Shown here: positions 1-64,000 of the stretch, one piece after another
Layout of the letters: every line of letters begins with the position of its first letter
How positions within the stretch are numbered: position 1 is the first letter of the stretch
Source of the DNA: a virus
Taxonomy: Duplodnaviria; Caudoviricetes
Reading direction: 5' to 3' (one strand)
Length of the DNA stretch: 64,000 nucleotides
Virus record (IMG/VR): IMGVR_UViG_3300033068_001067
Span: 2,312 to 66,311 of that record
Program-made: the position numbers and the translations under genes
The notes under the pieces: model-generated
What the model was told of the DNA's origin: nothing
The model's database searches: none
Seen by the model: only the letters and a program-made list of their open reading frames with translations

Positions 1-76
1 ACTCTTGTTTATGAGGGTTCTGATTGATTTTTTTGCCTGTCAAAGTAAGCATTGTTTACACTCAAAACTATAAAAT

Positions 77-289
77 ATGCCAATCACTAAAAAAATTACA
101 GCAATTGATGAAACCACTATTAGCGAATCTAATTGGTTGGAGTTAGAAATGTATATAAATGAAGAAGATAGATTGTATATCAATGTTGGTATTTTATCTG
201 AAATGCACTTTAATGGTAGCATTACTTTAAATAAAGAGGATGCAAAAGAGTTAGCTAATGAATTATTAAACCTTTTAAAAGACCTATAA
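77..289 (+). CDS. hypothetical phage protein (70 aa)
   Basis: ORF on the local coding strand; stop abuts the next start. Confidence 0.7.
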   Translation: MPITKKITAIDETTISESNWLELEMYINEEDRLYINVGILSEMHFNGSITLNKEDAKELANELLNLLKDL

Positions 290-291
290 GA

Positions 292-1119
292 ATGGCTTGG
301 ATTAAAATTGATAGAGGGATAATGGATAGTTATTGCTTTGCAAATGCAAATCATTTGAAAATTTGGATTTGGATGTTGTTAAAAGCTAATTACAAAAAAA
401 GCTATGCTAATTTAAAGATAGGGAAAGGGAGTACAACCGTTATGGTTGAAAGGGGGCAGCTTTTATTTGGTAGGATGAAAGCAGAAGAAGAACTTGGGAT
501 AGATGGTTCTATTGTTTATAGGGTACTACAAAGGTTTCAAGAACTTGGTCAAATAAAAATAGATTCGAGCAGCCAATATTCTATTATAACTATCTGTAAT
601 TATGATAGTTATCAAAGCGGCAATCAAGAAGAAGAACAACCAACGAGCAGCCAAAGAGCAAGCAAAGAACAACCAACGAGCAGCGAATGTATTACCGATG
701 TAATACCAGAGAACACATCTAAAGAAGTTCTAAAGAAGAATAAAGAAGATAAAGAAATAAATATAGCCTTTGATGCTTTTTGGGATTTGTATGAAAAGAA
801 AGTTGGCGATAAGGATAAATTAAAAAAGAAGTGGGGAGCATTAACGGATAAAGAGAGAGAATTAACAATGCTGCACATCCCGAAGTATAAACTTTCAGAA
901 CCCAATAAAAAGTTTAGGAAAGACCCATCTACCTATTTGAATAATAAGGCGTTTAATGACGAGATAATCGGGTTAGACGACCAACCACTAGCCAAACTAC
1001 CCGTTATAGCCGCAGATGGCGCTCAAAAAGAGTATTGGGAGATACATTATGGACACATGGCTAATTCAAAAGAAGAATTTATGGAACTTGTAGAAAAAGG
1101 AATAATTACAGACTTTTAA
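292..1119 (+). CDS. phage replication initiator / replisome organizer (lambda O-like layout)
   Basis: N-terminal MAWIKIDR...IWIWMLLKAN...RGQ...IITICNYDSYQ winged-helix region, low-complexity linker with DNA repeats, C-terminal FDAFWDLYEKK...DPSTYLN domain; directly upstream of primase-helicase. Confidence 0.8.
   Translation: MAWIKIDRGIMDSYCFANANHLKIWIWMLLKANYKKSYANLKIGKGSTTVMVERGQLLFGRMKAEEELGIDGSIVYRVLQRFQELGQIKIDSSSQYSIITICNYDSYQSGNQEEEQPTSSQRASKEQPTSSECITDVIPENTSKEVLKKNKEDKEINIAFDAFWDLYEKKVGDKDKLKKKWGALTDKERELTMLHIPKYKLSEPNKKFRKDPSTYLNNKAFNDEIIGLDDQPLAKLPVIAADGAQKEYWEIHYGHMANSKEEFMELVEKGIITDF
632..684. repeat. two 20-bp direct repeats (AAGAACAACCAACGAGCAGC), candidate iterons/origin
   Basis: Identical copies at 632-651 and 665-684 inside the initiator linker. 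Confidence 0.55.
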
Positions 1120-1135
1120 AAAATACGACACAAAA

Positions 1136-2980
1136 ATGTTTACGAACCTTAACGAACTGAAAAATCAAGCAAGCATTTATGATGTGGTAAACCGATATGT
1201 GAAATTGAAAAAGCATGGGGCGGGATATGTTGGTTCTTGTCCATTCCATAGTGAGAAAACCCCTTCATTCAATGTTTTTACAAAAACCAACCGATTTAAG
1301 TGTTTTGGGTGTGGTAAGTCGGGAGATGTTATCGAATTTGTTTCTTCGCATGATAATGTTGGTTTTATTGAAGCGGTAAAAAGGGTTGCTGAAATAGTTG
1401 GTTTCCCAATAGAAACCGAGAGTAAAACGATTGTAAGACCAATACCGAGACTAGAAAAACTATCAAAGGAGTTTTTAGACAATTTTGAAAATGTAAGAAA
1501 AATAAGCAACAACACGCTACTTAGGTTTAACATCACAGAAGCAACCGAGTGGATGCCCAAAGCCAAAAAAGAGATTAAGGTTATTTGCTTTAACTACATG
1601 AGAGACGGGGAAGTGGTAAACATAAAGTTTAGGGGTAAGAATAAGGATATGAAGTTGGCAAAAGACGCAGAACTTATTTTTTACAACATAGATGCTATTT
1701 CAGATACCGATGAATGTGTTATTGTGGAAGGTGAAATTGATTGTTTAAGCATGTATGAAGCAGGGGTGCATAATTGTGTAAGTGTGCCAAATGGGGCTAA
1801 TAACAACCTAAAATACATAGACAACTGTTACGATTACTTTGTTGGTAAAAAGAAAATAATTATTGCAGTTGATAACGATGAAGCTGGTAGAACCCTTAGA
1901 AATGAATTACTTTTTAGGTTTGGAATAGATAGGTGTTACCTTGTAGAATTTCCCGAAGATTGCAAAGATTCTAACGATGTTTTGATTAAGTACGGTAAAG
2001 AAAAACTATCAGAAATAGTTAAAGCGGCAAGCCCAATACCGCTAGAGGGTTTAGTACCCGAAAGAGAGAGAAGCGAAGAAATTTTTTCAATGCACAGGAA
2101 TGGGATGCCAAAGGGTACACCTGCGGGAATATTCGGATTAGACCACTACATAAGATTTGGCGAAGGATTAGTTACAATAATTACAGGCTCACCCGGAAGT
2201 GGGAAAAGCGAATTTTTAGATTACATTTTAGCTGGATTAGCCGTTAAAGAAGGTTGGCGGTTTGGTGTTTTTAGTTTTGAAAATCAGCCAACAAAAATAC
2301 ATGATGCAAAACTTTTAGAAAAGATTATAGGGAAAGCATTTGCCTACCGAAAGGATGCACAAAATAGAATTACAGAAAATCAAATAGCAGAAGTTTTACC
2401 CGAACTTTTTGATAAGTTTAAGTTGATGGATAAAACAAAGATTGATTTATCTTTTGAGGGGATATTGAATAAAGCAGAAGAATTAATTATGAAATTTGGG
2501 ATTAAAGGACTGGTGATTGACCCATACAACAAAATCCTACACAATATGCCAAGTGGTATGACGGAAACAAACTACATCAATACCTTTATGACAAGGCTAA
2601 CATCTTTTGCCCAAAAATGGAATATTCATATTTTTCTAGTCGCCCACCCTACAAAACTAATAACTGATAAAAACACCAAGAAGCAAGAAAGACCAACATT
2701 ATACAGTATAGCAGGGTCGGCTAACTTTTACAACCAAACTGATAATGGGTTTGTAGTGTACAGGGATAAAGAAACCAAAGTAGTAGATGTGTATGTAGAA
2801 AAAATAAGGTTTAGTGAGCAAGGGCAATTAGGGTTTGTTAGTTTCTATTTTGATACAATGACAAGACAATATAGCTATGCCACAAGCCTACACCCAATAA
2901 CAGCAGAAGGTAAGCTAGAAACAACAAAAGCCGCCTACACAGGAGATATTGAACTAAAAGATAACGAAATACCATTTTAA
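1136..2980 (+). CDS. primase-helicase (CHC2 zinc finger + TOPRIM + SF4/Twinkle-like helicase)
   Basis: CPFHSEKTPSF...KCFGC zinc finger; IVEGEIDCLS and IAVDNDEAG TOPRIM motifs; GSPGSGKS Walker A; LVIDPYN Walker B; LVAHP. Confidence 0.93.
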   Translation: MFTNLNELKNQASIYDVVNRYVKLKKHGAGYVGSCPFHSEKTPSFNVFTKTNRFKCFGCGKSGDVIEFVSSHDNVGFIEAVKRVAEIVGFPIETESKTIVRPIPRLEKLSKEFLDNFENVRKISNNTLLRFNITEATEWMPKAKKEIKVICFNYMRDGEVVNIKFRGKNKDMKLAKDAELIFYNIDAISDTDECVIVEGEIDCLSMYEAGVHNCVSVPNGANNNLKYIDNCYDYFVGKKKIIIAVDNDEAGRTLRNELLFRFGIDRCYLVEFPEDCKDSNDVLIKYGKEKLSEIVKAASPIPLEGLVPERERSEEIFSMHRNGMPKGTPAGIFGLDHYIRFGEGLVTIITGSPGSGKSEFLDYILAGLAVKEGWRFGVFSFENQPTKIHDAKLLEKIIGKAFAYRKDAQNRITENQIAEVLPELFDKFKLMDKTKIDLSFEGILNKAEELIMKFGIKGLVIDPYNKILHNMPSGMTETNYINTFMTRLTSFAQKWNIHIFLVAHPTKLITDKNTKKQERPTLYSIAGSANFYNQTDNGFVVYRDKETKVVDVYVEKIRFSEQGQLGFVSFYFDTMTRQYSYATSLHPITAEGKLETTKAAYTGDIELKDNEIPF

Positions 2981-2992
2981 AAACAAACAACC

Positions 2993-3340
2993 ATGAAACA
3001 GTTTACAAACGGCAACGGTACAGACAGGAATATTTACATAGATACAGATGAAGTAGGGTTTATTAATTTCTACTATGTAGATAACTACAAAAGAACAATG
3101 CAGTATGTACTTGATATGCAAGAAAGAGAAATACCAATAGAAGAAGATGATGCTGTACCACAACCCTTTTATTCAATTATGAAAGACTATTGGATTGCTG
3201 ATACAAGAGAAAGATTAGATAGAGAAGATAACTTTCATTATCACATGAAACAGAAAAATTGGTTTACCCAAGAAATGTACAATTACATAAACAAACAACT
3301 TAACGTAAAAGAGCCATGCCTAAATTCTATTCCAAGATAA
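2993..3340 (+). CDS. hypothetical protein
   Basis: ORF in tightly packed + strand block. Confidence 0.65.
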   Translation: MKQFTNGNGTDRNIYIDTDEVGFINFYYVDNYKRTMQYVLDMQEREIPIEEDDAVPQPFYSIMKDYWIADTRERLDREDNFHYHMKQKNWFTQEMYNYINKQLNVKEPCLNSIPR

Positions 3341-3528
3341 TGTTTCCTACTGATGGTAGTGAAGCTAAATTAGTAGAAGTTTTAACCCATGATGGGAGAG
3401 TAAAAATGAAAGAAGAAGTAGCTGTATATTCCTATGTGAAGTCAATTACTAAAATGGGGATGGAACTTAAAATATCACAATCTCAATTTGATAACTTTGT
3501 AAGGAATGGAATTTTAATCGAAATTTAA
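3316..3528 (+). CDS. hypothetical protein
   Basis: ORF overlapping the preceding stop. Confidence 0.6.
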   Translation: MPKFYSKIMFPTDGSEAKLVEVLTHDGRVKMKEEVAVYSYVKSITKMGMELKISQSQFDNFVRNGILIEI

Positions 3529-3560
3529 GGTGTTGTATGAGAAAGTGATTTTACCTTTGA

Positions 3561-3752
3561 ATGGAAATGATATATGCGGTAATTTCAAATAGAGAGGAAA
3601 AGATATACAAGGTAATAACACTTGTAGAAGCGAAAGAGTTTAACTTGTTTCCTTTTGATACTATTGTTCCTTTCTTTGAAAAAAAATATTGTGATTTGGA
3701 AGTGGGAGTTTTAAAAGTAAAAGGGTATCGAGAATTTAAAATACAAAACTAA
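3561..3752 (+). CDS. hypothetical protein
   Basis: ORF in packed block. Confidence 0.55.
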   Translation: MEMIYAVISNREEKIYKVITLVEAKEFNLFPFDTIVPFFEKKYCDLEVGVLKVKGYREFKIQN

Positions 3753-3755
3753 TTT

Positions 3756-3986
3756 ATGACAAAGAAGCAATGGAATAATATAACGGTTGGAACAAAGGTT
3801 TGGATGAAGCATAATGGGCTTGAATGGGTTGATGGCAAGTGCTTACCAAAAACCGTTTACTTGATAGGAGTAATAAAACGCATTAATTCAAACGGTAGTC
3901 AAGCATTAGTAGATTGGGGTAATAATGAAATTTGGTATGGTCGTTTATCCCTAGAGTTAATGGACAGTTTCCCAAATCAAATATAA
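3756..3986 (+). CDS. hypothetical protein (small beta-rich)
   Basis: ORF in packed block. Confidence 0.6.
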   Translation: MTKKQWNNITVGTKVWMKHNGLEWVDGKCLPKTVYLIGVIKRINSNGSQALVDWGNNEIWYGRLSLELMDSFPNQI

Positions 3987-4168
3987 TTTAACCAAAACCA
4001 ACTATTATGTTTCAAGCACTTTACATAGCTAAGAATGTACAAACCCGATTATTATTTTCTAAACCCAAAAAGAAATGCAAGACAAGGACAACGCACCGAT
4101 ATTTAATGGCGGTGAAGGCGCAGAAAGCGAACAAGAATTAGATTACCCTGATTTTCACGAGCATTTTT

Positions 4169-4477
4169 AACGTTTTGCGGATTTATAGATATGAGAAACA
4201 AAGCAAAAAAAATATTATTTAAAGAACTTGAAAAATCAGGGTGGCAATGGGCTATTTTTAGTGAAGATGAGCCAAACAAGAATAATGGCATAATAGAATG
4301 TGTGTTAGACGCAATGGAAAAATTTAAAAATTTGCAGACACAAACTGTTAGCAGCAACAAGGCGAAGTTGTTTTGCCGACTTCATTCAATGCGTAAAAAC
4401 TGCCGAGAATACCGAAACAATAAAAATAGCTGTAAAACTTGCCCACATTTTATAGAGGTAAAATAATTACCGCTAAC
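4169..4477 (-). mobile_element. degenerate attC/cassette relic outside the main array
   Basis: AACGTTTTGCGG at 4169-4180 is the reverse complement of the array arm CCGCAAAACGTT; GTTAGCAGCAA (4347) and TTACCGCTAAC (4467-4477) form a cassette-end pair. Confidence 0.55.
4191..4466 (+). CDS. hypothetical protein with Cys-rich C-terminus; reads through the relic attC box
   Basis: ORF; QTVSSN is encoded by the GTT box. Confidence 0.6.
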   Translation: MRNKAKKILFKELEKSGWQWAIFSEDEPNKNNGIIECVLDAMEKFKNLQTQTVSSNKAKLFCRLHSMRKNCREYRNNKNSCKTCPHFIEVK

Positions 4478-4523
4478 ACATTAATTACTTCGCATACTCA
4501 AATGGGCTTAAATATTCAGATTT

Positions 4524-4724
4524 ATGACAGAAGATAAAGTAAAAATAGTTGTTGATGAAATTGCATCTTGTGTGCAAAAACTTCAAGAATTAAACAAAAA
4601 ATATCCTAATACTATTCAAATTCACATGGGTAGTGCAAAAATGGGAGACGCTTTTTTATTTAATATTGATTTACTTAGGTTAATTAAACAAGTAGAAGAT
4701 GACAACAGAACAACAAGCGGATAG
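4524..4724 (+). CDS. hypothetical protein
   Basis: ORF in packed block. Confidence 0.6.
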   Translation: MTEDKVKIVVDEIASCVQKLQELNKKYPNTIQIHMGSAKMGDAFLFNIDLLRLIKQVEDDNRTTSG

Positions 4725-4932
4725 GCTACTAGATGAAATACGTTCCATTATTAAACGTGGGGTGTATGCTTTTAACCCTAAGTCTATCCATGCCAACTAC
4801 GAAACCAATTATGAAAAAGCAGTAAGAGATATGGCTATTTGGTATTGCCAAAAAATGAAACACATAACAGAACCATTTGAAGGAGATTATTGGTATGATG
4901 TGGAAACTGTAATCATTGAAAAAACTAAATAA
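4699..4932 (+). CDS. hypothetical protein
   Basis: MTTEQQA...YWYDV small-protein type; overlaps the previous ORF. Confidence 0.6.
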   Translation: MTTEQQADRLLDEIRSIIKRGVYAFNPKSIHANYETNYEKAVRDMAIWYCQKMKHITEPFEGDYWYDVETVIIEKTK

Positions 4933-4934
4933 TT

Positions 4935-5135
4935 ATGAGTGTAGATGCTTTAATTGAACAAAACAACAAACAAGCTAGACTTTATATGCAAGCATATAGC
5001 AAGTCGTTAGTAATTGATTTTATAAAGTGGAATACAAAAAGAACCGATGCAGAAGCAGAAGAACTTTTTGACCTTTTTAAAAAACAAAGGATGGAAGAAA
5101 TGAATTTAGAACTTAATAAAATAACAAAAAAATGA
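4935..5135 (+). CDS. hypothetical protein
   Basis: ORF in packed block. Confidence 0.6.
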   Translation: MSVDALIEQNNKQARLYMQAYSKSLVIDFIKWNTKRTDAEAEELFDLFKKQRMEEMNLELNKITKK

Positions 5136-5335
5136 GAAAGCTATTTGTTTTACTCCTACTTACTTCCGCTTTTATTTCTTGTACTACTCAAAGAAAACCA
5201 ATATACACCATAGAAAAATTTGTAGTAGAGAAATGTGATAAAGGTTATCCCGTTCTTAAAAAACTAAAAGTAGAAAAGCACCCACAAGTAGGAGATACTA
5301 TTTACAGACTAAAAAGAGTTGAACCAAGTTTTTAA
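5132..5335 (+). CDS. small putative lipoprotein
   Basis: MRK + hydrophobic stretch + FIS-C lipobox-like cleavage site. Confidence 0.65.
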   Translation: MRKLFVLLLLTSAFISCTTQRKPIYTIEKFVVEKCDKGYPVLKKLKVEKHPQVGDTIYRLKRVEPSF

Positions 5336-5350
5336 CCAAAACCATAAACA

Positions 5351-5632
5351 ATGAAACTAGACAAACCAAACAACCAAACAGCAGAAGTGCTTTATGAGTT
5401 ACTCAAAGCAAAACGAAGATTATCATTTGGGGATATTTATAATGCCACACATGCCATAAATCTCGGACAAAGGCTTGCGCATCTAAGAAGAAACGGGTTG
5501 CTTGTGCCTTGTTTAAGAATGAAAACCAAAAACAAACACAATAGACCTGTAACATACGGTACATGGAGTATAGCAGGTGAAAAAGAAAAAGCCATTGAAG
5601 TTTATAACAAGATAAACAAGCCTAAGAAATGA
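5351..5632 (+). CDS. winged helix-turn-helix DNA-binding protein
   Basis: LGQRLAHLRRNG recognition-helix pattern followed by a beta wing. Confidence 0.6.
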   Translation: MKLDKPNNQTAEVLYELLKAKRRLSFGDIYNATHAINLGQRLAHLRRNGLLVPCLRMKTKNKHNRPVTYGTWSIAGEKEKAIEVYNKINKPKK

Positions 5633-5970
5633 GTGAAAGTTTAACCAAAGGCTGCTACCATATAGCTATTGCAAAACAGTATCTTGAAGCATTCCATGTA
5701 GAGTGTAAACAAGAGGGTAAAAGACAAGCTGATTTGTGGGTTAAAAAAGTAGATTTTTTACTAAATGATGTATATTCAAGATTAACCCCAAAGGGTAGAG
5801 AGTTATTCCAATCTGAAATACTAAGGGGTGATACATTGTTTTTTGAGAACATATCTGAAATGATATTAAGACTAAGCCCCGACCAAAGAGAAGCACTAGA
5901 AGAAGTACTAACAGCCATGTCAAAAGGTGAAACAATAAAAGTTATACAAGATGGAGATACCAATTACTAA
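5629..5970 (+). CDS. hypothetical protein
   Basis: ORF; ATGA overlap with the previous gene. Confidence 0.65.
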   Translation: MSESLTKGCYHIAIAKQYLEAFHVECKQEGKRQADLWVKKVDFLLNDVYSRLTPKGRELFQSEILRGDTLFFENISEMILRLSPDQREALEEVLTAMSKGETIKVIQDGDTNY

Positions 5971-6385
5971 AGAAGAAATAGAACTATTAAAGGAAGAATT
6001 AAACAAAACATTTAGCCAAAGAAAAAGATTAGGTTCAATAGACTTTTACATGAACACTAATTTAATGGACACAAAAAAGTACAAAACAGCATACCAAAGA
6101 CAAGAGATATTGCGTAATTGGCAAAACGGAATAAGAGGGTTAATGGCGTCCTTCCACAAGTTCCATTATGTAATTAAAGACATTGAATTAATTGAAAAAA
6201 AGAGTCCATATAAACCCATAACCAACAGACCAATTAAAAAAAGAACACTAAACCCACACCCATTAAAACCAAAAAGAAAATACACAAAACCCGAACCAAT
6301 AAGAAGAAAAATAGAAGAACCAATCCCAAAAATAATCCGACCAAAAGGAGAATACTCAAACCAAAGACTGTATGATTATATTTAA
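5951..6385 (+). CDS. hypothetical basic protein
   Basis: ORF; K/R/P-rich C-terminus. Confidence 0.6.
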   Translation: MEIPITKEEIELLKEELNKTFSQRKRLGSIDFYMNTNLMDTKKYKTAYQRQEILRNWQNGIRGLMASFHKFHYVIKDIELIEKKSPYKPITNRPIKKRTLNPHPLKPKRKYTKPEPIRRKIEEPIPKIIRPKGEYSNQRLYDYI

Positions 6386-6402
6386 CCCTAAAACTTTTAA
6401 AA

Positions 6403-6642
6403 ATGGATAACGAAAAGCAAGCAACAACAATAGTTAGATTTAGAGAAGAACATCAAAGTTTTTTTGATTTTTTTGCAACAAAAGTAAATGTAGGCGAAGA
6501 TGAATACTATATGTTTCCTACTATCTATAAAAAATGGAAGAATTGTTTTTATGAACCTATATCAGTTGAAGATTTTAAAAAGATATTAGCTGAAAACAAA
6601 ATTGATTTAACTGAACAAATACTTGCAGACCAATGGAAGTAG
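6403..6642 (+). CDS. hypothetical protein
   Basis: ORF with A-rich leader. Confidence 0.6.
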   Translation: MDNEKQATTIVRFREEHQSFFDFFATKVNVGEDEYYMFPTIYKKWKNCFYEPISVEDFKKILAENKIDLTEQILADQWK

Positions 6643-6674
6643 TACTAATTATTTAAGCATAATTAATAAACCCA

Positions 6675-6682
6675 TAAATTTG
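6675..6682 (+). promoter_or_regulatory. Bacteroidota-type -7 promoter box (TAAATTTG)
   Basis: Matches TAnnTTTG, 17 nt upstream of the groES start. Confidence 0.5.
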
Positions 6683-6699
6683 TAACTTAAACTTAAAAC

Positions 6700-6996
6700 A
6701 TGGCATCAAACATTAAACCATTAAGAGGTAGGGTATTAATCAGACCCCTAAAAGAAGAAGAAAAGAAAACCGAAAGTGGCATTATCATTCCCGAAACATT
6801 CAAAGACAGCATGGTAAAGGGGGAAGTAGTCGCAATAGGTAGCGGTCATATCGCTATGGAAACAGGGGTAATTATCCCGCTTGAAGTAAAAGAAGGAGAC
6901 AAGGTACTGTATGGCAGGGGTGAAAGCAACGTAATAACAGTAGATGGCGAAGAACTATTAATGATGTTAGAGCATAACATAGATGCTGTAATTTAG
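6700..6996 (+). CDS. groES: co-chaperonin GroES (Cpn10)
   Basis: IKPLRGRVLI...KTESGIIIP...GEVVAIGSG...VKEGDKVLY signature. Confidence 0.93.
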   Translation: MASNIKPLRGRVLIRPLKEEEKKTESGIIIPETFKDSMVKGEVVAIGSGHIAMETGVIIPLEVKEGDKVLYGRGESNVITVDGEELLMMLEHNIDAVI

Positions 6997-7016
6997 TGTT
7001 TCTGTTTTTAAGGGTT

Positions 7017-7047
7017 AATGCAGTCAATTATTTGGCTGCATTTTTTA
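7017..7047 (+). terminator. rho-independent terminator
   Basis: AATGCAGTCAA/TTGGCTGCATT stem followed by a T run, downstream of groES. Confidence 0.6.
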
Positions 7048-7057
7048 TTTGCCGAAA

Positions 7058-7075
7058 TTAAAAAAACCTTAATTT
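7058..7075 (+). promoter_or_regulatory. late-promoter motif TTAAAAAAACCTTAATTT, copy 1
   Basis: Recurs at 36620 and 42688, each upstream of a virion gene block. Confidence 0.55.
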
Positions 7076-7084
7076 TACAAACGT

Positions 7085-7924
7085 ATGAGCCAAAATATCA
7101 AACCCATAAAGAAAGTTTTACTAACAATAGACAAAGCGTTAGAAGATGAAATTGCTTTAGGTGGCGGCATAAAGCTATACAAAGACCCTGCTTATAACCC
7201 CGAATGGAATGTAAGCGTAACGGGGAAGATAGCTGAAATACCAAGCAATAGCCCTATCCCTGTAAAGAAAGGGGATGAAGTTGCTTTTTCATACAAGGTA
7301 GTAGCCGAAACTACATTTAACGACAACGAAAAGCATGTATTCCATTCTATGACAGACGACCTAAACCCTAAGTTTAGAAAGTTTGCAAATGCTTTAGGAG
7401 AGTGGATTATAGTTAGGGCAATACCGGGCATCTTAACCCTAAGATGGATTGGAGTTTACAAAAACAAGTATGGAAAAGTAGTTACAGGGGTGGATGGTAC
7501 AGAACAAGATTTAAACAAGTTTCTTTCTCAATTTTCATTTCAGCAAACTGATAATGTTACCTACAACAACCTAATTAGGCACAATAATCAAACTTATTGG
7601 AAGGCTGATTACGACCAAATATTCGCCAAAAAAGTAAAAGGACATATCACATCAATCAGTAACAGAGTAATTTGCTTCCCCATTGATATTGATGTACCCG
7701 AAGAACAAAGGGTAATAAATGGCGTACACATACCCGATATGCTAATGAGTACAAGGTTACAAGACAGAGCAAGGGTATTAACAGGTGGGGCTTCTTACGG
7801 TATAAAGAAAGACGATATTGTTATCTTCAATCCAAAATACTTAGAAAAGTATGAATTGTGGGGAAGGGAATATTATGTAATTAAAGAAAACCGAATTGAA
7901 GCGATATGGCAGCAAGGAACATAA
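7085..7924 (+). CDS. protein with two GroES-like domains
   Basis: N-terminal IKPIKKVLL...GGGIKL...VKKGDEVAF; C-terminal SNRVIC...GVHIP...IKKDDIVIF...YYVIKENRIEA. Confidence 0.65.
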   Translation: MSQNIKPIKKVLLTIDKALEDEIALGGGIKLYKDPAYNPEWNVSVTGKIAEIPSNSPIPVKKGDEVAFSYKVVAETTFNDNEKHVFHSMTDDLNPKFRKFANALGEWIIVRAIPGILTLRWIGVYKNKYGKVVTGVDGTEQDLNKFLSQFSFQQTDNVTYNNLIRHNNQTYWKADYDQIFAKKVKGHITSISNRVICFPIDIDVPEEQRVINGVHIPDMLMSTRLQDRARVLTGGASYGIKKDDIVIFNPKYLEKYELWGREYYVIKENRIEAIWQQGT

Positions 7925-8550
7925 ATCAGATACATAACTTCATTTCCTTCATTATAAGGAAAGAACGAGGTGCTTTTATAACACCTGCGGAAATTGACAA
8001 TGCACTAGAAGCGGGTCAATTAGAAGTTATCGAGGATTATTTTAAGCTGTATGGCATGACACAGCAAATACACGATGCCCTAAACCCCGTTAAGGTATTT
8101 GCTTCAATTACAACCGATGCTAGTGGAGAAGTCAATTTTGGGACAAACCACTTACACTTATTACCACTAACTTATACGGTAGATGGTAGTACGATTAGTA
8201 GAATTAGGATTTTACAAGACAACGAATGGGTAGATGCCTTAACAAGCCAACTAAGACCCGCGACAAGAGAAACACCAATAGCAAGAACATTATCTACAAA
8301 GATGCAGATATACCCTGCGGGTGTTTATACGGTATTCATTTCATACATAAAAAGACCCGAAAAGCCAACTTTTGGATATACACAATCAGGTAGGACTATC
8401 ACTTATGACCCAACAAGCAGCACACAAATAGAATTAGGAGATGCCTATGTAGATAAGATTATTGCGAAAGCACTAGCTTATTTGGGTATCAATATGAACG
8501 AAAACGACATTATTCAATTCAGTAACATGCAAGACGCTAAAACATCATAA
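7906..8550 (+). CDS. virion structural protein, tail ring/adaptor-like
   Basis: IIRKERGAFITPAEID...QLE start resembles ring proteins of Bacteroidota podophages; position upstream of the muzzle-like gene. Confidence 0.55.
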   Translation: MAARNINQIHNFISFIIRKERGAFITPAEIDNALEAGQLEVIEDYFKLYGMTQQIHDALNPVKVFASITTDASGEVNFGTNHLHLLPLTYTVDGSTISRIRILQDNEWVDALTSQLRPATRETPIARTLSTKMQIYPAGVYTVFISYIKRPEKPTFGYTQSGRTITYDPTSSTQIELGDAYVDKIIAKALAYLGINMNENDIIQFSNMQDAKTS

Positions 8551-9191
8551 TGGCAACTAAATACTTTATAGCAGAACAAATCCTTTTTAGGTTAGCAGGT
8601 GGCGACCCATTGGTTACTACCCCTGTTGAAAGAGAAGATTTATATGCTGCTATCAACGATAAGGTAAATGCAATGTTAAAGGGGGAATACTTCGCTATGA
8701 CATTGGCACAAGGTGAAAGTTTACCCGAAAACTTATTGTTAGCAACCTATGATAATATAGCCGTTACTTCAAATAATGGTAGGTCAAAAGCTACGTTACC
8801 TGCTACCCCTATTTCTCTTCAAAGGAATATGGGAATATTTCAGATATACAATCCCGATTATCCCGATGCTTTATTCATCCCCCTAATGGCAGGGCAAAGG
8901 GCTTTATTGCAATCTCAAAAGTTGTTATCAGGGTTGTTTGGACAAATTTCATACGAACCCTATGGTATGCAAATAATATTTGACAGGGATTTAACCCTAT
9001 TAGGGATGGATACGGTAAGTATGAGATTGGTGGTATTTGAGATTTCACAATACAGCGTAACCGAAAGACTGCCAATACCAAGTGATTATGTAGAAAAGAT
9101 AATTAACGAATTGGTAGAAAGTTTTGGTTCAGTACCTTCAAAATCAGGTATTGTAGATAATTATACAGATAAAATGCCTAATACTCAATAA
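8550..9191 (+). CDS. virion structural protein, tail ring-like
   Basis: Size and position in the ring cluster. Confidence 0.5.
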   Translation: MATKYFIAEQILFRLAGGDPLVTTPVEREDLYAAINDKVNAMLKGEYFAMTLAQGESLPENLLLATYDNIAVTSNNGRSKATLPATPISLQRNMGIFQIYNPDYPDALFIPLMAGQRALLQSQKLLSGLFGQISYEPYGMQIIFDRDLTLLGMDTVSMRLVVFEISQYSVTERLPIPSDYVEKIINELVESFGSVPSKSGIVDNYTDKMPNTQ

Positions 9192-9193
9192 CA

Positions 9194-9964
9194 ATGGTTT
9201 ACAGTAGCCTAGATAGCATAGTTAGAAAGATATTACTAAAGCAGCGTAAAAGTTTGCATTGGTATATTGACTACATAGTAGCAGCCGCAGAGGTGCTAAA
9301 AGAACTAACTATTGACGACCTTTTGGTTATTAATACCAAACTAATAGCTACCAATTCTTACAATGCAATAGAACTACCCGATGATTATTTGGACTTTTGC
9401 AAGGTGGGAGTGCAAGTGGGGCAAATGGTAAAACCCTTAGTGCCAACAGACAAAATAAACCGACTTATAAAAAGAGATAGCAGTTTCAACCCAATTAAAT
9501 ATACCGATAGTGGCGACCAATCGGATGAAACACTTTATTACGGTATAGTTGCACCTTTCTACTACAATACAATTACCTACAATGAATACGGAGAAAATAC
9601 AGGTAGGTTATTTGGTTATGGTGCAGGGGTTGAAAATGATACATTTAAAGTAGTAAAAGAAAGAGGGCAAATACAGATTAACGAAAACTTAGTTACCGAT
9701 TTTGTTCTATTGGAATACATTTCAGATGGGCAAAGTGTAGATGCGGCAACCAAAATAGATGCTAATGCAGAAAGCACAATAACCGCATACATTGAGTGGC
9801 AAGCAAAAGAAAATTCAAGAACTTTTGGAGATGGGGAAAAAGAAAGAGCAAGACTACTTTACATAGGTCAAAGAAAGATTTTGAGAGCAAGGTTAAGTGA
9901 TGTAACTATCCCTAAATTAAAAAGAATAGTGCAACGTAATACTATTGGCGCACCAAAAAATTAA
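9194..9964 (+). CDS. virion structural protein, tail ring-like
   Basis: AIELPDDYLDF pattern; size and position. Confidence 0.5.
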   Translation: MVYSSLDSIVRKILLKQRKSLHWYIDYIVAAAEVLKELTIDDLLVINTKLIATNSYNAIELPDDYLDFCKVGVQVGQMVKPLVPTDKINRLIKRDSSFNPIKYTDSGDQSDETLYYGIVAPFYYNTITYNEYGENTGRLFGYGAGVENDTFKVVKERGQIQINENLVTDFVLLEYISDGQSVDAATKIDANAESTITAYIEWQAKENSRTFGDGEKERARLLYIGQRKILRARLSDVTIPKLKRIVQRNTIGAPKN

Positions 9965-9970
9965 TGCGAA

Positions 9971-12900
9971 GTGATTAATCAAAAAAAGATTTTTACAGGT
10001 GGTATGAACGGGGATGATTCACCAAAATTAGTTGGTGAAAATGAAACACTTAACGTAATGAACGCAAGGGTTTCAGTAAGTGAGTTTGGTAGAGATGGTA
10101 GGATAGAAAATGTACCCGGCACAACGCTAATTAATCAATCGGTATTCCCCCCTTATGGTACAAACCAAACAATAGGTAGTGCAGTAGATTATGCAAGAAA
10201 TAGGATTATTTACTTCCATTCAAATACAGTAGATGATAGTGGTATTTACTGCTTTGATATTGATAGTGGTATAACATACGCTGTACTTTATGATAGCCAA
10301 GTTATAGGGGGATTAGGTTTTGATAGAGACTTTAGAATTGATAGAAATGCAAGGGTTGTAGGTGACTTATTATATTGGTTAGATGAAGATAATCAGCCAA
10401 GAAGAATGAATATTGAAGCAGGTATTAAAATGAACCATGCTTCTTATGTTACAGATGTAGAGCCATACGATTACCCAATGGATTTTGAAGTCATTACGTT
10501 AATAAGAAAGCCCCCCGTATATCCATTAACCTATGAAAAACAAACAAACGTATCTGTAAATAGCAATCTTATTAAGAACAATGCGTTTAGATTTTGCTAT
10601 TATTTTTATTACAGAGATGGGGAAATTTCTACACTAAGCCCCCAAAGTTTGATTGCACCTTTTAATACAGTTGATGAAACCTTTAATCAAATAGAAATTA
10701 CAGTACCATTAGCAGAACTTATATCACAAGATGTTCAAAGTGTAAATTTAGTTGTATTGTATGCTAATGGAGAAAAGGCATTTACTGTAAAAACATGGGA
10801 TAAAAATAATGCTACTGATTTAGCTGAAATTAATGCTCACAATGCAGGGACAACTGCACTTAGTTTTTTATTTACAAATGATAGCGTTGGGGAAGCGTTG
10901 TCGGATGCGTATAGGGTAAAGCCATTTGATACAATCCCATTAACATCTAAAACATTAGAATACGCACAAAACAGGTTGTTTTTAGGCAATAATTTATTGG
11001 GGTATGATACCCCAACGATTAGTAGTTTGCAATTAACTGTACTTTCTGACACATCTGGCGGTAGTGGTACTGGTGCTTTTGTAAGTTTTTATGCTGATTA
11101 TTATTTATCAATTGATGGTGCGCCACAAACAGGACCGTTCACAAGTGGCAATTATACTGTTGTAGAATTAACATCTCCTGTTGTTGTTGGGTCAACAATA
11201 TATGCGGCAGGGTATTATTTTTTACTTCCCGTTCCTGACCCGCTACCGGCAAGTATTGACATTTCAACCTATATCTATATAGGTGCTGATGACGCATCTC
11301 TTTTGGCGTGGGTGGCGACATATGAATTATCTCCAATAAATGGGTATAATCCTAGTACTAAAAATGATACAGGTATAATTAATAGGTTTGGGAATACATC
11401 TGTTGCCATAACAGGTTCAGAAGTTATTTTATCTACGGTTTTAAAGTCAGATGCTGCTTATGAGGTAAGTATAGTTTTTTATGATGAATTTTTAAGAAGT
11501 TGTGGGGTAATTAAATTAAACAACAAAGTAACAACCCCCGATAGGGATTACGATACTGCTACATTTGATTATGCAATTCAATGGTCGCTAAGTAATTTTA
11601 ATGCTGTAAACGAAATACCCGATTGGGCTAAGTACTACTCAATAGTAGCTACAAAAAACTTTAGAACTAATTTTTTTATACAAGCAAGAGCAGGTAGTAT
11701 AGTGTATGCTACAAAAGATAGTGTAGGTGAATATGTGTTTACAAGCACAACTTACGCTTCTACTAATGCAGGTGTAGCATTAAAATTAGACAAACTAACA
11801 GGGTATGGCATAGGTTATACTTTTAGCGAAGGAGATGTTTGTAAGGTATATCTTAACGGCAGTTCAACTGTATATTCGTTATCTATTTTAGCACAAGATG
11901 GGGAGTGGATAGTGTGCGAATTAAAAAACTTAGGTAGTCTTGCGGCAGCACAAGCCTTTTTTGAAATTTATACACCTAAAATACAATCAGCAGATAGCGT
12001 TTATTACGAAATATCACAGATGTATTTAGTAGCCAATTATGGTACTGCTAGTAGGGCTTATACGACTTTATTAGGGCAAATAGTGGGGGATGTTTATTTG
12101 GTAGATAGAAACGATGGGTCGCTTTATAGAAACGAAGCCATGTCACCTAATGATACCTTGTGGCAATTTTGGTTTACAAGTTTTGGCAGACCTCAATTTA
12201 TAGACAGAATAGGGCAACAAAGAAAAACTACAAGTATAAAGTGGAGTAACACTTTCTTGCCAGGCACAATAACCAATGGATTAAGTTCCTTTGATGCTTT
12301 AGATGAAAAGATTTTGCCTATTGAAATGGGAGATTTGAACAAGTTACAATTAGCAGAAAAGGTAAGTGAAGAAGGTAAAATTATGTTGGCTATTTGCCGT
12401 CGAGAAACAGCATCGCTTTATTTAGGAGAGGTGCAATTAGTAGGTAGTAGTAGCAATGCTTTTGTAGCATCAAGCCCATCTGTAATAGGTACTATTAATA
12501 TTTTGCAAGGTAGTTTTGGTACAATAAACCCCGAAACGGTAGTAGAATATTTAGGACTTGTTTTTTGGGTGGATGCCTTAAACGGGGTGGTGGTACAATA
12601 TTCATCAAACGGATTATTCCCTGTAAGCCAATACAAACAAGCAAGGTTTTTTAAACGCTATTGCACTAACTACTTACAAGCAAACAACAACGATTTAGAC
12701 AACATAAACGGATTTCATCACATACCTGCGGGTATTGACCCGTTCCATAAAGAGTATTTAATTACCCTACCTGCATTAATTTATGAAAACTATGCAGAAG
12801 TATTACCAAGTTACGGGGGTATAGTGCCTGATTATGCTACATCAATTTTAAACAGATTTGACATTTACGATAAGTTAGGTAAAACAATGGCATTTTCATT

Positions 12901-13420
12901 CCAAGAAAACCATTGGGGTAGCAACTATGAGTTTATGCCCGAAATGATGGAATATTGCCAAAACATAATGTACGGATGGAGAAACGGTAATATGTACCAA
13001 TTTAATTCTAATACAACAAATTGGAATACGTTTTTTGGGGTTGAATATCCTGTACGAGTTTGTGTAGTAGGCAACCCACCACCAAGCGTAGTAAAAGATG
13101 TTTACGATATAGCCATTGAAGGTTCTAATGCCCCCGACTATACCGTACTTTATACCGAACTACCAAACGAACAAATATCAGACCTTATAGTAACGGATTA
13201 TACAAACCAAGAGAACATATTTTATGCAAGGTTTTTTAGAGATAGACTAAGCCCAAATGCAACAGGAACAGCAGCAGAAAGGCTATACAAAGGAGATGTT
13301 TTAAAGTCTATAACCCCTTACATAATGATGGAATTTCAGCAATACGATGGGCTTATATTTATTGATTTTGTGGATATAGGATATGCGTATAGTAGGGGGC
13401 AACTAAAAATTGCTGAATAA
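9971..13420 (+). CDS. tail stabilization/muzzle (nozzle) protein, P22 gp10/crAss muzzle-like
   Basis: 1149 aa, beta-rich; FTGGMNGDDS...LNVMNAR start and QNRLFLGN motif; follows the rings. Confidence 0.7.
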   Translation: MINQKKIFTGGMNGDDSPKLVGENETLNVMNARVSVSEFGRDGRIENVPGTTLINQSVFPPYGTNQTIGSAVDYARNRIIYFHSNTVDDSGIYCFDIDSGITYAVLYDSQVIGGLGFDRDFRIDRNARVVGDLLYWLDEDNQPRRMNIEAGIKMNHASYVTDVEPYDYPMDFEVITLIRKPPVYPLTYEKQTNVSVNSNLIKNNAFRFCYYFYYRDGEISTLSPQSLIAPFNTVDETFNQIEITVPLAELISQDVQSVNLVVLYANGEKAFTVKTWDKNNATDLAEINAHNAGTTALSFLFTNDSVGEALSDAYRVKPFDTIPLTSKTLEYAQNRLFLGNNLLGYDTPTISSLQLTVLSDTSGGSGTGAFVSFYADYYLSIDGAPQTGPFTSGNYTVVELTSPVVVGSTIYAAGYYFLLPVPDPLPASIDISTYIYIGADDASLLAWVATYELSPINGYNPSTKNDTGIINRFGNTSVAITGSEVILSTVLKSDAAYEVSIVFYDEFLRSCGVIKLNNKVTTPDRDYDTATFDYAIQWSLSNFNAVNEIPDWAKYYSIVATKNFRTNFFIQARAGSIVYATKDSVGEYVFTSTTYASTNAGVALKLDKLTGYGIGYTFSEGDVCKVYLNGSSTVYSLSILAQDGEWIVCELKNLGSLAAAQAFFEIYTPKIQSADSVYYEISQMYLVANYGTASRAYTTLLGQIVGDVYLVDRNDGSLYRNEAMSPNDTLWQFWFTSFGRPQFIDRIGQQRKTTSIKWSNTFLPGTITNGLSSFDALDEKILPIEMGDLNKLQLAEKVSEEGKIMLAICRRETASLYLGEVQLVGSSSNAFVASSPSVIGTINILQGSFGTINPETVVEYLGLVFWVDALNGVVVQYSSNGLFPVSQYKQARFFKRYCTNYLQANNNDLDNINGFHHIPAGIDPFHKEYLITLPALIYENYAEVLPSYGGIVPDYATSILNRFDIYDKLGKTMAFSFQENHWGSNYEFMPEMMEYCQNIMYGWRNGNMYQFNSNTTNWNTFFGVEYPVRVCVVGNPPPSVVKDVYDIAIEGSNAPDYTVLYTELPNEQISDLIVTDYTNQENIFYARFFRDRLSPNATGTAAERLYKGDVLKSITPYIMMEFQQYDGLIFIDFVDIGYAYSRGQLKIAE

Positions 13421-13445
13421 ATGTGAAACGTGGAATATTATTGTT

Positions 13446-13453
13446 TATTTTTG
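13446..13453 (+). promoter_or_regulatory. Bacteroidota-type -7 box (TATTTTTG)
   Basis: TAnnTTTG match upstream of the ejection-protein block. Confidence 0.35.
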
Positions 13454-13472
13454 ATACATAAAATTTAGAACT

Positions 13473-14273
13473 ATGCCACTACCAGCAGCAATAGGTTTAG
13501 GATTGGGTGCAGCAGCACAAATAGGCAAATTCTTTTCGGGGGTAAAACAAAACAAACTTGCGAATAAGATTAACCCTATTTACAAACCCTATGAAAAATC
13601 AATCTATGCCGATAAGCAATTAGGCATAGCCAATCAATTGTTTAATGGTAGAATGGCGGGGGCTGCAAACCAAGAACGAAACATTGCTACAAGCCAAGCA
13701 AATGCCACAAGCAACGTAAATAGAAATGCTACTGATGCAAGCCAAGCCTTAGCTTTAAATGCAGGGGTTCAAGGGCAAACCAATGATGCTTTTGCGGACT
13801 TACAAATGAGAGAATCACAGAACAAGTATGCTATGTTGGATAACCTTAATAGGGCTTATGGTGTAAACATAAATGAAGGTGATAAGGTTTACCAAGACCA
13901 AATGAATAAGTATCAGTTGGATATGCAAGCCAAAAACCAACTAAGAGATGCAGCCATGAAAAACAAATATAGCGCTATTGAAGGATTAGGCGGTTTAGCT
14001 GTTGAATCAGATAGGTTAGGCATTTTTAAGAAAAAGCCTACAACGGATAGTGTACAAGGTCAATCATTCACACCTAATTTTCAAACAATGCCAATGAGTA
14101 ATGCACCTTTGCTTTATCCAATTGGTAGCACACAACAAATGGCAGCCCCACAACCTTATCAACCTAATGTACCCTTGAACCCACAACAAGCGGCACAAAA
14201 TCCTTACGGTCAAGGTATGTATCCAATATTAGGCAATCAAGCTATTAACCCATTCACAGGCAGACCTTACTAA
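13473..14273 (+). CDS. putative ejected/cargo virion protein
   Basis: Gly/Ala hydrophobic N-terminus (AAIGLGLGAAAQ), Q/N/A-rich coiled region; follows the muzzle. Confidence 0.6.
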   Translation: MPLPAAIGLGLGAAAQIGKFFSGVKQNKLANKINPIYKPYEKSIYADKQLGIANQLFNGRMAGAANQERNIATSQANATSNVNRNATDASQALALNAGVQGQTNDAFADLQMRESQNKYAMLDNLNRAYGVNINEGDKVYQDQMNKYQLDMQAKNQLRDAAMKNKYSAIEGLGGLAVESDRLGIFKKKPTTDSVQGQSFTPNFQTMPMSNAPLLYPIGSTQQMAAPQPYQPNVPLNPQQAAQNPYGQGMYPILGNQAINPFTGRPY

Positions 14274-14288
14274 AAATTAAGATATACA

Positions 14289-16103
14289 ATGGCAACACCT
14301 TATTATGGCGATTATGGAGTAGTACTACCTAATAGTAGTGTTTCTTTGGGGGCATCCTTAGAAGGTGCAATAGACCAAAAAGAAAGACAGCAAGTAAGGG
14401 CTGATATAGCAGCAAAAGAAAAAAAAGCACAGGATGATGAAAACCTTGCTTTCATTAATACATTAGGGCTTGAAGATATTGGTAACAATACAGTAGATGT
14501 ATTAACCAACAATGAATTAGCCAAAGTAAGAAATCAATTACTTGAAAAGGCTACAAAAGGGGCTAGTGAAGTAGAATTAAAGTATGAAGCCCAAAAGTTA
14601 ATGCAGCCATTGATAGTAGGGCATACAGCCGCAAAAAATAAATTTAAACAACTTAATTCCAACATAGCAGAATTAGGCAAAACATATACAGGTGCTAACT
14701 TAGCAAAAGCAAGAGAAATAGCAACCGTTAATTTTCTAAAAGATTACATTGATATTGACCCAACAACCAATGCCCCCAAAGGGTTTAAAGACCCAACAGT
14801 AATACCCGATAAAGACTATACAAGTGAGTTGCTAACTTTTGATAACTTACCTAAATGGAATACTGAAACAGGGGCTTTGGGTTCTTACCTAAAAGGTTTA
14901 GGTAAAGCAAAACAAGGTGGTGATTTTTCATACACCGATAAAAGCGGTGGTGTAAACAAGTACGGTTTTGATGCAGAAGTTAGTCAATTTAGAGAACTAA
15001 CAACCGACCCCGAAACAGGCAGAGTAACGGGCATGAAGTTGAAGGAAGAAAACTTAGGTGGGCTAAAACTTTTGCCACAACAAGAATTTAATACAATGAT
15101 TGCAGACCCTAAAGCGAGGGCTGCTTTTGCCGTTCAATGGTCGCAAGAAAAAAACAGGTTACAGCAACAAGGTACTGAAATAACACCCGACATTGAAGGT
15201 ATTGCAATGCGTAAATTTGCCTATGACTTATTAGATAGAAGTGGTGGGGCTTTAGAAGAAACTTATTTTAAACCAAGAGAAATACAAAAAGCAGCCCCCG
15301 CCCCAAGAATAAATGTAAGCGTAAACACAGGCGACAGAGAGAAAAGCGTAGCAGCAATTACGAACCCCGATAGTTACGCTACTCTTTTAAGAAACCCATT
15401 AGGCAAAGTGCCAAATACAAACGTGTTAGGTATTAACGAAGCCTTTAGGGTAGCTAATGCAATAAATGCAGCAAATAAAGACTTACAAATTAAGCCTTTG
15501 TATTTGTTTGGGGTTGACACAAATGCGTTATCTGAATCTGAAAAAGCGGAGTATAAAAAAGTTGACCCTAAGATTGCACAAAACTTCAAAGAATTTGTAA
15601 CCATAATGGGCAACAAGTTTAACCTATCAGCATTTAAGGCTGCACCAAACGTAGCAGATAAAGCCCAAATATTAGCTAATGCTATTAACGCTTACAATAA
15701 AGAAAAGAATATTAACGAAGAACCATTTACAGCAGATGATTTAAGAAATGGCGCACCGTTATTGGTAACTGAAAAGGTTGAAGAAGCAGACCCTAAAACG
15801 GGGGCTATTACACCAAAGAAAATAACTAAGATTTTAAAACCGAACAGCGATAACTATAACAACACAATAGATGCAGGTGTAGTTAGTTATCAAAAGATGG
15901 CTAAAGATGCTAAATTACCAAGCACCAACTTTAATTTGAATGAAGTTATTGCAACAGCATCTCAAAGAAAAGCTAAAGGTGCAGCCCCTAAGAAAACGAG
16001 TAGTACATTTACGATTGAAATAGATGGCGCACAATACGAAGCAACCCAAGCCCAAATAGACCAACTAAAGAAAGATAAGCAACCTTTTAAAGTACTTAAA
16101 TAA
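14289..16103 (+). CDS. putative ejected/cargo virion protein (604 aa)
   Basis: Position in the cargo cluster; no catalytic motif recognised. Confidence 0.5.
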   Translation: MATPYYGDYGVVLPNSSVSLGASLEGAIDQKERQQVRADIAAKEKKAQDDENLAFINTLGLEDIGNNTVDVLTNNELAKVRNQLLEKATKGASEVELKYEAQKLMQPLIVGHTAAKNKFKQLNSNIAELGKTYTGANLAKAREIATVNFLKDYIDIDPTTNAPKGFKDPTVIPDKDYTSELLTFDNLPKWNTETGALGSYLKGLGKAKQGGDFSYTDKSGGVNKYGFDAEVSQFRELTTDPETGRVTGMKLKEENLGGLKLLPQQEFNTMIADPKARAAFAVQWSQEKNRLQQQGTEITPDIEGIAMRKFAYDLLDRSGGALEETYFKPREIQKAAPAPRINVSVNTGDREKSVAAITNPDSYATLLRNPLGKVPNTNVLGINEAFRVANAINAANKDLQIKPLYLFGVDTNALSESEKAEYKKVDPKIAQNFKEFVTIMGNKFNLSAFKAAPNVADKAQILANAINAYNKEKNINEEPFTADDLRNGAPLLVTEKVEEADPKTGAITPKKITKILKPNSDNYNNTIDAGVVSYQKMAKDAKLPSTNFNLNEVIATASQRKAKGAAPKKTSSTFTIEIDGAQYEATQAQIDQLKKDKQPFKVLK

Positions 16104-19100
16104 TGCCATTCGACCCTACTAAATACGGATTGAAGCCAAAAGAAAAGCAAACTTTTGACCCTAATAAGTATGGGTTAAAGGCTGTACAATCACAACAAGA
16201 AAGCGATATTGATATTTCAGCAGCTAAAAGCGTAGCTACATCAGTAGGGCAAACAGCTAAGACTGCTCAACAAACACAATCCGCTAATGAATTTCCATTA
16301 GTGTTTTCTAATAGACCTTCTTCTGCAAGCGGCGACCCAAGAAAGAAAAGCCCATTAAGCAAAGTAGTAGTAACCCCTAAAAAAGTACCTACTAAGGCTG
16401 AATTAGCAGAAGAACAAGCAGTTAAGGAATACGATAAGAAACAGTTTATAAAAGCACAAAAAGATTTTAATGAAACTTTTGGGAATGATTACAAAAGGGG
16501 GGATATTAGAAAATTAGAAGGTGTATTAGATGAAGAAAAGGCAACAGTAAAAGAAATAGCATCTAACTTAAAAACAGAAGCTATTGATAATTTTGTAAAA
16601 GCAAACGCTAAAAAAATAGGGATTAATCAAGTTGGGGATGAAGAATATTGGAAAAACTTTTATGCCGAAAAGTTAGAAAGTGGAGAATATGAAATAGGCA
16701 GAAGCGACAATAACAAACCTACATTATATCAAACACCAACAGCATTAGAAAAAACATCAAACTTTGTAAGTAACTTTATGAAGGGGGCTTCGCTATTAGT
16801 TAGTGAACCTATAAAAGCGGTTGGTGAAATAGCAAACTATTTAGATAGAAAAACATTTTCACCCGATGCTAAAATAGAGAATGACCCACTTTATCAATTG
16901 GGGAAATGGATTGAGGAGAAGGTTGCTTCACCAATGGAAGAAAAATATCCGCAACTTAAAAACGATTTTTGGACAGCAGATGTCCCAACGGGTTTTGGTC
17001 AAATCGCTAGTATGATGCTAACCGCCCCGAAAAGCGTAGTGCAACAAGGGGTGAAATTAATGAATAATGCTGCTACAAAATCAGTATTTAGAAACGTATT
17101 AGACGAAACAGCAAAACAAACTTTTTCAGCCCCTTCTATTTTAGGTACTTTAACTATGGCTTCGGGGGAGTATGAACAAGCCCAACAAGCAGCAGTAGAA
17201 GCAAGAAAGTATAGTAAGGATGAGTATATAGCATTAAAAAGCCAAAGTGGGGCTAACCTTGATGACCTAGAAGCAGAGTACGATTATCTAGTTTCAAAAA
17301 GCCCCGAAGATATAGGGATGGAATTGTTTTTAAAGACTATTCCAAGTGGTGCTATTGAAATGGTAACGGTTTCAAGACTATTTAAAAGGCTTAATGAAAG
17401 TACAAGAGGTAGTGTAGCCCAAACAATAAACAAGTTTGGTGTAGGGGGCTTTGAAGGTGGTGTAGAAGGTTTTGTACAAGAGAGTTTACAAACAGCCTAT
17501 TCAAATGCAACAGCCCAACAAACCTATGATAGAACAAGAGATATTTTAGAAGGTGTAGTTAGAAGTGGGGAAACAGGTGGATTTGTACAGGGTTTACTTA
17601 GTGCAATGATTAATGCTTTGGGTGGTAAGATGAAAGCAGCCGTAACCCCTAACCAAAAAGCTACAATACAAAAAGCAATAGATGAAGTAACTGAAACAAT
17701 AGACAACTACGAAGAAAATGTAAATGCTTTAGAGAAGCAAGTAAATAGCCCTAACGTATCGGTTCAAATGCCTACAACCCAACAGAAAGGTGTACAAGGC
17801 GTAACCGAAATAGGCAAACCATACTACGAAAAAGATGGAGTAGTAATAACCAAAAAAGAAGCAACTGATTTAATAAACAGTAACGATACTGAAAATTTAA
17901 CTATTGCATACGACCCCAAACTACAAACTAAATTAGAACAACAAGGGGGAGTAAGCAAAGGTGCGGAAAAGAAAACAGGGGCAAAGGTTATACTACCAAC
18001 TGCTATGCCCCCAAACCAAGTAGTAACAGTAGGTGAACCAAAACCCACAACCAATGCCCAAACCCAAGAAGAAGCCAACAAGCCTATCATCCAAACAAAT
18101 GAAGGAGGTACAGTCGTTGATGAATCTGTCGCCCCAAAAGAAGTTAGCCCTGCAAAAGAAGTCGTTGGAGAAACTGTACAACCAACAGAACAAGAAGTAA
18201 CTACACCTACTGTAAGTGGGGAAGGGGGTGGTGACATTAAAAGTGGCTTAAAAAGTACAGAAGGCAGCACATCAGAACAAAAAAGTTCTGATATTGGTGG
18301 GATGAAAGAAGTTGCTCTTAAAAAAATAGCCGATTTAGAGGATATAGCTGTGAAAACGCAAAGCGATTATTACAAAGAAAAAATTGCAGAAGAAAAAGAG
18401 CAATACTCTCAAAAGAAAAAATTTAATCAACCAGATAAATTAGAAGTCGGAGATGTAATTACAGATTATAATAATGGTCGTGGATTCGAGAATAGGGTTA
18501 TAAGAAAAGTAACTAAAAATAGTGATGGTTCTTATTCCGTAGTATGGCAGACTATTGGGAGAAATGCCACATACCAAACCGATTTTAATCAAAAAACAAT
18601 AGGGACAAGAACTATATGGTCAATGGGCGATACTAAAGCGTATAAAGAAACGCTACCCGAAATACCTTTAAATAAAAGAAAGGGATTTATAAAAGACCCA
18701 TTTGTAGAACAACCCAAATCAGAAACCCCAACCCCTACCCGACCTACTGTAAGTGGGGAAAGGAGTAGAGTAATAGCAAAACTAAAAAGCGATGGCTACG
18801 ATATAGGAGATGGGATTAAAATTAAGAGTGAAGGAGGTAACGATGGTGCGACAACAGTAACTCAATTCAGTTTTGAAAAAGACGGTAAAAAAATCGGGTA
18901 TTTACGAACAGTAGATGCAAAAAGGTTTTATAAAGATAGCAATAATTTCCCTTCTAATTATGATTATTATGTAGTAGATGATGGGATTAGAAATGCAGGT
19001 GTTGAAATATATGATGAAACTCTTAGAAAACAAGGTATCGGGACTAAGATGTATGAATCCGCACAAGAGTACTTACAAAAACAAAATCAAAATGCAAGGT

Positions 19101-22100
19101 TAATTTCATCAAGTCAGTATGGGCAAACAGAAGCATCTTATAAGTTATGGAAAAAGTTATATAGAGAAGGTAAGGCTGAAATAATTTACAAAGAACCCGA
19201 AAGTGGTAATCTAAAATACGGAGAAGATATAGGTAGAGATTATGGTCGTGGAGGTGGTGAACCAAATGGCGTTATATATGATGGTAATGTATATGCCCTA
19301 AAGCAAAAACAACAACCCAAATCACAAACCCCAACCCCTACACAAGAAAGCACTACAACAGTAGGGTTAAGCGAATATGAAAAAAGTGGTTCTAAAATAT
19401 TAAAAAATAATGGGGTAGATGGACTATCAGATTGGTTGGCTAATCAGCCTTTATTGGGTGGGTTTAATCAGATTAGGGGTATTGCCAATAAAGCAGGTAT
19501 TAAGTTCCCCCAAACTGAAAAAGATTTCGATATAGAAGTAAAGAAAGTTGGCGGGGTAGATGTGTATATGAAGCAATTGAAATTTTCTGATTTTTATAAT
19601 TATTTTATTGGCATATCAGATTATAGCCCAAGAGAATTTTATGAAAAAAAGAACACACAAATAGATACTGAAATATCAAAAATAAACGAGTGGAAGGATA
19701 ACCCACAAAAACATATTGATTTTGTATCTAAGCGAACAGGGTACAAAAAAGTAACCGAATCAAATAAAAATAAAATAGGCAATAGAGATTATTCTGATAA
19801 GATAGGTCAATACTATTTTAGCACAGGGGCATCTATCCAATTTAAAACAGCAAATGATTTAGTAAATGATTTTGTAAATAAAAGAGTTTCTGAATTACAG
19901 AAAACAAAAAAATCAGAAGATTTTATTAAATCAGAAGAATCAAAAGTTTCTAAAATAAAAGCCGAATTAAAAAGCGAAAGCACTACAACAGTAGATAAGG
20001 GGGGAGATAAAGTAGAACCCACAACAGAAACAACAAGTAGTGAGAAGATTGAACCAACAACTCAATCTAAAGAAGATACAGAACAAGCAATCGAAGTAGA
20101 AGAACAAAAAGAACTATCTTTACAAAACCAAACTGAAACAGATGAATCAGACACAGTACTTAAACGACTTCTCCCAACAGAAGAACAAGGAAGAAATACA
20201 AGCGGTGAAATTAATGCACTCGCAGCAACGTTCCTTTCAAGATTGCATGAACGAATTGAAAGCATTTACGGAAAAGATAGCGCAGAGAAAAACTCAATTG
20301 CTAATGAAGAAGAAAAGTATTTAGAAGATTTTGCTAAATCTTTAGATATATGGGTAGATGATGCCGATACCAAGTTTGGTGAATTTTTCGATAAAGGGCA
20401 AGAGCAATCAGTTTATATTGATGATACAAAAGGCAATGTAACTACGGTTACTAAATTAAATGATGGGTCTTTAAGCCCTAATTGGTTGACGTTTTTGGAT
20501 AGGCTTGCTATCCATAATACCTACTTCCCATCCACAGCATATACATTAAAAGGTTTTGGTAAAACTAAAGATGGCAGTTTTGTCGCTATTGTAGACCAGC
20601 CGTATATTAAACCCAACCCAACTACCGAAGAAAATGTAGTTGCTTATATGAAAGGCAGGGGCTTTGAATTGCTTTCAAAGTATGATGATTCTTTAATAGG
20701 TACGGTAGAAGAAAAACGTAGTTTCATAAATAAAGATACAGGTGTAATAGTTGAAGATTTGCACTTGAAAAATGTATTTGAAGATGAATCGGGTAATATG
20801 TTTGTCATAGACCCGGTAATATCATTAGACACACCCGAAAAAGGGTATGGTGGTACAAGAAAATCAACCAACAAAATAACCTCAATTACATCACAATCTA
20901 AAACTAAAGAATATGGCAAAGGGCAAAAAGAAGGGCGGCAAGAACTGCTAACCCAAGAACAACCAAAAGAAAGTGGTGATAAAAAGCCACTTTCACTTTC
21001 TGAAAGAGCAAGGTCAAAAGCCAAAGAAGTAAGAGAGAAAGGTTACAATGAAGCGTTTGGGCTACCTCATGTAAAACCAAAAATAGGGGATAGGATAGCA
21101 GGTTTTGGCGGGAAGTCATTAGATGAAGCTATTGCAAAAGCAATGGAACTATTTGCTGCTGCCTTAGACGGCACACAAGAAACTATTGAAGATATTAGGG
21201 CTGCTTTAGATAAAGGTTTAGAGCCACTATTGGACTACTACAAGAAAAACACCAAACGATTTGACGAAGAAAAAGTAAGAGATAGATTTATAAAAAACAT
21301 GGTTGAAGATGAAACCATAAGAGAACAATTAAAAGAAAAACCAAAAGAAAAGACCAAAGCAGAAAAGCAAATATCTGATGCAGAACATTTAGCGATTATA
21401 TCGGGAAACGGCAAGTTAGTAAGCGAAGAAAATTCAGATAAGATATACAAACAACTTACAGCCGAAACAAGCCAAGATGTAGAACAACAAACAGTAGATG
21501 GTTATATAAACCCTGCCGATTTAAAAACAATGCAACAACAAGCCGATGAAGATACTAAGGCACTAAAAGAAAGCATTGAAAAAGCAGAAACGCAAGGTAG
21601 AGATTGGGTAGATGTATTTTTGGATTCAACAGCCGAAAACTTCGCAGCAGTAGCAAGAGGCGGTGAATTAGTGATGCCTATTAACATGGTTAGGTTTATA
21701 GGTGTATCAAACAATATTGCAGCTATTTTAAGCCAACGTAAACAACAGGCATCAAACCAAGATGAAATAGTTTCTATTGATGCTAAGAGAAAGAAATTAC
21801 ACGACTTAATTAACGAAGGTAGTAGGGGTACTTCATTAGCATTAAACGCAAGAAGAAACCTAAGAAACCTATTCGAGTTGGCTACTACGGTAGATGTAGA
21901 TTTAAAGGTTGCAGCAACAGTACTACCACCCGATATGGTAAAAAAGGTTGATAATGTGGCGAAGGCAATAAGTGAGAAAATGACAGATGCGGAACTGAAC
22001 CAAGCAACAGCCGAAACAGATACCGATACAAAACCAAAGCCAACACCTAAAAAAGCAAAGGCTAAACCAACAAAGGTGAATAAAAGGTTTAGAGATTATT

Positions 22101-22168
22101 TGAAAAACGTAAAAATGCCCGATAACTTAGCTAATAAGATAAACGAACTAAAAGCAAAATGTAAGTAA
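16103..22168 (+). CDS. giant putative ejected polyvalent protein (2021 aa) with GNAT-like and protein-kinase-like modules
   Basis: LRKQGIGTKMY acetyl-CoA motif (~19020-19055); GQEQSVY, VTK, DLHLKNV and IDP kinase motifs (~20395-20815); Gly/Ala-rich hydrophobic segments. Confidence 0.7.
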   Translation: MPFDPTKYGLKPKEKQTFDPNKYGLKAVQSQQESDIDISAAKSVATSVGQTAKTAQQTQSANEFPLVFSNRPSSASGDPRKKSPLSKVVVTPKKVPTKAELAEEQAVKEYDKKQFIKAQKDFNETFGNDYKRGDIRKLEGVLDEEKATVKEIASNLKTEAIDNFVKANAKKIGINQVGDEEYWKNFYAEKLESGEYEIGRSDNNKPTLYQTPTALEKTSNFVSNFMKGASLLVSEPIKAVGEIANYLDRKTFSPDAKIENDPLYQLGKWIEEKVASPMEEKYPQLKNDFWTADVPTGFGQIASMMLTAPKSVVQQGVKLMNNAATKSVFRNVLDETAKQTFSAPSILGTLTMASGEYEQAQQAAVEARKYSKDEYIALKSQSGANLDDLEAEYDYLVSKSPEDIGMELFLKTIPSGAIEMVTVSRLFKRLNESTRGSVAQTINKFGVGGFEGGVEGFVQESLQTAYSNATAQQTYDRTRDILEGVVRSGETGGFVQGLLSAMINALGGKMKAAVTPNQKATIQKAIDEVTETIDNYEENVNALEKQVNSPNVSVQMPTTQQKGVQGVTEIGKPYYEKDGVVITKKEATDLINSNDTENLTIAYDPKLQTKLEQQGGVSKGAEKKTGAKVILPTAMPPNQVVTVGEPKPTTNAQTQEEANKPIIQTNEGGTVVDESVAPKEVSPAKEVVGETVQPTEQEVTTPTVSGEGGGDIKSGLKSTEGSTSEQKSSDIGGMKEVALKKIADLEDIAVKTQSDYYKEKIAEEKEQYSQKKKFNQPDKLEVGDVITDYNNGRGFENRVIRKVTKNSDGSYSVVWQTIGRNATYQTDFNQKTIGTRTIWSMGDTKAYKETLPEIPLNKRKGFIKDPFVEQPKSETPTPTRPTVSGERSRVIAKLKSDGYDIGDGIKIKSEGGNDGATTVTQFSFEKDGKKIGYLRTVDAKRFYKDSNNFPSNYDYYVVDDGIRNAGVEIYDETLRKQGIGTKMYESAQEYLQKQNQNARLISSSQYGQTEASYKLWKKLYREGKAEIIYKEPESGNLKYGEDIGRDYGRGGGEPNGVIYDGNVYALKQKQQPKSQTPTPTQESTTTVGLSEYEKSGSKILKNNGVDGLSDWLANQPLLGGFNQIRGIANKAGIKFPQTEKDFDIEVKKVGGVDVYMKQLKFSDFYNYFIGISDYSPREFYEKKNTQIDTEISKINEWKDNPQKHIDFVSKRTGYKKVTESNKNKIGNRDYSDKIGQYYFSTGASIQFKTANDLVNDFVNKRVSELQKTKKSEDFIKSEESKVSKIKAELKSESTTTVDKGGDKVEPTTETTSSEKIEPTTQSKEDTEQAIEVEEQKELSLQNQTETDESDTVLKRLLPTEEQGRNTSGEINALAATFLSRLHERIESIYGKDSAEKNSIANEEEKYLEDFAKSLDIWVDDADTKFGEFFDKGQEQSVYIDDTKGNVTTVTKLNDGSLSPNWLTFLDRLAIHNTYFPSTAYTLKGFGKTKDGSFVAIVDQPYIKPNPTTEENVVAYMKGRGFELLSKYDDSLIGTVEEKRSFINKDTGVIVEDLHLKNVFEDESGNMFVIDPVISLDTPEKGYGGTRKSTNKITSITSQSKTKEYGKGQKEGRQELLTQEQPKESGDKKPLSLSERARSKAKEVREKGYNEAFGLPHVKPKIGDRIAGFGGKSLDEAIAKAMELFAAALDGTQETIEDIRAALDKGLEPLLDYYKKNTKRFDEEKVRDRFIKNMVEDETIREQLKEKPKEKTKAEKQISDAEHLAIISGNGKLVSEENSDKIYKQLTAETSQDVEQQTVDGYINPADLKTMQQQADEDTKALKESIEKAETQGRDWVDVFLDSTAENFAAVARGGELVMPINMVRFIGVSNNIAAILSQRKQQASNQDEIVSIDAKRKKLHDLINEGSRGTSLALNARRNLRNLFELATTVDVDLKVAATVLPPDMVKKVDNVAKAISEKMTDAELNQATAETDTDTKPKPTPKKAKAKPTKVNKRFRDYLKNVKMPDNLANKINELKAKCK
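18205..19994. repeat. chained direct repeats bounding internal modules
   Basis: 19 bp at 18205/18742; 31 bp (1 mismatch) at 18708/19311; 19 bp at 19346/19976. Confidence 0.85.
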
Positions 22169-25100
22169 TGGCAATTAAAATAAACTGTTTACTAAGTAAC
22201 ACCCCTTACTATGAAGATATAAAAAGTGCTATTATGTACTTTGCTAATGAGATGTTGGATAACGACAAACAACCAACAGTACAAGCACTATACAATAAAG
22301 CAAGAAAAGGTGGTGTAGAAATTGATAAGAATAGTTTTGCCTATGCTTACAATCAAGCATTTGGGCAAGCCGATGATACAGCATTTTCGACAACGGATGA
22401 AGTGAACGAATGGGCTGGCGAAGAATACAAAAAACTACTCAAAGAAACAGTTGATGCAGCATTAGGCGAAGCCCCAAAACAGAAAGAAATAGGTTCTTTA
22501 TCTCCCGAACAATCGGTAGTAAAAACAATAGCCAAGTTGTTTTCTATGAATAGTACCGATGCAGCCCCCGCTACCAAAACAATAATGAGGGAGATGCAAG
22601 ATATTATGACTAAGTGGGCTAAGTCTAAAACTGAAAGTAAAAGCAAAGCGACACCTTCTATATTTGAAACACTTACTGATTTTTTCAACTTACAAGAAAA
22701 AGGATTTGAGACACTACAAGGCACTATCAACAACCTTGAAACACTACACTTTGAAATCAAAAAATCTATCCGTGAATTTGTAAAAGACTTAGATGCGGCC
22801 GCTACGGATAAAATGACAGAGATAGAAAAAGAACAGTTGATTGATAGCTATGACGAGTACACCAAAGAACTAATGAACTCCGTTTATGACATTGTTTTAT
22901 CTAAGGGTGAACAAGCAAGGTTACTAAATGAAATGCTAAAGCAAGAGGGATTAGTAATAGGTGACGGTAACTTCTTAGACAAAAACGGTAACATAAGTTG
23001 GAGTAAAGTAGGTGGTGAAAATGGCGACCCTAAATTAGTAAAGGCAAAAGTGAAAGAACTTTTAATGGATGGCGTAAAAGACGAACAAGGTAAAACCGTA
23101 AAATACAACGAACAACAAGCCACTCAATTAGCAGAATATTTTGAAAGGATTTACACTAAGAAACGAAACGATGTAATTGAGAACAGGATAAACAAAGCCA
23201 ATACACCTATTGCAAAAAATCCGAAAGCGGCAATTATTGCATCATTTATGGATTCATTAGAGTGGGGGCAACTTGTAGAACAATTTAAAATAGATGCTTT
23301 AAACAACAACAACGCAACAATAAGTGATTTGAAAGATAAGTTGGAAGAATACATTAACAACGACCCAATGCTTTCGGTATTGCCCGAATCTTATAAAAAA
23401 GAAGTGATTGATAAGTTTGAAAAAATAGCAACAGCAAAAGGGCAACCCAATAAAACCTTATTGAAAAACACAAAAGCAACTATCATTTCTTCATTCATTC
23501 AATCATTAGGTGAATTTAAAATATCAAGAAACGCAAAAGGAGATGATATAACCACAACAGATTGGAAGCGACTAATAAATAAGTTTAGAACCGATGCTTT
23601 AAATAACAACCAAGCAACCGTTAATGATTTAAGAACAAGATTAGCCGAATACATTAATAGCGACACAAAACTTTCAACGCTACCAAAAAGCTATATCAAT
23701 GAAGTTTTAACCCAATTTGAAAAAATAGCATTAGCAAAAATGAAAGGCAAAGCAGCTAAAAGAACTGCTATTGATAAGCTAATGAATTTTGCAGACTTAA
23801 ATAAAGGCAACGCTTTTAATGCAGAAACAAACGCTGCATTATTAGAAACTTTAGATATATCCGAGATAGACCAAGAAACATTAGTAAGGGTACAAGCATT
23901 GGCACAAGCCATGTCGCAACTTAATAAAGGTGGGCTATCCCCAACAAGTATGCAATATTTGCAAGACTTTATTCATTTTAATACCCAAAAATTAGTTACT
24001 AAGAATATTAGAAACAAGTCATTCTTAGCTTCGTTTTTAAATGCGATAGGGGCTAACTTAAAGGCTATTGCTACAAGTTTTCTTATTGCACCAATATCTA
24101 TTTCAGAAAACATAACAACATCATTAGGCACATCATTAGGGCAAACTGCGGCACTTGCTAAGAGAGGACAATTTGGTACACAATCAGTATTAGAATATTT
24201 CAGAGGATTTTTGACAGGGGCTTTTGATATTGGAGAAGCCAATATGGACTATGACAGAATTATTAGAAATACCCTACCATCATCCGATAGTTACAATATA
24301 GCTACATTTTTAAAAAGCTATGCTAATTTGTTCACAGAACCAAGTTGGCAAAAAGGTGGGGAAGCATTTTTACAAACTATTGGTAGCGTAGCAGCAGTAG
24401 TAAATAGTTTAGGGAAAGTAGTTCTTAATGCTTTTGATAATGCAGCAGTGAGTGCTATGTTTTACAAAGGTACAATGATAGGCTTGTACGATAATGTAGA
24501 AAAGTACTATGGGAAAGATGAAGCAATGAGAGTACTAAAAGGGGTCAAGGGCATGAAGAACAATCAAGTGGTACAAGATTACATTGATGCTAACTTACCT
24601 ACATTAATTGCTACGGTAGAACAAGGGTTAGGCAAAAAACTAAATGTTTTACAAAGAGCAAACATTAAAAGCGACCTAAAAAGAAAAGCTATTGAGATAG
24701 TATTGATGGATAGCAACTTGCCAAACATGACCGAAGATTTAGCTGCATTAATAGTAAACGATGCAATTATTTCGGGGATGAAAATGGCTAAGATATTTAA
24801 CGGTAAGCAAAACATGATACAAGAAGGTGTATTAGGTGCGCCAACTAATTCATTATATAAAGGGGCAGAAGCATTAAGGGCTGTACCAACTACACTTTAC
24901 GAAAGAGGGGAAAAGAATATTAAAGAAGGTAAAGTATTAAAAGGCAGTACAATACAATTAGCGGGTGATTATTCTTCATTCTTTAGTGGGCTATTTGCTT
25001 ATGGTATTTCAAGGTTTTTAGTGTTAGGTAAAACAGCAATACCCGGAGTTGGGTTAATGGATTACTATGGTACAAGGTCAGCACTAAAAGACTTAGAAGC

Positions 25101-25848
25101 AAAAAACCCATTACTAAAATCAAAGGATGCAGCACAAAGACAAAACATAGATGCTACCGAAAGACAAAAATACGATGCAGCAAAACAACAATCAGAACAA
25201 ATACTTATTAGACAGTTAGGTGGTTTTGTTTTATTGGCAGCGATGGTAGCATTAAAAGCAGTAAAGCCACCCGAAGAAGATGAAAACTATTGGGATAAAA
25301 TATTTGATAGGTTAATGGAAACAAGAGAGGGTAGAAAGATAGTTAGAAGGCTGCTTACTATCCCTATGAGTGCTATTGAATATGGCGAAAAAGTAAAAGA
25401 ACAAAGCGAAAATTATTACGGCAGTAAAAGTGAAAATTACAGAGAAGCAGAGAAGATAGCATTGGAGTATTTAGAAAATACAGTAACCCAAGACAATAGC
25501 CAATCTTTGCCAATTGAAATAATAAGTGCAATGAAGTATGCTAAGTCTGGACAAAAATCAGAAGCAGCACAAAGGGCTTTTATGAATAAACTTTTCCCAA
25601 GCTATGACATTAACTTTGATGAAAAGATAACCAAAACCATGAACACCTTAAATGGTGTAATAAGCGGGGATTTACAAATGAACAAACTAAACGAAGAAAC
25701 CCAAAAAGAAATATACCGAGCAATAAACACAGGTGAAGGATTTTATTGGTTTGCTAATGAATGGTTAAGATTAGGTTTATTTGAAAGTGCAACAAGAAGA
25801 AAAGAAAAAGGTATATTAGATAACAGGTTCGCAGAACCTAAAAAATAA
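22168..25848 (+). CDS. large putative ejected/cargo virion protein (1226 aa) with internal duplication
   Basis: Helical; repeated DALNNN.AT..DL...L.EYIN.D..LS.LP.SY..EV...FEKIA.AK unit; Gly/Ala hydrophobic segments. Confidence 0.55.
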   Translation: MAIKINCLLSNTPYYEDIKSAIMYFANEMLDNDKQPTVQALYNKARKGGVEIDKNSFAYAYNQAFGQADDTAFSTTDEVNEWAGEEYKKLLKETVDAALGEAPKQKEIGSLSPEQSVVKTIAKLFSMNSTDAAPATKTIMREMQDIMTKWAKSKTESKSKATPSIFETLTDFFNLQEKGFETLQGTINNLETLHFEIKKSIREFVKDLDAAATDKMTEIEKEQLIDSYDEYTKELMNSVYDIVLSKGEQARLLNEMLKQEGLVIGDGNFLDKNGNISWSKVGGENGDPKLVKAKVKELLMDGVKDEQGKTVKYNEQQATQLAEYFERIYTKKRNDVIENRINKANTPIAKNPKAAIIASFMDSLEWGQLVEQFKIDALNNNNATISDLKDKLEEYINNDPMLSVLPESYKKEVIDKFEKIATAKGQPNKTLLKNTKATIISSFIQSLGEFKISRNAKGDDITTTDWKRLINKFRTDALNNNQATVNDLRTRLAEYINSDTKLSTLPKSYINEVLTQFEKIALAKMKGKAAKRTAIDKLMNFADLNKGNAFNAETNAALLETLDISEIDQETLVRVQALAQAMSQLNKGGLSPTSMQYLQDFIHFNTQKLVTKNIRNKSFLASFLNAIGANLKAIATSFLIAPISISENITTSLGTSLGQTAALAKRGQFGTQSVLEYFRGFLTGAFDIGEANMDYDRIIRNTLPSSDSYNIATFLKSYANLFTEPSWQKGGEAFLQTIGSVAAVVNSLGKVVLNAFDNAAVSAMFYKGTMIGLYDNVEKYYGKDEAMRVLKGVKGMKNNQVVQDYIDANLPTLIATVEQGLGKKLNVLQRANIKSDLKRKAIEIVLMDSNLPNMTEDLAALIVNDAIISGMKMAKIFNGKQNMIQEGVLGAPTNSLYKGAEALRAVPTTLYERGEKNIKEGKVLKGSTIQLAGDYSSFFSGLFAYGISRFLVLGKTAIPGVGLMDYYGTRSALKDLEAKNPLLKSKDAAQRQNIDATERQKYDAAKQQSEQILIRQLGGFVLLAAMVALKAVKPPEEDENYWDKIFDRLMETREGRKIVRRLLTIPMSAIEYGEKVKEQSENYYGSKSENYREAEKIALEYLENTVTQDNSQSLPIEIISAMKYAKSGQKSEAAQRAFMNKLFPSYDINFDEKITKTMNTLNGVISGDLQMNKLNEETQKEIYRAINTGEGFYWFANEWLRLGLFESATRRKEKGILDNRFAEPKK

Positions 25849-25854
25849 ACATTT

Positions 25855-26175
25855 ATGGATTTAGAGAAACAACTAGAATATCTAAAAAGCAAAGTACAGT
25901 TGTACGAACAGAACGGTGCAGCTAAATTATTCTATGCCCTAAATAGAAAGGCTAATGAAATGGCTGATTTGTTAAACAAAACAAACCTAACCACACTTAC
26001 ACTTGAAGACCCAAAAGATAAAACTTTTGAAAGATTAAAAGTAATTTGGAATGACAGTTCAAGCATTGCAGTAGCAATTAAAGATTTGGGCATGTCGGCA
26101 GGGGTAACGGGTGATGAAGACAGGGATATTTCTAAAAAACCATTTGTTGATACAATCGCAGAAACAAGGAGGTAA
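25855..26175 (+). CDS. hypothetical protein, possible terminase small subunit
   Basis: Position upstream of terL only. Confidence 0.4.
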   Translation: MDLEKQLEYLKSKVQLYEQNGAAKLFYALNRKANEMADLLNKTNLTTLTLEDPKDKTFERLKVIWNDSSSIAVAIKDLGMSAGVTGDEDRDISKKPFVDTIAETRR

Positions 26176-26176
26176 C

Positions 26177-26731
26177 ATGGAAGTTTGGAAAGATATACAA
26201 AACTATGAAGGCTTATATCAAGTTTCTAATCTTGGTAGAATAAAAGCATTAGCTAAAACTTATAGAACGGGTGAATATTATGGAGAAAGGTATCAACCCG
26301 AAAAAATAATAAAGCCATTTAGTAATTACAGATACTTATGCGTAGATTTAAATAAAAATGCAGTAAGCAAAAAACATAGAGTACATAGAATAGTTGCTAT
26401 TACTTTTTTAGAAAACCCCAATAATTTAAGTGAAGTCAATCACATAAATGGTGATAAATTTGATAATAGAGCCGAAAACTTAGAGTGGTGTACTAGAAGC
26501 CATAACCAATTACATGCGTACAGTATTGGGCTGCAAAAAGTAAAACATGGTGCTGAATTAACATGGTCTAAACGAGTTGTAGATACTAATACTAACGTAA
26601 TTTATGAAACAATATCAGAAGCCGCTACATCTTGCAATGTTAGTGTAGCTTCTTTATCGAGATACTTAAATGGGGTAAGGCAAAATAAAACATCAATGAG
26701 ATTTTATGACGAAACACATTTACGGGGTTGA
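26177..26731 (+). CDS. NUMOD4-HNH homing endonuclease
   Basis: EVWKDIQNYEGLYQVSNLGRIK (NUMOD4); VHRIVA...VNHINGDKFDNRAENLEWCT (HNH). Start moved to MEVW. Confidence 0.9.
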   Translation: MEVWKDIQNYEGLYQVSNLGRIKALAKTYRTGEYYGERYQPEKIIKPFSNYRYLCVDLNKNAVSKKHRVHRIVAITFLENPNNLSEVNHINGDKFDNRAENLEWCTRSHNQLHAYSIGLQKVKHGAELTWSKRVVDTNTNVIYETISEAATSCNVSVASLSRYLNGVRQNKTSMRFYDETHLRG

Positions 26732-28739
26732 TGTTAAAATACCCGAATTAAAAGATGGTGAATATATAGAAGATTGGGGGTATCCCGATACCCCTTCAAT
26801 GCAGTTTTGGAGACGTATAGAACTGCCATCTTTCTTTTCTAAAGTAGATTTTGATTCAGACGGGAATGCACTTTTATCATACGAACAAAGAGAATATGCG
26901 CAAGAACAAGTAAGAAGATGCAAGATTGGGTTTACTTTTTATAATAACGGGACACCTGTTTACATACCGGGCAAGTACTACTTTTATTTAAACTTTTGGA
27001 AACTAGAAGATGATGTTTACCCTGATTTTAGGATGGCGGATAGAGACTATTTTTTGTTTTTAGACCATTGGGAAAAGGTATCATGGTGCTTAGGGCTTAT
27101 TAGAGGTAAGAGAAGAAGGCTTGGGGCAACATCACAAGCAGCATCTAATCTTATTTATGAATGTATTTTTTATAAAAATAGCATTTGCGGTTTAACTTCA
27201 AAATCCCAAATAGACGCTAAATCAGCCTTTACAAACATGGTGGCGTTTGGGTATAGACAATTACCAGTATTCTTAAAACCAAAACAGTTAAATAATAAGG
27301 ATAGCGTAACAGAACTTGTATTTAGGAACAAATCAATGACCGTTAAAAACGGCATGGGGAGTGTTATTGATACAGACACGGGGCATAGGTCTAAATTAGA
27401 TTATAGGTCGCCAACACTAAATGCGTACGATTCAGGAAGGTGTTCCCGACTACTGATTGACGAAGGAGGGAAGTTCCCGAAAGAAGTACCGTTCTCTACA
27501 TTTATATCTATTGTGTCAAAAACATTAGTTCAAGGTATAAAAAGAGTGGGTTTTATGGAATGCCCTTCTACTACTAATGCTATGACATCGGGTGGTGGAG
27601 AATTTAAGAATGTTTGGGATGCGGCAGACCATGTAAAAAATGAAAGAACTCCTAACAGATTAGTTAGGTATATGACCCCCGCTTATGATGGGTATTTAGG
27701 TTTTATTGACAAATACGGTAATAGTGTTATAGACCCGCCAAATGAAGAACAGTATAAGTATTTGGTAGAAAACTTTGTTGGGATAGGCGACCTTACAGAA
27801 GAAGATGTAAAATTAGGTGCTAGACAGTATCTAATAAATAAAAGAAAGCAATTAGAGGGGTCGCTTTTGGAAGAAGAAATAAGGATGAACCCATTTGATG
27901 AAAATGAGATGTTCAAAAGTGCAATAGGGGGTGGGCATTTTGATAATATATTTTTAGGAGAACTTTACACATCAGCTAGTGTAATGGAGAAAGAAGTATT
28001 AGAGTACGGTATTTTTTCATGGGAGAATAACGAACCTTTTACAAAAGCAATATGGCATACAACAAGTAAAGAAGCAGGTAGATGGGTTAAGCCAAAAGAC
28101 TTTAAGTTCCCCGAAAATGAAACAGTAAAATGGGTAGGTAATCATGCAAAACCACAAAATGTAATACAGTTTATTAGCGCATGTGACCCATTCCAAAATG
28201 ATATTGTAGAATCGGGTAAAGGTTCGTTAGCTAGTTCTGCTGTTTTGAATAGAGCAGAGAATGGCACTAATGATGAGATTTACGACAAGATGTTTGTATT
28301 GAAATACTTGTACCGACCTGCAACGGCAGCAATGTTTCACATGGATATGGCATTACAATGTTTTGCATTTGGGTGTAGGTTATTACCCGAAGCTAAAATG
28401 GATGGCGGGTTGCGGAAGTTTTTTATAGATAATTGGTTAGAACCATTTTTAATTAGGCTACCCGATAAATCAAATTATGGTATAGACCCGAATGAGGATA
28501 ATAAGACCATAATGATTAACATTTGGGAACAATATATTTTAACCGAAGGTAGAAAAGGCAAATTAATATACCCATCTTTGATAGACCAACTAATGCGATT
28601 TGATAGACACAATACAGAGAAATTTGACGAAGTGATGGGATGCGGATGGACATTGGTTGCGGATTATTACAATAAAGCAAACTTTAGAAAAAAGACAGAC
28701 AGCATTGATATAACCCATTACTTTAAACGTACAGCATGA
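26706..28739 (+). CDS. terL: terminase large subunit
   Basis: GKRRRLGAT Walker A-like motif; LLIDEGGK Walker B; acidic C-terminal nuclease motifs (ACDPF, KFDEVM). Confidence 0.88.
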   Translation: MTKHIYGVDVKIPELKDGEYIEDWGYPDTPSMQFWRRIELPSFFSKVDFDSDGNALLSYEQREYAQEQVRRCKIGFTFYNNGTPVYIPGKYYFYLNFWKLEDDVYPDFRMADRDYFLFLDHWEKVSWCLGLIRGKRRRLGATSQAASNLIYECIFYKNSICGLTSKSQIDAKSAFTNMVAFGYRQLPVFLKPKQLNNKDSVTELVFRNKSMTVKNGMGSVIDTDTGHRSKLDYRSPTLNAYDSGRCSRLLIDEGGKFPKEVPFSTFISIVSKTLVQGIKRVGFMECPSTTNAMTSGGGEFKNVWDAADHVKNERTPNRLVRYMTPAYDGYLGFIDKYGNSVIDPPNEEQYKYLVENFVGIGDLTEEDVKLGARQYLINKRKQLEGSLLEEEIRMNPFDENEMFKSAIGGGHFDNIFLGELYTSASVMEKEVLEYGIFSWENNEPFTKAIWHTTSKEAGRWVKPKDFKFPENETVKWVGNHAKPQNVIQFISACDPFQNDIVESGKGSLASSAVLNRAENGTNDEIYDKMFVLKYLYRPATAAMFHMDMALQCFAFGCRLLPEAKMDGGLRKFFIDNWLEPFLIRLPDKSNYGIDPNEDNKTIMINIWEQYILTEGRKGKLIYPSLIDQLMRFDRHNTEKFDEVMGCGWTLVADYYNKANFRKKTDSIDITHYFKRTA

Positions 28740-29374
28740 GTTGGACTTCATTTTTTGATAGGATATTTGTAGTTAATTTACCCACAAGAAATGATAGGTT
28801 ATTAGCTACAATGAATGAGTTAAATAAGTTTAATATACCCTTTAGTTTAGTAGAAGCAATAAGCCATGATAAAGGTGCAGAAGGATTAAAAATAACCATG
28901 CTAAAACTATTTAATGAATGTATTAATGCAGGGTATAAAAACATATTAGTGTTTGAAGATGATGTAGAATTTGTATCGGATAAAGTAAATGAAACAATGG
29001 ATTTAGCCGTACAACAACTACCCGAAAATTACCATATTCTTTATTTAGGATGCCAACCTACACATGGTTATCCAAGATTTTATTCAGATAATTTACTCCC
29101 CGTAACAGGGGCTTTTGCCACACATGCTTGTGGATATAGTTTGTTAGCAATGAAAAGTTTAGTAGCTTTGGACATGCAAGCCCCAATAGATAACTTTATA
29201 GTTAGGGTGCTGCAACCCGAAAACAAGTGCTATCAAACATACCCGTTCCTTGCATCTCAAAGAGAAGGATTTAGTGATATTGGTAAAGCGGAGATTAGTT
29301 GGAAACCTTTTTTAGAAGTAAGGCACAAACAGAAAATAGCCGAGATGAAACAAAAAGGAAGATTTAACCATTGA
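28736..29374 (+). CDS. glycosyltransferase family 25-like
   Basis: IFVVNLPTRNDRL...ILVFEDDVEF...ATHAC. Confidence 0.75.
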   Translation: MSWTSFFDRIFVVNLPTRNDRLLATMNELNKFNIPFSLVEAISHDKGAEGLKITMLKLFNECINAGYKNILVFEDDVEFVSDKVNETMDLAVQQLPENYHILYLGCQPTHGYPRFYSDNLLPVTGAFATHACGYSLLAMKSLVALDMQAPIDNFIVRVLQPENKCYQTYPFLASQREGFSDIGKAEISWKPFLEVRHKQKIAEMKQKGRFNH

Positions 29375-29375
29375 T

Positions 29376-30074
29376 ATGAACCAAATATCCATCTGCACGC
29401 CTACATTTAACCGTACAAGTTTGCTTATTGATAGTTTTAAGCAAGTGTATGACGATGAGAGAATAGGCGAAATTATTATCGTTGATGATTGTAGCGATTT
29501 AGCTATCTACAACCTAGTGGGTGAAATACTATCCCACTACCCCAAAGTAAAATACTTTAGAAACGAACAGAACAAAGACTGCTATAAAAATAAATGCGAG
29601 ACGGTAAAGAAAGCATCTAATGAATATGTCATTCTTTTTGACAGCGACAACGAACTAACTACCGATTACATAGATGTTATCTATAACCAAACATGGAGTG
29701 ATGATGTAATTTTACAACCAACTTTCGCAAAGCCTTTATTTGATTTTAGAAAATATGCAGGGCTTTATATCCACAAAAATAATGTAGCAGAATACATAGG
29801 CAAACCAATGTTTGACACAGCTTTAAACGCTTGCAATTACTTTATCAATAGAGATAAATACCTACAAACATTTGACGACACAATAGACCCCGTAACTGCT
29901 GATAGTATTTACTTCAACTACTGTTGGTTAAAAAACAACAACATCATACACTTCGTAAAAAACTTAGAATATAGCCACAGGGTTCATGATGGCAGCCACT
30001 ACAAAAACAATGTAGCAAGAACACCAAATGGATTTTATGAAAGCATTATTAACAATCTAAAGCAATTAAAATGA
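29376..30074 (+). CDS. glycosyltransferase family 2 (GT-A)
   Basis: ISICTPTFNR...IIIVDDCS...VILFDSDN DxD motif. Confidence 0.85.
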   Translation: MNQISICTPTFNRTSLLIDSFKQVYDDERIGEIIIVDDCSDLAIYNLVGEILSHYPKVKYFRNEQNKDCYKNKCETVKKASNEYVILFDSDNELTTDYIDVIYNQTWSDDVILQPTFAKPLFDFRKYAGLYIHKNNVAEYIGKPMFDTALNACNYFINRDKYLQTFDDTIDPVTADSIYFNYCWLKNNNIIHFVKNLEYSHRVHDGSHYKNNVARTPNGFYESIINNLKQLK

Positions 30075-30760
30075 AATCAAAGCCTAAAATATCTAAAGAA
30101 TGCAAATGCGGTAATGTGTTTCATGTTCTTCCTTACAGAGAAGGGACAGCTTTTTATTGTAGTGCAAGGTGTAGACAAATTTATAGGGAGTATAAACCTA
30201 ATAGAGGGTCATTTAAGAGTGGGGCTGTCGAATATAAAAGAAGTAGAGCTAACGTACCTATAGTTTGCGGCATATACAAAATAACAAACCCTAATGGGGC
30301 TGTTTATATAGGCGGCTCACGGACTATTTACAGAAGATGGTTAAGGCATAGGGAAGCAAGAAAGAAAATAAAAATACATTTATCAATAAAGCAGTTCGGG
30401 TGGAAGGCACATGAATTTAAAATAATTCATGAACTACCAAAAGATGTAGATAACGATACACTAATAAGATATGAGCAACTTTACATGGACTTATATAGAG
30501 ATTGTGGCAGCAATATGTTAAACGTAAAGGATGCCGGCAGTAAAGCCAAATTCCCACAAGAATCAAAATCTTTAATGAAAGAATCTAATAAAAAGAAGTA
30601 TGCAGTTAAATACAATGGCAATGTGATTGAATTTATAGGGCTAAAACAGTTTTGTATAGATAACAATATTGCAGAAAAAAGCTTTTCAGATTTGATACAT
30701 GCGAATGGTCATTATCGCTCAAAAAATTATTATAAAGGTTATTCAAGATTAAACGATTAA
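30071..30760 (+). CDS. GIY-YIG homing endonuclease with N-terminal Cys zinc-finger
   Basis: CKCG...YCSARC; CGIYKITN...VYIGGS...R...E...N. Confidence 0.85.
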   Translation: MKSKPKISKECKCGNVFHVLPYREGTAFYCSARCRQIYREYKPNRGSFKSGAVEYKRSRANVPIVCGIYKITNPNGAVYIGGSRTIYRRWLRHREARKKIKIHLSIKQFGWKAHEFKIIHELPKDVDNDTLIRYEQLYMDLYRDCGSNMLNVKDAGSKAKFPQESKSLMKESNKKKYAVKYNGNVIEFIGLKQFCIDNNIAEKSFSDLIHANGHYRSKNYYKGYSRLND

Positions 30761-30764
30761 AACT

Positions 30765-31763
30765 ATGAAAAAAGCACTTGTATTAGGCGGGACAGGGACA
30801 ATTGGTCATCAGCTTTGCAGACGACTTAAATCAGAAGGTTTTTGGGTAAGGTGTGTTGATAGAAAACGCAATGAATATTCGGATACGGTATGTGATGAAT
30901 TGGTTATAGGCGATTTAAGGGATGCAGATTTTGTAAGCAAAGTAATGATTTCCCCTAGCCAAAAATCAATAAACGATAAAGTTAATTCCTTTGATGAAGT
31001 GTACGCATTAATGGCTGAAATGGGCGGGGCTAATTATGTATTTACAAAAGATAATGATGCTGAAATAATACACAATTCAGCATTGATGAATTTAAACGTT
31101 TGCAATTATGCGTCATTGATGCAAGTTAAAAAAATATTTTTTTCATCAAGTGCTTGTTGTTATAGTGAAAGTTTGCAAATGACGACAGATAATGCAGGGC
31201 TAAAAGAATCGGGGGCTTGGGTAGGTGGTAAGCCAGACAGCGTGTATGGGATAGAAAAATTATTTTCAGAACAAGTATATGATTCATTTAGAAGGAACAA
31301 AGGTTTAAATATAAGAGTAGCAAGATTCCATAATATTTTTTCAGAAGAAGGCTGTTGGAATAACGGCAGAGAAAAATTCCCTGCCGCTTGTTGTAGAAAA
31401 GTAGCGGAAGCCGCAGATGGGGAAGAAATAGAAATTATGGGGGATGGGTTGCAAACAAGGTCGTTTCTTTATTGTCAAGAAGCATTAGATGGGATAAGAA
31501 AATTAATGGATTCTGATTATCAATATCCAATTAATATAGGTAGTGATGAAATGATAAGTATTAACGACCTTGCTAAAATGGTTATTGAAATAAGTGGTAA
31601 AAAACTTACAATAAAAAATATAGAAAGCAATGCAGTTGGCGTAAGGGGCAGAAACAGTGACAACACTTTGATAAAAGAAGTATTAGGATGGTCGCCAACT
31701 CAACCGCTAAAAGTAGGTATGGAGAAATTGTATAAATGGGTAAAATCACAAACCAATCCTTAA
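30765..31763 (+). CDS. NAD-dependent epimerase, GDP-mannose 3,5-epimerase-like
   Basis: GGTGTIG Rossmann motif; YGIEK (YxxxK); GREKFPAACCRKVA; GDGLQTRSF; GVRGRNSDN. Confidence 0.85.
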   Translation: MKKALVLGGTGTIGHQLCRRLKSEGFWVRCVDRKRNEYSDTVCDELVIGDLRDADFVSKVMISPSQKSINDKVNSFDEVYALMAEMGGANYVFTKDNDAEIIHNSALMNLNVCNYASLMQVKKIFFSSSACCYSESLQMTTDNAGLKESGAWVGGKPDSVYGIEKLFSEQVYDSFRRNKGLNIRVARFHNIFSEEGCWNNGREKFPAACCRKVAEAADGEEIEIMGDGLQTRSFLYCQEALDGIRKLMDSDYQYPINIGSDEMISINDLAKMVIEISGKKLTIKNIESNAVGVRGRNSDNTLIKEVLGWSPTQPLKVGMEKLYKWVKSQTNP

Positions 31764-31765
31764 TT

Positions 31766-32389
31766 ATGGATAAAGCAGTAATAAAGGGCAAGGGAGATGT
31801 CGTTTTAAAATCTGGAGTTACAATAAATGAGTATGTAAAAGTGCATAGGTGGATTTCAAAAATGAAAGGGAAAGCATATAAGTGTGAAAATCAAAATTGT
31901 GATGGTTTGAGTGTTAATTATCATCATTCTTTAAAAAAAGGTAAAAGGTACGAAAAGGATGTAGAGAATTTTTGGATGTTATGTGTTAAGTGCCATAAAA
32001 AATATGATTGGAAAGACGAGTTTGCTAATCATGTAAGAGGCATGAAATTAAGCGATGAGACAAAAGCTAAACTTGCAGCAGCGAATTTAGGCAAAAAGGC
32101 TTCCGATGAAACTAAGCGCAAATTGTCGGAACGGTTTAGTGGTAGTAATAATCCTATGTACGGAGTTAGTATTTCTGGCGAAAAAAGCGCTTGGTGGGGT
32201 AGAAAGCACACTGAAAATTCAAAAATAAAGCAAGCAATTTCTTCAGCAAAAGTTTCAGAAGAAGTAGTTATCGAAATTCGTAGATTGGTAGACAGTGGTG
32301 TTCGACAAAAAGAAGTTGCAAAACAAGTTGGGCTAAGTAGGGCTAGTATTTGCAGAATTGTAAACAAAAAACGATATAAACAATGGTAG
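31766..32389 (+). CDS. HNH endonuclease with NUMOD3 and C-terminal HTH
   Basis: CENQNC...MLCVKCHKKYD; KLSDETKAKL and GRKHTENSK NUMOD3 repeats; VRQKEVAKQVG HTH. Confidence 0.8.
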   Translation: MDKAVIKGKGDVVLKSGVTINEYVKVHRWISKMKGKAYKCENQNCDGLSVNYHHSLKKGKRYEKDVENFWMLCVKCHKKYDWKDEFANHVRGMKLSDETKAKLAAANLGKKASDETKRKLSERFSGSNNPMYGVSISGEKSAWWGRKHTENSKIKQAISSAKVSEEVVIEIRRLVDSGVRQKEVAKQVGLSRASICRIVNKKRYKQW

Positions 32390-33144
32390 GGACAAGATTT
32401 TATGGGCGAATGGGCAATGTATTTTTCCAAGCGGCTCACTGCATAGCGTTTGCTCTAAGGAACAACGAAGATTTTTCTATGCCAAATAGAACAACAAATC
32501 CATTTTGGAATCCTTTGTACTTAGGTCACTTAGTTCATCCTAATTATATTCAAGGACGTGAAGATGTGCTTATTAACGAAAACGGGCATCAGTGGCAACC
32601 AATAGAGTACAAAGAAGAATGGAGAGGTAAACAAGTTGTATTAAATGGCTACTGGCAGTCCGAAAAATACTTCCTTGAATACAGAGACGAAATACTTTAC
32701 CTATTCCAATTCCCAAAAGAGCAATACGAAACCATATCTCTACATGCAAGGTTCGGTGATTATTTAACCGTACAAATGAATGGTAAAAAAAAGCATGTAA
32801 TAGTAGATGAAAGATACATACTTGAAGCGATTGAATTAGTGAAAAATAAAACAGGGATAAGTAACGTAAAAGTATTTTCAGACGACATACCACTATTTAA
32901 AGAAAAGTTTGCACATTTATATAACTTTGAATACAGCACTAATAAAAGCGAAGAAGCAGATATGAGAGAAATGAGTTGCTGTCATAGTTTTATAAATTCG
33001 AGCAGCACGTTTAGCTGGTGGTCTGCGTGGTTAAGTAGGAATCCCGACAAGGTTATAGTAACGCAAAAACATTGGTTTCACCCCGATGGGTGGATGGGGT
33101 TAGACACAAGCGATATTGTCCCTAATAGTTGGATAAAATTATAA
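32383..33144 (+). CDS. alpha-1,2-fucosyltransferase-like glycosyltransferase (GT11)
   Basis: GRMGNVFFQ; GYWQSEKYF; LHARFGDY; INSSSTFSWWSAWL. Confidence 0.88.
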   Translation: MVGTRFYGRMGNVFFQAAHCIAFALRNNEDFSMPNRTTNPFWNPLYLGHLVHPNYIQGREDVLINENGHQWQPIEYKEEWRGKQVVLNGYWQSEKYFLEYRDEILYLFQFPKEQYETISLHARFGDYLTVQMNGKKKHVIVDERYILEAIELVKNKTGISNVKVFSDDIPLFKEKFAHLYNFEYSTNKSEEADMREMSCCHSFINSSSTFSWWSAWLSRNPDKVIVTQKHWFHPDGWMGLDTSDIVPNSWIKL

Positions 33145-33145
33145 T

Positions 33146-33763
33146 ATGAATAAAAAAACAATAGCAGAAGTAGGCATACCCGATTCGATGTTTGATTTTA
33201 AAAAGTTTTATCAATGGGTAGCACAACAAATGCCTAATGATTGTAAGATAGCAGAAGTAGGAGTAGCAGACGGGGCATCAGCATTATACCTATGCCATGA
33301 GTTATACAAGTTAGGTAAGACGTTTAAATTATACATGGTGGATGATATGGACTACGGGAAGTATGAGCAGATGAAAAGTATCTATCAGAATATTATAGCA
33401 ACAGGTTTTGGCGAAGAAACAGAAGTTGTACCTTACCCTTCATTGGTTGCTGCGGATATGTTTAATGATGGTTATTTTGATTGTGTTTTTCTCGACAGTT
33501 CCCACACATATCCCGAAACAAAATTTGAGATACTAAAGTGGTATCCTAAAGTGAAAGATGAAGGATTTTTAGCAGGGCATGATTACAATAGTTTAGAAGT
33601 TAAAATGTCAGTAGAAGATACGATACCAACTTACTTTACTAGAGAACCAATTAATGACCAAATATTCAAAGCAGAAAAAGTATTGCAAATAGAAAATACC
33701 GAAAAAGGGTATGGTGTTTTTTGGTTACAAAAACAATGGTACTTAAAACTATTAAACCAATAA
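33146..33763 (+). CDS. class I SAM-dependent methyltransferase (Methyltransf_24-like)
   Basis: IAEVGVADGAS; VFLDSSHTY; LAGHDY. Confidence 0.85.
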   Translation: MNKKTIAEVGIPDSMFDFKKFYQWVAQQMPNDCKIAEVGVADGASALYLCHELYKLGKTFKLYMVDDMDYGKYEQMKSIYQNIIATGFGEETEVVPYPSLVAADMFNDGYFDCVFLDSSHTYPETKFEILKWYPKVKDEGFLAGHDYNSLEVKMSVEDTIPTYFTREPINDQIFKAEKVLQIENTEKGYGVFWLQKQWYLKLLNQ

Positions 33764-33766
33764 GTT

Positions 33767-34447
33767 ATGCTATTAAAATTTTCGGATTTAGTTAAGAAGT
33801 ACAACATGAATATAAAAGGAGTTGTACAAGTTGGTTGTCATTGGGCGGAAGAACATGAATATTATTTATCAGAGGGTATAAATAAGTTCGTTTATGTAGA
33901 GCCATGTAAAGAAGCGTTCCAAAAAACAATAGATAAATTCTTCACTAAAGAAGAACAAATAAACATTGAAAAAATTAATGGGATACCATTTGTTGCCAAA
34001 AGTGATAATAGTATTATTTGTTACAATTGTGCTTGTGGTGAAGAACGTAGAAATGATGTTATGTATGTTTCACACAACAATCAAGGGCAATCAAATAGTT
34101 TATTAAAGCCCGAAAAACACTTGCAGCAACACCCCGAAATTATTTTTAATGATGCGGAATCGGTAATAGTTACCAAACTAGATTATTTAGACTTTGACAA
34201 AAGCGAGTACAATTTATTGGTTACAGATTGTCAAGGATACGATGGGCATGTAATGTTAGGAGCATTAGAAACACTAACTAACATTGACTACATATGTATG
34301 GAAGTAAATAAAGATAATGTTTATGAAAAAAACATGCTTATAGATGAAGTAGATAAATTGCTTTTTGATTTTAAAAGAGTAGAAACAGAATGGGTAGGAG
34401 ACTGGGGCGATGCGATTTTTGTATCAAAAAGATTACTACATTTGTAG
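33767..34447 (+). CDS. FkbM-family methyltransferase
   Basis: VQVGCH...VEP...CACG...LLVTDCQGYDGHVMLGA...EV. Confidence 0.85.
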   Translation: MLLKFSDLVKKYNMNIKGVVQVGCHWAEEHEYYLSEGINKFVYVEPCKEAFQKTIDKFFTKEEQINIEKINGIPFVAKSDNSIICYNCACGEERRNDVMYVSHNNQGQSNSLLKPEKHLQQHPEIIFNDAESVIVTKLDYLDFDKSEYNLLVTDCQGYDGHVMLGALETLTNIDYICMEVNKDNVYEKNMLIDEVDKLLFDFKRVETEWVGDWGDAIFVSKRLLHL

Positions 34448-34559
34448 TGCTTATCAATTTTAGTTTAATGAAATTATCATTTCAAAACCCTGTAAACAAG
34501 TGCAATCTATACCTAAAAGCTAAGATTGATAAGCCACTTGTTTGCAGGTTTTTGTTTTT

Positions 34560-35282
34560 ATGAATAAGGTAGATGCTAAAAATTTAGAAACATATTTGCA
34601 AAGAATACCGTTTCTTAGACAATCTTTATCAAAACAAGACTTAGATGATTTAGATGAAAAACATGAATTATCAATGTCGTTAGATATTAATAATTTAGAT
34701 GGGGAAATATGGGTAGAATTTAAAAACACTAATGGTTTATATAGCATTAGTAATTTTGGTAGAATAAAAAGGAATAAAATACCACAAACAATAGGTAGTA
34801 GGAAGCGAATAAATACAGGTGTCCCAGAGAAAATATTAAGAAGAACAACAAGAAAAGGGTATTTATACTGCATGATTTCTGTTTTAAATAAAAGAAAAAC
34901 ATTTAGGATTCATCGTGAAGTGGCTATTCATTTTATTGAGAACCCCCAAAACCTTCCAATGATAAACCATAAGAATGGGATTAGGCATGATAATAGGCTT
35001 GATAATTTAGAATGGTGTAATAATAGTCATAACCAAGTCCAATCTTTTTTAAAAAACGGCAGGGTTCATCATAGACCATTATTAGGGAAAACGGGGTATG
35101 CTTGTTTTAATTCAAAAACAGTTTGCCAATTTACGAAAGATGGGGAATACATAAGAGAGTGGGGGTCTGCTTCGGAAGCTAGTAGGCAGTTGAATATTTT
35201 TAGTTCAAGTATATCTTTTTGTTGTATTGGTAGATACAAAACGGCTGGGGGGTTTATTTGGAAATATAAATCAGACTTATGA
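34560..35282 (+). CDS. NUMOD4-HNH-NUMOD1 homing endonuclease
   Basis: GEIWVEF...YSISNFGRIK; IHREVA...INHKNGIRHDNRLDNLEWC; VCQFTKDGEYIREW. Confidence 0.88.
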   Translation: MNKVDAKNLETYLQRIPFLRQSLSKQDLDDLDEKHELSMSLDINNLDGEIWVEFKNTNGLYSISNFGRIKRNKIPQTIGSRKRINTGVPEKILRRTTRKGYLYCMISVLNKRKTFRIHREVAIHFIENPQNLPMINHKNGIRHDNRLDNLEWCNNSHNQVQSFLKNGRVHHRPLLGKTGYACFNSKTVCQFTKDGEYIREWGSASEASRQLNIFSSSISFCCIGRYKTAGGFIWKYKSDL

Positions 35283-36082
35283 TAAACGTACCAAAACAAT
35301 TCCGACCACACATCAATACAGACTATCCAAAGAATAATAAATTAATCTTTGAGGAATGGTTTGCACAACAGCCGTTACCTAAAACAGAAAGGGAGTATTT
35401 ACCTATCTTTTGGACTTCGTTTTATGTATGTAACAATTATGGGAATAATAAAAAAGCATTATACGACTTACAAGCATATATTGATACGTTGGATAAGACG
35501 AAAAAGTATGCGACAATAATACAGTACGATGATAGTATTTTGAATGATGTAAGTGGGTTGGATTTATTAAGGTTTGAAATGAGCAAAACAACGGGTTATT
35601 CGCTACCATTACTTTGTATGCCACACCCTTACAAGTACGATTTAAAAAGGGAGATATTTGCAAACTTCATAGGTAGCATGACACACCCAATTAGAAACCA
35701 TGCTAATGGGATGCCTAGTGATTGCTATGTTTCATTTAAGCCACATACGATTGAAAAGTTTACAGAGATATTAAGTAGGTCAATATTCACATTGTGTTTT
35801 CGGGGGTACGGTGCAAATAGTTTTAGGATAGCAGAAGCAGTACAGTATGGAAGCATACCCGTTTACATTTCAGATGAATTTGTTTTTGGGCATCACATGA
35901 ACTTTGAAGATTTTGGAGTAGTAATTAAAAGCGAAGATGCACATAGGATAAATGAAATACTAAGAGCCATACCGCTAATAGATATTGTAACGAAACAAGA
36001 TAATTTAGCAAAGGCTTATGAAAAGTACTTTACCTATCAATCCAACTACGAACTAATACTAAAAGCACTCGATGAAACTTAA
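35279..36082 (+). CDS. exostosin-like glycosyltransferase (GT47)
   Basis: SIFTLCFRGYGANSFRIAEAVQYGSIPVYISD. Confidence 0.8.
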   Translation: MINVPKQFRPHINTDYPKNNKLIFEEWFAQQPLPKTEREYLPIFWTSFYVCNNYGNNKKALYDLQAYIDTLDKTKKYATIIQYDDSILNDVSGLDLLRFEMSKTTGYSLPLLCMPHPYKYDLKREIFANFIGSMTHPIRNHANGMPSDCYVSFKPHTIEKFTEILSRSIFTLCFRGYGANSFRIAEAVQYGSIPVYISDEFVFGHHMNFEDFGVVIKSEDAHRINEILRAIPLIDIVTKQDNLAKAYEKYFTYQSNYELILKALDET

Positions 36083-36623
36083 TATTATTCATGGAAAACA
36101 AAGTAAGCGACTGCCAATATTATACAAAGAGTTATCAGAACAAGAGATAACCGATTTTGAGATATGGCAAGGGGTACATGATAGCAATTCAGTAGTACGT
36201 TCCATAAACCTATCTCACAAACAAATAGTACAAAACGCAAAAGATTTAGGGCTGCAAAAAGTTTGCATAGCGGAAGATGATATAATGTTCCTTCACCCAC
36301 AAGGGTATCAATATTTTTTAGAAAACGAACCCCAAACATACGATATGTACTTAGGGGGTATTTACTTAGGGGATATAAGAAAAGATTACACAGTAGAATA
36401 CTTTACAGGGATGCACCTATACATCATTCACGAACTATTCTATGATACATTTTTAAGCCTACCCGAACATGAACATATAGACAGGGCTTTATCGGGATTA
36501 GGGCTGTACAAAGTATGCAATAAGTTTGTAGCCATGCAGCATAATGGTGTTTCTTCAAACACAGGCAAACATGAAGTTTACGATAAATTTCTAAATAACA
36601 GACAAGTTTTTAATGGTTATTAA
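36072..36623 (+). CDS. glycosyltransferase family 25-like
   Basis: SINLSHKQIV...VCIAEDDIMF...YLGG...GMHLY. Confidence 0.65.
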   Translation: MKLNIIHGKQSKRLPILYKELSEQEITDFEIWQGVHDSNSVVRSINLSHKQIVQNAKDLGLQKVCIAEDDIMFLHPQGYQYFLENEPQTYDMYLGGIYLGDIRKDYTVEYFTGMHLYIIHELFYDTFLSLPEHEHIDRALSGLGLYKVCNKFVAMQHNGVSSNTGKHEVYDKFLNNRQVFNGY

Positions 36624-36637
36624 AAAAACCTTAATTT
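36620..36637 (+). promoter_or_regulatory. late-promoter motif, copy 2
   Basis: Identical to 7058-7075; upstream of the portal gene. Confidence 0.55.
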
Positions 36638-36679
36638 CGTAGAGACTTTAATGTAATTTTAATCCCAAAATCTAAAGAC

Positions 36680-39067
36680 TTGGATAGCCAAACCAATTAC
36701 CCACCGCATAATATAGACCCTAGAAATAAGGGCTTCGCTTGGATTTTACAATACATCAAAGCAGCATGGACAGATAGTCAAGGTTACTTAGCAGGTAAAT
36801 CTTTGTTCTTTGGGCAAAGCAAATACGATGAAATCCGACAATATGCTATGGGTAAGCAAAGCATAAACAAGTACAAAAAGATTTTATTAGCGGATGAAAC
36901 AGACGACAAATCTTGGTTAAGTATTAGTTGGGATGTACCTTCTTTCCTTACAAAATTTAGAGAAATAGCAATAGCTAAACTTAATCAAAAGCAATTTGAT
37001 TTACAAGCCTATGCAGTTGACCCCTTAGCAAGAAGCGAAGAAGATGCTAAGTTTAACGAAATGAAGGTTAAGGTTTTAATGAGAGAACAAGCATTGGCAA
37101 TGCAAAGCGAGTTGGCAGACACCCCCGTATTAGCACCAACACAAGGCGAACCAGAAGATATGGAACAGTTGCTTATGCAAAAAGAATTTGGCTATAAGCA
37201 TGTAATGGGTATGGAAGCGGAGTTGGGTATTCAATTGGTTTTTGGACAAAATAACATAGAAGAAAAGAGAAAGCGAACTATTGAAAACCAAGTAGATTAT
37301 GGCATTGGCGGGTACACTACATGGATTGACCATAATGGCAACACTAAGTTTAGAGAATTGAACCCTAGAAATCTAGTGCTATCCTACTGCGAAAAGAACG
37401 ACTTTTCGGACTTAGTACATTGGGGTGAAGCAATAGAACTCCCCGTAGTAGATTTAGTGCCATACTTCGATAAAAAGCAGATGGATGATATTTGTGTTAA
37501 TGTAGCAGGTAAGTGGGGCAATCCTAGTACTTATAGAGCAGCACAAGGGGCAACAAACCCCGATTGGAGTAGATTTAAGGTATTAGTATTAGACTTTAAA
37601 TTCCTATCATGGAACGAAACGGTTTACAAAGACGAAGTAGATGGTAGGGGTAATACAAGGTTTGGAAAAACAAACTATGACGACAAGAAATACCTATCAG
37701 TTAATAAAAACGGGTTACTTGCAGAATACACAATGCCTACCGATGTAGAAACTACAAGTGGTGGTAGCCCAACAGCAAAATACATTTCTACCAACGTAAA
37801 GGTAGTTTACAAAGGCAAATGGCTAATTGGTACAGATTTAATGTACGATTGGGGTTTGCAAGAAAACATGTCAAGAAAGTCAAGCACATGGACTGATACC
37901 AACTTAGATATTCAGTTGTATGCTTGGAACTTTAATCAAATGCAATTTACAGGTATTACCGAAAGGCTAATCCCTTTTGAAGATAAAGCATGTTTGGCTT
38001 GGTTTAGGTTACAGAACATGGCAAACCGATTAATCCCTTACTTAATTAATATTGACTTAACGACAATAGAAAGTACAGGTTTTGGTAAAGGTGGTGCAAA
38101 CATGAAACCTGCCGAATTGATTGACTTCGTTTTTAGCACTTTTGTTGTGCCTTACCGTTCTACTGATTTACTAAGTAGCAACCCCAACTACAAACCCGTA
38201 ACAATTGAAGCAACAGGGCAACTAGCAGCCTTTGGGCAACTTTATGAGGAACTAGCCCACACCATTGAGATGATGCGTCAAGTTACAGGTCTAAATGAAG
38301 CTACTGATGCAAGTACGGTAAATGCTAAAACCTTAAATGGTGCAACACAAGCCATGATGGAAAGCACTAACAATGCTTTGTACTTAGTATCAAATGCTGA
38401 CAAACAATTAATGGTAAGATTGGCAGATAGTATAGTTACCAAAATACAAATAGCAGTAGGATTAGGTAAGGTAGAAGGCTACGCAAAAGCACTTGGTAGT
38501 GATACAGTAAATTTCATCAAAATAAACCCCGATATTTCTTTGTATGAGTTAGGTATTTTCATTGAAGATGCACCTACCCAACAACAAAGAGAAATGCTAT
38601 GGCAAGATATTAGCATCAAAGAATCACAAGGGCTATTAAGTATTGAAGATAAGGTAATGATAATGTCGGTTCGCAACTTGAAGCAAGCCGCAATGATGTT
38701 GGCATACAAGATTAAAAAGCGTAAAGAAGAACAGCAACAATTTGAACTACAAAAAATACAAGAGAATAATCAAGGGCAACAGCAAATGCTAATGACTGCG
38801 GAACAAATGAAGCAGCAAACTTTACAGATGCAAGCCCAATTAGATATTCAAAGAATAACCACAGAAAAGCAATGGGAATTTGAGATAGAGAAGATGAAGA
38901 AAATGATGGATTTTGAAGGTGAAACCGTACAAGCAGACGCAAGAACAATAGGGCATCAAATACAAGCAGATGCCAAAGTTTATGCAAGTCAAATAGCGGC
39001 AGAAGGTGGGCTAATAAAACAACAAATACAAAACGAAAAACCACAACCTAAGTCAAAAAGTAAATAA
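36680..39067 (+). CDS. portal protein
   Basis: 795 aa; YAMGKQSINKYK...ISWDVP...QLDAYAVDP-like start, MRQVTGLNEATDAS, Q-rich barrel-like C-terminus; precedes scaffold and capsid genes. Confidence 0.8.
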   Translation: MDSQTNYPPHNIDPRNKGFAWILQYIKAAWTDSQGYLAGKSLFFGQSKYDEIRQYAMGKQSINKYKKILLADETDDKSWLSISWDVPSFLTKFREIAIAKLNQKQFDLQAYAVDPLARSEEDAKFNEMKVKVLMREQALAMQSELADTPVLAPTQGEPEDMEQLLMQKEFGYKHVMGMEAELGIQLVFGQNNIEEKRKRTIENQVDYGIGGYTTWIDHNGNTKFRELNPRNLVLSYCEKNDFSDLVHWGEAIELPVVDLVPYFDKKQMDDICVNVAGKWGNPSTYRAAQGATNPDWSRFKVLVLDFKFLSWNETVYKDEVDGRGNTRFGKTNYDDKKYLSVNKNGLLAEYTMPTDVETTSGGSPTAKYISTNVKVVYKGKWLIGTDLMYDWGLQENMSRKSSTWTDTNLDIQLYAWNFNQMQFTGITERLIPFEDKACLAWFRLQNMANRLIPYLINIDLTTIESTGFGKGGANMKPAELIDFVFSTFVVPYRSTDLLSSNPNYKPVTIEATGQLAAFGQLYEELAHTIEMMRQVTGLNEATDASTVNAKTLNGATQAMMESTNNALYLVSNADKQLMVRLADSIVTKIQIAVGLGKVEGYAKALGSDTVNFIKINPDISLYELGIFIEDAPTQQQREMLWQDISIKESQGLLSIEDKVMIMSVRNLKQAAMMLAYKIKKRKEEQQQFELQKIQENNQGQQQMLMTAEQMKQQTLQMQAQLDIQRITTEKQWEFEIEKMKKMMDFEGETVQADARTIGHQIQADAKVYASQIAAEGGLIKQQIQNEKPQPKSKSK

Positions 39068-39102
39068 TTTAAGGTGTTTTTAATTTTTTAATCAGTTTTT
39101 AA

Positions 39103-39110
39103 TACATTTG
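39103..39110 (+). promoter_or_regulatory. Bacteroidota-type -7 box (TACATTTG)
   Basis: TAnnTTTG match upstream of the scaffold gene. Confidence 0.5.
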
Positions 39111-39129
39111 TTTAACCAAAAATAATTTT

Positions 39130-40296
39130 ATGTCAGAAACTATCCAAGTAAGGCAAACCACTTATTCTAATTTAGCGGCACAAAATGAAACCGAAACGCC
39201 AATAGAAACAACAGCCGTTGCACAAGAACAAGCAGCAACTACTGATGATAAATTAGGAGTGGTAGAAGTACCCGAAGTGATAGCAGAAACACAGACACAA
39301 GAACAAGCAGCCGAAACAACCACTACCGAAACAGAAACACAAGAAGATAACGAAGCAAGTGTAAGTTTCAACTATGAAGATTTCGGCACACAAGAACAAG
39401 CACAACCCGAACAGCAAGCACAGCCACAACAAGTTTCTTTAAAAGAACTTATTAAAAAAGCAAGTGCGGATGAAGTAAAAGAGTTATTAAAAGAAGTAGG
39501 TATTGAAGATTTTGCTTTAGAATTAAATGAGCATATCAAAAAAGGTGGTAAGCCGATTGATTACTTAAATGCAAAAGCAATAGATTGGGATGTAGTACCC
39601 GATACTGATATGGTTAAGGATAACTTGAAAAAAGAGTTCCCCAACTTAACAGAACAAGAAATAACAAAGCTGTACAACAAAAAATATAACCAATCAGACC
39701 TTGCGGATGAAGACGAAAAAGAAGATGGGTTATTGATGTTGAAAGCAGATGCTTACAAATTAAGACAACAAAAGAAGGCTGAACAAGCCCAATTTAAAAT
39801 AGCTGATGGTAAGGTGTTACAACAAGAGGTTACAGCATCCGACCCATTATCACAACAACAAGCCGAGCAACAAAGAAAACAATACGAAGCAGTCGTTGAT
39901 TTCTTTAAAAACCATGAAGCCACAAAAGCCGTAACAGAAAGCAAGAGAGTTGCTATTGATTTAGGCGAAAATGGCACATTTAATTTCAAGTTGGAGAAGC
40001 CCGAAATATTGCTAAATGCAGTACTCGATGCTAACACTTGGGCAAGAATCACAGCCGCAAATCCGGGAGAGCCTGATGCGTCTAAACTACAACCCGATGT
40101 AAAAAAACTGCAAAGATTAGTTCTTGCAGCCATCAACCCCAACTATGAAAAGGACTTGGTAAATTATGGTAAATCATTAGGTAAGAAAAGTTTTATAAAG
40201 GAACAGCAAAATGCACAAAGACCTTTAGGACAATCTGCCAATCAATCAACAGATAAGCCTTCGTTTGCAATTGGAGTTGGCGGTAGGTACAACTAA
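39130..40296 (+). CDS. capsid scaffolding protein (putative)
   Basis: Acidic E/Q/T-rich N-terminus; located between portal and MCP. Confidence 0.7.
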   Translation: MSETIQVRQTTYSNLAAQNETETPIETTAVAQEQAATTDDKLGVVEVPEVIAETQTQEQAAETTTTETETQEDNEASVSFNYEDFGTQEQAQPEQQAQPQQVSLKELIKKASADEVKELLKEVGIEDFALELNEHIKKGGKPIDYLNAKAIDWDVVPDTDMVKDNLKKEFPNLTEQEITKLYNKKYNQSDLADEDEKEDGLLMLKADAYKLRQQKKAEQAQFKIADGKVLQQEVTASDPLSQQQAEQQRKQYEAVVDFFKNHEATKAVTESKRVAIDLGENGTFNFKLEKPEILLNAVLDANTWARITAANPGEPDASKLQPDVKKLQRLVLAAINPNYEKDLVNYGKSLGKKSFIKEQQNAQRPLGQSANQSTDKPSFAIGVGGRYN

Positions 40297-40323
40297 TTCC
40301 AAACAAATAAAAACTTAAAAAAA

Positions 40324-41664
40324 ATGGCTAATATAGGTGTAATTAATAAATCGTACGTTTCTGCCCTAGACCCATTGTTAGATACAAGGGAGATTAATAA
40401 CTTGGTAACTGATATTCAGAATGAAGATGAGTTGACCGATATTATGAATATGGCAGACAGAAAGATGCCGACAAAGCAACCTTTCTACAATACTTATGTA
40501 AACGAAACAATTTTCAAATTGGTAGTAGTTTCAAGTGGTAGTGGTAGTGGCACAACCGAAGTTACTTTGGTATTAACAGCCGCTACATCAGGTTACACAA
40601 GAGAGAATGACACAATCTTGTTTGTAAACGGTAACACAGGTATTGTGACAAGTGTAAGCACTTCATCTGGCGTTGACACAATCGTAGTTGAATCTGTATC
40701 AGGTGCAAACTTGACTTTCTCTAATTCAGACCAGCTTTCTAACTACGCTATGGCAGTAGGTGAAAAATCTGATACTCCCGATAACTTGCGTTACGGTGTT
40801 ACAAGATACTTCAACAAAATTCAAATCTTCCGTGAGACTTCTAAAATTACTGATATTCAAGGTGCTTCTACCATTGAAATTACAGTAGGCGGTCAAAACA
40901 AGTGGACTTACAAAGACTACTACGACAAAAGAATTAAGTTGAAGGGTAATATCAATGCTGCTATTTGGGCAAGCGATATGTCTGCTACTTCTTTTAGTGA
41001 CAGCAACCCAATCTTAACAGACCCTAACATCATTGCAAATGGTGGTGGTGGCGGTGCTATCCAAACTACAAGAGGTATCAACAAGTATGTAGAACTTTAT
41101 GGTACAACTTTAGTAAACGGTTCTTTAGGTACTTACCAAAAAGCAAACTTAGATGATGCCCTAGATAACCTTACTGCTGTTCGTGCGCCAAAAGACTACT
41201 TAGTAGTTGGTAGCAACAAAGCAATCGGTACTACTGACACTTACTACAAGAACTTAGGTTCTGCGGGTGTAACATCTGTACGTTTGGTAGTTGATGGTAA
41301 AGAATTGGATATGAGTGTTGAAAAAGTTAGCTATCGTGGCTTTACTTTACATTACTCTGTAATGCCAATCTTAGACCACCCAACTTTGTTCGGTACAACT
41401 GACATTACTAAATCACTTTACTACTTACCTTACAACAACAAGGTAAAGGTGTACGGTGGTGGTACAGAAGCAGCAATGAGAATGCGTTACTATCCAAAGC
41501 AAACCATTTATGGTAATGATATGATTGGAGAAATCTACACAGGTGCTAATGCCCCTGTAAATCCTAACGGTTCTGGCATGTTTGCTGGTTGCGATTGGAT
41601 TACATATCAAGGCTTGGAAGTATTAGGTGCGCAGCACTTATTGAAGCAGAAAGTAATTTCTTAA
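40324..41664 (+). CDS. major capsid protein
   Basis: 446 aa after the scaffold; highly biased codon usage; YFNKIQIFRETSKIT pattern; followed by a terminator. Confidence 0.8.
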   Translation: MANIGVINKSYVSALDPLLDTREINNLVTDIQNEDELTDIMNMADRKMPTKQPFYNTYVNETIFKLVVVSSGSGSGTTEVTLVLTAATSGYTRENDTILFVNGNTGIVTSVSTSSGVDTIVVESVSGANLTFSNSDQLSNYAMAVGEKSDTPDNLRYGVTRYFNKIQIFRETSKITDIQGASTIEITVGGQNKWTYKDYYDKRIKLKGNINAAIWASDMSATSFSDSNPILTDPNIIANGGGGGAIQTTRGINKYVELYGTTLVNGSLGTYQKANLDDALDNLTAVRAPKDYLVVGSNKAIGTTDTYYKNLGSAGVTSVRLVVDGKELDMSVEKVSYRGFTLHYSVMPILDHPTLFGTTDITKSLYYLPYNNKVKVYGGGTEAAMRMRYYPKQTIYGNDMIGEIYTGANAPVNPNGSGMFAGCDWITYQGLEVLGAQHLLKQKVIS

Positions 41665-41680
41665 TTCAAAAAAACCATAG

Positions 41681-41710
41681 TGGGATAGGTGTAAAAGCCT
41701 ATCCCATTTA
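41681..41710 (+). terminator. terminator hairpin after MCP
   Basis: TGGGATAGG/CCTATCCCA stem. Confidence 0.6.
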
Positions 41711-41733
41711 TTCCATAATCAAAAACAAAAAGT

Positions 41734-42636
41734 ATGAAACAAGTAGGTAATTACAACAACGTATCCAAAGAGTTGATGAAAAAGATTCCCGTATTGAAAC
41801 CGGGAGAAGAAGCAGTTTTTGAAATGCTGCATGGTGTTAAAAATCCTGACCCCGACCCCGAAGAAAAACGCAAGAACCCTGTACTTTTTGGTAAACGTCA
41901 AATACCTACTATTGATAGAATTTTTGACCCTTATGCCAATGAAGGCAAAGGTGACTATGTAGATATTATTGTAGCTGAAAGTTGGATTAAAGGCGAACCA
42001 ACCCGTTCAAGAATGTTTGTTCCGGGATTTGGGTTGCAACAATTTCAAGGTAAATTTTCATTGTTTGGAGGTAAAGTTGAAGATGCAGAATTGTATGAAT
42101 TTTTAATGCTTACCAATACTAACCAAGATAACGAACATAGAGACAAATCAATTGAGCCTTTATTTAAAGTGGTGAACACAAGCAAGCAAGTTGCAGCTAT
42201 TAGTAATGAGTTGGGTATTTTGAGAAAAGCACTAAACTTAGCTGCTGAAATTACAACAGAAAAATGTGAACTTATTTTAAGGTCATTGAATAAACCTATT
42301 TCAGACGACCCGAATAAAAATACACTAGCGATACAAGAGATTGCTAGAAAACAACCTGACGTATTTTTGGATATTTACAACAACCCTAGAACCGAAAAGA
42401 AAGCACTATTAAAAGAAGCTATTGAGTTGGGTGTTATTGTACACCAAGCGGCAACAGGTAAGGTAATGTTTAACAACAACCTAATTACAATGGTTAATAC
42501 AGGCACAGGTGCAGACGTACTTAATGCCTTAGTTGATTGGTTTGATACTGCCGCAAATGGGCAAGATGTTTTGGATAGTATAATTAAAAAACTAGATAAA
42601 ACAAAGAAGAAAAAAGCTGAACCCGTTGAAGCCTAA
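41734..42636 (+). CDS. hypothetical virion-associated protein (300 aa)
   Basis: Follows MCP; strong ORF. Confidence 0.55.
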   Translation: MKQVGNYNNVSKELMKKIPVLKPGEEAVFEMLHGVKNPDPDPEEKRKNPVLFGKRQIPTIDRIFDPYANEGKGDYVDIIVAESWIKGEPTRSRMFVPGFGLQQFQGKFSLFGGKVEDAELYEFLMLTNTNQDNEHRDKSIEPLFKVVNTSKQVAAISNELGILRKALNLAAEITTEKCELILRSLNKPISDDPNKNTLAIQEIARKQPDVFLDIYNNPRTEKKALLKEAIELGVIVHQAATGKVMFNNNLITMVNTGTGADVLNALVDWFDTAANGQDVLDSIIKKLDKTKKKKAEPVEA

Positions 42637-42650
42637 TAATAAAAGAAAAT

Positions 42651-42677
42651 TACCCGATTTATTCGGGTATTTTTTTT
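42651..42677 (+). terminator. rho-independent terminator
   Basis: TACCCGA/TCGGGTA stem + T8. Confidence 0.75.
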
Positions 42678-42687
42678 GATTTACCAA

Positions 42688-42707
42688 TTAAAAAACCCTT
42701 AATTTTG
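42688..42707 (+). promoter_or_regulatory. late-promoter motif, copy 3 (overlaps TAATTTTG)
   Basis: 17/18 match to copies 1 and 2. Confidence 0.55.
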
Positions 42708-42721
42708 GTAAACTTATTAAA

Positions 42722-43246
42722 ATGGCATTAACTCCTAATTTTTCAGCAACCCAAACTTTAGGTAGCCCATCTATTATAACCCTTACAGACACAAGTACAG
42801 GTACAGATGTTTTAGTTACACAAAGGAGAGTTTATTTAGCAAAAGCAGATGGTACATACATAGTACCCGAAGGTACAACTACCGATTATGTAGTTTGGGA
42901 TGATTTCCCCGCTACCACTTCCATAGATATTGATTGTTTAGATAAAGATTATGCGTTGAATGTTACAGTTCAATGGCTAAATGTAGGTAATGGTGTTTTA
43001 TACACAAAAACTACATTGGTATTAGTTACTTTATATAATGAAACATTTGCATTTAGTTTAGTTCAAGGGCAGCGTTCTAATCCGTTGTTAATGTCAAATG
43101 TAAATTATCGCTTTAACCAAAGTACATTAAGAGTAGAAATAGACAACGCTACAACAGCCGTAAACACATGGGGCGATATAGATGCTGCTCAATCTTGTTT
43201 AGATAGAGCAAGAGAAATTAGTGATAACATACAAAACTTTTTCTAA
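42722..43246 (+). CDS. virion structural protein (PKD/Ig-like start)
   Basis: TPNFSATQ...ITLTDTSTG pattern. Confidence 0.5.
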   Translation: MALTPNFSATQTLGSPSIITLTDTSTGTDVLVTQRRVYLAKADGTYIVPEGTTTDYVVWDDFPATTSIDIDCLDKDYALNVTVQWLNVGNGVLYTKTTLVLVTLYNETFAFSLVQGQRSNPLLMSNVNYRFNQSTLRVEIDNATTAVNTWGDIDAAQSCLDRAREISDNIQNFF

Positions 43247-43776
43247 TGTCATTAAGTGTTGCAGATAAAATATCAGTAGCTAAAGTTAGTCAAGTTTTGG
43301 CTGCGCAAGATATTGCCACAAGCTATCTTAGATTAGGCTTTATAGATACTGATTTACCAAGAAAACTTTATGATGTAAGAAAATCAGTAGAGTGGTTGTA
43401 TGACTTAGCCCCTTCTAATGCAGATTTAACAGGGAGTTCTAATTTCATGTATTCCCTTTGTGGTAGGTATCAAGCAAAAGCACAAGCAATTATAAATGCG
43501 GGTGGTGGGGGAATACCCGTAACCCCTGTTGTTTTAGTGACAGAACCTATACAATTTGTAGTAGGTAGTGGCGCACAATATGTGCCTAATAACGGGGATA
43601 GCGAATACAACAACCCCGAACTAGCAGGTAATAATAACTATTTAATAGCAAGTAATAGTGATGGCGGTTATTTAGTTGAAGGTACAAACTTTGATTACTT
43701 AACATCAGGTGGGTTTGAGTTATTGAATGGCAGAACCTTTTTTACAGGGGAGATTTTTACGTTATTCTTTTACTAA
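43246..43776 (+). CDS. structural protein; C-terminal domain paralogous to 43792..44034
   Basis: PIQFVVG...YLVEGTNF...GGFELL...FTL. Confidence 0.5.
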   Translation: MSLSVADKISVAKVSQVLAAQDIATSYLRLGFIDTDLPRKLYDVRKSVEWLYDLAPSNADLTGSSNFMYSLCGRYQAKAQAIINAGGGGIPVTPVVLVTEPIQFVVGSGAQYVPNNGDSEYNNPELAGNNNYLIASNSDGGYLVEGTNFDYLTSGGFELLNGRTFFTGEIFTLFFY

Positions 43777-43791
43777 AAAACATTTTTTACA

Positions 43792-44034
43792 ATGTGTAAA
43801 TGTAGAAAGCCAATTCAGTTTACAGTAGGTGCTTTAAATGCACCTGTTAATGGTCAAAGTGGGTATAGTAATAGTAGTTTGGAGTGGTTTAGAGACTACT
43901 TAGTATTTGATGCAAGTAAGGGAAGATACCTAATAGAAGGTCAAGATTTTATATATGAAGTAACGGGTGGGTTCTCATTTTTAGGTGGGAGAGTTTTTGC
44001 AACAGCCGAAGAATTTACATTGATACCTTTTTAA
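43792..44034 (+). CDS. small structural protein, paralog of the preceding C-terminal domain
   Basis: PIQFTVG...YLIEGQDF...GGFSFL...FTL. Confidence 0.55.
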   Translation: MCKCRKPIQFTVGALNAPVNGQSGYSNSSLEWFRDYLVFDASKGRYLIEGQDFIYEVTGGFSFLGGRVFATAEEFTLIPF

Positions 44035-44047
44035 TAATATATACTCT

Positions 44048-46288
44048 ATGAAACGTATTTTATTTTTAGCTTTCTTACTCATTAGTGTGGTAGGGTTGTC
44101 GCAACCTTATGTAAATTTTGGTAGCCCTTATGGTAATAATATGGCTGCTGTAAATGCTTATAGGGCTTTCCAAGTACCTAGAGGAACAGACACTACAACC
44201 AATGTAAGACCCGATACAGTAGGTATGCTTTTCTTTAAAACTACTGATGAAACATTTTGGTTAAGGGTAAAAGCCAATAATGCAGGGGTTAATAAGTGGA
44301 CACAAATTACCACAACAGGTACTCCCTTTGTACAAACATGGCAAGCAACATTAAACGTAACCAATGGTAATGTACTTACTCAAAATAATACGGTTCAAGG
44401 GGGTAATTACGCATGGGTTTTTGATAGTGCTTTAAGTTATAGAGTTAATCAATATAGAACAGTTAGTGGGGATTTATACTCTAGTTATTTAAGTTTGAAT
44501 ACGGGGTCGGTTACACTAAACTCCGCAAGGTCGGGGAGTGTAAATACTTCTTCTAATATTATAATGTCAGGTGGTAGTATTGTCAATACTGCTACGTCTG
44601 CTTATGCTGTAAACTCCCCTATATTTAGATGGCAAAGTGCAACAGCAGGGGCTATTACAGATAGCTTTTTGATGATTAATGGGGCAACAGGTAATTTTGG
44701 GTATCTTAATACAAGCAACTTTGTCCCTTCTACTCGAACAGTAAATGGGTTAGCCCTTTCATCAAACATTAATTTAGGGCTAAAACGTACCACAGATGTA
44801 GATGCCTATACAGACTTAGTAGGTACTGATATGCTTTATGTAACCCCAACATACGGTACAGAAGCCTACATAAGATACAATAATAACGTAGCAATGCCAA
44901 CAGGTAATGCTAGTTCTATTCAAATGGGTAACTTTAGAAGTGGGAAAGACTTATTTACTCAATACGGGGGAAAAACAATATTCTTAAACGGGGATAGTTT
45001 AGGGGTAAACAATAGTAGGTTTTATTTCCCTGCAACGGGTGGAGTTTTAGCAACAAGTGCAGACTTAGCTAACGAAACCCTTGCTACTGTTACGGGGAGG
45101 GGGAATAGTACGGATAGTATTATAAAAGTTGGTGGGGTGAAGTTGTTTGATATAGCAAATAATACTTATACAACAATACAAGCTAATGATGACCAAATAC
45201 AAATTATTGGCATTGGCGGGTCAAATAGTACTAAATCATTGGTCTTTAATAATACTGCTACATCTTTGCAGTATGATTTCCCTATTATATCAGGCATAAT
45301 CCCATTATCCGTCAACTCCCAAACAGCAAATTCATCAGGTGCAATTACGCTAACAGCCGCAAACGTAGGGGCATTGGGTACAGCCGACTCCCTCACATCC
45401 ATCCGCAGCAACTTCACAAGCATAGGTAGGGCGTATAAGATTGCGGATAGCCTTGCAACAGGCTTTCTAAGGCTTACAGGCGGCACACTAACAGGTGCTT
45501 TAACAGGCACAACAGCATCCTTTACAGGTGCAATCAATAGCAACACATTAACAGCATCAAGAATCCCATACATAGGCACAAACGGGGCTTTGCGTACTAA
45601 CTCACTATTGGCTTACGATAGCGCAACAGGTCGTATTTTAGTAGGCACTACATCAAGTAGAAACGTTGGCGGTGCGGCTCGTTTGTTCCAAATTGAAGGA
45701 ACGGCAAGCAACCCACCGGGTATTAGCATTGTGCGAAATTCAGCCGATGCAGGTGGCCCCGTTGCATACTTAGGCAAAAGCCGTAACGCTGCAATAGGTG
45801 GTAATACCATCGTTCAGAACGGTGATGTGTTAGGCATCTTTGGCTTTGTAGGTAGTGACGGTAGCAACCTTGACAACTTTGGGGCTTCGATTGTTGCAGT
45901 CGTAAACGGTACACCTGCAAGTGGTTTTATTCCGGCTCAATTGGATTTCCGTACAACTTCAAGCGGTTCAACGCCTACAACGAGAATGACTATTACATCA
46001 CAAGGCAGTATCGATATTTGGGGTACTACAACAACAGCAGGTACAACAGGCGCGGTTACAATCAATAAGCCAACGGGTACAGTAAACTTTGCGGCAGGTG
46101 CAACAGCAATAACAGTTACCAATAGTTTAGTTACAACAGGCTCATACGTTTTTGCAACAATTAGAACAAATGATGCAACGGCTCTAATTAAAAATGTTGT
46201 CCCTGCTTCGGGTAGCTTTACTATTAATCTAAATGCAGCCGCAACAGCAGAAACATCAGTTGCATTTTATGTAATCAATCCGTTGTAA
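44048..46288 (+). CDS. tail fibre/spike-like beta protein with apparent Sec signal peptide
   Basis: MKRILFLAFLLISVVGLS-Q start; T/S/G/N-rich; VPSTRTVNG, LRLTGGTLTGAL and TRMTITSQG fibre-type motifs. Confidence 0.65.
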   Translation: MKRILFLAFLLISVVGLSQPYVNFGSPYGNNMAAVNAYRAFQVPRGTDTTTNVRPDTVGMLFFKTTDETFWLRVKANNAGVNKWTQITTTGTPFVQTWQATLNVTNGNVLTQNNTVQGGNYAWVFDSALSYRVNQYRTVSGDLYSSYLSLNTGSVTLNSARSGSVNTSSNIIMSGGSIVNTATSAYAVNSPIFRWQSATAGAITDSFLMINGATGNFGYLNTSNFVPSTRTVNGLALSSNINLGLKRTTDVDAYTDLVGTDMLYVTPTYGTEAYIRYNNNVAMPTGNASSIQMGNFRSGKDLFTQYGGKTIFLNGDSLGVNNSRFYFPATGGVLATSADLANETLATVTGRGNSTDSIIKVGGVKLFDIANNTYTTIQANDDQIQIIGIGGSNSTKSLVFNNTATSLQYDFPIISGIIPLSVNSQTANSSGAITLTAANVGALGTADSLTSIRSNFTSIGRAYKIADSLATGFLRLTGGTLTGALTGTTASFTGAINSNTLTASRIPYIGTNGALRTNSLLAYDSATGRILVGTTSSRNVGGAARLFQIEGTASNPPGISIVRNSADAGGPVAYLGKSRNAAIGGNTIVQNGDVLGIFGFVGSDGSNLDNFGASIVAVVNGTPASGFIPAQLDFRTTSSGSTPTTRMTITSQGSIDIWGTTTTAGTTGAVTINKPTGTVNFAAGATAITVTNSLVTTGSYVFATIRTNDATALIKNVVPASGSFTINLNAAATAETSVAFYVINPL

Positions 46289-46327
46289 TAGGTAAATAAT
46301 TTTTGTAATGAATAAACTAAATTTAAT

Positions 46328-46426
46328 ATGAAAAAAGTATTTAGCTTTATTAAAAAGCATCCCGAAACATTGTTAATAGTAGTATTGGCATTAGCAGCAT
46401 TATTGTTAATTAATAGCTTTGCGTAA
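46328..46426 (+). CDS. 32-aa membrane peptide (not in the ORF track)
   Basis: MKKVFSFIKKHPETLLIVVLALAALLLINSFA; abuts the next start. Confidence 0.5.
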   Translation: MKKVFSFIKKHPETLLIVVLALAALLLINSFA

Positions 46427-46428
46427 CC

Positions 46429-46620
46429 ATGAAAGACCGAATAATAGATTTTCTTTTAGCTAGTAGCGGTTGTTTCGCAGGTATTCAAGTTATACCCGAC
46501 GAACCTATTTTTAAAGGAGTAAAATATATCATTGGTTTTATCGTAGCGGTTGCAGTCTCTATTTTGCTAATTAAAATAAAAGAGAAAAAAGGTGCAACAA
46601 GAAAATCCGATACTTTATGA
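46429..46620 (+). CDS. small membrane protein (lysis cassette)
   Basis: Two hydrophobic segments, basic C-terminus. Confidence 0.55.
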   Translation: MKDRIIDFLLASSGCFAGIQVIPDEPIFKGVKYIIGFIVAVAVSILLIKIKEKKGATRKSDTL

Positions 46621-46722
46621 TGTTTTTTCATTTATTTATTACATAGAAGTTACTGTTGGTTTTTGGCTATTAAAAGAAATTGTTATTCGTGATTATAAAA
46701 ACTATAAAAAACAGAAAGGTAA

Positions 46723-47313
46723 ATGAATGCAGAAGAACTAATCACCGCTTTAGTAGCAGGATTAGTAGTAGCTTTCAGAAAGGATGCAACAGCATGGTGG
46801 CAGAAACGGAAAAGAAAAATACTATTAACAACACTTTCAGACACGGGAATGATATATGCTAAAGTGTTCAACTATATTTTGGATGATGAAAGAACAGGAA
46901 TTGAACGGTTCATATTGTTTGAAGCAAAGGATAGTGGCAGAAAGATTACACCGCTTACACCTGTTTATGTTACGGCTATACTAGAAGATTATAGAAAGCC
47001 GTTTAAAAGTTCTTTAGACGATATACAGAATTGGCGAACTGATAGACCCTACACCGAAATGTTAGTGGAATTGATAGCTAATGAGTACATCAATGTAGAT
47101 GTGGCATCAATGCCCGAAAGCAAGTTAAAGAACTTGTATATTTCGGCAGGGGTAAAAAGTTGTAAAATTGTTTACCTTCATGGAACGGATACACATTTGT
47201 GGTACTGCTCACTAGCATCTAGTAAGGAAATAGATTTTACGAATAACTATACAGCTACTAAGGTGGAAACAGCAACCAACAGATTAAAAGATATAATACT
47301 TAAATATTTATAA
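46723..47313 (+). CDS. single-pass membrane protein with soluble domain; possible T4-T-like holin
   Basis: N-terminal TM + basic patch + ~160-aa domain, in the lysis cassette. Confidence 0.4.
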   Translation: MNAEELITALVAGLVVAFRKDATAWWQKRKRKILLTTLSDTGMIYAKVFNYILDDERTGIERFILFEAKDSGRKITPLTPVYVTAILEDYRKPFKSSLDDIQNWRTDRPYTEMLVELIANEYINVDVASMPESKLKNLYISAGVKSCKIVYLHGTDTHLWYCSLASSKEIDFTNNYTATKVETATNRLKDIILKYL

Positions 47314-47314
47314 T

Positions 47315-47557
47315 ATGGCAAAAAGTAAATTAGGCAGGTTCAATTGGCGTGACTTGCTGCATACGTTTATTATCACATTCCTTTCATCTAGTTTGACAGG
47401 CTTAACGCAGTTGTTAGATAGTGGCAATTTACCTACCTTAGCTGATATGAAAGTACATGCAGTTATAGGGCTAACAGCCGGGTTAAGCTATATGCTGAAA
47501 GTGTTGCTTGAGAATAGCAACGGGCAATTTATGAAGGGTGAAAAGCCGACAACATGA
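47315..47557 (+). CDS. holin
   Basis: 80 aa, two TM helices, charged termini, upstream of the lysin. Confidence 0.65.
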   Translation: MAKSKLGRFNWRDLLHTFIITFLSSSLTGLTQLLDSGNLPTLADMKVHAVIGLTAGLSYMLKVLLENSNGQFMKGEKPTT

Positions 47558-48135
47558 TAGCCCTAACCCTATTAGCAATCGGTGTGATAGCGTTGGTATT
47601 CCAAATACTACCCTTCGACCATAAGTACATCGCGAAACAAGGCAAACATAGTTTTGCCCCTCGAAGGATAGGCTTAGACTTCCGCAAGGCATGGCAGGTG
47701 CATGTTAGCTTTGACCCAAGTTGTAAGTACGATATAGGGGATGACCAGACGGATATAAACAAACTTTTCGGAGTAACATACATTACATGGCAATCGCTAG
47801 TGTGGTGCATTCGTAACAGAAAGCCGTTGCATCACTATAACAGTTGGCGTTTAGGGTGGCATTACAGCCCCGAAATTGATAAGGTAGTGTTGCACTACTA
47901 TTGCTATGTTAAAGGGCAAAGATACCCCGCAAGATTAGCTAGTGTAAGGCGTATGCAGACCATTAAGGTAGTCATTGAGAAATACAAACTTGGGGTGTTT
48001 TTTACTTGTGGTGAGCTGGGTACTCCATTGACTATTGAAGCTACTTTTAAAGGGTTGCCATTGAAGTTAGGTGGGTATTTCGGGGGTAACAGAACTGCAC
48101 CACAACACATTGAGTATTATCTAAAAATAAAATAA
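47554..48135 (+). CDS. hypothetical membrane-anchored beta-sandwich protein
   Basis: N-terminal hydrophobic anchor; DINKLFG...NSWRLGW motif. Confidence 0.5.
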   Translation: MIALTLLAIGVIALVFQILPFDHKYIAKQGKHSFAPRRIGLDFRKAWQVHVSFDPSCKYDIGDDQTDINKLFGVTYITWQSLVWCIRNRKPLHHYNSWRLGWHYSPEIDKVVLHYYCYVKGQRYPARLASVRRMQTIKVVIEKYKLGVFFTCGELGTPLTIEATFKGLPLKLGGYFGGNRTAPQHIEYYLKIK

Positions 48136-48824
48136 TGAAATCCAATTTAAAAGACATAGCCATAGTAGCATTATTAGTAGTGGTTGCATTACTGTTACTT
48201 ACTAAGGGTTGTGGTAAAAAGCAAGTAGTAAAAGACACTTTATTACAGCATAAAGTAGATAGTTTTAAATCAGAATCTCAAAAAAAGAAAGACACTATCC
48301 TTGCTTTAAAAATAGACAAGGGGCAATATGAACACAAGATAGACAGCTTAAAATCTAAGTTAGAACAAGTAATAGCCAAAAGAAAGATAGTGTACATAAC
48401 CCTACCTTCAAAGCAAGATGCAGTAGCTAAATTGAATATCCCACAATTAGAAGTAGCATTAGCCAAAACATTCAATACTGATACGGTTAAAGCCCAAGAC
48501 ACAGCAGTAAGAATACTACCCACCACAGCCCGATTAACCCTAAATATGGTAGATAGTTTCCATGCAGTAAAGAACGAAAACAAACTATATAAAGATGGTG
48601 AAAGCTACTACCTACAAGTTCAAATGTGGCAAGACAGTACCATACAAGGGCAATATGCAGAATTAGAAACTTATGACCGATTAGTAACTACCCAAGAAGC
48701 AACCATAAAAGCATTAGAAAAACAACGTGAAGCAGAGAAGAAATTACTCCGAAAACAAAAACGTAAAACATTTTTCACCCAACTATTAGTTTTAGGACTA
48801 ATAGGATTTGCTGTAACCAAATAA
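48135..48824 (+). CDS. spanin-like coiled-coil lipoprotein/membrane protein
   Basis: Hydrophobic N-terminus ending KG-C, coiled coil, C-terminal TM; next to the endolysin. Confidence 0.55.
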   Translation: MKSNLKDIAIVALLVVVALLLLTKGCGKKQVVKDTLLQHKVDSFKSESQKKKDTILALKIDKGQYEHKIDSLKSKLEQVIAKRKIVYITLPSKQDAVAKLNIPQLEVALAKTFNTDTVKAQDTAVRILPTTARLTLNMVDSFHAVKNENKLYKDGESYYLQVQMWQDSTIQGQYAELETYDRLVTTQEATIKALEKQREAEKKLLRKQKRKTFFTQLLVLGLIGFAVTK

Positions 48825-48833
48825 TAATCTACT

Positions 48834-49262
48834 ATGGATTTACTATTAAAAAGAACGACTAAGACAGATAAAAGTACTATTGGTGAATTGTACATCAACG
48901 GTACATTTGAGTGCTATATTTTAGAAGATGTTGATAGGGGTTTATCTTCATCAATGCCTTTGGCTGAACTTCAAAAAAAGAAAGTGTATGCCAAAACAGC
49001 AATCCCAACAGGTAAGTATGAAATAGTAATTAGTTTCTCAAATCGCTTCAAAAAACTATTACCATTAGTTGCTAACGTACCCGCTTACGAAGGCATAAGA
49101 ATACATGCAGGTAACACAGCAGAACATACAGAAGGCTGTTTATTGCCCGGCACAAGTAAAGCCGCAAACTTTGTTGGGAATAGCAGAACTGCCTTCAATA
49201 ACTTATTCAAGAAAATACAGACAGCAGTTAAAAAAGAAAAGGTGTTTATTGAGATAGTTTAA
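48834..49262 (+). CDS. putative endolysin, DUF5675 family
   Basis: STIGELYING...TAIPTGKY...GIRIHAGNT...TEGCLLPG. Confidence 0.8.
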   Translation: MDLLLKRTTKTDKSTIGELYINGTFECYILEDVDRGLSSSMPLAELQKKKVYAKTAIPTGKYEIVISFSNRFKKLLPLVANVPAYEGIRIHAGNTAEHTEGCLLPGTSKAANFVGNSRTAFNNLFKKIQTAVKKEKVFIEIV

Positions 49263-49794
49263 GCGATACCAATTCCAACTTGCTTCTATACTCAATCAAT
49301 AATTCTCGCAAATCCGATACAGATAGCTTATTTATGGAGTGTGCCATTTCATCAACATACTCTAATGCTTCGGGGTGTTCTTTTTTTAGTCTATCCCTAA
49401 ATATTTCGGGGTGGGTCTCATGTTTTGAATTACATTTTGGGCATTGCACCCTCACTCCACCTTCATAATATCTGCTACCCATATCAGCCCTACTCCCTAC
49501 ATGCCCACATTGAGATTGCTTCCAATTCATAACTTCATCACAGGTATAACAACTAACTTCCCCCCTATTATTAGCATACTTAATTCTGATGTATTTTGAA
49601 AAAACTGCATCCAATTCATCCCTTAAATTAGCCCAACTTTCATCTGAAAAATCTCGTTCCATTCTCTTATCCGAAACCCTTTTAATAGGCTTATACCCTT
49701 TACTTGCACACATCTTGCATCTTCCCTTAGAGAAAGCGAAATCGTAATGCCCACAAGCTAACTGACGCTTCTTAGGTTTTATTGTTGAGTTCAT
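49246..49794 (-). CDS. ninG: NinG/Rap-like recombination endonuclease
   Basis: LDAVFSKYIR...CYTC...QCGH...QCPKCN. Confidence 0.8.
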   Translation of the reverse strand: MNSTIKPKKRQLACGHYDFAFSKGRCKMCASKGYKPIKRVSDKRMERDFSDESWANLRDELDAVFSKYIRIKYANNRGEVSCYTCDEVMNWKQSQCGHVGSRADMGSRYYEGGVRVQCPKCNSKHETHPEIFRDRLKKEHPEALEYVDEMAHSINKLSVSDLRELLIEYRSKLELVSLKLSQ

Positions 49795-50621
49795 AAACGG
49801 ATTTGATTAAGTGGTGACGGAGTTCTGCTGATTAAATTATGTGAAATGTGGGTATAAATTCGGGTCGTATTTAAGTTTTGATGACCGCATAGCTTTTGAA
49901 TTATTGAAATATCAGTTCCTTGTTCTAAAAGATGTGTCATAGTACAATGCCTAATTAAATGGGTATATACTCTTTTATTGATTTTTGCTTTCTCCGCTAG
50001 TTGCTTAATAACTTGACCTACACTTCTTTCTGAATATTGTAATTCATCCTTCCACCCATTTAGTACATACACTTTACTTTTATACTCCTTCCAATAATCT
50101 TCAAGCAATCCGATAACGGAACTACTTAGCATGACTTGCCTATCTCTTTTCCCCTTAGCTTGAATTACATTAATAATCATCCTACTTCTATCAATGTGTT
50201 CCCACTTCAAATTAATCAATTCTGAAACTCGCAAGCCGCAAGAATAAAGCAACCCTAAAATTACTCGATGTTTTTTATTGTCGCAAACATCAAACATTCT
50301 TTGTATCTCCCCAACTGATAAAACTATGGGTAATTTGTTCTCTTTTCGAGCATATTGAATGTATTTAAACTTTTGCTTTTGATTCATGCAAATGTCATAG
50401 AACTTTTTAATTGCACTATGGTAATTCCTTTGAGTATTAACCGTTGAAAATTTACACAAGAAATCTTTAATATCTTGTTCATTGATATTCTTTGGGTGGT
50501 CTTTATCCACTTTTGAGAAAAATACATCAATACATGAAGCATAATTATCAATAGTATTTTGACAGTAATTTCTACGTTTCATTTCTTGAATGAATCTACC
50601 CTTATGTTTACATATATTCAT
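49791..50621 (-). CDS. tyrosine recombinase (SAM-like N-domain + catalytic domain) adjacent to the cassette array
   Basis: LPIVLS; GLRVSE (R); AKGKRDR (K); HLIRH (HxxR); CGH (H); IYTH (Y); C-terminal SPL; no IntI-type ALERKY insertion. Confidence 0.93.
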   Translation of the reverse strand: MNICKHKGRFIQEMKRRNYCQNTIDNYASCIDVFFSKVDKDHPKNINEQDIKDFLCKFSTVNTQRNYHSAIKKFYDICMNQKQKFKYIQYARKENKLPIVLSVGEIQRMFDVCDNKKHRVILGLLYSCGLRVSELINLKWEHIDRSRMIINVIQAKGKRDRQVMLSSSVIGLLEDYWKEYKSKVYVLNGWKDELQYSERSVGQVIKQLAEKAKINKRVYTHLIRHCTMTHLLEQGTDISIIQKLCGHQNLNTTRIYTHISHNLISRTPSPLNQIRL

Positions 50622-51243
50622 AGTTTATAAATTTTAGTTTTTTTGGTTGGTTCATAACTTCTTTATAAAAGCACTTCAACGCAACTATGTGGGCATTCCT
50701 CGTATTTTTGTTTTTTATTAGTCCTATGTAATGCCTAATTTCATTTTGATTAATTTCTTTTGGCGACTTTTTTTTACCTTCAAATTCAGAAATAAACCTT
50801 TTAATGTATGAAATAAAATTTCTTTTGCTATTCTTTGAGTAAGAACTTTTCTCAAGGCAAAAACGAAATTTTGCTATGTAAATAGAGTTTTTCTTTACTC
50901 TGTAATAATTATTACCCCCACCTCCTAAATTCCCATTTAGTAAATTACTTATGCCTAATTTACTTATCCATTCCTTTTCTTTAAAACTTGCTTGTTCGGT
51001 TGGTACAGTTTCTAATACTTCAATTATGGGGAGTAACCCAACTATTGCTAATTCACGTATCCATAAATTTTTCTTTGAGTTAGTGCTATTTCTTTTTGAT
51101 ATATGTAAATAAAGCCTTTGCTTTATTGGCAAATACGTCTTGCCTATATACCTTATTGATTTAGTCAACGGGCATGAAAGCGAATAAATATAGGTTGTAG
51201 TTATATTCTGAATTAAATTAACTAACCGTTCAGAAGTAGGCAT
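50608..51243 (-). CDS. GIY-YIG nuclease fused to an integrase N-terminal (SAM-like) domain
   Basis: YIYSL...IRYIGKT...R...E...N; C-terminal half aligns by eye with residues ~5-90 of the neighbouring recombinase. Confidence 0.8.
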   Translation of the reverse strand: MPTSERLVNLIQNITTTYIYSLSCPLTKSIRYIGKTYLPIKQRLYLHISKRNSTNSKKNLWIRELAIVGLLPIIEVLETVPTEQASFKEKEWISKLGISNLLNGNLGGGGNNYYRVKKNSIYIAKFRFCLEKSSYSKNSKRNFISYIKRFISEFEGKKKSPKEINQNEIRHYIGLIKNKNTRNAHIVALKCFYKEVMNQPKKLKFINYEYM

Positions 51244-51272
51244 AGTAAATTATTGGTTTTGAATTAATTAAA

Positions 51273-51301
51273 TAACGTGCGGGACATATTTTATGTTAAA
51301 T
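51273..51301 (+). other. candidate attI-like primary site (first GTT at 51295)
   Basis: Recombinase-proximal GTT with no attC hairpin before it; ACATA/TATGT mini-palindrome. Confidence 0.35.
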
Positions 51302-51340
51302 CGAAAGCCCTCCACAAAAGCCATCCCTTCGCTTTCGATT

Positions 51341-51434
51341 TAACGAGTAGGATTTTTTCCGTTTACGAAAGCCCTTCGGGCCTTCGTTTAACAATGGATT
51401 TTATCCATTGAAACGGAAAAAATCCTACTCGTTA
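51341..51434. repeat. attC-like site 0: perfect 24-bp inverted repeat with two internal hairpins
   Basis: TAACGAGTAGGATTTTTTCCGTTT / AAACGGAAAAAATCCTACTCGTTA. Confidence 0.8.
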
Positions 51435-51443
51435 CCTGCAAGG

Positions 51444-51686
51444 CTAACTGCATCGGTTAGCGACAGCCTTCCAACAATTACAATCACTACACATTTCATT
51501 TCTATTTTCAGTTTGACAAAATTTCAAATCCACAGTTAAGTAAATTAATTCCTTTGTCAATTCGTGGTATTTTTCGTAGGCTCTTTTGATTTCCATATTC
51601 TTAAAATCAACTAATGGAAAATCTGTTTTTAGTTTCTCAATTTTACTTTCTATCGTTTTAAGCCTTCTTTTTTTCTTTTGTAACAT
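51444..51686 (-). CDS. cassette 1 cargo: hypothetical protein
   Basis: Single ORF between GTT 51431 and AAC 51729. Confidence 0.65.
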   Translation of the reverse strand: MLQKKKRRLKTIESKIEKLKTDFPLVDFKNMEIKRAYEKYHELTKELIYLTVDLKFCQTENRNEMCSDCNCWKAVANRCS

Positions 51687-51724
51687 CGTTTTTAAATTAA
51701 GTTCCTACTGATAAACCGCCCAGC

Positions 51725-51817
51725 AGGTAACAGCGGTTTGGCAAAAGCCGCCATAAACATTCTGCAAACTTTAAACTTTTCGTTAGGCAGCCTTCGCCAA
51801 GCCGCAAAACGTTAGGT
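51725..51817 (+). repeat. attC-like site 1
   Basis: AAC-A-GCGGTTTGGC...GCCAAGCCGC-AAAAC-GTT. Confidence 0.88.
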
Positions 51818-51835
51818 GCAATGCCAGCGGACACC

Positions 51836-52549
51836 CTAAAACATTCGGAGTTGGCTGACAAAATCTTTAAAACGCTTTTCTTGTGCTTCATAATAATCTT
51901 TATCTATTTCAAATCCAGTAAAATCAAACCCACCTTTATTACAGGCAATTCTACTGCTACCACTTCCAACGTGAGTATCTAAAATCAAATCACCTTCTTT
52001 GGCATAATTTGATAATAACCAATCATACAATGCCACAGGCTTTTGAGTTGGGTGTATTCTTTGCTCTTTGTCTTTCATATTGTGTTGCAACATTCCGTGC
52101 CAAGTAATATTTACAAAGTCTATTTTTTGCAACCAACTCAACCAAGCAAGTTCGCCAGTGCTATAAGTTGGCATTGTTACGTTTTTATGCCAATAAAGCA
52201 TACCGCCAACTAATCCAAAGAAATTTGCACCCCACACTATTTGTTTTTTAGATACTCTTTTTAACTCATTAAAATAATCTTCGTTTGGCGTTTCGTTATC
52301 CCAATTTGTTTTTTTATAGGTATTAATTTTAGCCAAAGAAGTTTTTTCGTGCCTATCACTATTTTTGCCATTGTTTTTAATATCGGCATTTATGCCATAA
52401 GGCGGGTCAACTATTGCAAGGTCAAAGTAATTATCAGAAAAGCGTTTTAAACCCTCTACACAATCCTCATTATACACCACAGAAGGCACTGCACCTAACA
52501 CGGTATTGGCAAAATTGCCGTTCTGTTTTTCAATTAAACTTTCGTCCAT
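51836..52549 (-). CDS. cassette 2 cargo: orphan N4-C/N6-A DNA methyltransferase (beta class)
   Basis: DLAIVDPPYG motif IV; HPTQKP; LDTHVGSGSS motif I; start lies inside attC2. Confidence 0.92.
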   Translation of the reverse strand: MDESLIEKQNGNFANTVLGAVPSVVYNEDCVEGLKRFSDNYFDLAIVDPPYGINADIKNNGKNSDRHEKTSLAKINTYKKTNWDNETPNEDYFNELKRVSKKQIVWGANFFGLVGGMLYWHKNVTMPTYSTGELAWLSWLQKIDFVNITWHGMLQHNMKDKEQRIHPTQKPVALYDWLLSNYAKEGDLILDTHVGSGSSRIACNKGGFDFTGFEIDKDYYEAQEKRFKDFVSQLRMF

Positions 52550-52616
52550 AATTTCAACTTTTGTTTTTCAATTTAGCTTTCGGTTCGGCAATTTCGCCAA
52601 TACCCATACGTTGTGT
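52493..52616 (+). repeat. attC-like site 2
   Basis: AAC-AC-GGTATTGGCAAAATTGCCG...CGGCAATTTCGCCAATACC-CATAC-GTT. Confidence 0.88.
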
Positions 52617-52625
52617 GCAAGGCTT

Positions 52626-52859
52626 CTACTCGACAATCCCTAAACTGTCAATGTACTTCTTGGCATAATCGCAACACATTTTGACAGAGCCTTGTTTATC
52701 ATCTTTAAAATCATAGGCAACTTCATCTATTGCTTTATGAATTTCAGCGTGTAACTCACACATTGCTTTTAAGTTTTCAAGAATGTTATAATCTTTTGAA
52801 GCGTCACCTTTTGGACGAATATCGCCAATCAACTTTTTAACTACATCATAATTTGTCAT
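52626..52859 (-). CDS. cassette 3 cargo: hypothetical protein
   Basis: ORF within cassette; start set at MTNY. Confidence 0.65.
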   Translation of the reverse strand: MTNYDVVKKLIGDIRPKGDASKDYNILENLKAMCELHAEIHKAIDEVAYDFKDDKQGSVKMCCDYAKKYIDSLGIVE

Positions 52860-52882
52860 CTTTCTAATTTTGCCCGCCCTGC

Positions 52883-53014
52883 ACACAACAAAAGGTTTTG
52901 CGTTATGTGGGCGTAATGTTATAGGCTCATCATTTTATCTCAAATCAACACAGTATGTATGTGGGCAGACGAGCCTTGAATACCCACACAAACGCAAAGC
53001 CTTGAACGTTAGCG
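52883..53014 (+). repeat. attC-like site 3
   Basis: AAC-AA-AAGGTTTTGCGTT...AACGCAAAGCCTT-GAAC-GTT. Confidence 0.85.
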
Positions 53015-53248
53015 GTCAGTACTACCAGTATTCAAGTTCAACAGTCTTTGACCAAGTTTTTTATGGTTCTCCCATTCTTCATCTGACAAATTACTTAAAC
53101 AGTCAGGCTTTTCACCTTGTATGGTTTTTAGTATTGACAATTCAGTTTCATTGTTAAGCTCTTTTAACATTGAATGTGACTTATCTAAAACCATATCATT
53201 TAAGGTATTTAGATTGTCAAATGCGGAGTGATACTTTTTGTCTTGCAT
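53009..53248 (-). CDS. cassette 4 cargo: hypothetical protein
   Basis: ORF whose TAA stop overlaps the GTT box. Confidence 0.65.
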   Translation of the reverse strand: MQDKKYHSAFDNLNTLNDMVLDKSHSMLKELNNETELSILKTIQGEKPDCLSNLSDEEWENHKKLGQRLLNLNTGSTDR

Positions 53249-53297
53249 AATTGTATATTTTAATTTTAATGTTTCTATTTTTTTACTCGTGCCGAAC

Positions 53298-53409
53298 CGC
53301 TAACAAACGGTTTGGCAAAATACGGGGTGAAGTGCAGAGTCGAACGATTATAAAGCCAAGCATAAGTAACAGTCATTGCCCGTACTTCGCCAAGCCGCAA
53401 ACGTTGGCT
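53298..53409 (+). repeat. attC-like site 4
   Basis: AAC-AAA-CGGTTTGGCAAAATACGGG...CCCGTACTTCGCCAAGCCG-CAAAC-GTT. Confidence 0.88.
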
Positions 53410-53415
53410 GCAATA

Positions 53416-53637
53416 CTACAACTTTTCAATTTCGGCTTTGACTTCTATCCAAAAAGTTAAGCGTTGTTCCTCAAAAGGACTTGACGCATCGCAATCGTTT
53501 ATCAATTCATGAACTGTCATTAAAGCACATTGTTTTGACATTTCAAATCCTTCGCCTCTTAATCTTACATTTTCAAACGATATTATTTTATCGTTTATTT
53601 TTTTAAGTAATTCTACAGCTTTTGCTTGCGGTGACAT
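53416..53637 (-). CDS. cassette 5 cargo: hypothetical protein (MSPQAKAVEL...FWIEVKAEIEKL type)
   Basis: ORF within cassette; start set at MSPQ. Confidence 0.7.
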   Translation of the reverse strand: MSPQAKAVELLKKINDKIISFENVRLRGEGFEMSKQCALMTVHELINDCDASSPFEEQRLTFWIEVKAEIEKL

Positions 53638-53677
53638 ATTTTTTATTTTGACAGTTACTAATCTTTTACCGTACAGC

Positions 53678-53774
53678 AGCCAACAAAAGTATTGCTGCAA
53701 GTAGGGCTTGACCAGCATTGCTCAACAGTAGTTTTCCAAATTCCCTACCTGACAGCAATACTCGGTCGTTAGCT
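53678..53774 (+). repeat. attC-like site 5
   Basis: AAC-AAA-AGTATTGCTG...CAGCAATACT-CGGTC-GTT. Confidence 0.88.
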
Positions 53775-53960
53775 GCTACTATTACCAGCCTTTACAGTTT
53801 CGGAATTAACAAGTATAAGTGTTAAGTCTAACGATTCAATATATCTTGTTTTTACCTTGCCCCTTCTTATCCAGTTGCTTAAAACTTGCCTTGATATATT
53901 TTTCTGCTTAGTGTATTGCCACATGGTAGCCCATTTGTCAGTATCAATTTTAACTACCAT
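53769..53960 (-). CDS. cassette 6 cargo A: small HTH (excisionase-like) protein
   Basis: QYTKQKNISRQVLSNWIRRGKV HTH pattern; stop overlaps the GTT box. Confidence 0.6.
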   Translation of the reverse strand: MVVKIDTDKWATMWQYTKQKNISRQVLSNWIRRGKVKTRYIESLDLTLILVNSETVKAGNSSS

Positions 53961-54078
53961 TTTTTATGTTTTAGATTAAATATTTCATCTTGTGATTCAC
54001 GAATATTGCCCATAAGTTGAATTATCAGCCATAATAAAAAACAATTTACAATTAATGAAATAATAAGTATTGTAATCA

Positions 54079-54309
54079 TTATAAGTATTTTACAAGTTTT
54101 AATTCTCCGTTTATTTCTTTTACCCACTCATAACCATCAACATTTTCGTCTTTCCATGTTTTAGCGTTTACCATGAAGTATAAACCTTCTTCATTCTGAT
54201 TTTTCACAAGATTTATCACTTTACCACGCTGACCATGTAGTTTGTAAGCAACTGCACTATTTACTTCGTTTACTTTTTCTACTTTGTAATTGTTGATTTG
54301 CTGTGTCAT
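54079..54309 (-). CDS. cassette 6 cargo B: hypothetical protein
   Basis: ORF directly downstream of a promoter. Confidence 0.65.
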   Translation of the reverse strand: MTQQINNYKVEKVNEVNSAVAYKLHGQRGKVINLVKNQNEEGLYFMVNAKTWKDENVDGYEWVKEINGELKLVKYL

Positions 54310-54325
54310 AATTTGAATGTTTATG

Positions 54326-54356
54326 CAAATATAATATTGTTTACATTGCAAACAAA
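54326..54356 (-). promoter_or_regulatory. Bacteroidota-type promoter inside cassette 6 (TTTG-N19-TATATTTG)
   Basis: Minus-strand -33 box at 54353-54356 and -7 box at 54326-54333. Confidence 0.6.
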
Positions 54357-54389
54357 ATATTTTTAAACTTTTTTATTGCACATAGCAGC

Positions 54390-54485
54390 AGCTAACATCG
54401 TATTGGCAAAACAAGGGCTTGACAAATAAATCCAAGCACCAGTTTTTCAAATTCCCTTGCTTCGCCAATACGTCCAACGTTAGGT
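54390..54485 (+). repeat. attC-like site 6
   Basis: AAC-AT-CGTATTGGCAAAACAAGGG...CCCTTGCTTCGCCAATACG-TCCAAC-GTT. Confidence 0.88.
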
Positions 54486-54491
54486 GCAATG

Positions 54492-54740
54492 CTAAAGACC
54501 GTTAATCAATTTCATTATCGTTTGACGACCTTCTTCTTTAGCTTTTTTAATATCCTCAATAGTTTTGTCTTGAATATCAAAAACGTTTTTGTTTGCTACA
54601 TAACCATCACCTGCTTGTGGTAAATGGTCGTGGCATATCCATTTGAACTCTCTACACGTTTTTTCACGTTCATCGTAGTATTCGTCTAACTTAGTCAAAG
54701 CTAAATTCAGAATGTCTTTTTCTTTATTCGTAAGTTTCAT
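54492..54740 (-). CDS. cassette 7 cargo: hypothetical protein
   Basis: ORF within cassette; start set at MKLT. Confidence 0.65.
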   Translation of the reverse strand: MKLTNKEKDILNLALTKLDEYYDEREKTCREFKWICHDHLPQAGDGYVANKNVFDIQDKTIEDIKKAKEEGRQTIMKLINGL

Positions 54741-54767
54741 ATTTTTAAAATTAGGGAGAAGCACTGC

Positions 54768-54899
54768 ACCTAACAAGGTATTGCCAAAAGCAGGACATTC
54801 TCGGTTAATTAATCATTTGTACTTCTATGGGGCATTTGTGCAAGGTTTAGACTTTTTGCTTCTAAATCCCTGCCTTCGGCAATACCCGAACCGTTATGC
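54768..54899 (+). repeat. attC-like site 7
   Basis: AAC-AA-GGTATTGCCAAAAGCAGG...CCTGCCTTCGGCAATACC-CGAACC-GTT. Confidence 0.88.
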
Positions 54900-54911
54900 C
54901 TCATTGCTACC

Positions 54912-55232
54912 TTACTGCTCCGAAACAGGTTTTTTGCCAAGCATATTCATCACTATACTTGATTTGTTTGGATAGTTCTTAGCAAGGTGAAAAAAGAATT
55001 GGTCAATATTTACACCTTCTTCTATTCTACATTTTGAAAGCACATCATATAAATTAGTAGTTACATTTCTCCCATCAACATCGGGGTAAATACAAGTAGT
55101 GCAAAAATCAAAATCTGCATACTGAAATTCTGCAAACATTGGTATTTGTTCGGCTTTACATATCTCTATGATTTTTGCCATTAGTGGAGCAATTTGCTCA
55201 TCGTAAATCTGTTCTTTATTTTTCATTTTCAA
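54912..55232 (-). CDS. cassette 8 cargo: conserved phage hypothetical protein
   Basis: NKEQIYDEQIAPLMAKIIEICK...IPM start; fills the cassette. Confidence 0.7.
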   Translation of the reverse strand: MKMKNKEQIYDEQIAPLMAKIIEICKAEQIPMFAEFQYADFDFCTTCIYPDVDGRNVTTNLYDVLSKCRIEEGVNIDQFFFHLAKNYPNKSSIVMNMLGKKPVSEQ

Positions 55233-55264
55233 ATTAATTTAATCGTTAATAAACCGCAACGAAG

Positions 55265-55350
55265 GCATAACAGCGTATAAAGTAAACCGCCAATACCTAC
55301 CCACGAAGCCAACGCAATTGTCGGCTTCCCTTATACGCAAACCGTTAGGC
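55265..55350 (+). repeat. attC-like site 8
   Basis: AAC-A-GCGTATAA...TTATACGC-AAACC-GTT. Confidence 0.82.
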
Positions 55351-55356
55351 GATATG

Positions 55357-56046
55357 CTAAAACAACCGCACTTGCGAAACGAAATCATCGTATCTTTTGC
55401 ACGATTTATTAAAATATTCTTCGTCAATTTCACAACCAACAAAATTTAGTTTATACTTATTAGCAGAAATCCTTGAACTTCCAGAACCTAAATGTGTATC
55501 TAAAACCTTTGAGCCTTCTTCTAATTTTGAATAATCAAAACAAAAATCATATAATTCAATAGGTTTTTGGGTTGGGTGAAACCTTTTTAAATCAGTGCTT
55601 TGTTTTCGTATTATCTTACTTGGTTTGTCAAATGACGTCCATACTAATTCACAAGCAGAAAAAGTAGGCATAGATTGTACTTTGTCCCAGCAAATGAAAC
55701 CTCTTGTATTTGGTAAATATTCTAAAAAGTAATTAGCCCCAAAAATAATTTGGTCTTTTGAAACTCTAAATAATTCTAACCAATACTCTTCTTGCGGTAA
55801 AATATCCCACTTTGAACTATCTCTATAAAGTGTTGCAAAAGGACTGTTTTTATGTTTGCCACCTCTTTCAGTTAGTTTTTCGCCCAATCCATAAGGCGGG
55901 TCGCAAATTGCTAAATCAAAGTATTTATCGGGGTAATGTTTCATAAGTTGAATATTATCCATTAAATAAACCTCCGAAGAAGCACAATCGCCTAACACGT
56001 GTTTGGAGCAATGCGGGGATTTGTCTTTAATTTTATTATCAGTCAT
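55357..56046 (-). CDS. cassette 9 cargo: second orphan N4-C/N6-A DNA methyltransferase (beta class)
   Basis: DLAICDPPYG; HPTQKP; LDTHLGSGSS; start lies inside attC9. Confidence 0.92.
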   Translation of the reverse strand: MTDNKIKDKSPHCSKHVLGDCASSEVYLMDNIQLMKHYPDKYFDLAICDPPYGLGEKLTERGGKHKNSPFATLYRDSSKWDILPQEEYWLELFRVSKDQIIFGANYFLEYLPNTRGFICWDKVQSMPTFSACELVWTSFDKPSKIIRKQSTDLKRFHPTQKPIELYDFCFDYSKLEEGSKVLDTHLGSGSSRISANKYKLNFVGCEIDEEYFNKSCKRYDDFVSQVRLF

Positions 56047-56123
56047 TGTTTTTAAGTTTAGTTTTTAATTGAAAAATTGGTGCATTTTTAGCCCGCACTG
56101 CACCAAGCACGAGAACGTTGGCT
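55990..56123 (+). repeat. attC-like site 9
   Basis: AAC-A-CGTGTTTGGAGCAATGCGGG...CCCGCACTGCACCAAGCACG-AGAAC-GTT. Confidence 0.88.
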
Positions 56124-56124
56124 G

Positions 56125-56379
56125 CTATACTACAACCCCATTCATTTTAAGTTCCGCCCTTAAACGTATTAATTCACGATTGACTTTAAGCAGTTCTTGC
56201 TCATATTCATTACGCTGAATTTTGACACGTTTACACTCTTTTTTTATTTCTTCATTAACGCCATTGGAAAATTCAACCATTACTTCCATTACTTTTTTTT
56301 CGCCAAATTCACCATAAGCGGAAAATCCTTCTTCGTTGTAAAAAACACCCCATCTTTTTAAGAAATTTAATGCACTCAT
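56125..56379 (-). CDS. cassette 10 cargo: hypothetical coiled-coil protein
   Basis: ORF fills the cassette. Confidence 0.65.
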   Translation of the reverse strand: MSALNFLKRWGVFYNEEGFSAYGEFGEKKVMEVMVEFSNGVNEEIKKECKRVKIQRNEYEQELLKVNRELIRLRAELKMNGVVV

Positions 56380-56421
56380 ATTTTATATTTTGATATTTTA
56401 AAATTTATCTTACCGTACAGC

Positions 56422-56508
56422 AGCCAACAATGTGTTTTACGCAAGGGCGGACACAGTACGCAGGTTGAAATTGCTTTATTGCCCCTGCGTAAAGCACCAC
56501 CGTTAGCC
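56422..56508 (+). repeat. attC-like site 10
   Basis: AAC-AAT-GTGTTTTACGCAAGGGC...GCCCCTGCGTAAAGCAC-CACC-GTT. Confidence 0.88.
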
Positions 56509-56514
56509 GTAATG

Positions 56515-57138
56515 CTATGATACACCACGAGCAAAATCTATTGCCATTTGTTTTGCATCTTCAATAGTTTTAGCAACCCATTTTCCTTTACCCCATTTCG
56601 TAGGATATTCAGAAAATACACCACTTATTTGACCTCTCATTTTTTCGTTTGGAGTTTTATCATCATAAGTATAACGTACCCAAACCCCTAATTTACCATC
56701 TTGTTCACCTTCTTCGGCAACAGGATTTAATTTATGTGTTTCATCCATATCTGTATCACCCAAAAATCGCAAACAATCTTCTAAAAATTCTTCTTTGTTG
56801 GATGGCTCATAATGGCAATGCCCTTTCTTACATTCACTTCCTATACCAAAGCCAAATATTGCTCTATGAGACCAACCGTACCACTTTTGTTCTATCGGGT
56901 TAAACCCTATACAACTTGTTGTTGGTTCGCCATATCCATCTTGTATTTGTTCAGTAATACCTCTTTTAAATAAAAACTCTAAGTTTTTTTCTGAACCTAC
57001 TCTACCTAAATAAGAACCATCTACTTTTGAGTAGTATATTTTACCTGCATCATCAGGTATAGTTGAATCACCAATTATTGCAATTGAGTTTATAAACTGT
57101 TGCAATTTTTTAGACACTTGTTTTTTTGTTTTAAACAT
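56515..57138 (-). CDS. cassette 11 cargo: conserved phage hypothetical protein (207 aa)
   Basis: GFNPIEQKWYGWSHRAIFGFGIG...AKTIEDAKQMAIDFARGVS. Confidence 0.75.
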   Translation of the reverse strand: MFKTKKQVSKKLQQFINSIAIIGDSTIPDDAGKIYYSKVDGSYLGRVGSEKNLEFLFKRGITEQIQDGYGEPTTSCIGFNPIEQKWYGWSHRAIFGFGIGSECKKGHCHYEPSNKEEFLEDCLRFLGDTDMDETHKLNPVAEEGEQDGKLGVWVRYTYDDKTPNEKMRGQISGVFSEYPTKWGKGKWVAKTIEDAKQMAIDFARGVS

Positions 57139-57181
57139 ATACTTTGATTTTTAAATGATTTTGAATTTTATAAAGCACTAC

Positions 57182-57236
57182 GGCTAACAGCGGTTTGGCG
57201 ACATTAAAACGACCGCCAAGCCGCAAAACGTTGAGC
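57182..57236 (+). repeat. attC-like site 11 (terminal, shortest)
   Basis: Arms identical to site 1: TAACAGCGGTTTGGC / CGCCAAGCCGCAAAACGTT. Confidence 0.9.
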
Positions 57237-57253
57237 AATATTCTTAACGATAG

Positions 57254-57469
57254 CTAATCCCATATTGCACTAAATTTATCCCAGCCTGTGTAGTTCTCTT
57301 TTGGTTCTTTAAATCCGTATTGCTTCATGGTTTCAGACTTGTCTTTTGAGTTTTGAGCATCTTTTATGGCATTGTGATAGTTTGTTTCAGCTACCCAAAT
57401 TAAACCAATAGTTAATATGGCAAAGAATATACATAAGCCTTGTACAAATAGTTTTAGTAGTTGTTTCAT
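57254..57469 (-). CDS. small membrane protein
   Basis: One N-terminal TM helix. Confidence 0.65.
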   Translation of the reverse strand: MKQLLKLFVQGLCIFFAILTIGLIWVAETNYHNAIKDAQNSKDKSETMKQYGFKEPKENYTGWDKFSAIWD

Positions 57470-57475
57470 GGTTGA

Positions 57476-57781
57476 TTAAGATAAATTGTTGGTTAATTGT
57501 AACGCATGGGCGGTGCTTAGTTTTTGCACCCTTTCTAGCCTATCAAAGCAGTCATAGTACCATTGCATTATACGGGAGTGAATCTTACTATACCGTTCTA
57601 TTCTTTTAGTGAAATCACTCTCTCTGTATATCAATTTAATGGTAGCGAAAGGGTCTTTTGTTGCATGGTATAGATTAAGGTCGCTAACTGCTTCGTCCTG
57701 CCTATTCTTAGCCCTTATTGCTAAATCTAGTATATCAATACATCTTTCATGTAGCTTTAACTGTGCGGTTTCTCTGCCCAT
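57476..57781 (-). CDS. hypothetical early protein
   Basis: ORF; start set at MGRE after the AAAGACAAAATG leader. Confidence 0.6.
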   Translation of the reverse strand: MGRETAQLKLHERCIDILDLAIRAKNRQDEAVSDLNLYHATKDPFATIKLIYRESDFTKRIERYSKIHSRIMQWYYDCFDRLERVQKLSTAHALQLTNNLS

Positions 57782-57935
57782 TTTGTCTTTGGTTTTTTTG
57801 GTTACGAAAATATAAGATAAAGAACTGCAATAAACGCTAACCATCCCACTATTTCATGCAGCCAATTATTCATTCTAGGGTCGTTATCGGGGGCATTGTA
57901 TCTGTCTATTTGGTCTGAAATTACTTTTGCCATAA

Positions 57936-58184
57936 TTAGTAGCTTTTTGAATTGTTAAGAAAGTTTTTGCTCTTATCGGGGTTAAGTCCTTTTAGTGTTC
58001 TTGTATGTGCTGAAATTAGCGGTAAATTGATAGGGTACTGTTCATCCATTTCTTGGTCGGTAAGCATTTTGCCATCGGGCAATATCCATACATTCACCCC
58101 ATTCATAGGTACTCCACTACTGTTTATTCTTAGCATCTTATTGTGGCAATACTCGGAGTAGGTTAAGGTTGTCTTTCTTGTCAT
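57936..58184 (-). CDS. hypothetical early protein
   Basis: ORF with AAAGACAATG leader. Confidence 0.6.
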   Translation of the reverse strand: MTRKTTLTYSEYCHNKMLRINSSGVPMNGVNVWILPDGKMLTDQEMDEQYPINLPLISAHTRTLKGLNPDKSKNFLNNSKSY

Positions 58185-58196
58185 TGTCTTTGGTTT

Positions 58197-58385
58197 TTAA
58201 CGTGCTAAATGTTGTTGCCAATAGTTGTTTTGCTTTTCATCAATCTTTTTTGTAAGGTGGTATATTTTACGGTCTGCATCCCTTTCTGTAACCTTGTCTC
58301 CGGTTTCTATTGCCTGTTGTAGCTTTCTTTGTAGGGCTGCTCTCTGAAATACCCACTTGCTTAGTTCTCCCGTTTTTGATTGCAT
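58197..58385 (-). CDS. hypothetical early protein
   Basis: ORF; start set at MQSK. Confidence 0.55.
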   Translation of the reverse strand: MQSKTGELSKWVFQRAALQRKLQQAIETGDKVTERDADRKIYHLTKKIDEKQNNYWQQHLAR

Positions 58386-58440
58386 AAAATTAGTTTTTGT
58401 GGTTAAATAATCAATCAACTTTTAAACTTTTAATCAGATT

Positions 58441-58632
58441 TTAAGTATCAACTAAAATGAAAATTTTGTTTTTGCTTTTCATATAATCGAATGGTGGATG
58501 CCCTGCAATACCCTTTTCATACTTTTTAATTAGCCTGTATTTGTACTGCAAACTACATGGGAATCCACTTCGATTAAGATGTACATAATCTTCTATCGGT
58601 ATTACTTTTCTTTCTTTTACTTCGTTACTCAT
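58441..58632 (-). CDS. small basic protein, possibly DNA-binding
   Basis: ORF with AAAGACAATG leader. Confidence 0.55.
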   Translation of the reverse strand: MSNEVKERKVIPIEDYVHLNRSGFPCSLQYKYRLIKKYEKGIAGHPPFDYMKSKNKIFILVDT

Positions 58633-58770
58633 TGTCTTTTCTTTGGTGGGTTTAAAATATATTCTGTTGCTGTTCTTATTCCATTCCAATCAAGGGCTAT
58701 CCAATACCATGCTTTGCACCAATAGCCGTCTTTACCGAAATGGATAAAAGGAAGTTTGATTTTCATAGCT

Positions 58771-58989
58771 TTATTGGTTAAAATTGTAGGTTCTTGAGTA
58801 TTGCAGTACGGGGTTTGCGAATGTGCCTACTTCCCACATTATTGTATTTTTATCAATATCAATCTTACCTGTGTGTTGGTCGTTTTCTATACCCCACTTC
58901 TCAATAAATGCCTTTGCTTTATTAATGCTTTTAAAGGTATGCTTTGCCCCTGTCTTAGCTTCTTTAACTGTATGGATGTACTTTGCCAT
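58771..58989 (-). CDS. hypothetical early protein
   Basis: ORF with AAAGACAATG leader. Confidence 0.6.
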   Translation of the reverse strand: MAKYIHTVKEAKTGAKHTFKSINKAKAFIEKWGIENDQHTGKIDIDKNTIMWEVGTFANPVLQYSRTYNFNQ

Positions 58990-59009
58990 TGTCTTTGTCG
59001 TTTTATGGG

Positions 59010-59381
59010 TTAATTAATAGGGGATAATACTATCCCATTTTCTTTTGAATATGGTCTATTATCTTTTTTTATCGGTCTTGGTTCTTTTGCGTTTATATCA
59101 AAATACACATTCCCTTCCCCGTACATCTCTTTGTATTTTTGGAATTGCTGCAACTCTTTTTCATTAAGTACTTTAACTTCTTTTTCTTGGCAGTTTATTT
59201 GATAGCCGTAGGGGGTCATTGTGTTGGTTCTAATCCCTATCCATCCCTTATCAGTACAACCTGTTGTGAATGGGTGTGTTGCTTCTCCTATAACTCCATT
59301 TAAGCAGCTATCGTTTCTGTCTTTAATGTTTACAATAGCAACAATGCTATTTACATCTATGTTAGTTTGCCCTGCTTTCAT
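59010..59381 (-). CDS. hypothetical early protein
   Basis: ORF in early block. Confidence 0.6.
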   Translation of the reverse strand: MKAGQTNIDVNSIVAIVNIKDRNDSCLNGVIGEATHPFTTGCTDKGWIGIRTNTMTPYGYQINCQEKEVKVLNEKELQQFQKYKEMYGEGNVYFDINAKEPRPIKKDNRPYSKENGIVLSPIN

Positions 59382-59417
59382 TTTTTTATTGTTTTAATTG
59401 TTAAGTTAATAAAGGGG

Positions 59418-59636
59418 TTAATTAATTATTCCCATTTCAGCATCTTGCAATTCTGCTATTTTTGCTAAGTCTTCACTTAATTGGCTATAATCCCCCTCAA
59501 CTGAATTAATTAGCAATTGTAATGCTTCAACTTTACTACTATGTTTTGTATAGTCATTGTAAAGCATTTCTTCAAATATATCTAAGTTATCAATATTGAA
59601 GTTTTCTAGTAATTGTTGTGCTGTTTTTTTTGTCAT
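59418..59636 (-). CDS. hypothetical acidic early protein
   Basis: ORF; leader shared with the next gene. Confidence 0.6.
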   Translation of the reverse strand: MTKKTAQQLLENFNIDNLDIFEEMLYNDYTKHSSKVEALQLLINSVEGDYSQLSEDLAKIAELQDAEMGIIN

Positions 59637-59922
59637 TGTCTTTTAGTTTAATTGGTTAAGAGTAAGAAAGTTCAAAATCTCCACTATATTCATTCGGTGT
59701 AAAATCTTCCAATTCTATACCATTTACATGATGCTGAAAATCGTTGATGCAAGTTAATAAAGCCATTTTTTGACAATCATTTGCCCATGCCCCTTTAGTT
59801 GGCATTAATTCTAGTACTTTCTCAATATCTTGAGATAAAGCAGTTAATTTGTCTTTTACCTGCTCAAATTGTCTTTGCTGTGCTGTTTTGTTTGCCATTG
59901 TTTTTTAGTTTAATTGGTTAAG
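59617..59922. repeat. 44-bp direct repeat (41/44) covering leader and first codons of two adjacent genes
   Basis: Copies at 59617-59660 and 59879-59922. Confidence 0.8.
59656..59898 (-). CDS. hypothetical early protein
   Basis: ORF bounded by the 44-bp repeat. Confidence 0.6.
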   Translation of the reverse strand: MANKTAQQRQFEQVKDKLTALSQDIEKVLELMPTKGAWANDCQKMALLTCINDFQHHVNGIELEDFTPNEYSGDFELSYS

Positions 59923-59936
59923 GTTATTTAGTGTTG

Positions 59937-60185
59937 TTAGTTAATTAAAGTGCCTTTATGCTCTTTGCCGTCTTTGTCTCTTACTGTTACCCATGTAATA
60001 GTTTCAGTACCATTAATGCCATTAGATAAGTCAATAGATATGTTTTGGGTGCTTACTCCTATTACTTCACCTGTTACTTCTGAATAATCAGATTTTTTAA
60101 TGGTGGCTATTGTCTTTTCTTCATCTTCAAGCAATTTACTTACTGCTTTATCAAATTCATAGAACGAGTAATTCTCTTGTCTCAT
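59937..60185 (-). CDS. hypothetical early protein
   Basis: ORF in early block. Confidence 0.6.
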   Translation of the reverse strand: MRQENYSFYEFDKAVSKLLEDEEKTIATIKKSDYSEVTGEVIGVSTQNISIDLSNGINGTETITWVTVRDKDGKEHKGTLIN

Positions 60186-60206
60186 TTTTTTTGTTTTAGT
60201 GGGTGG

Positions 60207-60512
60207 TTAAATGTTTTGTGGGTTATGGCTTAAAATGACTTTATCCCCCCAATATGCCAACATCCCATTTTCATGTATATGTGGCTCGTGTACTTCAACC
60301 TTACCCCTTGTTTCGCTGTATTTGTTCCAATTGCCTACGGTTGTAAGTTCTTTGTATTTGCTTACTTCTCTTTCAAATTCATTATAGGCTGTTTTTAAGC
60401 CTTCTTTACCTGCATAAACAGTAGTTACGCTTCTAAGGCTTTCCCATTTTTTTAAACGCTTATTGTAAGCATTTACATAAGAAACTAATTGATAAATTTT
60501 AACTGCTTTCAT
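60207..60512 (-). CDS. hypothetical early protein
   Basis: ORF downstream of a promoter. Confidence 0.6.
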   Translation of the reverse strand: MKAVKIYQLVSYVNAYNKRLKKWESLRSVTTVYAGKEGLKTAYNEFEREVSKYKELTTVGNWNKYSETRGKVEVHEPHIHENGMLAYWGDKVILSHNPQNI

Positions 60513-60549
60513 TGTATTTTGTTTTTAGTGGTTAAATGTTTTTGTCTTA

Positions 60550-60598
60550 CAAATGTAGTTTAGATATTCAACTTTTAAACTTAAATTTAGCTTAAAAT
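60550..60598 (-). promoter_or_regulatory. early promoter (TACATTTG) with AACTTTTAAACTT upstream motif
   Basis: -7 box at 60550-60557; motif shared with 58415, 61829 and 63954. Confidence 0.6.
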
Positions 60599-60784
60599 AT
60601 TGTACAAATTAAATTCTAGCTTTCGGATATTGAACTTTCTTTTGTCGGGGTTACGTTCAAACTGTCTAAATTCTAAGGGAGAAATAACCTGCATCAAAAA
60701 AGTATCTGTATCAAATTTACCCACTTTTGCCCCGTCTTTAAAAACATAGGTCAATTCTCCGCTTATTTGTATTGTGTAGGTCAT
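60587..60784 (-). CDS. hypothetical early protein
   Basis: ORF in early block. Confidence 0.55.
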   Translation of the reverse strand: MTYTIQISGELTYVFKDGAKVGKFDTDTFLMQVISPLEFRQFERNPDKRKFNIRKLEFNLYNILS

Positions 60785-61071
60785 AGTTTAACAAATTTGT
60801 CAAACCCTATAAACTTTCTATGTGTAACTGTCTCACCTTCTTTTAAATGGTAAAATTGCCCACTACTAACATTTATTCGCTTTTTAGTATTTAGCTTTAT
60901 TTCTGCTCCTGTATGGGCTGCAATATAAAAACCATTTACTTCGCTACCGTCTGCAATTTCATCATTTTGCCCTTCAAAAATTAAATGGTATTTACTGCCA
61001 TCTAACGAAGTATATAAACGGCATGTATAGCCTGTTTCTACGTCTGTATATGTTCTTTGTGTTGGTTGCAT
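60781..61071 (-). CDS. hypothetical early protein
   Basis: ORF in early block. Confidence 0.6.
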   Translation of the reverse strand: MQPTQRTYTDVETGYTCRLYTSLDGSKYHLIFEGQNDEIADGSEVNGFYIAAHTGAEIKLNTKKRINVSSGQFYHLKEGETVTHRKFIGFDKFVKL

Positions 61072-61083
61072 GAGTAGTTGTTT

Positions 61084-61488
61084 TTATTGAGTGATTTTAT
61101 AGGTAGGGTTTTTACTGGTTGAATTACTGTAATAGTCGGGGTTGATACTATGTAGCAGTTCGTGTGCTTCTCCTAACCATTGTGCTTCTTTGTCTCTTTG
61201 CTCTTTGGTTAATCCATCCTCCGTTAATCTCTTTACACATTTCATAAGGTCAAAAACCATTTGCATAAGGCTTGGGGCTGCTGCTATTAATACTGCATTT
61301 GCTTGCTGTTCTTCTGTTAATGTATTTTGCAAAGGTCTTGTTTCAATTTTGCATATCGTCTTAGTAGTGTGGTAAAATGCGTTTTCTGCATCTGTTGGCT
61401 GTTTGTTTATACTACTATAATAAAATGCTTCTATCTGTCCCATTAATGGACTTACTTTCCATTGTCCTTGTGTGTGCTTAGTTTTCAT
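61084..61488 (-). CDS. conserved phage hypothetical protein (HT.G.W...ANA.LIAAAP family)
   Basis: KHTQGQWKV...QQANAVLIAAAPSLM. Confidence 0.7.
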   Translation of the reverse strand: MKTKHTQGQWKVSPLMGQIEAFYYSSINKQPTDAENAFYHTTKTICKIETRPLQNTLTEEQQANAVLIAAAPSLMQMVFDLMKCVKRLTEDGLTKEQRDKEAQWLGEAHELLHSINPDYYSNSTSKNPTYKITQ

Positions 61489-61526
61489 GTGTCTTTAGTT
61501 TTAGATTGATTAAATAAGTTAGTGTA

Positions 61527-61549
61527 GAAAAACAACCTTACGGGGTTGT
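61527..61549 (-). terminator. possible minus-strand terminator
   Basis: ACAACC/GGTTGT stem with an A run on the + side. Confidence 0.4.
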
Positions 61550-61562
61550 AGCGGGGGGTTGA

Positions 61563-61787
61563 TTAAAGTAAATGTTTGTAACTGTTTATTAAGTCGTTAA
61601 ATTGGTTCTGAAATTCAATGTGGGTATCAATATCAATATTTCTGCCTACTTCGTTATATCCTCCTAACAAACTATATAAGGCTTTAATTTGTAGCATGTT
61701 ATCCCTACCATTTGCGAACTTGTCATGTTCTAAGGAAATAGTAGTAACTGTCTTTTTAATGTCTAGTTTTTTTGCATGTGCTAACAT
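61563..61787 (-). CDS. hypothetical early protein
   Basis: ORF downstream of the repeated promoter motif. Confidence 0.55.
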   Translation of the reverse strand: MLAHAKKLDIKKTVTTISLEHDKFANGRDNMLQIKALYSLLGGYNEVGRNIDIDTHIEFQNQFNDLINSYKHLL

Positions 61788-61828
61788 AGCTTATGTTTTT
61801 TGGTTAAATGATAATGTAAAGATAAGTT

Positions 61829-61865
61829 ACTTTTAAACTTTTAAACCTTAAAATAGGCTTAAATT
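61829..61865 (-). promoter_or_regulatory. 37-bp early regulatory repeat
   Basis: 36/37 identical to 63954-63990. Confidence 0.7.
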
Positions 61866-62039
61866 TTATGCCTTAAATTTCTTAGGATGCCATGCACCAC
61901 AACCGTTTTTTGTTTTTGTGCCTATCATTTTCGGACTGCATCCAAACATAGAGGAAAGCAAACCAAAAAATACAACTAGCAAAATAAGTTTTTCGTAAAT
62001 ACTCAAATGTAAAGTACATGGTTTTTGTCTCTTTGTCAT
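61866..62039 (-). CDS. 57-aa putative lipoprotein (not in the ORF track)
   Basis: Hand translation: MTKRQKP...LILLVVFFGLLSSMFG-CSPKMIGTKTKNGCGAWHPKKFKA. Confidence 0.55.
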   Translation of the reverse strand: MTKRQKPCTLHLSIYEKLILLVVFFGLLSSMFGCSPKMIGTKTKNGCGAWHPKKFKA

Positions 62040-62061
62040 TGGTTTATGTTTTATAGGTGGG

Positions 62062-62298
62062 TTAATTTAATAGTGTAGTGTAGCAGGTTGATAAATGTTT
62101 TTTGGCTTGTTTTTCGGTTGCAAACAATACAGTTTGATAAGCGATATACCCGTCTTTATATTCAAACCTTATTACACTTTCATAGCCTATTATACCCGTC
62201 TCATATACTGAATCGGTCTTTTTTAGTTCGGGGTGAAAGTTTAAAAGTTCTGTTCGTGGGTTAATATATCCGGAAATTGCACAATAATTTGTAGTCAT
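62062..62298 (-). CDS. hypothetical early protein
   Basis: ORF in early block. Confidence 0.55.
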   Translation of the reverse strand: MTTNYCAISGYINPRTELLNFHPELKKTDSVYETGIIGYESVIRFEYKDGYIAYQTVLFATEKQAKKHLSTCYTTLLN

Positions 62299-62552
62299 AT
62301 AGAAAGGTTTAAATAGTGGGTTAAATTATTGCAATTAATTTTGTAGATACTATTTGAAGTAGTGCTTTTTTTGCCCTGCATCCCAACAAATAAACTGCTT
62401 CATCTTCATTTCGTGCCTTTACTTCTGTTTGTCTTGCGTCGTTAGTATATGTTACCAAAAATCTATAAGTTTTCATTTTTTTAAGTTTTAGGAGTAGAAA
62501 AAAATACGGGTTTATAAGGGTGTCCCGTTCCCTTTGCTTGGGGGTTAAATGC

Positions 62553-63215
62553 TTATGCCCATAATTTGCGGGCTGTCTTTATCTTGTCTTCAATCTCATT
62601 AACTGCCTTTTTTGCATAAGTTAGGCTAAATGAGTGCTCTCTTTTTTCGGGATGGTCTTTAAACATTTGGTGTTTGGCTTTTGCTTCTTCTAAAAGGTGT
62701 TCGTAATAGTCCAAACTTTCAGGCATTGACAAGTTAATGTCGTTTGCTTTTCTTGCCCAATATTCGGCTTTACTTTCGTGTGCTGCTGCCTTTTCGCTCA
62801 TTTCTACACTTTTCCCCATCCTGTCCCAATTACGGTCTATTAATGCTCTGTGTCTTCTTTCTGAATGATGACCGATTTTTATAGGCTCCCCCATGCTTAA
62901 AAATTCTCTCCCTTCTTGCGATGCTTCATAATATTGTGTGCTTTTTCTTTCAGCACTTGCAGCCCATTGGCTTAATCTTTCGGCTCTTGCTTTTGCTCTC
63001 TCTTGCATATTATAACCGTCTGCCCTAATTATTGAATAGTAGTTTTTACCGTTCCTTTGAGCTACTAAATTAAATACAATAACTTCATGAGATTTGCCGT
63101 ATTTGGTGCAAATGGTTGTTTCTTCGCCTTTCTCGTATGTGTTTTCTGTTTCCATTACAAATACATTCGGGCAATATTTAGTGTATTTGTTTTCTGCTGT
63201 GTTTTGTGTGTTCAT
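62553..63215 (-). CDS. DUF3560-family protein
   Basis: RAERLSQWA...GEPIKIGHHSERRHRALIDR; start set at MNTQ. Confidence 0.8.
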   Translation of the reverse strand: MNTQNTAENKYTKYCPNVFVMETENTYEKGEETTICTKYGKSHEVIVFNLVAQRNGKNYYSIIRADGYNMQERAKARAERLSQWAASAERKSTQYYEASQEGREFLSMGEPIKIGHHSERRHRALIDRNWDRMGKSVEMSEKAAAHESKAEYWARKANDINLSMPESLDYYEHLLEEAKAKHQMFKDHPEKREHSFSLTYAKKAVNEIEDKIKTARKLWA

Positions 63216-63235
63216 GTGTTTAGTTTTAATGGTTA

Positions 63236-63637
63236 TTAATAAACTGGTGTTTTTGCGTTTTCTTTTTGGAATACCTTCCAAACTTCTTTTGCTGTGTATC
63301 CTCCGCCTAATGCTTTTAATGCGTCTGTAATATCATGAGTATAAAAGCATTCATGATTGTGTAATTCATACGCTATTGCTTCGTATCTCATTTTTTTACT
63401 TGCTTGGGTCTGTGCCTTATACTCTTTGTTTATCTGTTTCATGCCTTTTAAAAATTCATCTACCTTGCTTTTTGGCATGTATCCACCTGCGCCAATACTT
63501 ACATATTTGTCACCTTCTTTTAGTGGGGTTTTATTTTTTTCAAACTGCTCATTTGAGAAGGCAAAAAATACACCTGTATTTTTTAAAAGGCTATCAACTT
63601 TTTGCTGTTTTTCGTTTCTAAATTGTTGTAAAGTCAT
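63236..63637 (-). CDS. conserved phage hypothetical protein
   Basis: FFAFSNEQFE...IGAGGY...YELHNHEC. Confidence 0.7.
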   Translation of the reverse strand: MTLQQFRNEKQQKVDSLLKNTGVFFAFSNEQFEKNKTPLKEGDKYVSIGAGGYMPKSKVDEFLKGMKQINKEYKAQTQASKKMRYEAIAYELHNHECFYTHDITDALKALGGGYTAKEVWKVFQKENAKTPVY

Positions 63638-63664
63638 TGTATTAAATTTTAAAAGGTTAAATAA

Positions 63665-63895
63665 CTAATAGTTAAAATCTCTTTTCAATTGCGAACCTTC
63701 AAACATTTGGTCTAATGCCTTACGGCTTAATTTTTGGGGTTTATTATCCCAAAAATGGTATATTTTAAAATAACCTGCATGAGTGCCTAAATTTGCACAA
63801 ACATTATTTAGCTCATCAATATTACAAAATGCTTGATGCCCTGTACTTGTGATAACTTGATACACTCGTAAGTTGTTGTTAATTGTCGTTGTCAT
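63665..63895 (-). CDS. hypothetical early protein
   Basis: First ORF downstream of the terminal promoter. Confidence 0.6.
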   Translation of the reverse strand: MTTTINNNLRVYQVITSTGHQAFCNIDELNNVCANLGTHAGYFKIYHFWDNKPQKLSRKALDQMFEGSQLKRDFNY

Positions 63896-63931
63896 AAAAT
63901 AAAAGTTTGGTTAAATGATAAAATGATAGAA

Positions 63932-63990
63932 CAAAGATAAGTATATATATTCAACTTTTAAACTTTTAAACCTTAAAATATGCTTAAATT
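63932..63990 (-). promoter_or_regulatory. early promoter (TATCTTTG) with 37-bp upstream repeat
   Basis: -7 box at 63932-63939; repeat at 63954-63990. Confidence 0.65.
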
Positions 63991-64000
63991 TACCTTAAAA

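Follow-up and report, generated by a model that had tools for sequence, protein, structure and literature searches.

Integron recombination is the textbook case of an enzyme that reads DNA shape over sequence, and its choice of strand is credited to extrahelical bases held by a special domain of the integrase. The attP(+) hairpin of CTX phage, on which Val et al. are said to have worked in 2005, is reportedly recombined by XerCD. Folded bottom strands of integron attC sites recombine, and the cut falls between the A and C of AAC (PMC7439510). Qi et al. 2023 (PMC9892861) found CALINs, attC clusters without an integrase, in phages such as Polaribacter phage P12002L. In that paper IntI1 recombined one of the two strands of a P12002L site but not its complement (PMC9892861); the strand called bottom there may be either one here. 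That study used integron search tools and treated the sites as ordinary attC of bacterial origin; it describes no dedicated phage recombinase, extended ends or wobble.

Here we describe an array of 11 gene-bearing cassettes that spans 51431-57188 of the window, the whole 64,000-nt stretch of phage DNA that was analysed. An original prediction from the letters of the window held that the cassette ends are self-complementary over about 13-15 nt, with an invariant A·C mismatch at position 11 that would serve as a strand-discrimination or recognition signal in the excised circle. We compared the array with related phage loci. Literature searches returned no description of this cassette system, nor of a wobble in attC stems.

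Results

A tyrosine recombinase of 276 aa is encoded beside the array (49791..50621, - strand; Pfam Phage_integrase and SAM_4). It is Xer/IntI-like and lacks the integron-integrase insertion: its alignment to the best solved relative, VchIntIA (2a3v), falls into two parts separated by about 42 absent residues, with the break between query residues 171/199 and chain residues 175/245. The protein scored 166 bits against TIGR02249 (cut-off 265) and 86 against PRK15417 (cut-off 435), and it is a relative of IntI and XerA minus the insertion of about 42 aa. An accessory ORF of 211 aa (50608..51243, - strand) joins a GIY-YIG nuclease domain (residues 1-126; 27.3 bits, cut-off 22.6) to a copy of the recombinase N-terminal SAM-like domain (SAM_4, residues 126-200).

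In all 11 cassettes the 15 nt 3' of GTT are, position 11 excepted, complementary to the 15 nt 5' of the next AAC, as had been predicted. On the + strand, with the two arms in brackets, cassette 1 lies at 51431..51731 (51431-51445, 51717-51731), where A 51441 faces C 51721; cassette 2, with a DNA methyltransferase gene on the - strand, at 51811..52499 (51811-51825, 52485-52499), A 51821 facing C 52489; cassette 3 at 52610..52889 (52610-52624, 52875-52889), A 52620 facing C 52879; and cassette 4 at 53008..53304 (53008-53022, 53289-53304), A 53018 facing C 53293. Cassette 5 occupies 53403..53684 (53403-53417, 53670-53684; A 53413 faces C 53674), cassette 6, with several small ORFs, 53768..54396 (53768-53782, 54382-54396; A 53778 faces C 54386), cassette 7 54479..54774 (54479-54493, 54760-54774; A 54489 faces C 54764) and cassette 8 54893..55271 (54893-54907, 55256-55271; A 54903 faces C 55260). 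The remaining three are cassette 9, with a DNA methyltransferase gene on the - strand (55344..55996; arms 55344-55358 and 55981-55996; A 55354 faces C 55985), cassette 10 (56117..56428; arms 56117-56131 and 56414-56428; A 56127 faces C 56418) and cassette 11, with a Tad6-family anti-Thoeris gene on the - strand (56502..57188; arms 56502-56516 and 57174-57188; A 56512 faces C 57178). Every cassette of the window has its cargo on the - strand, read towards the recombinase.

Eleven AAC...GTT hairpin sites (51729-51813, 52497-52612, 52887-53010, 53302-53405, 53682-53770, 54394-54481, 54772-54895, 55269-55346, 55994-56119, 56426-56504 and 57186-57232) follow the cassettes, and each belongs to the cassette on its left. 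They were assigned to the - strand, which is the best-folding strand and probably the exchanged one. All 11 read AAC-A...C-GTT, the other regularity foreseen from the sequence, and 10 of them have an A at +15. Two elements at the array head, a gene-less 50-nt palindrome (51295-51344) and a perfectly symmetric AAC...GTT palindrome (51342-51433), are without the position-11 or +1/-1 asymmetry and provide an internal contrast to the cassette sites. At its other end the array closes with a GTT arm on the + strand (57230..57244) that has an A at position 11 and no partner arm further right. In a search for an empty integration site, the right flank (57233-57900) and its ORFs had no relative among the fetched loci and so gave no attI.

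When the left arm was compared with the reverse-complemented right arm, the two agreed in all 11 cassettes, first from position 1 to 9 or 10 and then from position 12 to 14 or 15. Cassettes 4, 8 and 9, the three for which a 1-nt bulge had been proposed, need one extra nucleotide on the right arm to keep this register. At position 11 a + strand A on the left arm faced a C on the right arm throughout, making a G·T pair on the - strand; position 10 was also mismatched (A opposite A) in cassettes 1 and 5. By our own arithmetic, assuming one random mismatch among 12 stem positions x 12 base combinations, the probability that ten further cassettes repeat the mismatch of the first is near 1e-21, so the repetition is not due to chance.

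We then turned to an independent set of 112 unique cassettes from 47 sources (46 loci and the window), chosen by the interior hairpin and positions 4-9 only. Pairing and base counts were made by script, and the joined circular form has no contiguous reference. Position 11 was A/G in 105 of the 112; the seven exceptions were without an outer stem or were a 34-nt gene-less palindrome. Complementarity was found in 92-95% of the cassettes at positions 12-14, with all four pair types at each, in 78% at position 15, and in 22-38%, equal to background, at positions 16-22. The outer stem is 15 bp long and has a sharp end. Next to the triplets, only a T before AAC (100/112) and an A or G after GTT (103/112) were kept, and the following positions broke the Y/R rule. 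About 14 further cassettes outside this set follow the position-11 rule. Among their sources are loci whose recombinases share 48% and 38% identity with the enzyme of locus L144, which in turn is 50% identical to the window's, and one Saprospiraceae MAG contig. Over 120 unrelated cassettes from related phages keep the wobble. Short assembled contigs from public reads contained single sites and cassettes; they came from river, wastewater, fish and viral metagenomes. None of the circle junctions or excision joints in these contigs was trustworthy, the joints listed having short sides of 20-34 nt.

The comparison of related arrays bears out a position that is not random and an odd pair under selection: it is near-invariant wherever an outer stem exists, while its neighbours covary freely. 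The sites probably all descend from one ancestor, and the pair could in principle be an inherited accident of the ancestral site or a mutational hotspot with no function. This is very unlikely, however, as the neighbouring pairs turned over with compensation while the pair itself stayed fixed among recombinases down to 38% mutual identity. The wobble does not shift with recombinase clade, and this constancy leaves no enzyme-site covariation by which a read-out could be proven.

Each base of position 11 is invariant on its own arm (A:T on the left, G:C on the right), which would also be expected if the two base pairs let a protein that binds double-stranded DNA tell the cassette ends apart. The candidate binders would be the recombinase and the GIY-YIG accessory protein encoded beside the array, which has its own copy of the DNA-binding domain of the recombinase. 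We consider end marking in the duplex improbable: it leaves unexplained the complementarity between the ends at the other 13 positions, and why three fixed odd pairs (below) are all transitions giving G·T on one strand, and relatives of the accessory gene occur in just 50 of 152 loci, many of those loci truncated. On inspection by eye, no GTT was preceded by an inverted copy of the arm that follows it, as a Xer/dif duplex layout (28-30 bp, two 11-bp arms, 6-8 bp spacer) would have; the arms that do match are separated by 46-153 nt across a hairpin.

The two ends of one cassette matched at 10.1 of 11 positions, compared with 4.3 of 11 for neighbouring ends across a site in the array, and own-end folds were more stable than array folds in 111/112. 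The outer-stem pairing is therefore that of the excised circle, the stage to which the original prediction had assigned it. This comparison also bears on a role in RNA, in which the hairpins would form in the cargo mRNA with G·U pairs and serve as signals for processing, stability or translation, the wobble being retained for the sake of the RNA. Folded and coding strand coincide, 93/112 cassettes have their cargo on the - strand, and G·U is normal in RNA. The start of some ORFs inside a site (52549 and 56046) could be read in the same way. Yet the ends joined by the outer stem are those of a single cassette, with 200-1400 nt between them in the transcript, and covariation between own ends fits the joined circle only. 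A role in RNA accordingly appears doubtful, and little probability attaches to it.

Identical cassettes in different contexts bring their right-hand site along. An identical 287-bp block was found in two contexts, with the same 6-nt word containing GTT bounding both ends, and the shared blocks represent 4-5 independent events, all of which extend from the left GTT to the right GTT; no block extended between two AACs. Of the two strands, a tyrosine recombinase cuts the one whose 5' to 3' direction leads from the arm into the spacer; together with the travelling right-hand site, this polarity points to the - strand, which codes for the cargo, as the exchanged strand. The opposite orientation, with the left site travelling and the + strand cut, had been suggested by the longer 3'-arm spacer on the + strand and was rejected, as every informative shared block ran from GTT to GTT. 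In contigs of one wastewater run the Tad6 cassette has its boundaries at GTT and AAC and is followed on the right by another site; a simple one-crossover model leaves these boundaries unexplained.

Three wobbles are fixed in the - strand folds: at position 11, beside the AAC/GTT triplets, and about 15 nt inside the site. These G·T pairs fall at +11/+12 (97 sites), -1/-2 (104) and -15/-16 (87), and all three favour the same strand. The prediction of an invariant mismatch was correct as to constancy at position 11, but the pair is not the sole fixed non-Watson-Crick pair. The symmetry of the outer and inner wobbles is approximate only: exact dyad symmetry was rejected, since in the outer arm 8 nt separate the T from the AA of AAC downstream of it, and in the inner arm 7 nt separate it from a conserved AA. 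The inner site also contains a one-sided bulge, and the arm spacers differ by 2-4 nt in 104/112 sites. This bulge is a stronger asymmetry than position 11 and might suffice alone. Stem bulges were on the uncleaved arm in 19/20 and were T in 17/20; confinement to that arm keeps the distance from T11 to the cut constant.

The - strand folded better in 107/112 sites (mean -26.1 vs -22.1 kcal/mol), and this average advantage of 4 kcal/mol raises the possibility that the fixed wobbles just favour folding of the - strand hairpin and are read by no protein. The common direction of all three odd pairs agrees with such a role in stability. Even so, we regard it as unlikely. A bias in folding could sit anywhere in the stem, yet wobbles made up about 25 of roughly 1200 pairs at other stem positions, against 105/112 at position 11; position 11 supplies just about 1.2 of the 4.0 kcal/mol; and a Watson-Crick pair at this place, which would make the active strand 3.5 kcal/mol more stable, is never used. 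The small energy share of position 11 makes protein recognition or a hinge more likely than stability alone. A 'zipper', in which the mismatch would unzip the outer 4 bp of the wrong strand, was rejected because the partition function keeps both strands paired there (0.84-0.90 vs 0.90-0.97 in the DNA energy model).

Discussion

The best explanation of these results, to which as a whole we give an even chance, is that the wobble marks the strand of a folded single-stranded site that is cut by the Xer-like recombinase. The complementary ends would be the two halves of the outer (R) arm of this site. Excision as a circle would join the two ends of the cassette and, with the travelling hairpin site, produce one long hairpin, in which an outer stem of 15 bp is followed by the AAC/GTT triplets, then by a one-sided bulge of about 2-4 nt and finally by an inner stem. 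Crossover is predicted within GTT at the right end of each site, and the strand exchanged would be the - strand of the window, cut between AA and C of 5'-AAC and also coding for the cargo. The T of the position-11 G·T would then belong to the cleaved arm and in every case be the tenth nucleotide 5' of the cut, or about one helical turn away.

Because a perfect stem is identical whichever strand folds, the two strands can be distinguished only by imperfections. The recombinase, without a domain that grips extrahelical bases, may use the wobble as a shape or hinge mark of strand and register, perhaps reading it together with the frequent extra or mismatched T at position 10. More tentatively, and with somewhat less than an even chance, the wobble and the adjacent T could form a base-flipping or hinge element gripped by the recombinase one helical turn from the cut. 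As a strand-discrimination signal, the pair does break strand symmetry, as predicted; its effect on stability is small, and the read-out by the enzyme is putative. The A·C mismatch itself is a less apt description of the signal: it sits on the probably unused strand, and the strand thought to be exchanged has a G·T wobble. Position 11 alone would be a weak strand discriminator unless read by shape.

The system is phage-borne and appears to follow integron-like logic without the special domain or extrahelical bases, with fixed wobble pairs instead. If hinge reading is true, a plain Xer-like enzyme would have a second, independent route to strand choice without the domain thought to define integron integrases, and the recombination strand would be the messenger strand, one sequence serving both recombination and expression. 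A single invariant, easily mutated pair offers a clean handle on strand and register choice. The cargo includes anti-defence genes, DNA methyltransferases and a Tad6-family Thoeris inhibitor, so the mechanism bears on the trade in counter-defence genes among phages of Bacteroidota. For metagenomes, the rule of GTT, 7 free pairs, A/G at position 11 and 4 more pairs is a sharp search key for such cassettes.

P12002L (NC_028924) has the same layout, with methyltransferase genes on one strand and AAC...GTT hairpins between them. The position-11 rule held in 4 of the 7 cassette-like intervals read; complementary ends showed an irregularity at positions 10-11, where two cassettes had A/T instead of A/G.

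In their proposed mechanism, the phage sites resemble CTX attP(+) in that a Xer-type recombinase would act on a folded single strand mimicking a duplex core site, and in that stem imperfections would fix the strand and arm cut, with one strand exchange followed by replication. In contrast, CTX uses one integration site for the whole phage genome and host enzymes, whereas the phage cassettes form a gene array.

The array shares several features with integrons. Imperfect hairpin sites with AAC and GTT flank each cassette, the crossover is placed in GTT, and the site is carried at the integrase-distal cassette end; in the circle, the outer box is completed by the start of the cassette itself. The recombinase gene lies beside the array head, and one of the strands is favoured, with AAC-A...C-GTT on the top strand. 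In integrons only the folded bottom strand recombines, and replication resolves the product; for the phage array, strand-biased folding and enzyme polarity are indirect pointers to such a course. There are also differences. The attC R box is roughly 7 bp, whereas the phage outer stem extends over 15 bp and includes a fixed G·T wobble; attC keeps RYYYAAC/GTTRRRY in 7-nt R boxes, and the phage sites keep TAAC/GTTA only. The 7-nt classical core is taken from the literature, as the integron integrase model found nothing above the family cut-off in 14 control genomes. In place of two single extrahelical bases, usually G and T, the phage sites have a one-sided bulge of about 2-4 nt and fixed wobbles, and the recombinase is without the IntI-specific domain that binds extrahelical bases. 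Integron cargo is promoterless and sense, with the promoter at the integrase end, whereas phage cargo is antisense to the site top strand; the exchanged strand here is probably the coding strand, and the element is carried by phages.

Layout of the array

The window spans 64 kb out of a virus record 66.3 kb long, and its G+C content is about 35%. Its left three quarters are filled with long genes on the + strand; rightward of about 49.2 kb, every gene lies on the - strand. A tyrosine recombinase of 276 aa is encoded at 49791-50621 (- strand). Between its gene and the array, overlapping the recombinase gene upstream, is an ORF of 211 aa (50608-51243, - strand) that joins a GIY-YIG nuclease domain to a copy of the SAM-like DNA-binding domain found in the recombinase. 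By tblastn, relatives of this ORF were present in 50 of 152 related loci; its product might, speculatively, be a structure-specific nuclease aiding resolution of a one-strand exchange.

The array head, right of this ORF at 51295-51433, consists of a gene-less 50-nt palindrome followed by a perfectly symmetric AAC...GTT palindrome. These palindromes might represent an attI, a terminator or an empty cassette; a comparable gene-less unit of 34 nt was seen in the related locus L148. Eleven units (cassettes) follow to the right, each comprising - strand cargo and a site, an imperfect hairpin that opens with AAC and closes with GTT. Among the cargo are two N6/N4 DNA methyltransferases and one Tad6-family Thoeris inhibitor. 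The terminal GTT arm (57230-57244) carries A at position 11, and no complementary partner was found further right. Genes past the array end (57254 onwards) had no relatives in the related loci.

Complementary cassette ends in the window and in related loci

In all eleven cassettes, the 24 nt following a GTT (left arm) were compared with the reverse-complemented 24 nt that precede the next AAC (right arm). Every cassette matched at positions 1-9 or 1-10 and again at positions 12-14 or 12-15, and at position 11 every one had a left-arm A opposed by a right-arm C. Cassettes 1 and 5 showed a further mismatch at position 10, and cassettes 4, 8 and 9 required a 1-nt bulge for an extra right-arm nucleotide. 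In all 11 sites A followed AAC and C preceded GTT. The original prediction, which described extended self-complementary ends with an invariant A·C mismatch, three bulged cassettes and an AAC-A...C-GTT reading, is therefore a correct description of the cassette ends.

To extend the comparison, we collected about 150 relatives of the recombinase (50-76% identity) from contigs of viral and metagenomic origin. Scanning again from the divergent locus L144 (recombinase 50% identical to that of the window) added loci whose recombinases were 48% and 38% identical to that of L144. Two relatives at 68-70% identity (L158, L159) come from contigs that binning had assigned to Ginsengibacter sp. and a Saprospiraceae bacterium (Bacteroidota). 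This binning points to Bacteroidota hosts, and both a prophage and a mis-binned phage contig are conceivable.

Sites were detected by script from the interior AAC-GTT hairpin alone, and the flank after one site was then tested for complementarity to the flank before the next. Own-end pairs perfect at positions 4-9 numbered 94 unique cases, compared with 1.2 expected from random pairings. Requiring at least 5 of 6 matches at positions 4-9 gave 112 unique cassettes from 47 sources (46 loci and the window). Positions 12-14, which were not a selection criterion, were complementary in 92-95% of these, with all four pair types represented. Complementarity was 78% at position 15 and fell to 22-38% at positions 16-22. 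Position 11, read as left arm against reverse-complemented right arm, was A/G in 105 of the 112. The seven exceptions comprised six cassettes without any outer stem (the pairing of a cassette's own two arms) and one 34-nt gene-less palindrome. About 14 additional cassettes from the newly added loci, including those 48% and 38% identical to L144, followed the same rule. Together, the complementarity at positions 12-14, the drop after position 15 and the near-invariant A/G define an outer stem of 15 bp, sharply bounded, kept through compensating changes and carrying one fixed odd pair.

Beyond the stem, left arms tended toward TA-C/A and the reverse complement of the opposite arm toward GG. The cargo stop codon often fell at left-arm positions 14-16 (53416-53418 in the window, and the left arms of many related cassettes), so that the gene end is packed against the stem.

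Clusters of attC sites without an integrase have been reported in phages, and sites of Polaribacter phage P12002L were assayed with IntI1 (Qi et al. 2023, PMC9892861). One of those phages, the cultured and published Polaribacter phage P12002L (NC_028924), belongs to the site family of the window. Its cassettes (29240-32500 and 37260-39250) carry cargo on one strand, including methyltransferases and a Mom-like gene, and its annotation lists no recombinase. Complementary ends in P12002L were 15-25 nt long. Seven cassette-like intervals were read: position 11 was A/G in four, of which some carried an extra T, positions 10-11 were A/T in two, and the ends of one were not complementary. A literature search turned up no account of a phage recombinase dedicated to such arrays, of extended cassette ends, or of wobbles within attC stems.

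The complete stem in the circular cassette

Over 11 variable positions, the two ends of one cassette matched at 10.1, compared with 4.3 for the ends on either side of a site in the array. In 111 of 112 cases the own-end fold was also stabler than the array fold. A complete stem is therefore confined to the circular form of the cassette. The proposed signal in the excised circle is upheld as far as its pairing is concerned; its role in strand discrimination or recognition may be as originally suggested.

The same cassettes were found at different places in closely related phages. Related loci L112 and L114 share a 287-bp block that is 100% identical between unrelated flanks; it has the same 6-nt word containing GTT at both ends, and includes the right hairpin and excludes the left. 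A systematic search recovered 4-5 independent events of this kind and no block bounded the other way round. These block boundaries place the crossover in the right-hand GTT, with the site at the recombinase-distal end of the cassette.

Several observations concern reassortment. Contigs from a single wastewater run matched the Tad6 cassette (56501-57189) at about 98-99% identity over the stretch between GTT and AAC; both flanks were unlike those of the window, and a different site lay at the right, where the window has a short site of 47 nt. If the right-hand site always moved together with its cassette, as in the simple model, this arrangement would not be expected. A methyltransferase cassette common to the window and the related locus L086 retained only 15 nt of its site. 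Sites and cargo can thus also be reassorted in ways that a single crossover leaves unexplained; the other strand may occasionally be exchanged, or the conserved arms may support homologous exchange. Cassettes 5 (53403-53684) and 10 (56117-56428) had nearly identical end arms, with left-arm position 10 as the sole difference, but different cargo and sites, and metagenome contigs likewise joined the cassette 3 right arm and site to other cargo, so that such "shells" and cargo can be reassorted.

In fish, viral, river and wastewater metagenomes (four studies), the inner part of the site that follows cassette 2 on its right (52493-52606) was recovered at 99% identity as a contig of its own with very high depth (31-193); this one site sequence is therefore common to many contexts. 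The first 17 codons of a methyltransferase ORF starting at 52549 also lie within it.

Strand asymmetry and the possible role of position 11

Tyrosine recombinases cut each strand at the 5' edge of the spacer. In integrons, the folded bottom strand is cut between A and C of AAC (PMC7439510). This polarity and cut position together would place the cut on the - strand of the window. The - strand is also the cargo-coding strand, a relation that held in 93 of the 112 cassettes. On this strand position 11 is a G·T wobble, and the T sits on the arm predicted to be cleaved, always the tenth nucleotide 5' of the predicted cut. The bulge, where present, was on the arm opposite the T in 19 of 20 cases, and its base was T in 17 of 20.

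Predicted folds of the - strand were better than those of the + strand in 107 of 112 sites (-26.1 versus -22.1 kcal/mol). Minimum-energy folds of the - strand contained recurrent G·T pairs in the outer stem at +11/+12 (97 sites), directly beside the triplets (104) and about 15 nt inside (87); the pair beside the triplets is the AAC-A...C-GTT feature. At each of these three places the + strand has an A·C mismatch. Because a perfect stem reads alike on both strands, transitions of this kind are the mildest way to a strand-specific hairpin. Both array-head palindromes lacked all three asymmetric pairs.

In silico replacement of position 11 by a Watson-Crick pair stabilised both strands and reduced the strand difference from 4.0 to 2.8 kcal/mol; the outer 4 bp remained paired on both strands. 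Wobbles elsewhere in the stem were rare, and neither a stabler pair at position 11 nor a shifted wobble was ever seen in cassettes with an outer stem. The only other tolerated irregularity was at the neighbouring position, with A/T at position 10 in 22 of the 112 cassettes. The unused stabler pair, the fixed position and the confinement of irregularity to the neighbour argue for a geometric role, possibly as a read-out, a hinge or a flipped base.

Comparison with integrons

The closest solved relative of the recombinase was the Vibrio integron integrase (2a3v), which matched in two pieces; at the place of the extra domain of IntI, the window recombinase lacks about 42 residues. It scored below the curated cut-offs of the integron-integrase models TIGR02249 and PRK15417, and also of the XerA, XerC and XerD models. 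Integron attC sites have two single extrahelical bases and RYYY/RRRY boxes, whereas the sites of the window and the related loci have neither. The position of the site at the recombinase-distal cassette end is shared with integrons. The phage cassette system works like an integron, yet misses several of its defining features, and is a variant rather than a member.

Follow-up and report, generated by a model that had tools for sequence, protein, structure and literature searches.

To which gene does a recombination hairpin belong when it lies in front of a gene and not behind it? The question is raised by a Flavobacterium-type phage of the virulent type, whose DNA was analyzed as one window (the whole stretch of 64,000 nucleotides). 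At positions 51295–57232, this phage carries an integron-like row of small accessory genes in which a recombination hairpin stands 5′ of each gene. The row consists of an unpaired head GTT, 12 hairpins of the AAC...GTT type, and 11 cassettes. In our judgment, it is probably an integron-like array of cassettes in which the genes have reversed polarity and the hairpin would serve both as recombination site and as portable 5′ expression module. The anatomy of the sites, the positions of the junctions in relatives, and the conservation of the reading frame are established at the level of sequence.

Layout of the Array and Its Cargo

The array head (51295–51344, plus strand) begins with an unpaired GTT (51295–51297) in an attI-like position, which faces the recombinase genes; behind it comes a mini-cassette that contains no gene but a perfect 14-nt inverted repeat. 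Comparable unpaired head GTTs are found in Muminvirus (TGTAG|TTA) and in LR756502.1. The opposite, distal end is formed by a short full hairpin (S11, 57186–57232). Every cargo ORF lies without exception on the minus strand, in the same direction as the early genes and the recombinase (49791–50621); transcription runs toward the head GTT and the recombinase, and the head is the downstream end of the operon. These features agree with the sequence-only reading, which had described the cargo as entirely antisense and had placed an unpaired GTT next to the recombinase and a full hairpin at the distal end.

The cassette next to the head holds a gene of 80 aa with unassigned function (51444–51686), which has its own ATG 43 nt left of site S1. 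In LR756502.1, the shell of this cassette (leader, S1 hairpin, and end repeats) encloses an unrelated 61-aa ORF. It is followed by DNA methyltransferase 1 (N6_N4_Mtase, 51836–52549), genes of 77 aa (52626–52859, own ATG) and 79 aa (53009–53248), a 73-aa gene (phrog_21441, 53416–53637) whose frame is also open up to ATG 53718 in the S5 loop, and a multi-ORF cassette (53769–54351; ORFs 53769–53960, 53954–54127, and 54079–54309). Farther from the head lie genes of 82 aa (54492–54740, own ATG) and 104 aa (phrog_20111, 54912–55226, between S7 and S8), DNA methyltransferase 2 (N6_N4_Mtase, 55357–56046), an 84-aa gene (56125–56379) in a shell like that of cassette S4–S5, and a Tad6-family gene (type I Thoeris inhibitor family; Pfam PF25188, 8.7e-42) at 56515–57138. 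Two ORFs other than the methyltransferases had been proposed to stop within a core, and this is what is found: 53009–53248 and 53769–53960 end on the TAA of the S3 and S5 cores, respectively, which is the complement of TTA in their GTTA.

Anatomy and Folding of the Sites

The 12 sites (47–126 nt) share the attC design of an imperfect hairpin with outer AAC/GTT triplets and a variable loop. The polarity AAC-A...C-GTT on the plus strand, noticed beforehand, can be read in 11 of 11 sites (S1–S11), while the twelfth, S0 (51342–51433), is a symmetric, branched, perfect hairpin; the pairing partner of its right flank (GTTACCTGCA) is the left flank of S1. S1 (51729–51813) is an imperfect hairpin with a copy at 88% identity in LR756502.1; S3 (52887–53010), S5 (53682–53770), S6 (54394–54481), and S8 (55269–55346) are imperfect hairpins located between minus-strand ORFs. 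S2 (52497–52612, 116 nt) has a 19-bp stem on the minus strand and a loop made up of an A-rich leader and an ATG. The loop of S9 (55994–56119, 126 nt) holds an ATG and a leader that resembles those of other early genes, and S7 (54772–54895) has a long loop with no in-frame gene start. Inspection of the loops read, by eye only, found no promoter motif of the Bacteroidetes type (TTTG...TAnnTTTG).

Compared with shuffled sequence, most sites fold with a z of about −2 to −5; S4 (53302–53405) and S10 (56426–56504) are weak, and S0 reaches −13. The minus (gene-sense) strand is the better folder in 8 of 11 sites, with continuous stems of 15–21 bp, which matches the expectation for a folded “bottom” strand. 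No conserved extrahelical or bulged bases, as known from attC, were found in the predicted stems; the asymmetry of the sites lies in spacers of 1–3 versus 4–5 nt and in one A.C (plus strand) or G.T (minus strand) position. The ends of the cassettes are complementary: the 10 nt that follow a GTT and the 10 nt that close with the next AAC are reverse complements of each other at 9–10 of 10 positions, in all 10 cassettes from S1 to S11 and also in S0–S1. As in integrons, the sequence after G|TT thus pairs with the far end of the next cassette.

Probable Start Codons inside the Hairpin Loops

Both methyltransferases were originally proposed to begin in the loop of the hairpin on their right. The ATG of methyltransferase 1 (52549) indeed lies in the S2 loop, residues 1–22 being derived from loop, left arm, core, and end repeat, and the ATG of methyltransferase 2 (56046) lies in the S9 loop, preceded by AATTAAAAACTAAACTTAAAAACA. 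The proposed hairpin-encoded N-termini, NGNFANTVLGAV and SPHCSKHVLGDC, are present in the translations. Other potential starts are GTG codons following the core in methyltransferase 1 and internal in-frame ATGs 20 and 14 codons before DPPY in methyltransferase 2. Among 156 viral homologues of the two enzymes (42 with and 114 without hairpin), the first in-frame ATG falls inside the hairpin at 41 of the 42 hairpin-bearing loci, which holds true for 15 of 16 hairpin types, and at 23 of those 41 loci it is the sole ATG before DPPY. The hairpin-less homologues mostly have their own ATG, 26 or 31 codons before DPPY. When a homologue with its own ATG and no hairpin (L024) is compared with one that has a hairpin and no own ATG (L023), the difference lies exactly at the end repeat. 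Such a comparison of sequences strongly supports the loop ATGs as start codons of the hairpin-bearing methyltransferases. The hairpin-derived peptides look like tolerated linkers, not like a conserved functional peptide, and the reading frame differs among hairpin types.

With the S2 loop alone as query, the S2 hairpin was also found in 21 other viral contigs. In four other metagenomes, it occurs on high-depth short contigs, which end at both hairpin edges. In 19 of the 21 contigs, the ORF that begins with the loop ATG is at least 170 aa long (PF01555, MT-A70, and Dam families as well as an unknown 197-aa protein), and four unrelated protein families bear the loop peptide MDESLIEKQNGNFANTVL as an in-frame fusion. 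It is because the hairpin precedes its gene that the loop can hold an A/T-rich leader and an ATG. Given the loop start and the approximately 20 added residues, the hairpin would also be a portable 5′ expression module, which could be grafted in frame onto unrelated genes.

Which Hairpin Edge Moves

Junctions were compared in eight cultured Muminvirus/Lillamyvirus genomes and in LR756502.1, a 642-kb phage. Near-identical cultured Flavobacterium phages (Muminvirus), and likewise the 642-kb phage, differ by whole cassettes, and gains, losses, and one duplication have as their borders G|TT at the right (plus-strand) hairpin edge. For instance, mumin9-2 and mumin6-3 differ by a 506-nt cassette with ...GATAACG|TTATGC at one boundary and ...CCAAACG|TTAACC at the other; AACGTTA are the only bases that the two share. 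The filifjonk gp004 cassette, with its hairpin on the right, is inserted at the head GTT; a block of three cassettes, among them a methyltransferase with loop ATG, has its end at the right edge of this methyltransferase's hairpin; and a duplicated 72-nt unit in LR756502.1 begins in each copy exactly at a GTT behind a hairpin. Where near-identical phages differ by a simple indel, it is located at the right edge in three of three cases, most of the homology breakpoints (n = 121) fall at AAC|GTTA, and right-edge events are about twice as frequent as left-edge events in Muminvirus. The most variable position is just after the head GTT, where eight genomes show six different sequences. Natural indels and the duplication thus place the crossover at G|TT, as in integrons, with a minority of junctions at the other edge. 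Since the cuts are mostly at G|TT on the right hairpin edge, a moving gene usually takes along the hairpin on its upstream side. The flanks vary accordingly: the Muminvirus hairpin clusters H1, H8, and H14 combine a constant left flank with 5, 2, and 2 kinds of right flank, respectively, and H12 has 4 kinds on the right versus 2 on the left.

Exchanges at the left AAC edge are a minority but real, with breakpoints precisely there. One hairpin is found on different genes and one gene on different hairpins, joined exactly at this edge: a methyltransferase bears different hairpins in filifjonk and hemulen, one hairpin occurs with three different left flanks, and H10 is replaced by H35 between identical flanks. 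Such swaps, together with the 7 different contexts that adjoin the S2 hairpin at G|TTA on the gene side and the short metagenome contigs that end at both edges of this hairpin, would fit an organization in which hairpins and gene segments are independent modules. In that case, either strand could be folded and cut, the AAC and GTT edges would both be crossovers, the hairpin would belong to neither neighbor, and selection would keep in-frame loop starts after exchange. We consider this unlikely, as flank variability is clearly unequal (19 groups in 20 flanks on the GTT, or right, side of S2-type hairpins versus 7 groups in 22 flanks on the gene side), and the doubled frequency of right-edge events and the position of all three simple indels likewise speak against it. 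The initial proposal that the recombination site is a translation-initiation module traveling with its gene therefore holds for most exchanges, those at the right edge, and fails for the hairpin/gene swaps at the left one. The observations on which it was built are confirmed, and the interpretation is supported with two qualifications, namely the incomplete linkage of hairpin and gene and the apparent role of the peptides as tolerated linkers.

The Adjacent Recombinase

In the direction of transcription, the array is followed by a Xer-like tyrosine recombinase of 276 aa (49791–50621, minus strand; Pfam Phage_integrase 7e-35 and SAM_4). Its best NCBIfam model is of the XerA type (200 bits, cut-off 220), while the integron integrase model TIGR02249 reaches 166 bits (cut-off 265) in two stretches. 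In the PDB, IntI4 (2a3v) also aligns in two stretches, with a break at residue 171, and XerA in one; neither comparison revealed the IntI-specific additional domain in the 276-aa protein. Between recombinase and array head, a GIY-YIG nuclease domain (Pfam GIY-YIG, 27.3 bits, residues 1–125) is fused to a copy of the N-terminal (SAM-like) domain of the recombinase (SAM_4, residues 126–200) in a gene at 50608–51243 (minus strand) that was not found in the relatives L001–L003. The recombinase adjoins such sites here and in three relatives (59–67% identity). No adjacent array was seen beside its 68–70%-identity homologues in two Bacteroidota MAGs, just one of which has sufficient flanking DNA, so the assignment of recombinase to array rests on adjacency in four contigs. 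From this neighborhood, the Xer-like enzyme is likely to be the one that exchanges cassettes in this phage.

A PF00589 recombinase was not found in the cultured Muminvirus phages or in LR756502.1, though both carry arrays. Arrays in phages devoid of a tyrosine recombinase would agree with hairpins that are mainly RNA or regulatory elements (mRNA stability, start-site presentation, termination) and are shuffled by homologous or microhomology-mediated recombination with no dedicated recombinase, as PeSL motifs are in T4-type phages (PMC2839356, PMC4122927). The G.T pairs, which favor folding of the transcript strand, and the resemblance of the loops to ordinary early-gene leaders point in the same direction. 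Nevertheless, this explanation appears quite improbable. Junctions between unrelated hairpins share just 7–8 nt (AACGTTA) at one fixed position, the complementary ends of each cassette are a hallmark of the attC R″/R′ boxes that homologous recombination leaves unexplained, the first cassette behind the unpaired head GTT is hypervariable, and inspection by eye of the sequences read found no run of T after the stems.

Proposed Mechanism and Polarity

In the reversed cassette array that we favor, a cassette on the plus strand would read TT-x...(gene, antisense)...x′-AAC-stem-loop-stem-spacer-G. On the messenger strand, the unit would run from the hairpin through GTT, a 10–15-nt end repeat, and the gene body to the stop, often in the terminal TAA|C. 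A site-specific recombinase may exchange such units mainly at G|TT on the right hairpin edge, and the Xer-like tyrosine recombinase would act on the better-folding gene-sense strand; the left AAC edge would be a rarer exchange point. New units would enter at the unpaired GTT beside the recombinase, i.e., at the downstream end of the operon. Translation of the methyltransferases would start in the loop and proceed through left arm, core, and end repeat, thereby adding about 20 residues that hairpin-less relatives are without.

Canonical integron polarity, with the minus strand as top strand, the hairpin belonging to the upstream gene, methyltransferases starting at an internal GTG or ATG after the core, and accidental loop ATGs, would account for the fact that each minus-strand ORF precedes, in the manner of classical cassettes, RYYYAAC (with the stop located in TAA) and then a hairpin, for the GTG codons just past the core in methyltransferase 1, and for the left-edge junctions, but it is disfavored as highly improbable because essentially every contig has a different S2 flank on that side, the hairpin carried along in simple indels is the one upstream of the gene, the array would start on a full hairpin and finish on an unpaired AAC, and the loop ATG is in frame at nearly all loci and across four unrelated protein families. 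The plus strand as canonical top strand, as first suggested, is supported by the array ends, the G|TT junctions in relatives, the variable head, and the better folding of the minus strand.

Comparison with Known Systems

The array resembles integrons, especially sedentary chromosomal ones with uniform attC sites (e.g., the Vibrio cholerae repeats), in its promoterless small genes between imperfect ...AAC/GTT... hairpins, its complementary cassette ends, the crossover at G|TT, stops inside the core, an unpaired insertion site adjoining a tyrosine recombinase, and related hairpins on unrelated genes. Unlike integrons, in which the gene lies upstream of its own attC, in sense on the top strand, with the promoter at the attI end, the phage genes are on the other strand relative to the site, and the hairpin comes first. 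The phage recombinase is short, Xer-like, and below the cut-off of the IntI family; its sites are without bulged bases and owe their asymmetry to the spacers and the A.C/G.T position. Moreover, the phage array has its insertion site at the downstream operon end and leaders and start codons in its loops, and the carrier is a virulent-type phage.

The definition of CALINs (at least two attC and no integron integrase nearby) fits the Muminvirus arrays and LR756502.1, and the array in the window adjoins a non-IntI tyrosine recombinase. The literature searched describes phage attC clusters in scattered instances only (PMC9892861). Qi et al. 2023 predicted only two sites in Polaribacter phage P12002L, of which attC1 did not recombine with IntI1 (PMC9892861). 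P12002L_attC1 is a site of the family found here and lies between two genes for methyltransferases, the typical cargo; its published “bottom strand” is the gene-sense strand (PMC9892861). Qi et al. 2023 did not describe the reversal of polarity as a general rule, the linkage to a Xer-like recombinase, or loop start codons (PMC9892861), and the methyltransferases of P12002L, unlike those of the window, start at their own ATG after the core.

The PeSL of T4-type phages are motifs with promoter and terminator that are thought to act through homologous recombination. Similarly to the sites of the array, these repeated regulatory stem-loops stand beside small early genes in hyperplastic regions, and the insertions, deletions, and replacements that distinguish close phages have their borders at these motifs (PMC2839356, PMC4122927). 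The phage array differs in its junctions at fixed AAC/GTT triplets with 7–8 shared bases, its complementary cassette ends, and its adjacent tyrosine recombinase.

In class 1 integrons, attI1 supplies translation signals (ORF-11; N-terminal fusions of some aac(6′)-Ib cassettes). The likeness is that the region of a recombination site gives initiation, and sometimes a start codon, to a cassette gene without its own. The difference is that a single attI lies upstream of the first cassette, whereas in the phage array each cassette can carry the start module in its own hairpin loop.

Anatomy of the Array and Its Cargo

The source phage record (66 kb, about 92% complete) encodes its structural genes on the + strand up to 49262 and its early genes on the minus strand from 49246 onward. 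The intergenic DNA between 51295 and 57232 forms 11 imperfect hairpins (S1–S11) of 47–126 nt, all 11 of which read AAC-A...C-GTT on the + strand; four of them (S1, S8, S10, and S11) have short loops. Compared with shuffled sequence, most sites fold with z scores of about −2 to −5, while folding is weak in S4 and S10. The head of the array (51295–51433) is organized differently. An unpaired GTT at 51295 opens a 50-nt gene-less unit with a perfect 14-nt inverted repeat, which is followed by S0 (51342–51433), a branched structure with a perfect 24-bp stem around two sub-hairpins (z = −13) that is symmetric (AACG...CGTT), unlike S1–S11. An Rfam scan of 49000–64000 returned no known RNA family, the sole match being a sub-threshold miRNA model on the S0 palindrome.

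In every cassette, the 10 nt past the GTT and the 10 nt that end in the next AAC are reverse complements of each other at 9–10 of 10 positions. In integrons, the outer box of a site is part of the cassette that follows, and the complementary ends found here correspond to this rule. Finding cassettes from the end repeats only was also attempted and dropped as too noisy at 9/11 matches.

The cargo comprises two N6_N4 DNA methyltransferases (51836–52549 and 55357–56046) and about ten small ORFs with no assigned function, all encoded on the minus strand as the sequence-only reading had proposed. That reading had also placed the methyltransferase start codons inside hairpin loops, at ATG 52549 in S2 and ATG 56046 in S9. 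Both ATGs do lie in these loops, and the leader and the two N-terminal peptides quoted with them match the window sequence and its translations. The two ORFs said to stop on the TAA of the core could be identified as 53009–53248 and 53769–53960, each ending on the TAA within GTTA. A further cassette carries a Tad6-family gene (56515–57138, minus strand; Pfam 8.7e-42), a type I Thoeris inhibitor family, and the array is thus a carrier of counter-defence cargo beyond methyltransferases.

The Recombinase and Neighboring Genes

A tyrosine recombinase of 276 aa is encoded on the array-head side (49791–50621, minus strand), with a NinG-like gene beyond it. In NCBIfam it falls below every family cut-off; the best score is to a XerA-type model (200 bits, cut-off 220), and the integron integrase model reaches 166 bits (cut-off 265). 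A structure–sequence alignment covers XerA in one stretch and Vibrio IntI4 in two. The window recombinase is Xer-like. Homologues with 59–67% identity occur in three viral contigs, each with AAC...GTT hairpins on the matching side. Between the recombinase and the array, a 211-aa protein (50608–51243, minus strand) combines a GIY-YIG nuclease domain (Pfam, 27.3 bits, residues 18–95) with a copy of the SAM-like N-terminal domain of the recombinase, and its ORF overlaps the recombinase start by 14 nt. This fusion is absent from all three recombinase-bearing relatives; it could have arrived by homing-type insertion or serve as an accessory factor.

A single-protein scan of bacterial genomes for the recombinase gave no matches. 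An alignment scan found two homologues (68–70% identity) in Bacteroidota MAGs, one from Saprospiraceae (L019, 8001–8828) and one from Ginsengibacter (L018). No AAC...GTT hairpin array was detected beside either of them, L018 giving just about 580 nt on the relevant side. The main role of the enzyme may be a different one, or arrays in these MAGs may have diverged beyond detection.

Polarity of the Sites

Since a near-palindromic site reads AAC...GTT on either strand, the window sequence alone cannot settle the polarity. Analogy with attC bulges or spacer lengths left the question undecidable, and natural junctions were used instead. Cultured Flavobacterium phages from two genera, Muminvirus and Lillamyvirus, were identified by a DNA search; their arrays are of the same kind, having as many as 13 or more sites, up to five methyltransferases, and all genes on one strand. 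No tyrosine recombinase was found in these cultured phages. Their shared segments are 95–100% identical, yet just 22–79% of the array of phage filifjonk is common to each other species.

Among the cultured phages, three simple differences each have borders that coincide exactly with G|TT at a site's right edge. The first is a 506-nt cassette in mumin9-2, whose two junctions share nothing but AACGTTA. The second is the filifjonk gp004 cassette, which has its hairpin on its right and is inserted at an unpaired head GTT. The third is a block of three cassettes; its right border coincides with the right edge of the hairpin holding the ATG of the methyltransferase gp009. Among eight genomes, the head GTT is followed by six different sequences, as expected of an attI-like entry point. 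Furthermore, the 642-kb phage LR756502.1 contains a duplicated 72-nt unit, each copy starting exactly at a GTT behind a hairpin, and a copy of S1 with its leader stands in front of an unrelated gene.

Flank counts point in the same direction. Among hairpin clusters of Muminvirus, a constant left flank combined with several right flanks (H1, H8, and H14) outnumbers the reverse (H9), and the right side of H12 is more variable than its left. Loci collected by methyltransferase homology are unfit for this test because the search itself fixes the gene side; their linkage counts were therefore left out and a 28-nt piece of the S2 loop was searched against viral contigs. In the 21 contigs retrieved, 20 flanks beyond the + strand GTT fall into 19 groups, and 22 flanks on the gene side fall into 7. 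In addition, the minus strand forms continuous 15–21-bp stems and is the more stable of the two strands in 8 of 11 sites, which fits the minus strand as the folded one. The published strand call for P12002L_attC1, a site of a Polaribacter phage, agrees, its "bottom strand" being the sense strand of the flanking methyltransferase genes. The polarity originally proposed, with + as the top strand, stands.

Probable Start Codons within the Hairpin Loops

Ten cassettes of the window and the Muminvirus arrays have a first in-frame ATG that lies 44–71 nt inside a hairpin; nine of them encode methyltransferases of the N6/N4 and C5 types. For a broader comparison, homologues of the two window methyltransferases were collected from 160 viral loci, and the DPPY motif could be placed in 156. 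A hairpin of 116–126 nt covers the 5' end in 42 of these. The first in-frame ATG lies inside the hairpin in 41 of the 42, nearly always 45–53 codons before DPPY, and the distance from the GTT edge to DPPY is 29–31 codons with a single exception at 38. An ATG of their own is present in the 114 homologues that lack a hairpin; its most frequent positions, 26 and 31 codons ahead of DPPY, are those taken by the core and end repeat in the hairpin-bearing forms. Two homologues illustrate this: one has its own leader and ATG (L024, 91% identical), the other a hairpin and no ATG of its own (L023, 86% identical), and they diverge directly past the end repeat. The 42 hairpin-bearing loci represent 16 hairpin types, of which 15 have the loop ATG in frame. 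As the phase of the GTT relative to the codons varies between types, the encoded peptides differ as well.

The loop-only search provides the strongest evidence. In 19 of its 21 contigs, the ORF opened by the S2 loop ATG reaches at least 170 aa, and four kinds of protein carry the identical peptide MDESLIEKQNGNFANTVL as an in-frame fusion, namely PF01555 methyltransferases, an MT-A70 methyltransferase, a Dam-family methyltransferase, and a cysteine-rich 197-aa protein with no assigned function. The frame is kept in six of seven independent gene-side contexts (p ~0.007, a binomial estimate with chance set at one third), a result that would be difficult to account for if translation did not start in the loop.

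It is conceivable that the methyltransferases start at other codons, given that GTG codons follow the core in methyltransferase 1 (51836–52549) and an ATG lies 20 codons before DPPY in methyltransferase 2 (55357–56046). Across the 41 loci, the loop ATG is the sole ATG before DPPY in 23, and elsewhere the extra ATGs fall within the conserved domain. By comparison, the in-frame loop ATG and its fusion to several protein kinds favor the loop codons as the gene starts, in line with the sequence-only reading.

Exchange of Hairpins, Shells, and Gene Segments

That reading also had the hairpin travel with its gene. Right-edge differences and flank counts show that it usually does; the rule is not absolute, as exchanges at the AAC (left) edge exist. 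The same gene (gp009 in filifjonk, gp005 in hemulen) follows different hairpins and is joined exactly at the AAC edge. Other joints at this edge give one hairpin three different left flanks, replace one hairpin between identical flanks, and place the S2 hairpin before seven different gene-side contexts. When filifjonk (L010, 8190–8313) is compared with hemulen (L017, 7428–7551), unrelated hairpins have near-identical flanks on both sides and the same methyltransferase behind them; here, the hairpin alone was exchanged. The overall reading is supported with two qualifications, which concern how exclusively a hairpin follows its gene and which enzyme acts.

A further breakpoint appears to lie inside the genes. 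Among the S2-type contigs (L183–L203, compared with window 52380–52612), 13 are nearly identical over the hairpin and the first ~50 codons up to DPPYG, and past this motif the rest of the methyltransferase is at background DNA identity. This pattern indicates that a second recurrent breakpoint lies just past the catalytic motif, where exchange would replace the rest of the enzyme.

Similar shells also surround unrelated genes. Window 51431–51813 and LR756502.1 (9800–10128) share a shell consisting of the end repeat GTTACCTGCAAGGCTA, the stop context TAG-CCTTGCAGGTAAC, a 43-nt leader, and the S1 hairpin, around two unrelated ORFs of 80 and 61 aa; the similarity begins exactly at the ATG. Cassettes S4–S5 (53403–53684) and S9–S10 (56117–56428) have shells of about 20 nt at both ends, GTTGGCTGC.ATACTACAAC ... 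TTACCGTACAGCAGCCAAC, with unrelated genes inside, and in metagenome contigs the same shells adjoin other contents.

Several studies of fish, river, and wastewater metagenomes yielded short high-depth contigs that are nearly identical to single hairpins. They match window stretches 51608–52627, 53648–53851, 54668–54871, and 57116–57300, and S2 occurs as contigs of 105–114 nt with one mismatch. The hairpin modules are widespread repeats. Of the 20 public runs listed, all of them stored as contigs, four were compared with the window and show hairpin-sized contigs and shell-to-shell joints, a kind of data that cannot reveal excised circles, transcript ends, or expression.

Proposed Mechanism and Implications

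On the messenger strand, a cassette would consist of a hairpin and the gene that follows it. Cassette exchange would be the work of a tyrosine recombinase that acts at the 5'-side triplet of the folded sense strand (G|TT on the + strand) and less often at the mirror position of the other strand. In the window phage this recombinase would be the adjacent Xer-like protein; phages without one would depend on another enzyme, perhaps host-encoded. Located at the early operon's downstream end, the unpaired GTT adjoining the recombinase would be the entry point for new units. A site that precedes its gene can accommodate an A/T-rich leader and an ATG in its variable loop; the left arm, core, and end repeat would then be translated as a tolerated N-terminal linker. 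At the short-loop sites, the start would be left to the gene segment.

We consider it an even call whether Bacteroidota phages harbor a separate, largely undescribed integron-type system, in which the substrates of a Xer-like recombinase are hairpins formed by the gene-sense strand and the hairpin serves as a mobile 5' expression module (leader, start codon, and disposable N-terminal linker), so that any coding segment in frame after G|TT becomes an expressed cassette. If true, the 5'-module reading would also suggest how new cassettes arise; cassette origin is an open question on which the reversed polarity offers a handle. With this polarity, the cassette carries its own start signal, which could explain the expression, wherever they land, of genes without one, mostly anti-restriction methyltransferases. 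One stretch of 116–126 bases appears to be a folded DNA recombination site, a translation start region, and coding sequence, a triple use that is not known from integron attC sites. Gene callers and integron finders will mis-orient such sites and may misplace starts. As the system occurs in cultured, harmless phage–host pairs (Muminvirus and Baltic Flavobacterium strains), each inference is directly testable.

Comparison with Known Systems

Full-text literature searches returned no paper on the system described here. Clusters of attC sites in phages were reported by Qi et al. in 2023, including two sites with methyltransferase cargo in Polaribacter phage P12002L, without a description of reversed polarity, a recombinase, or loop starts (PMC9892861). 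One of the two published sites belongs to the window site family; P12002L_attC2, which lies on the opposite strand and bears no resemblance to the family, was set aside.

The anatomy of the window array is that of an integron, from which it departs in three defining features: the IntI-type integrase, the bulged site bases, and the position of the gene upstream of its own site. A functional parallel in the shuffling of early genes is provided by the PeSL motifs of T4-type phages (PMC2839356, PMC4122927), which lack the fixed-triplet junctions and complementary cassette ends.
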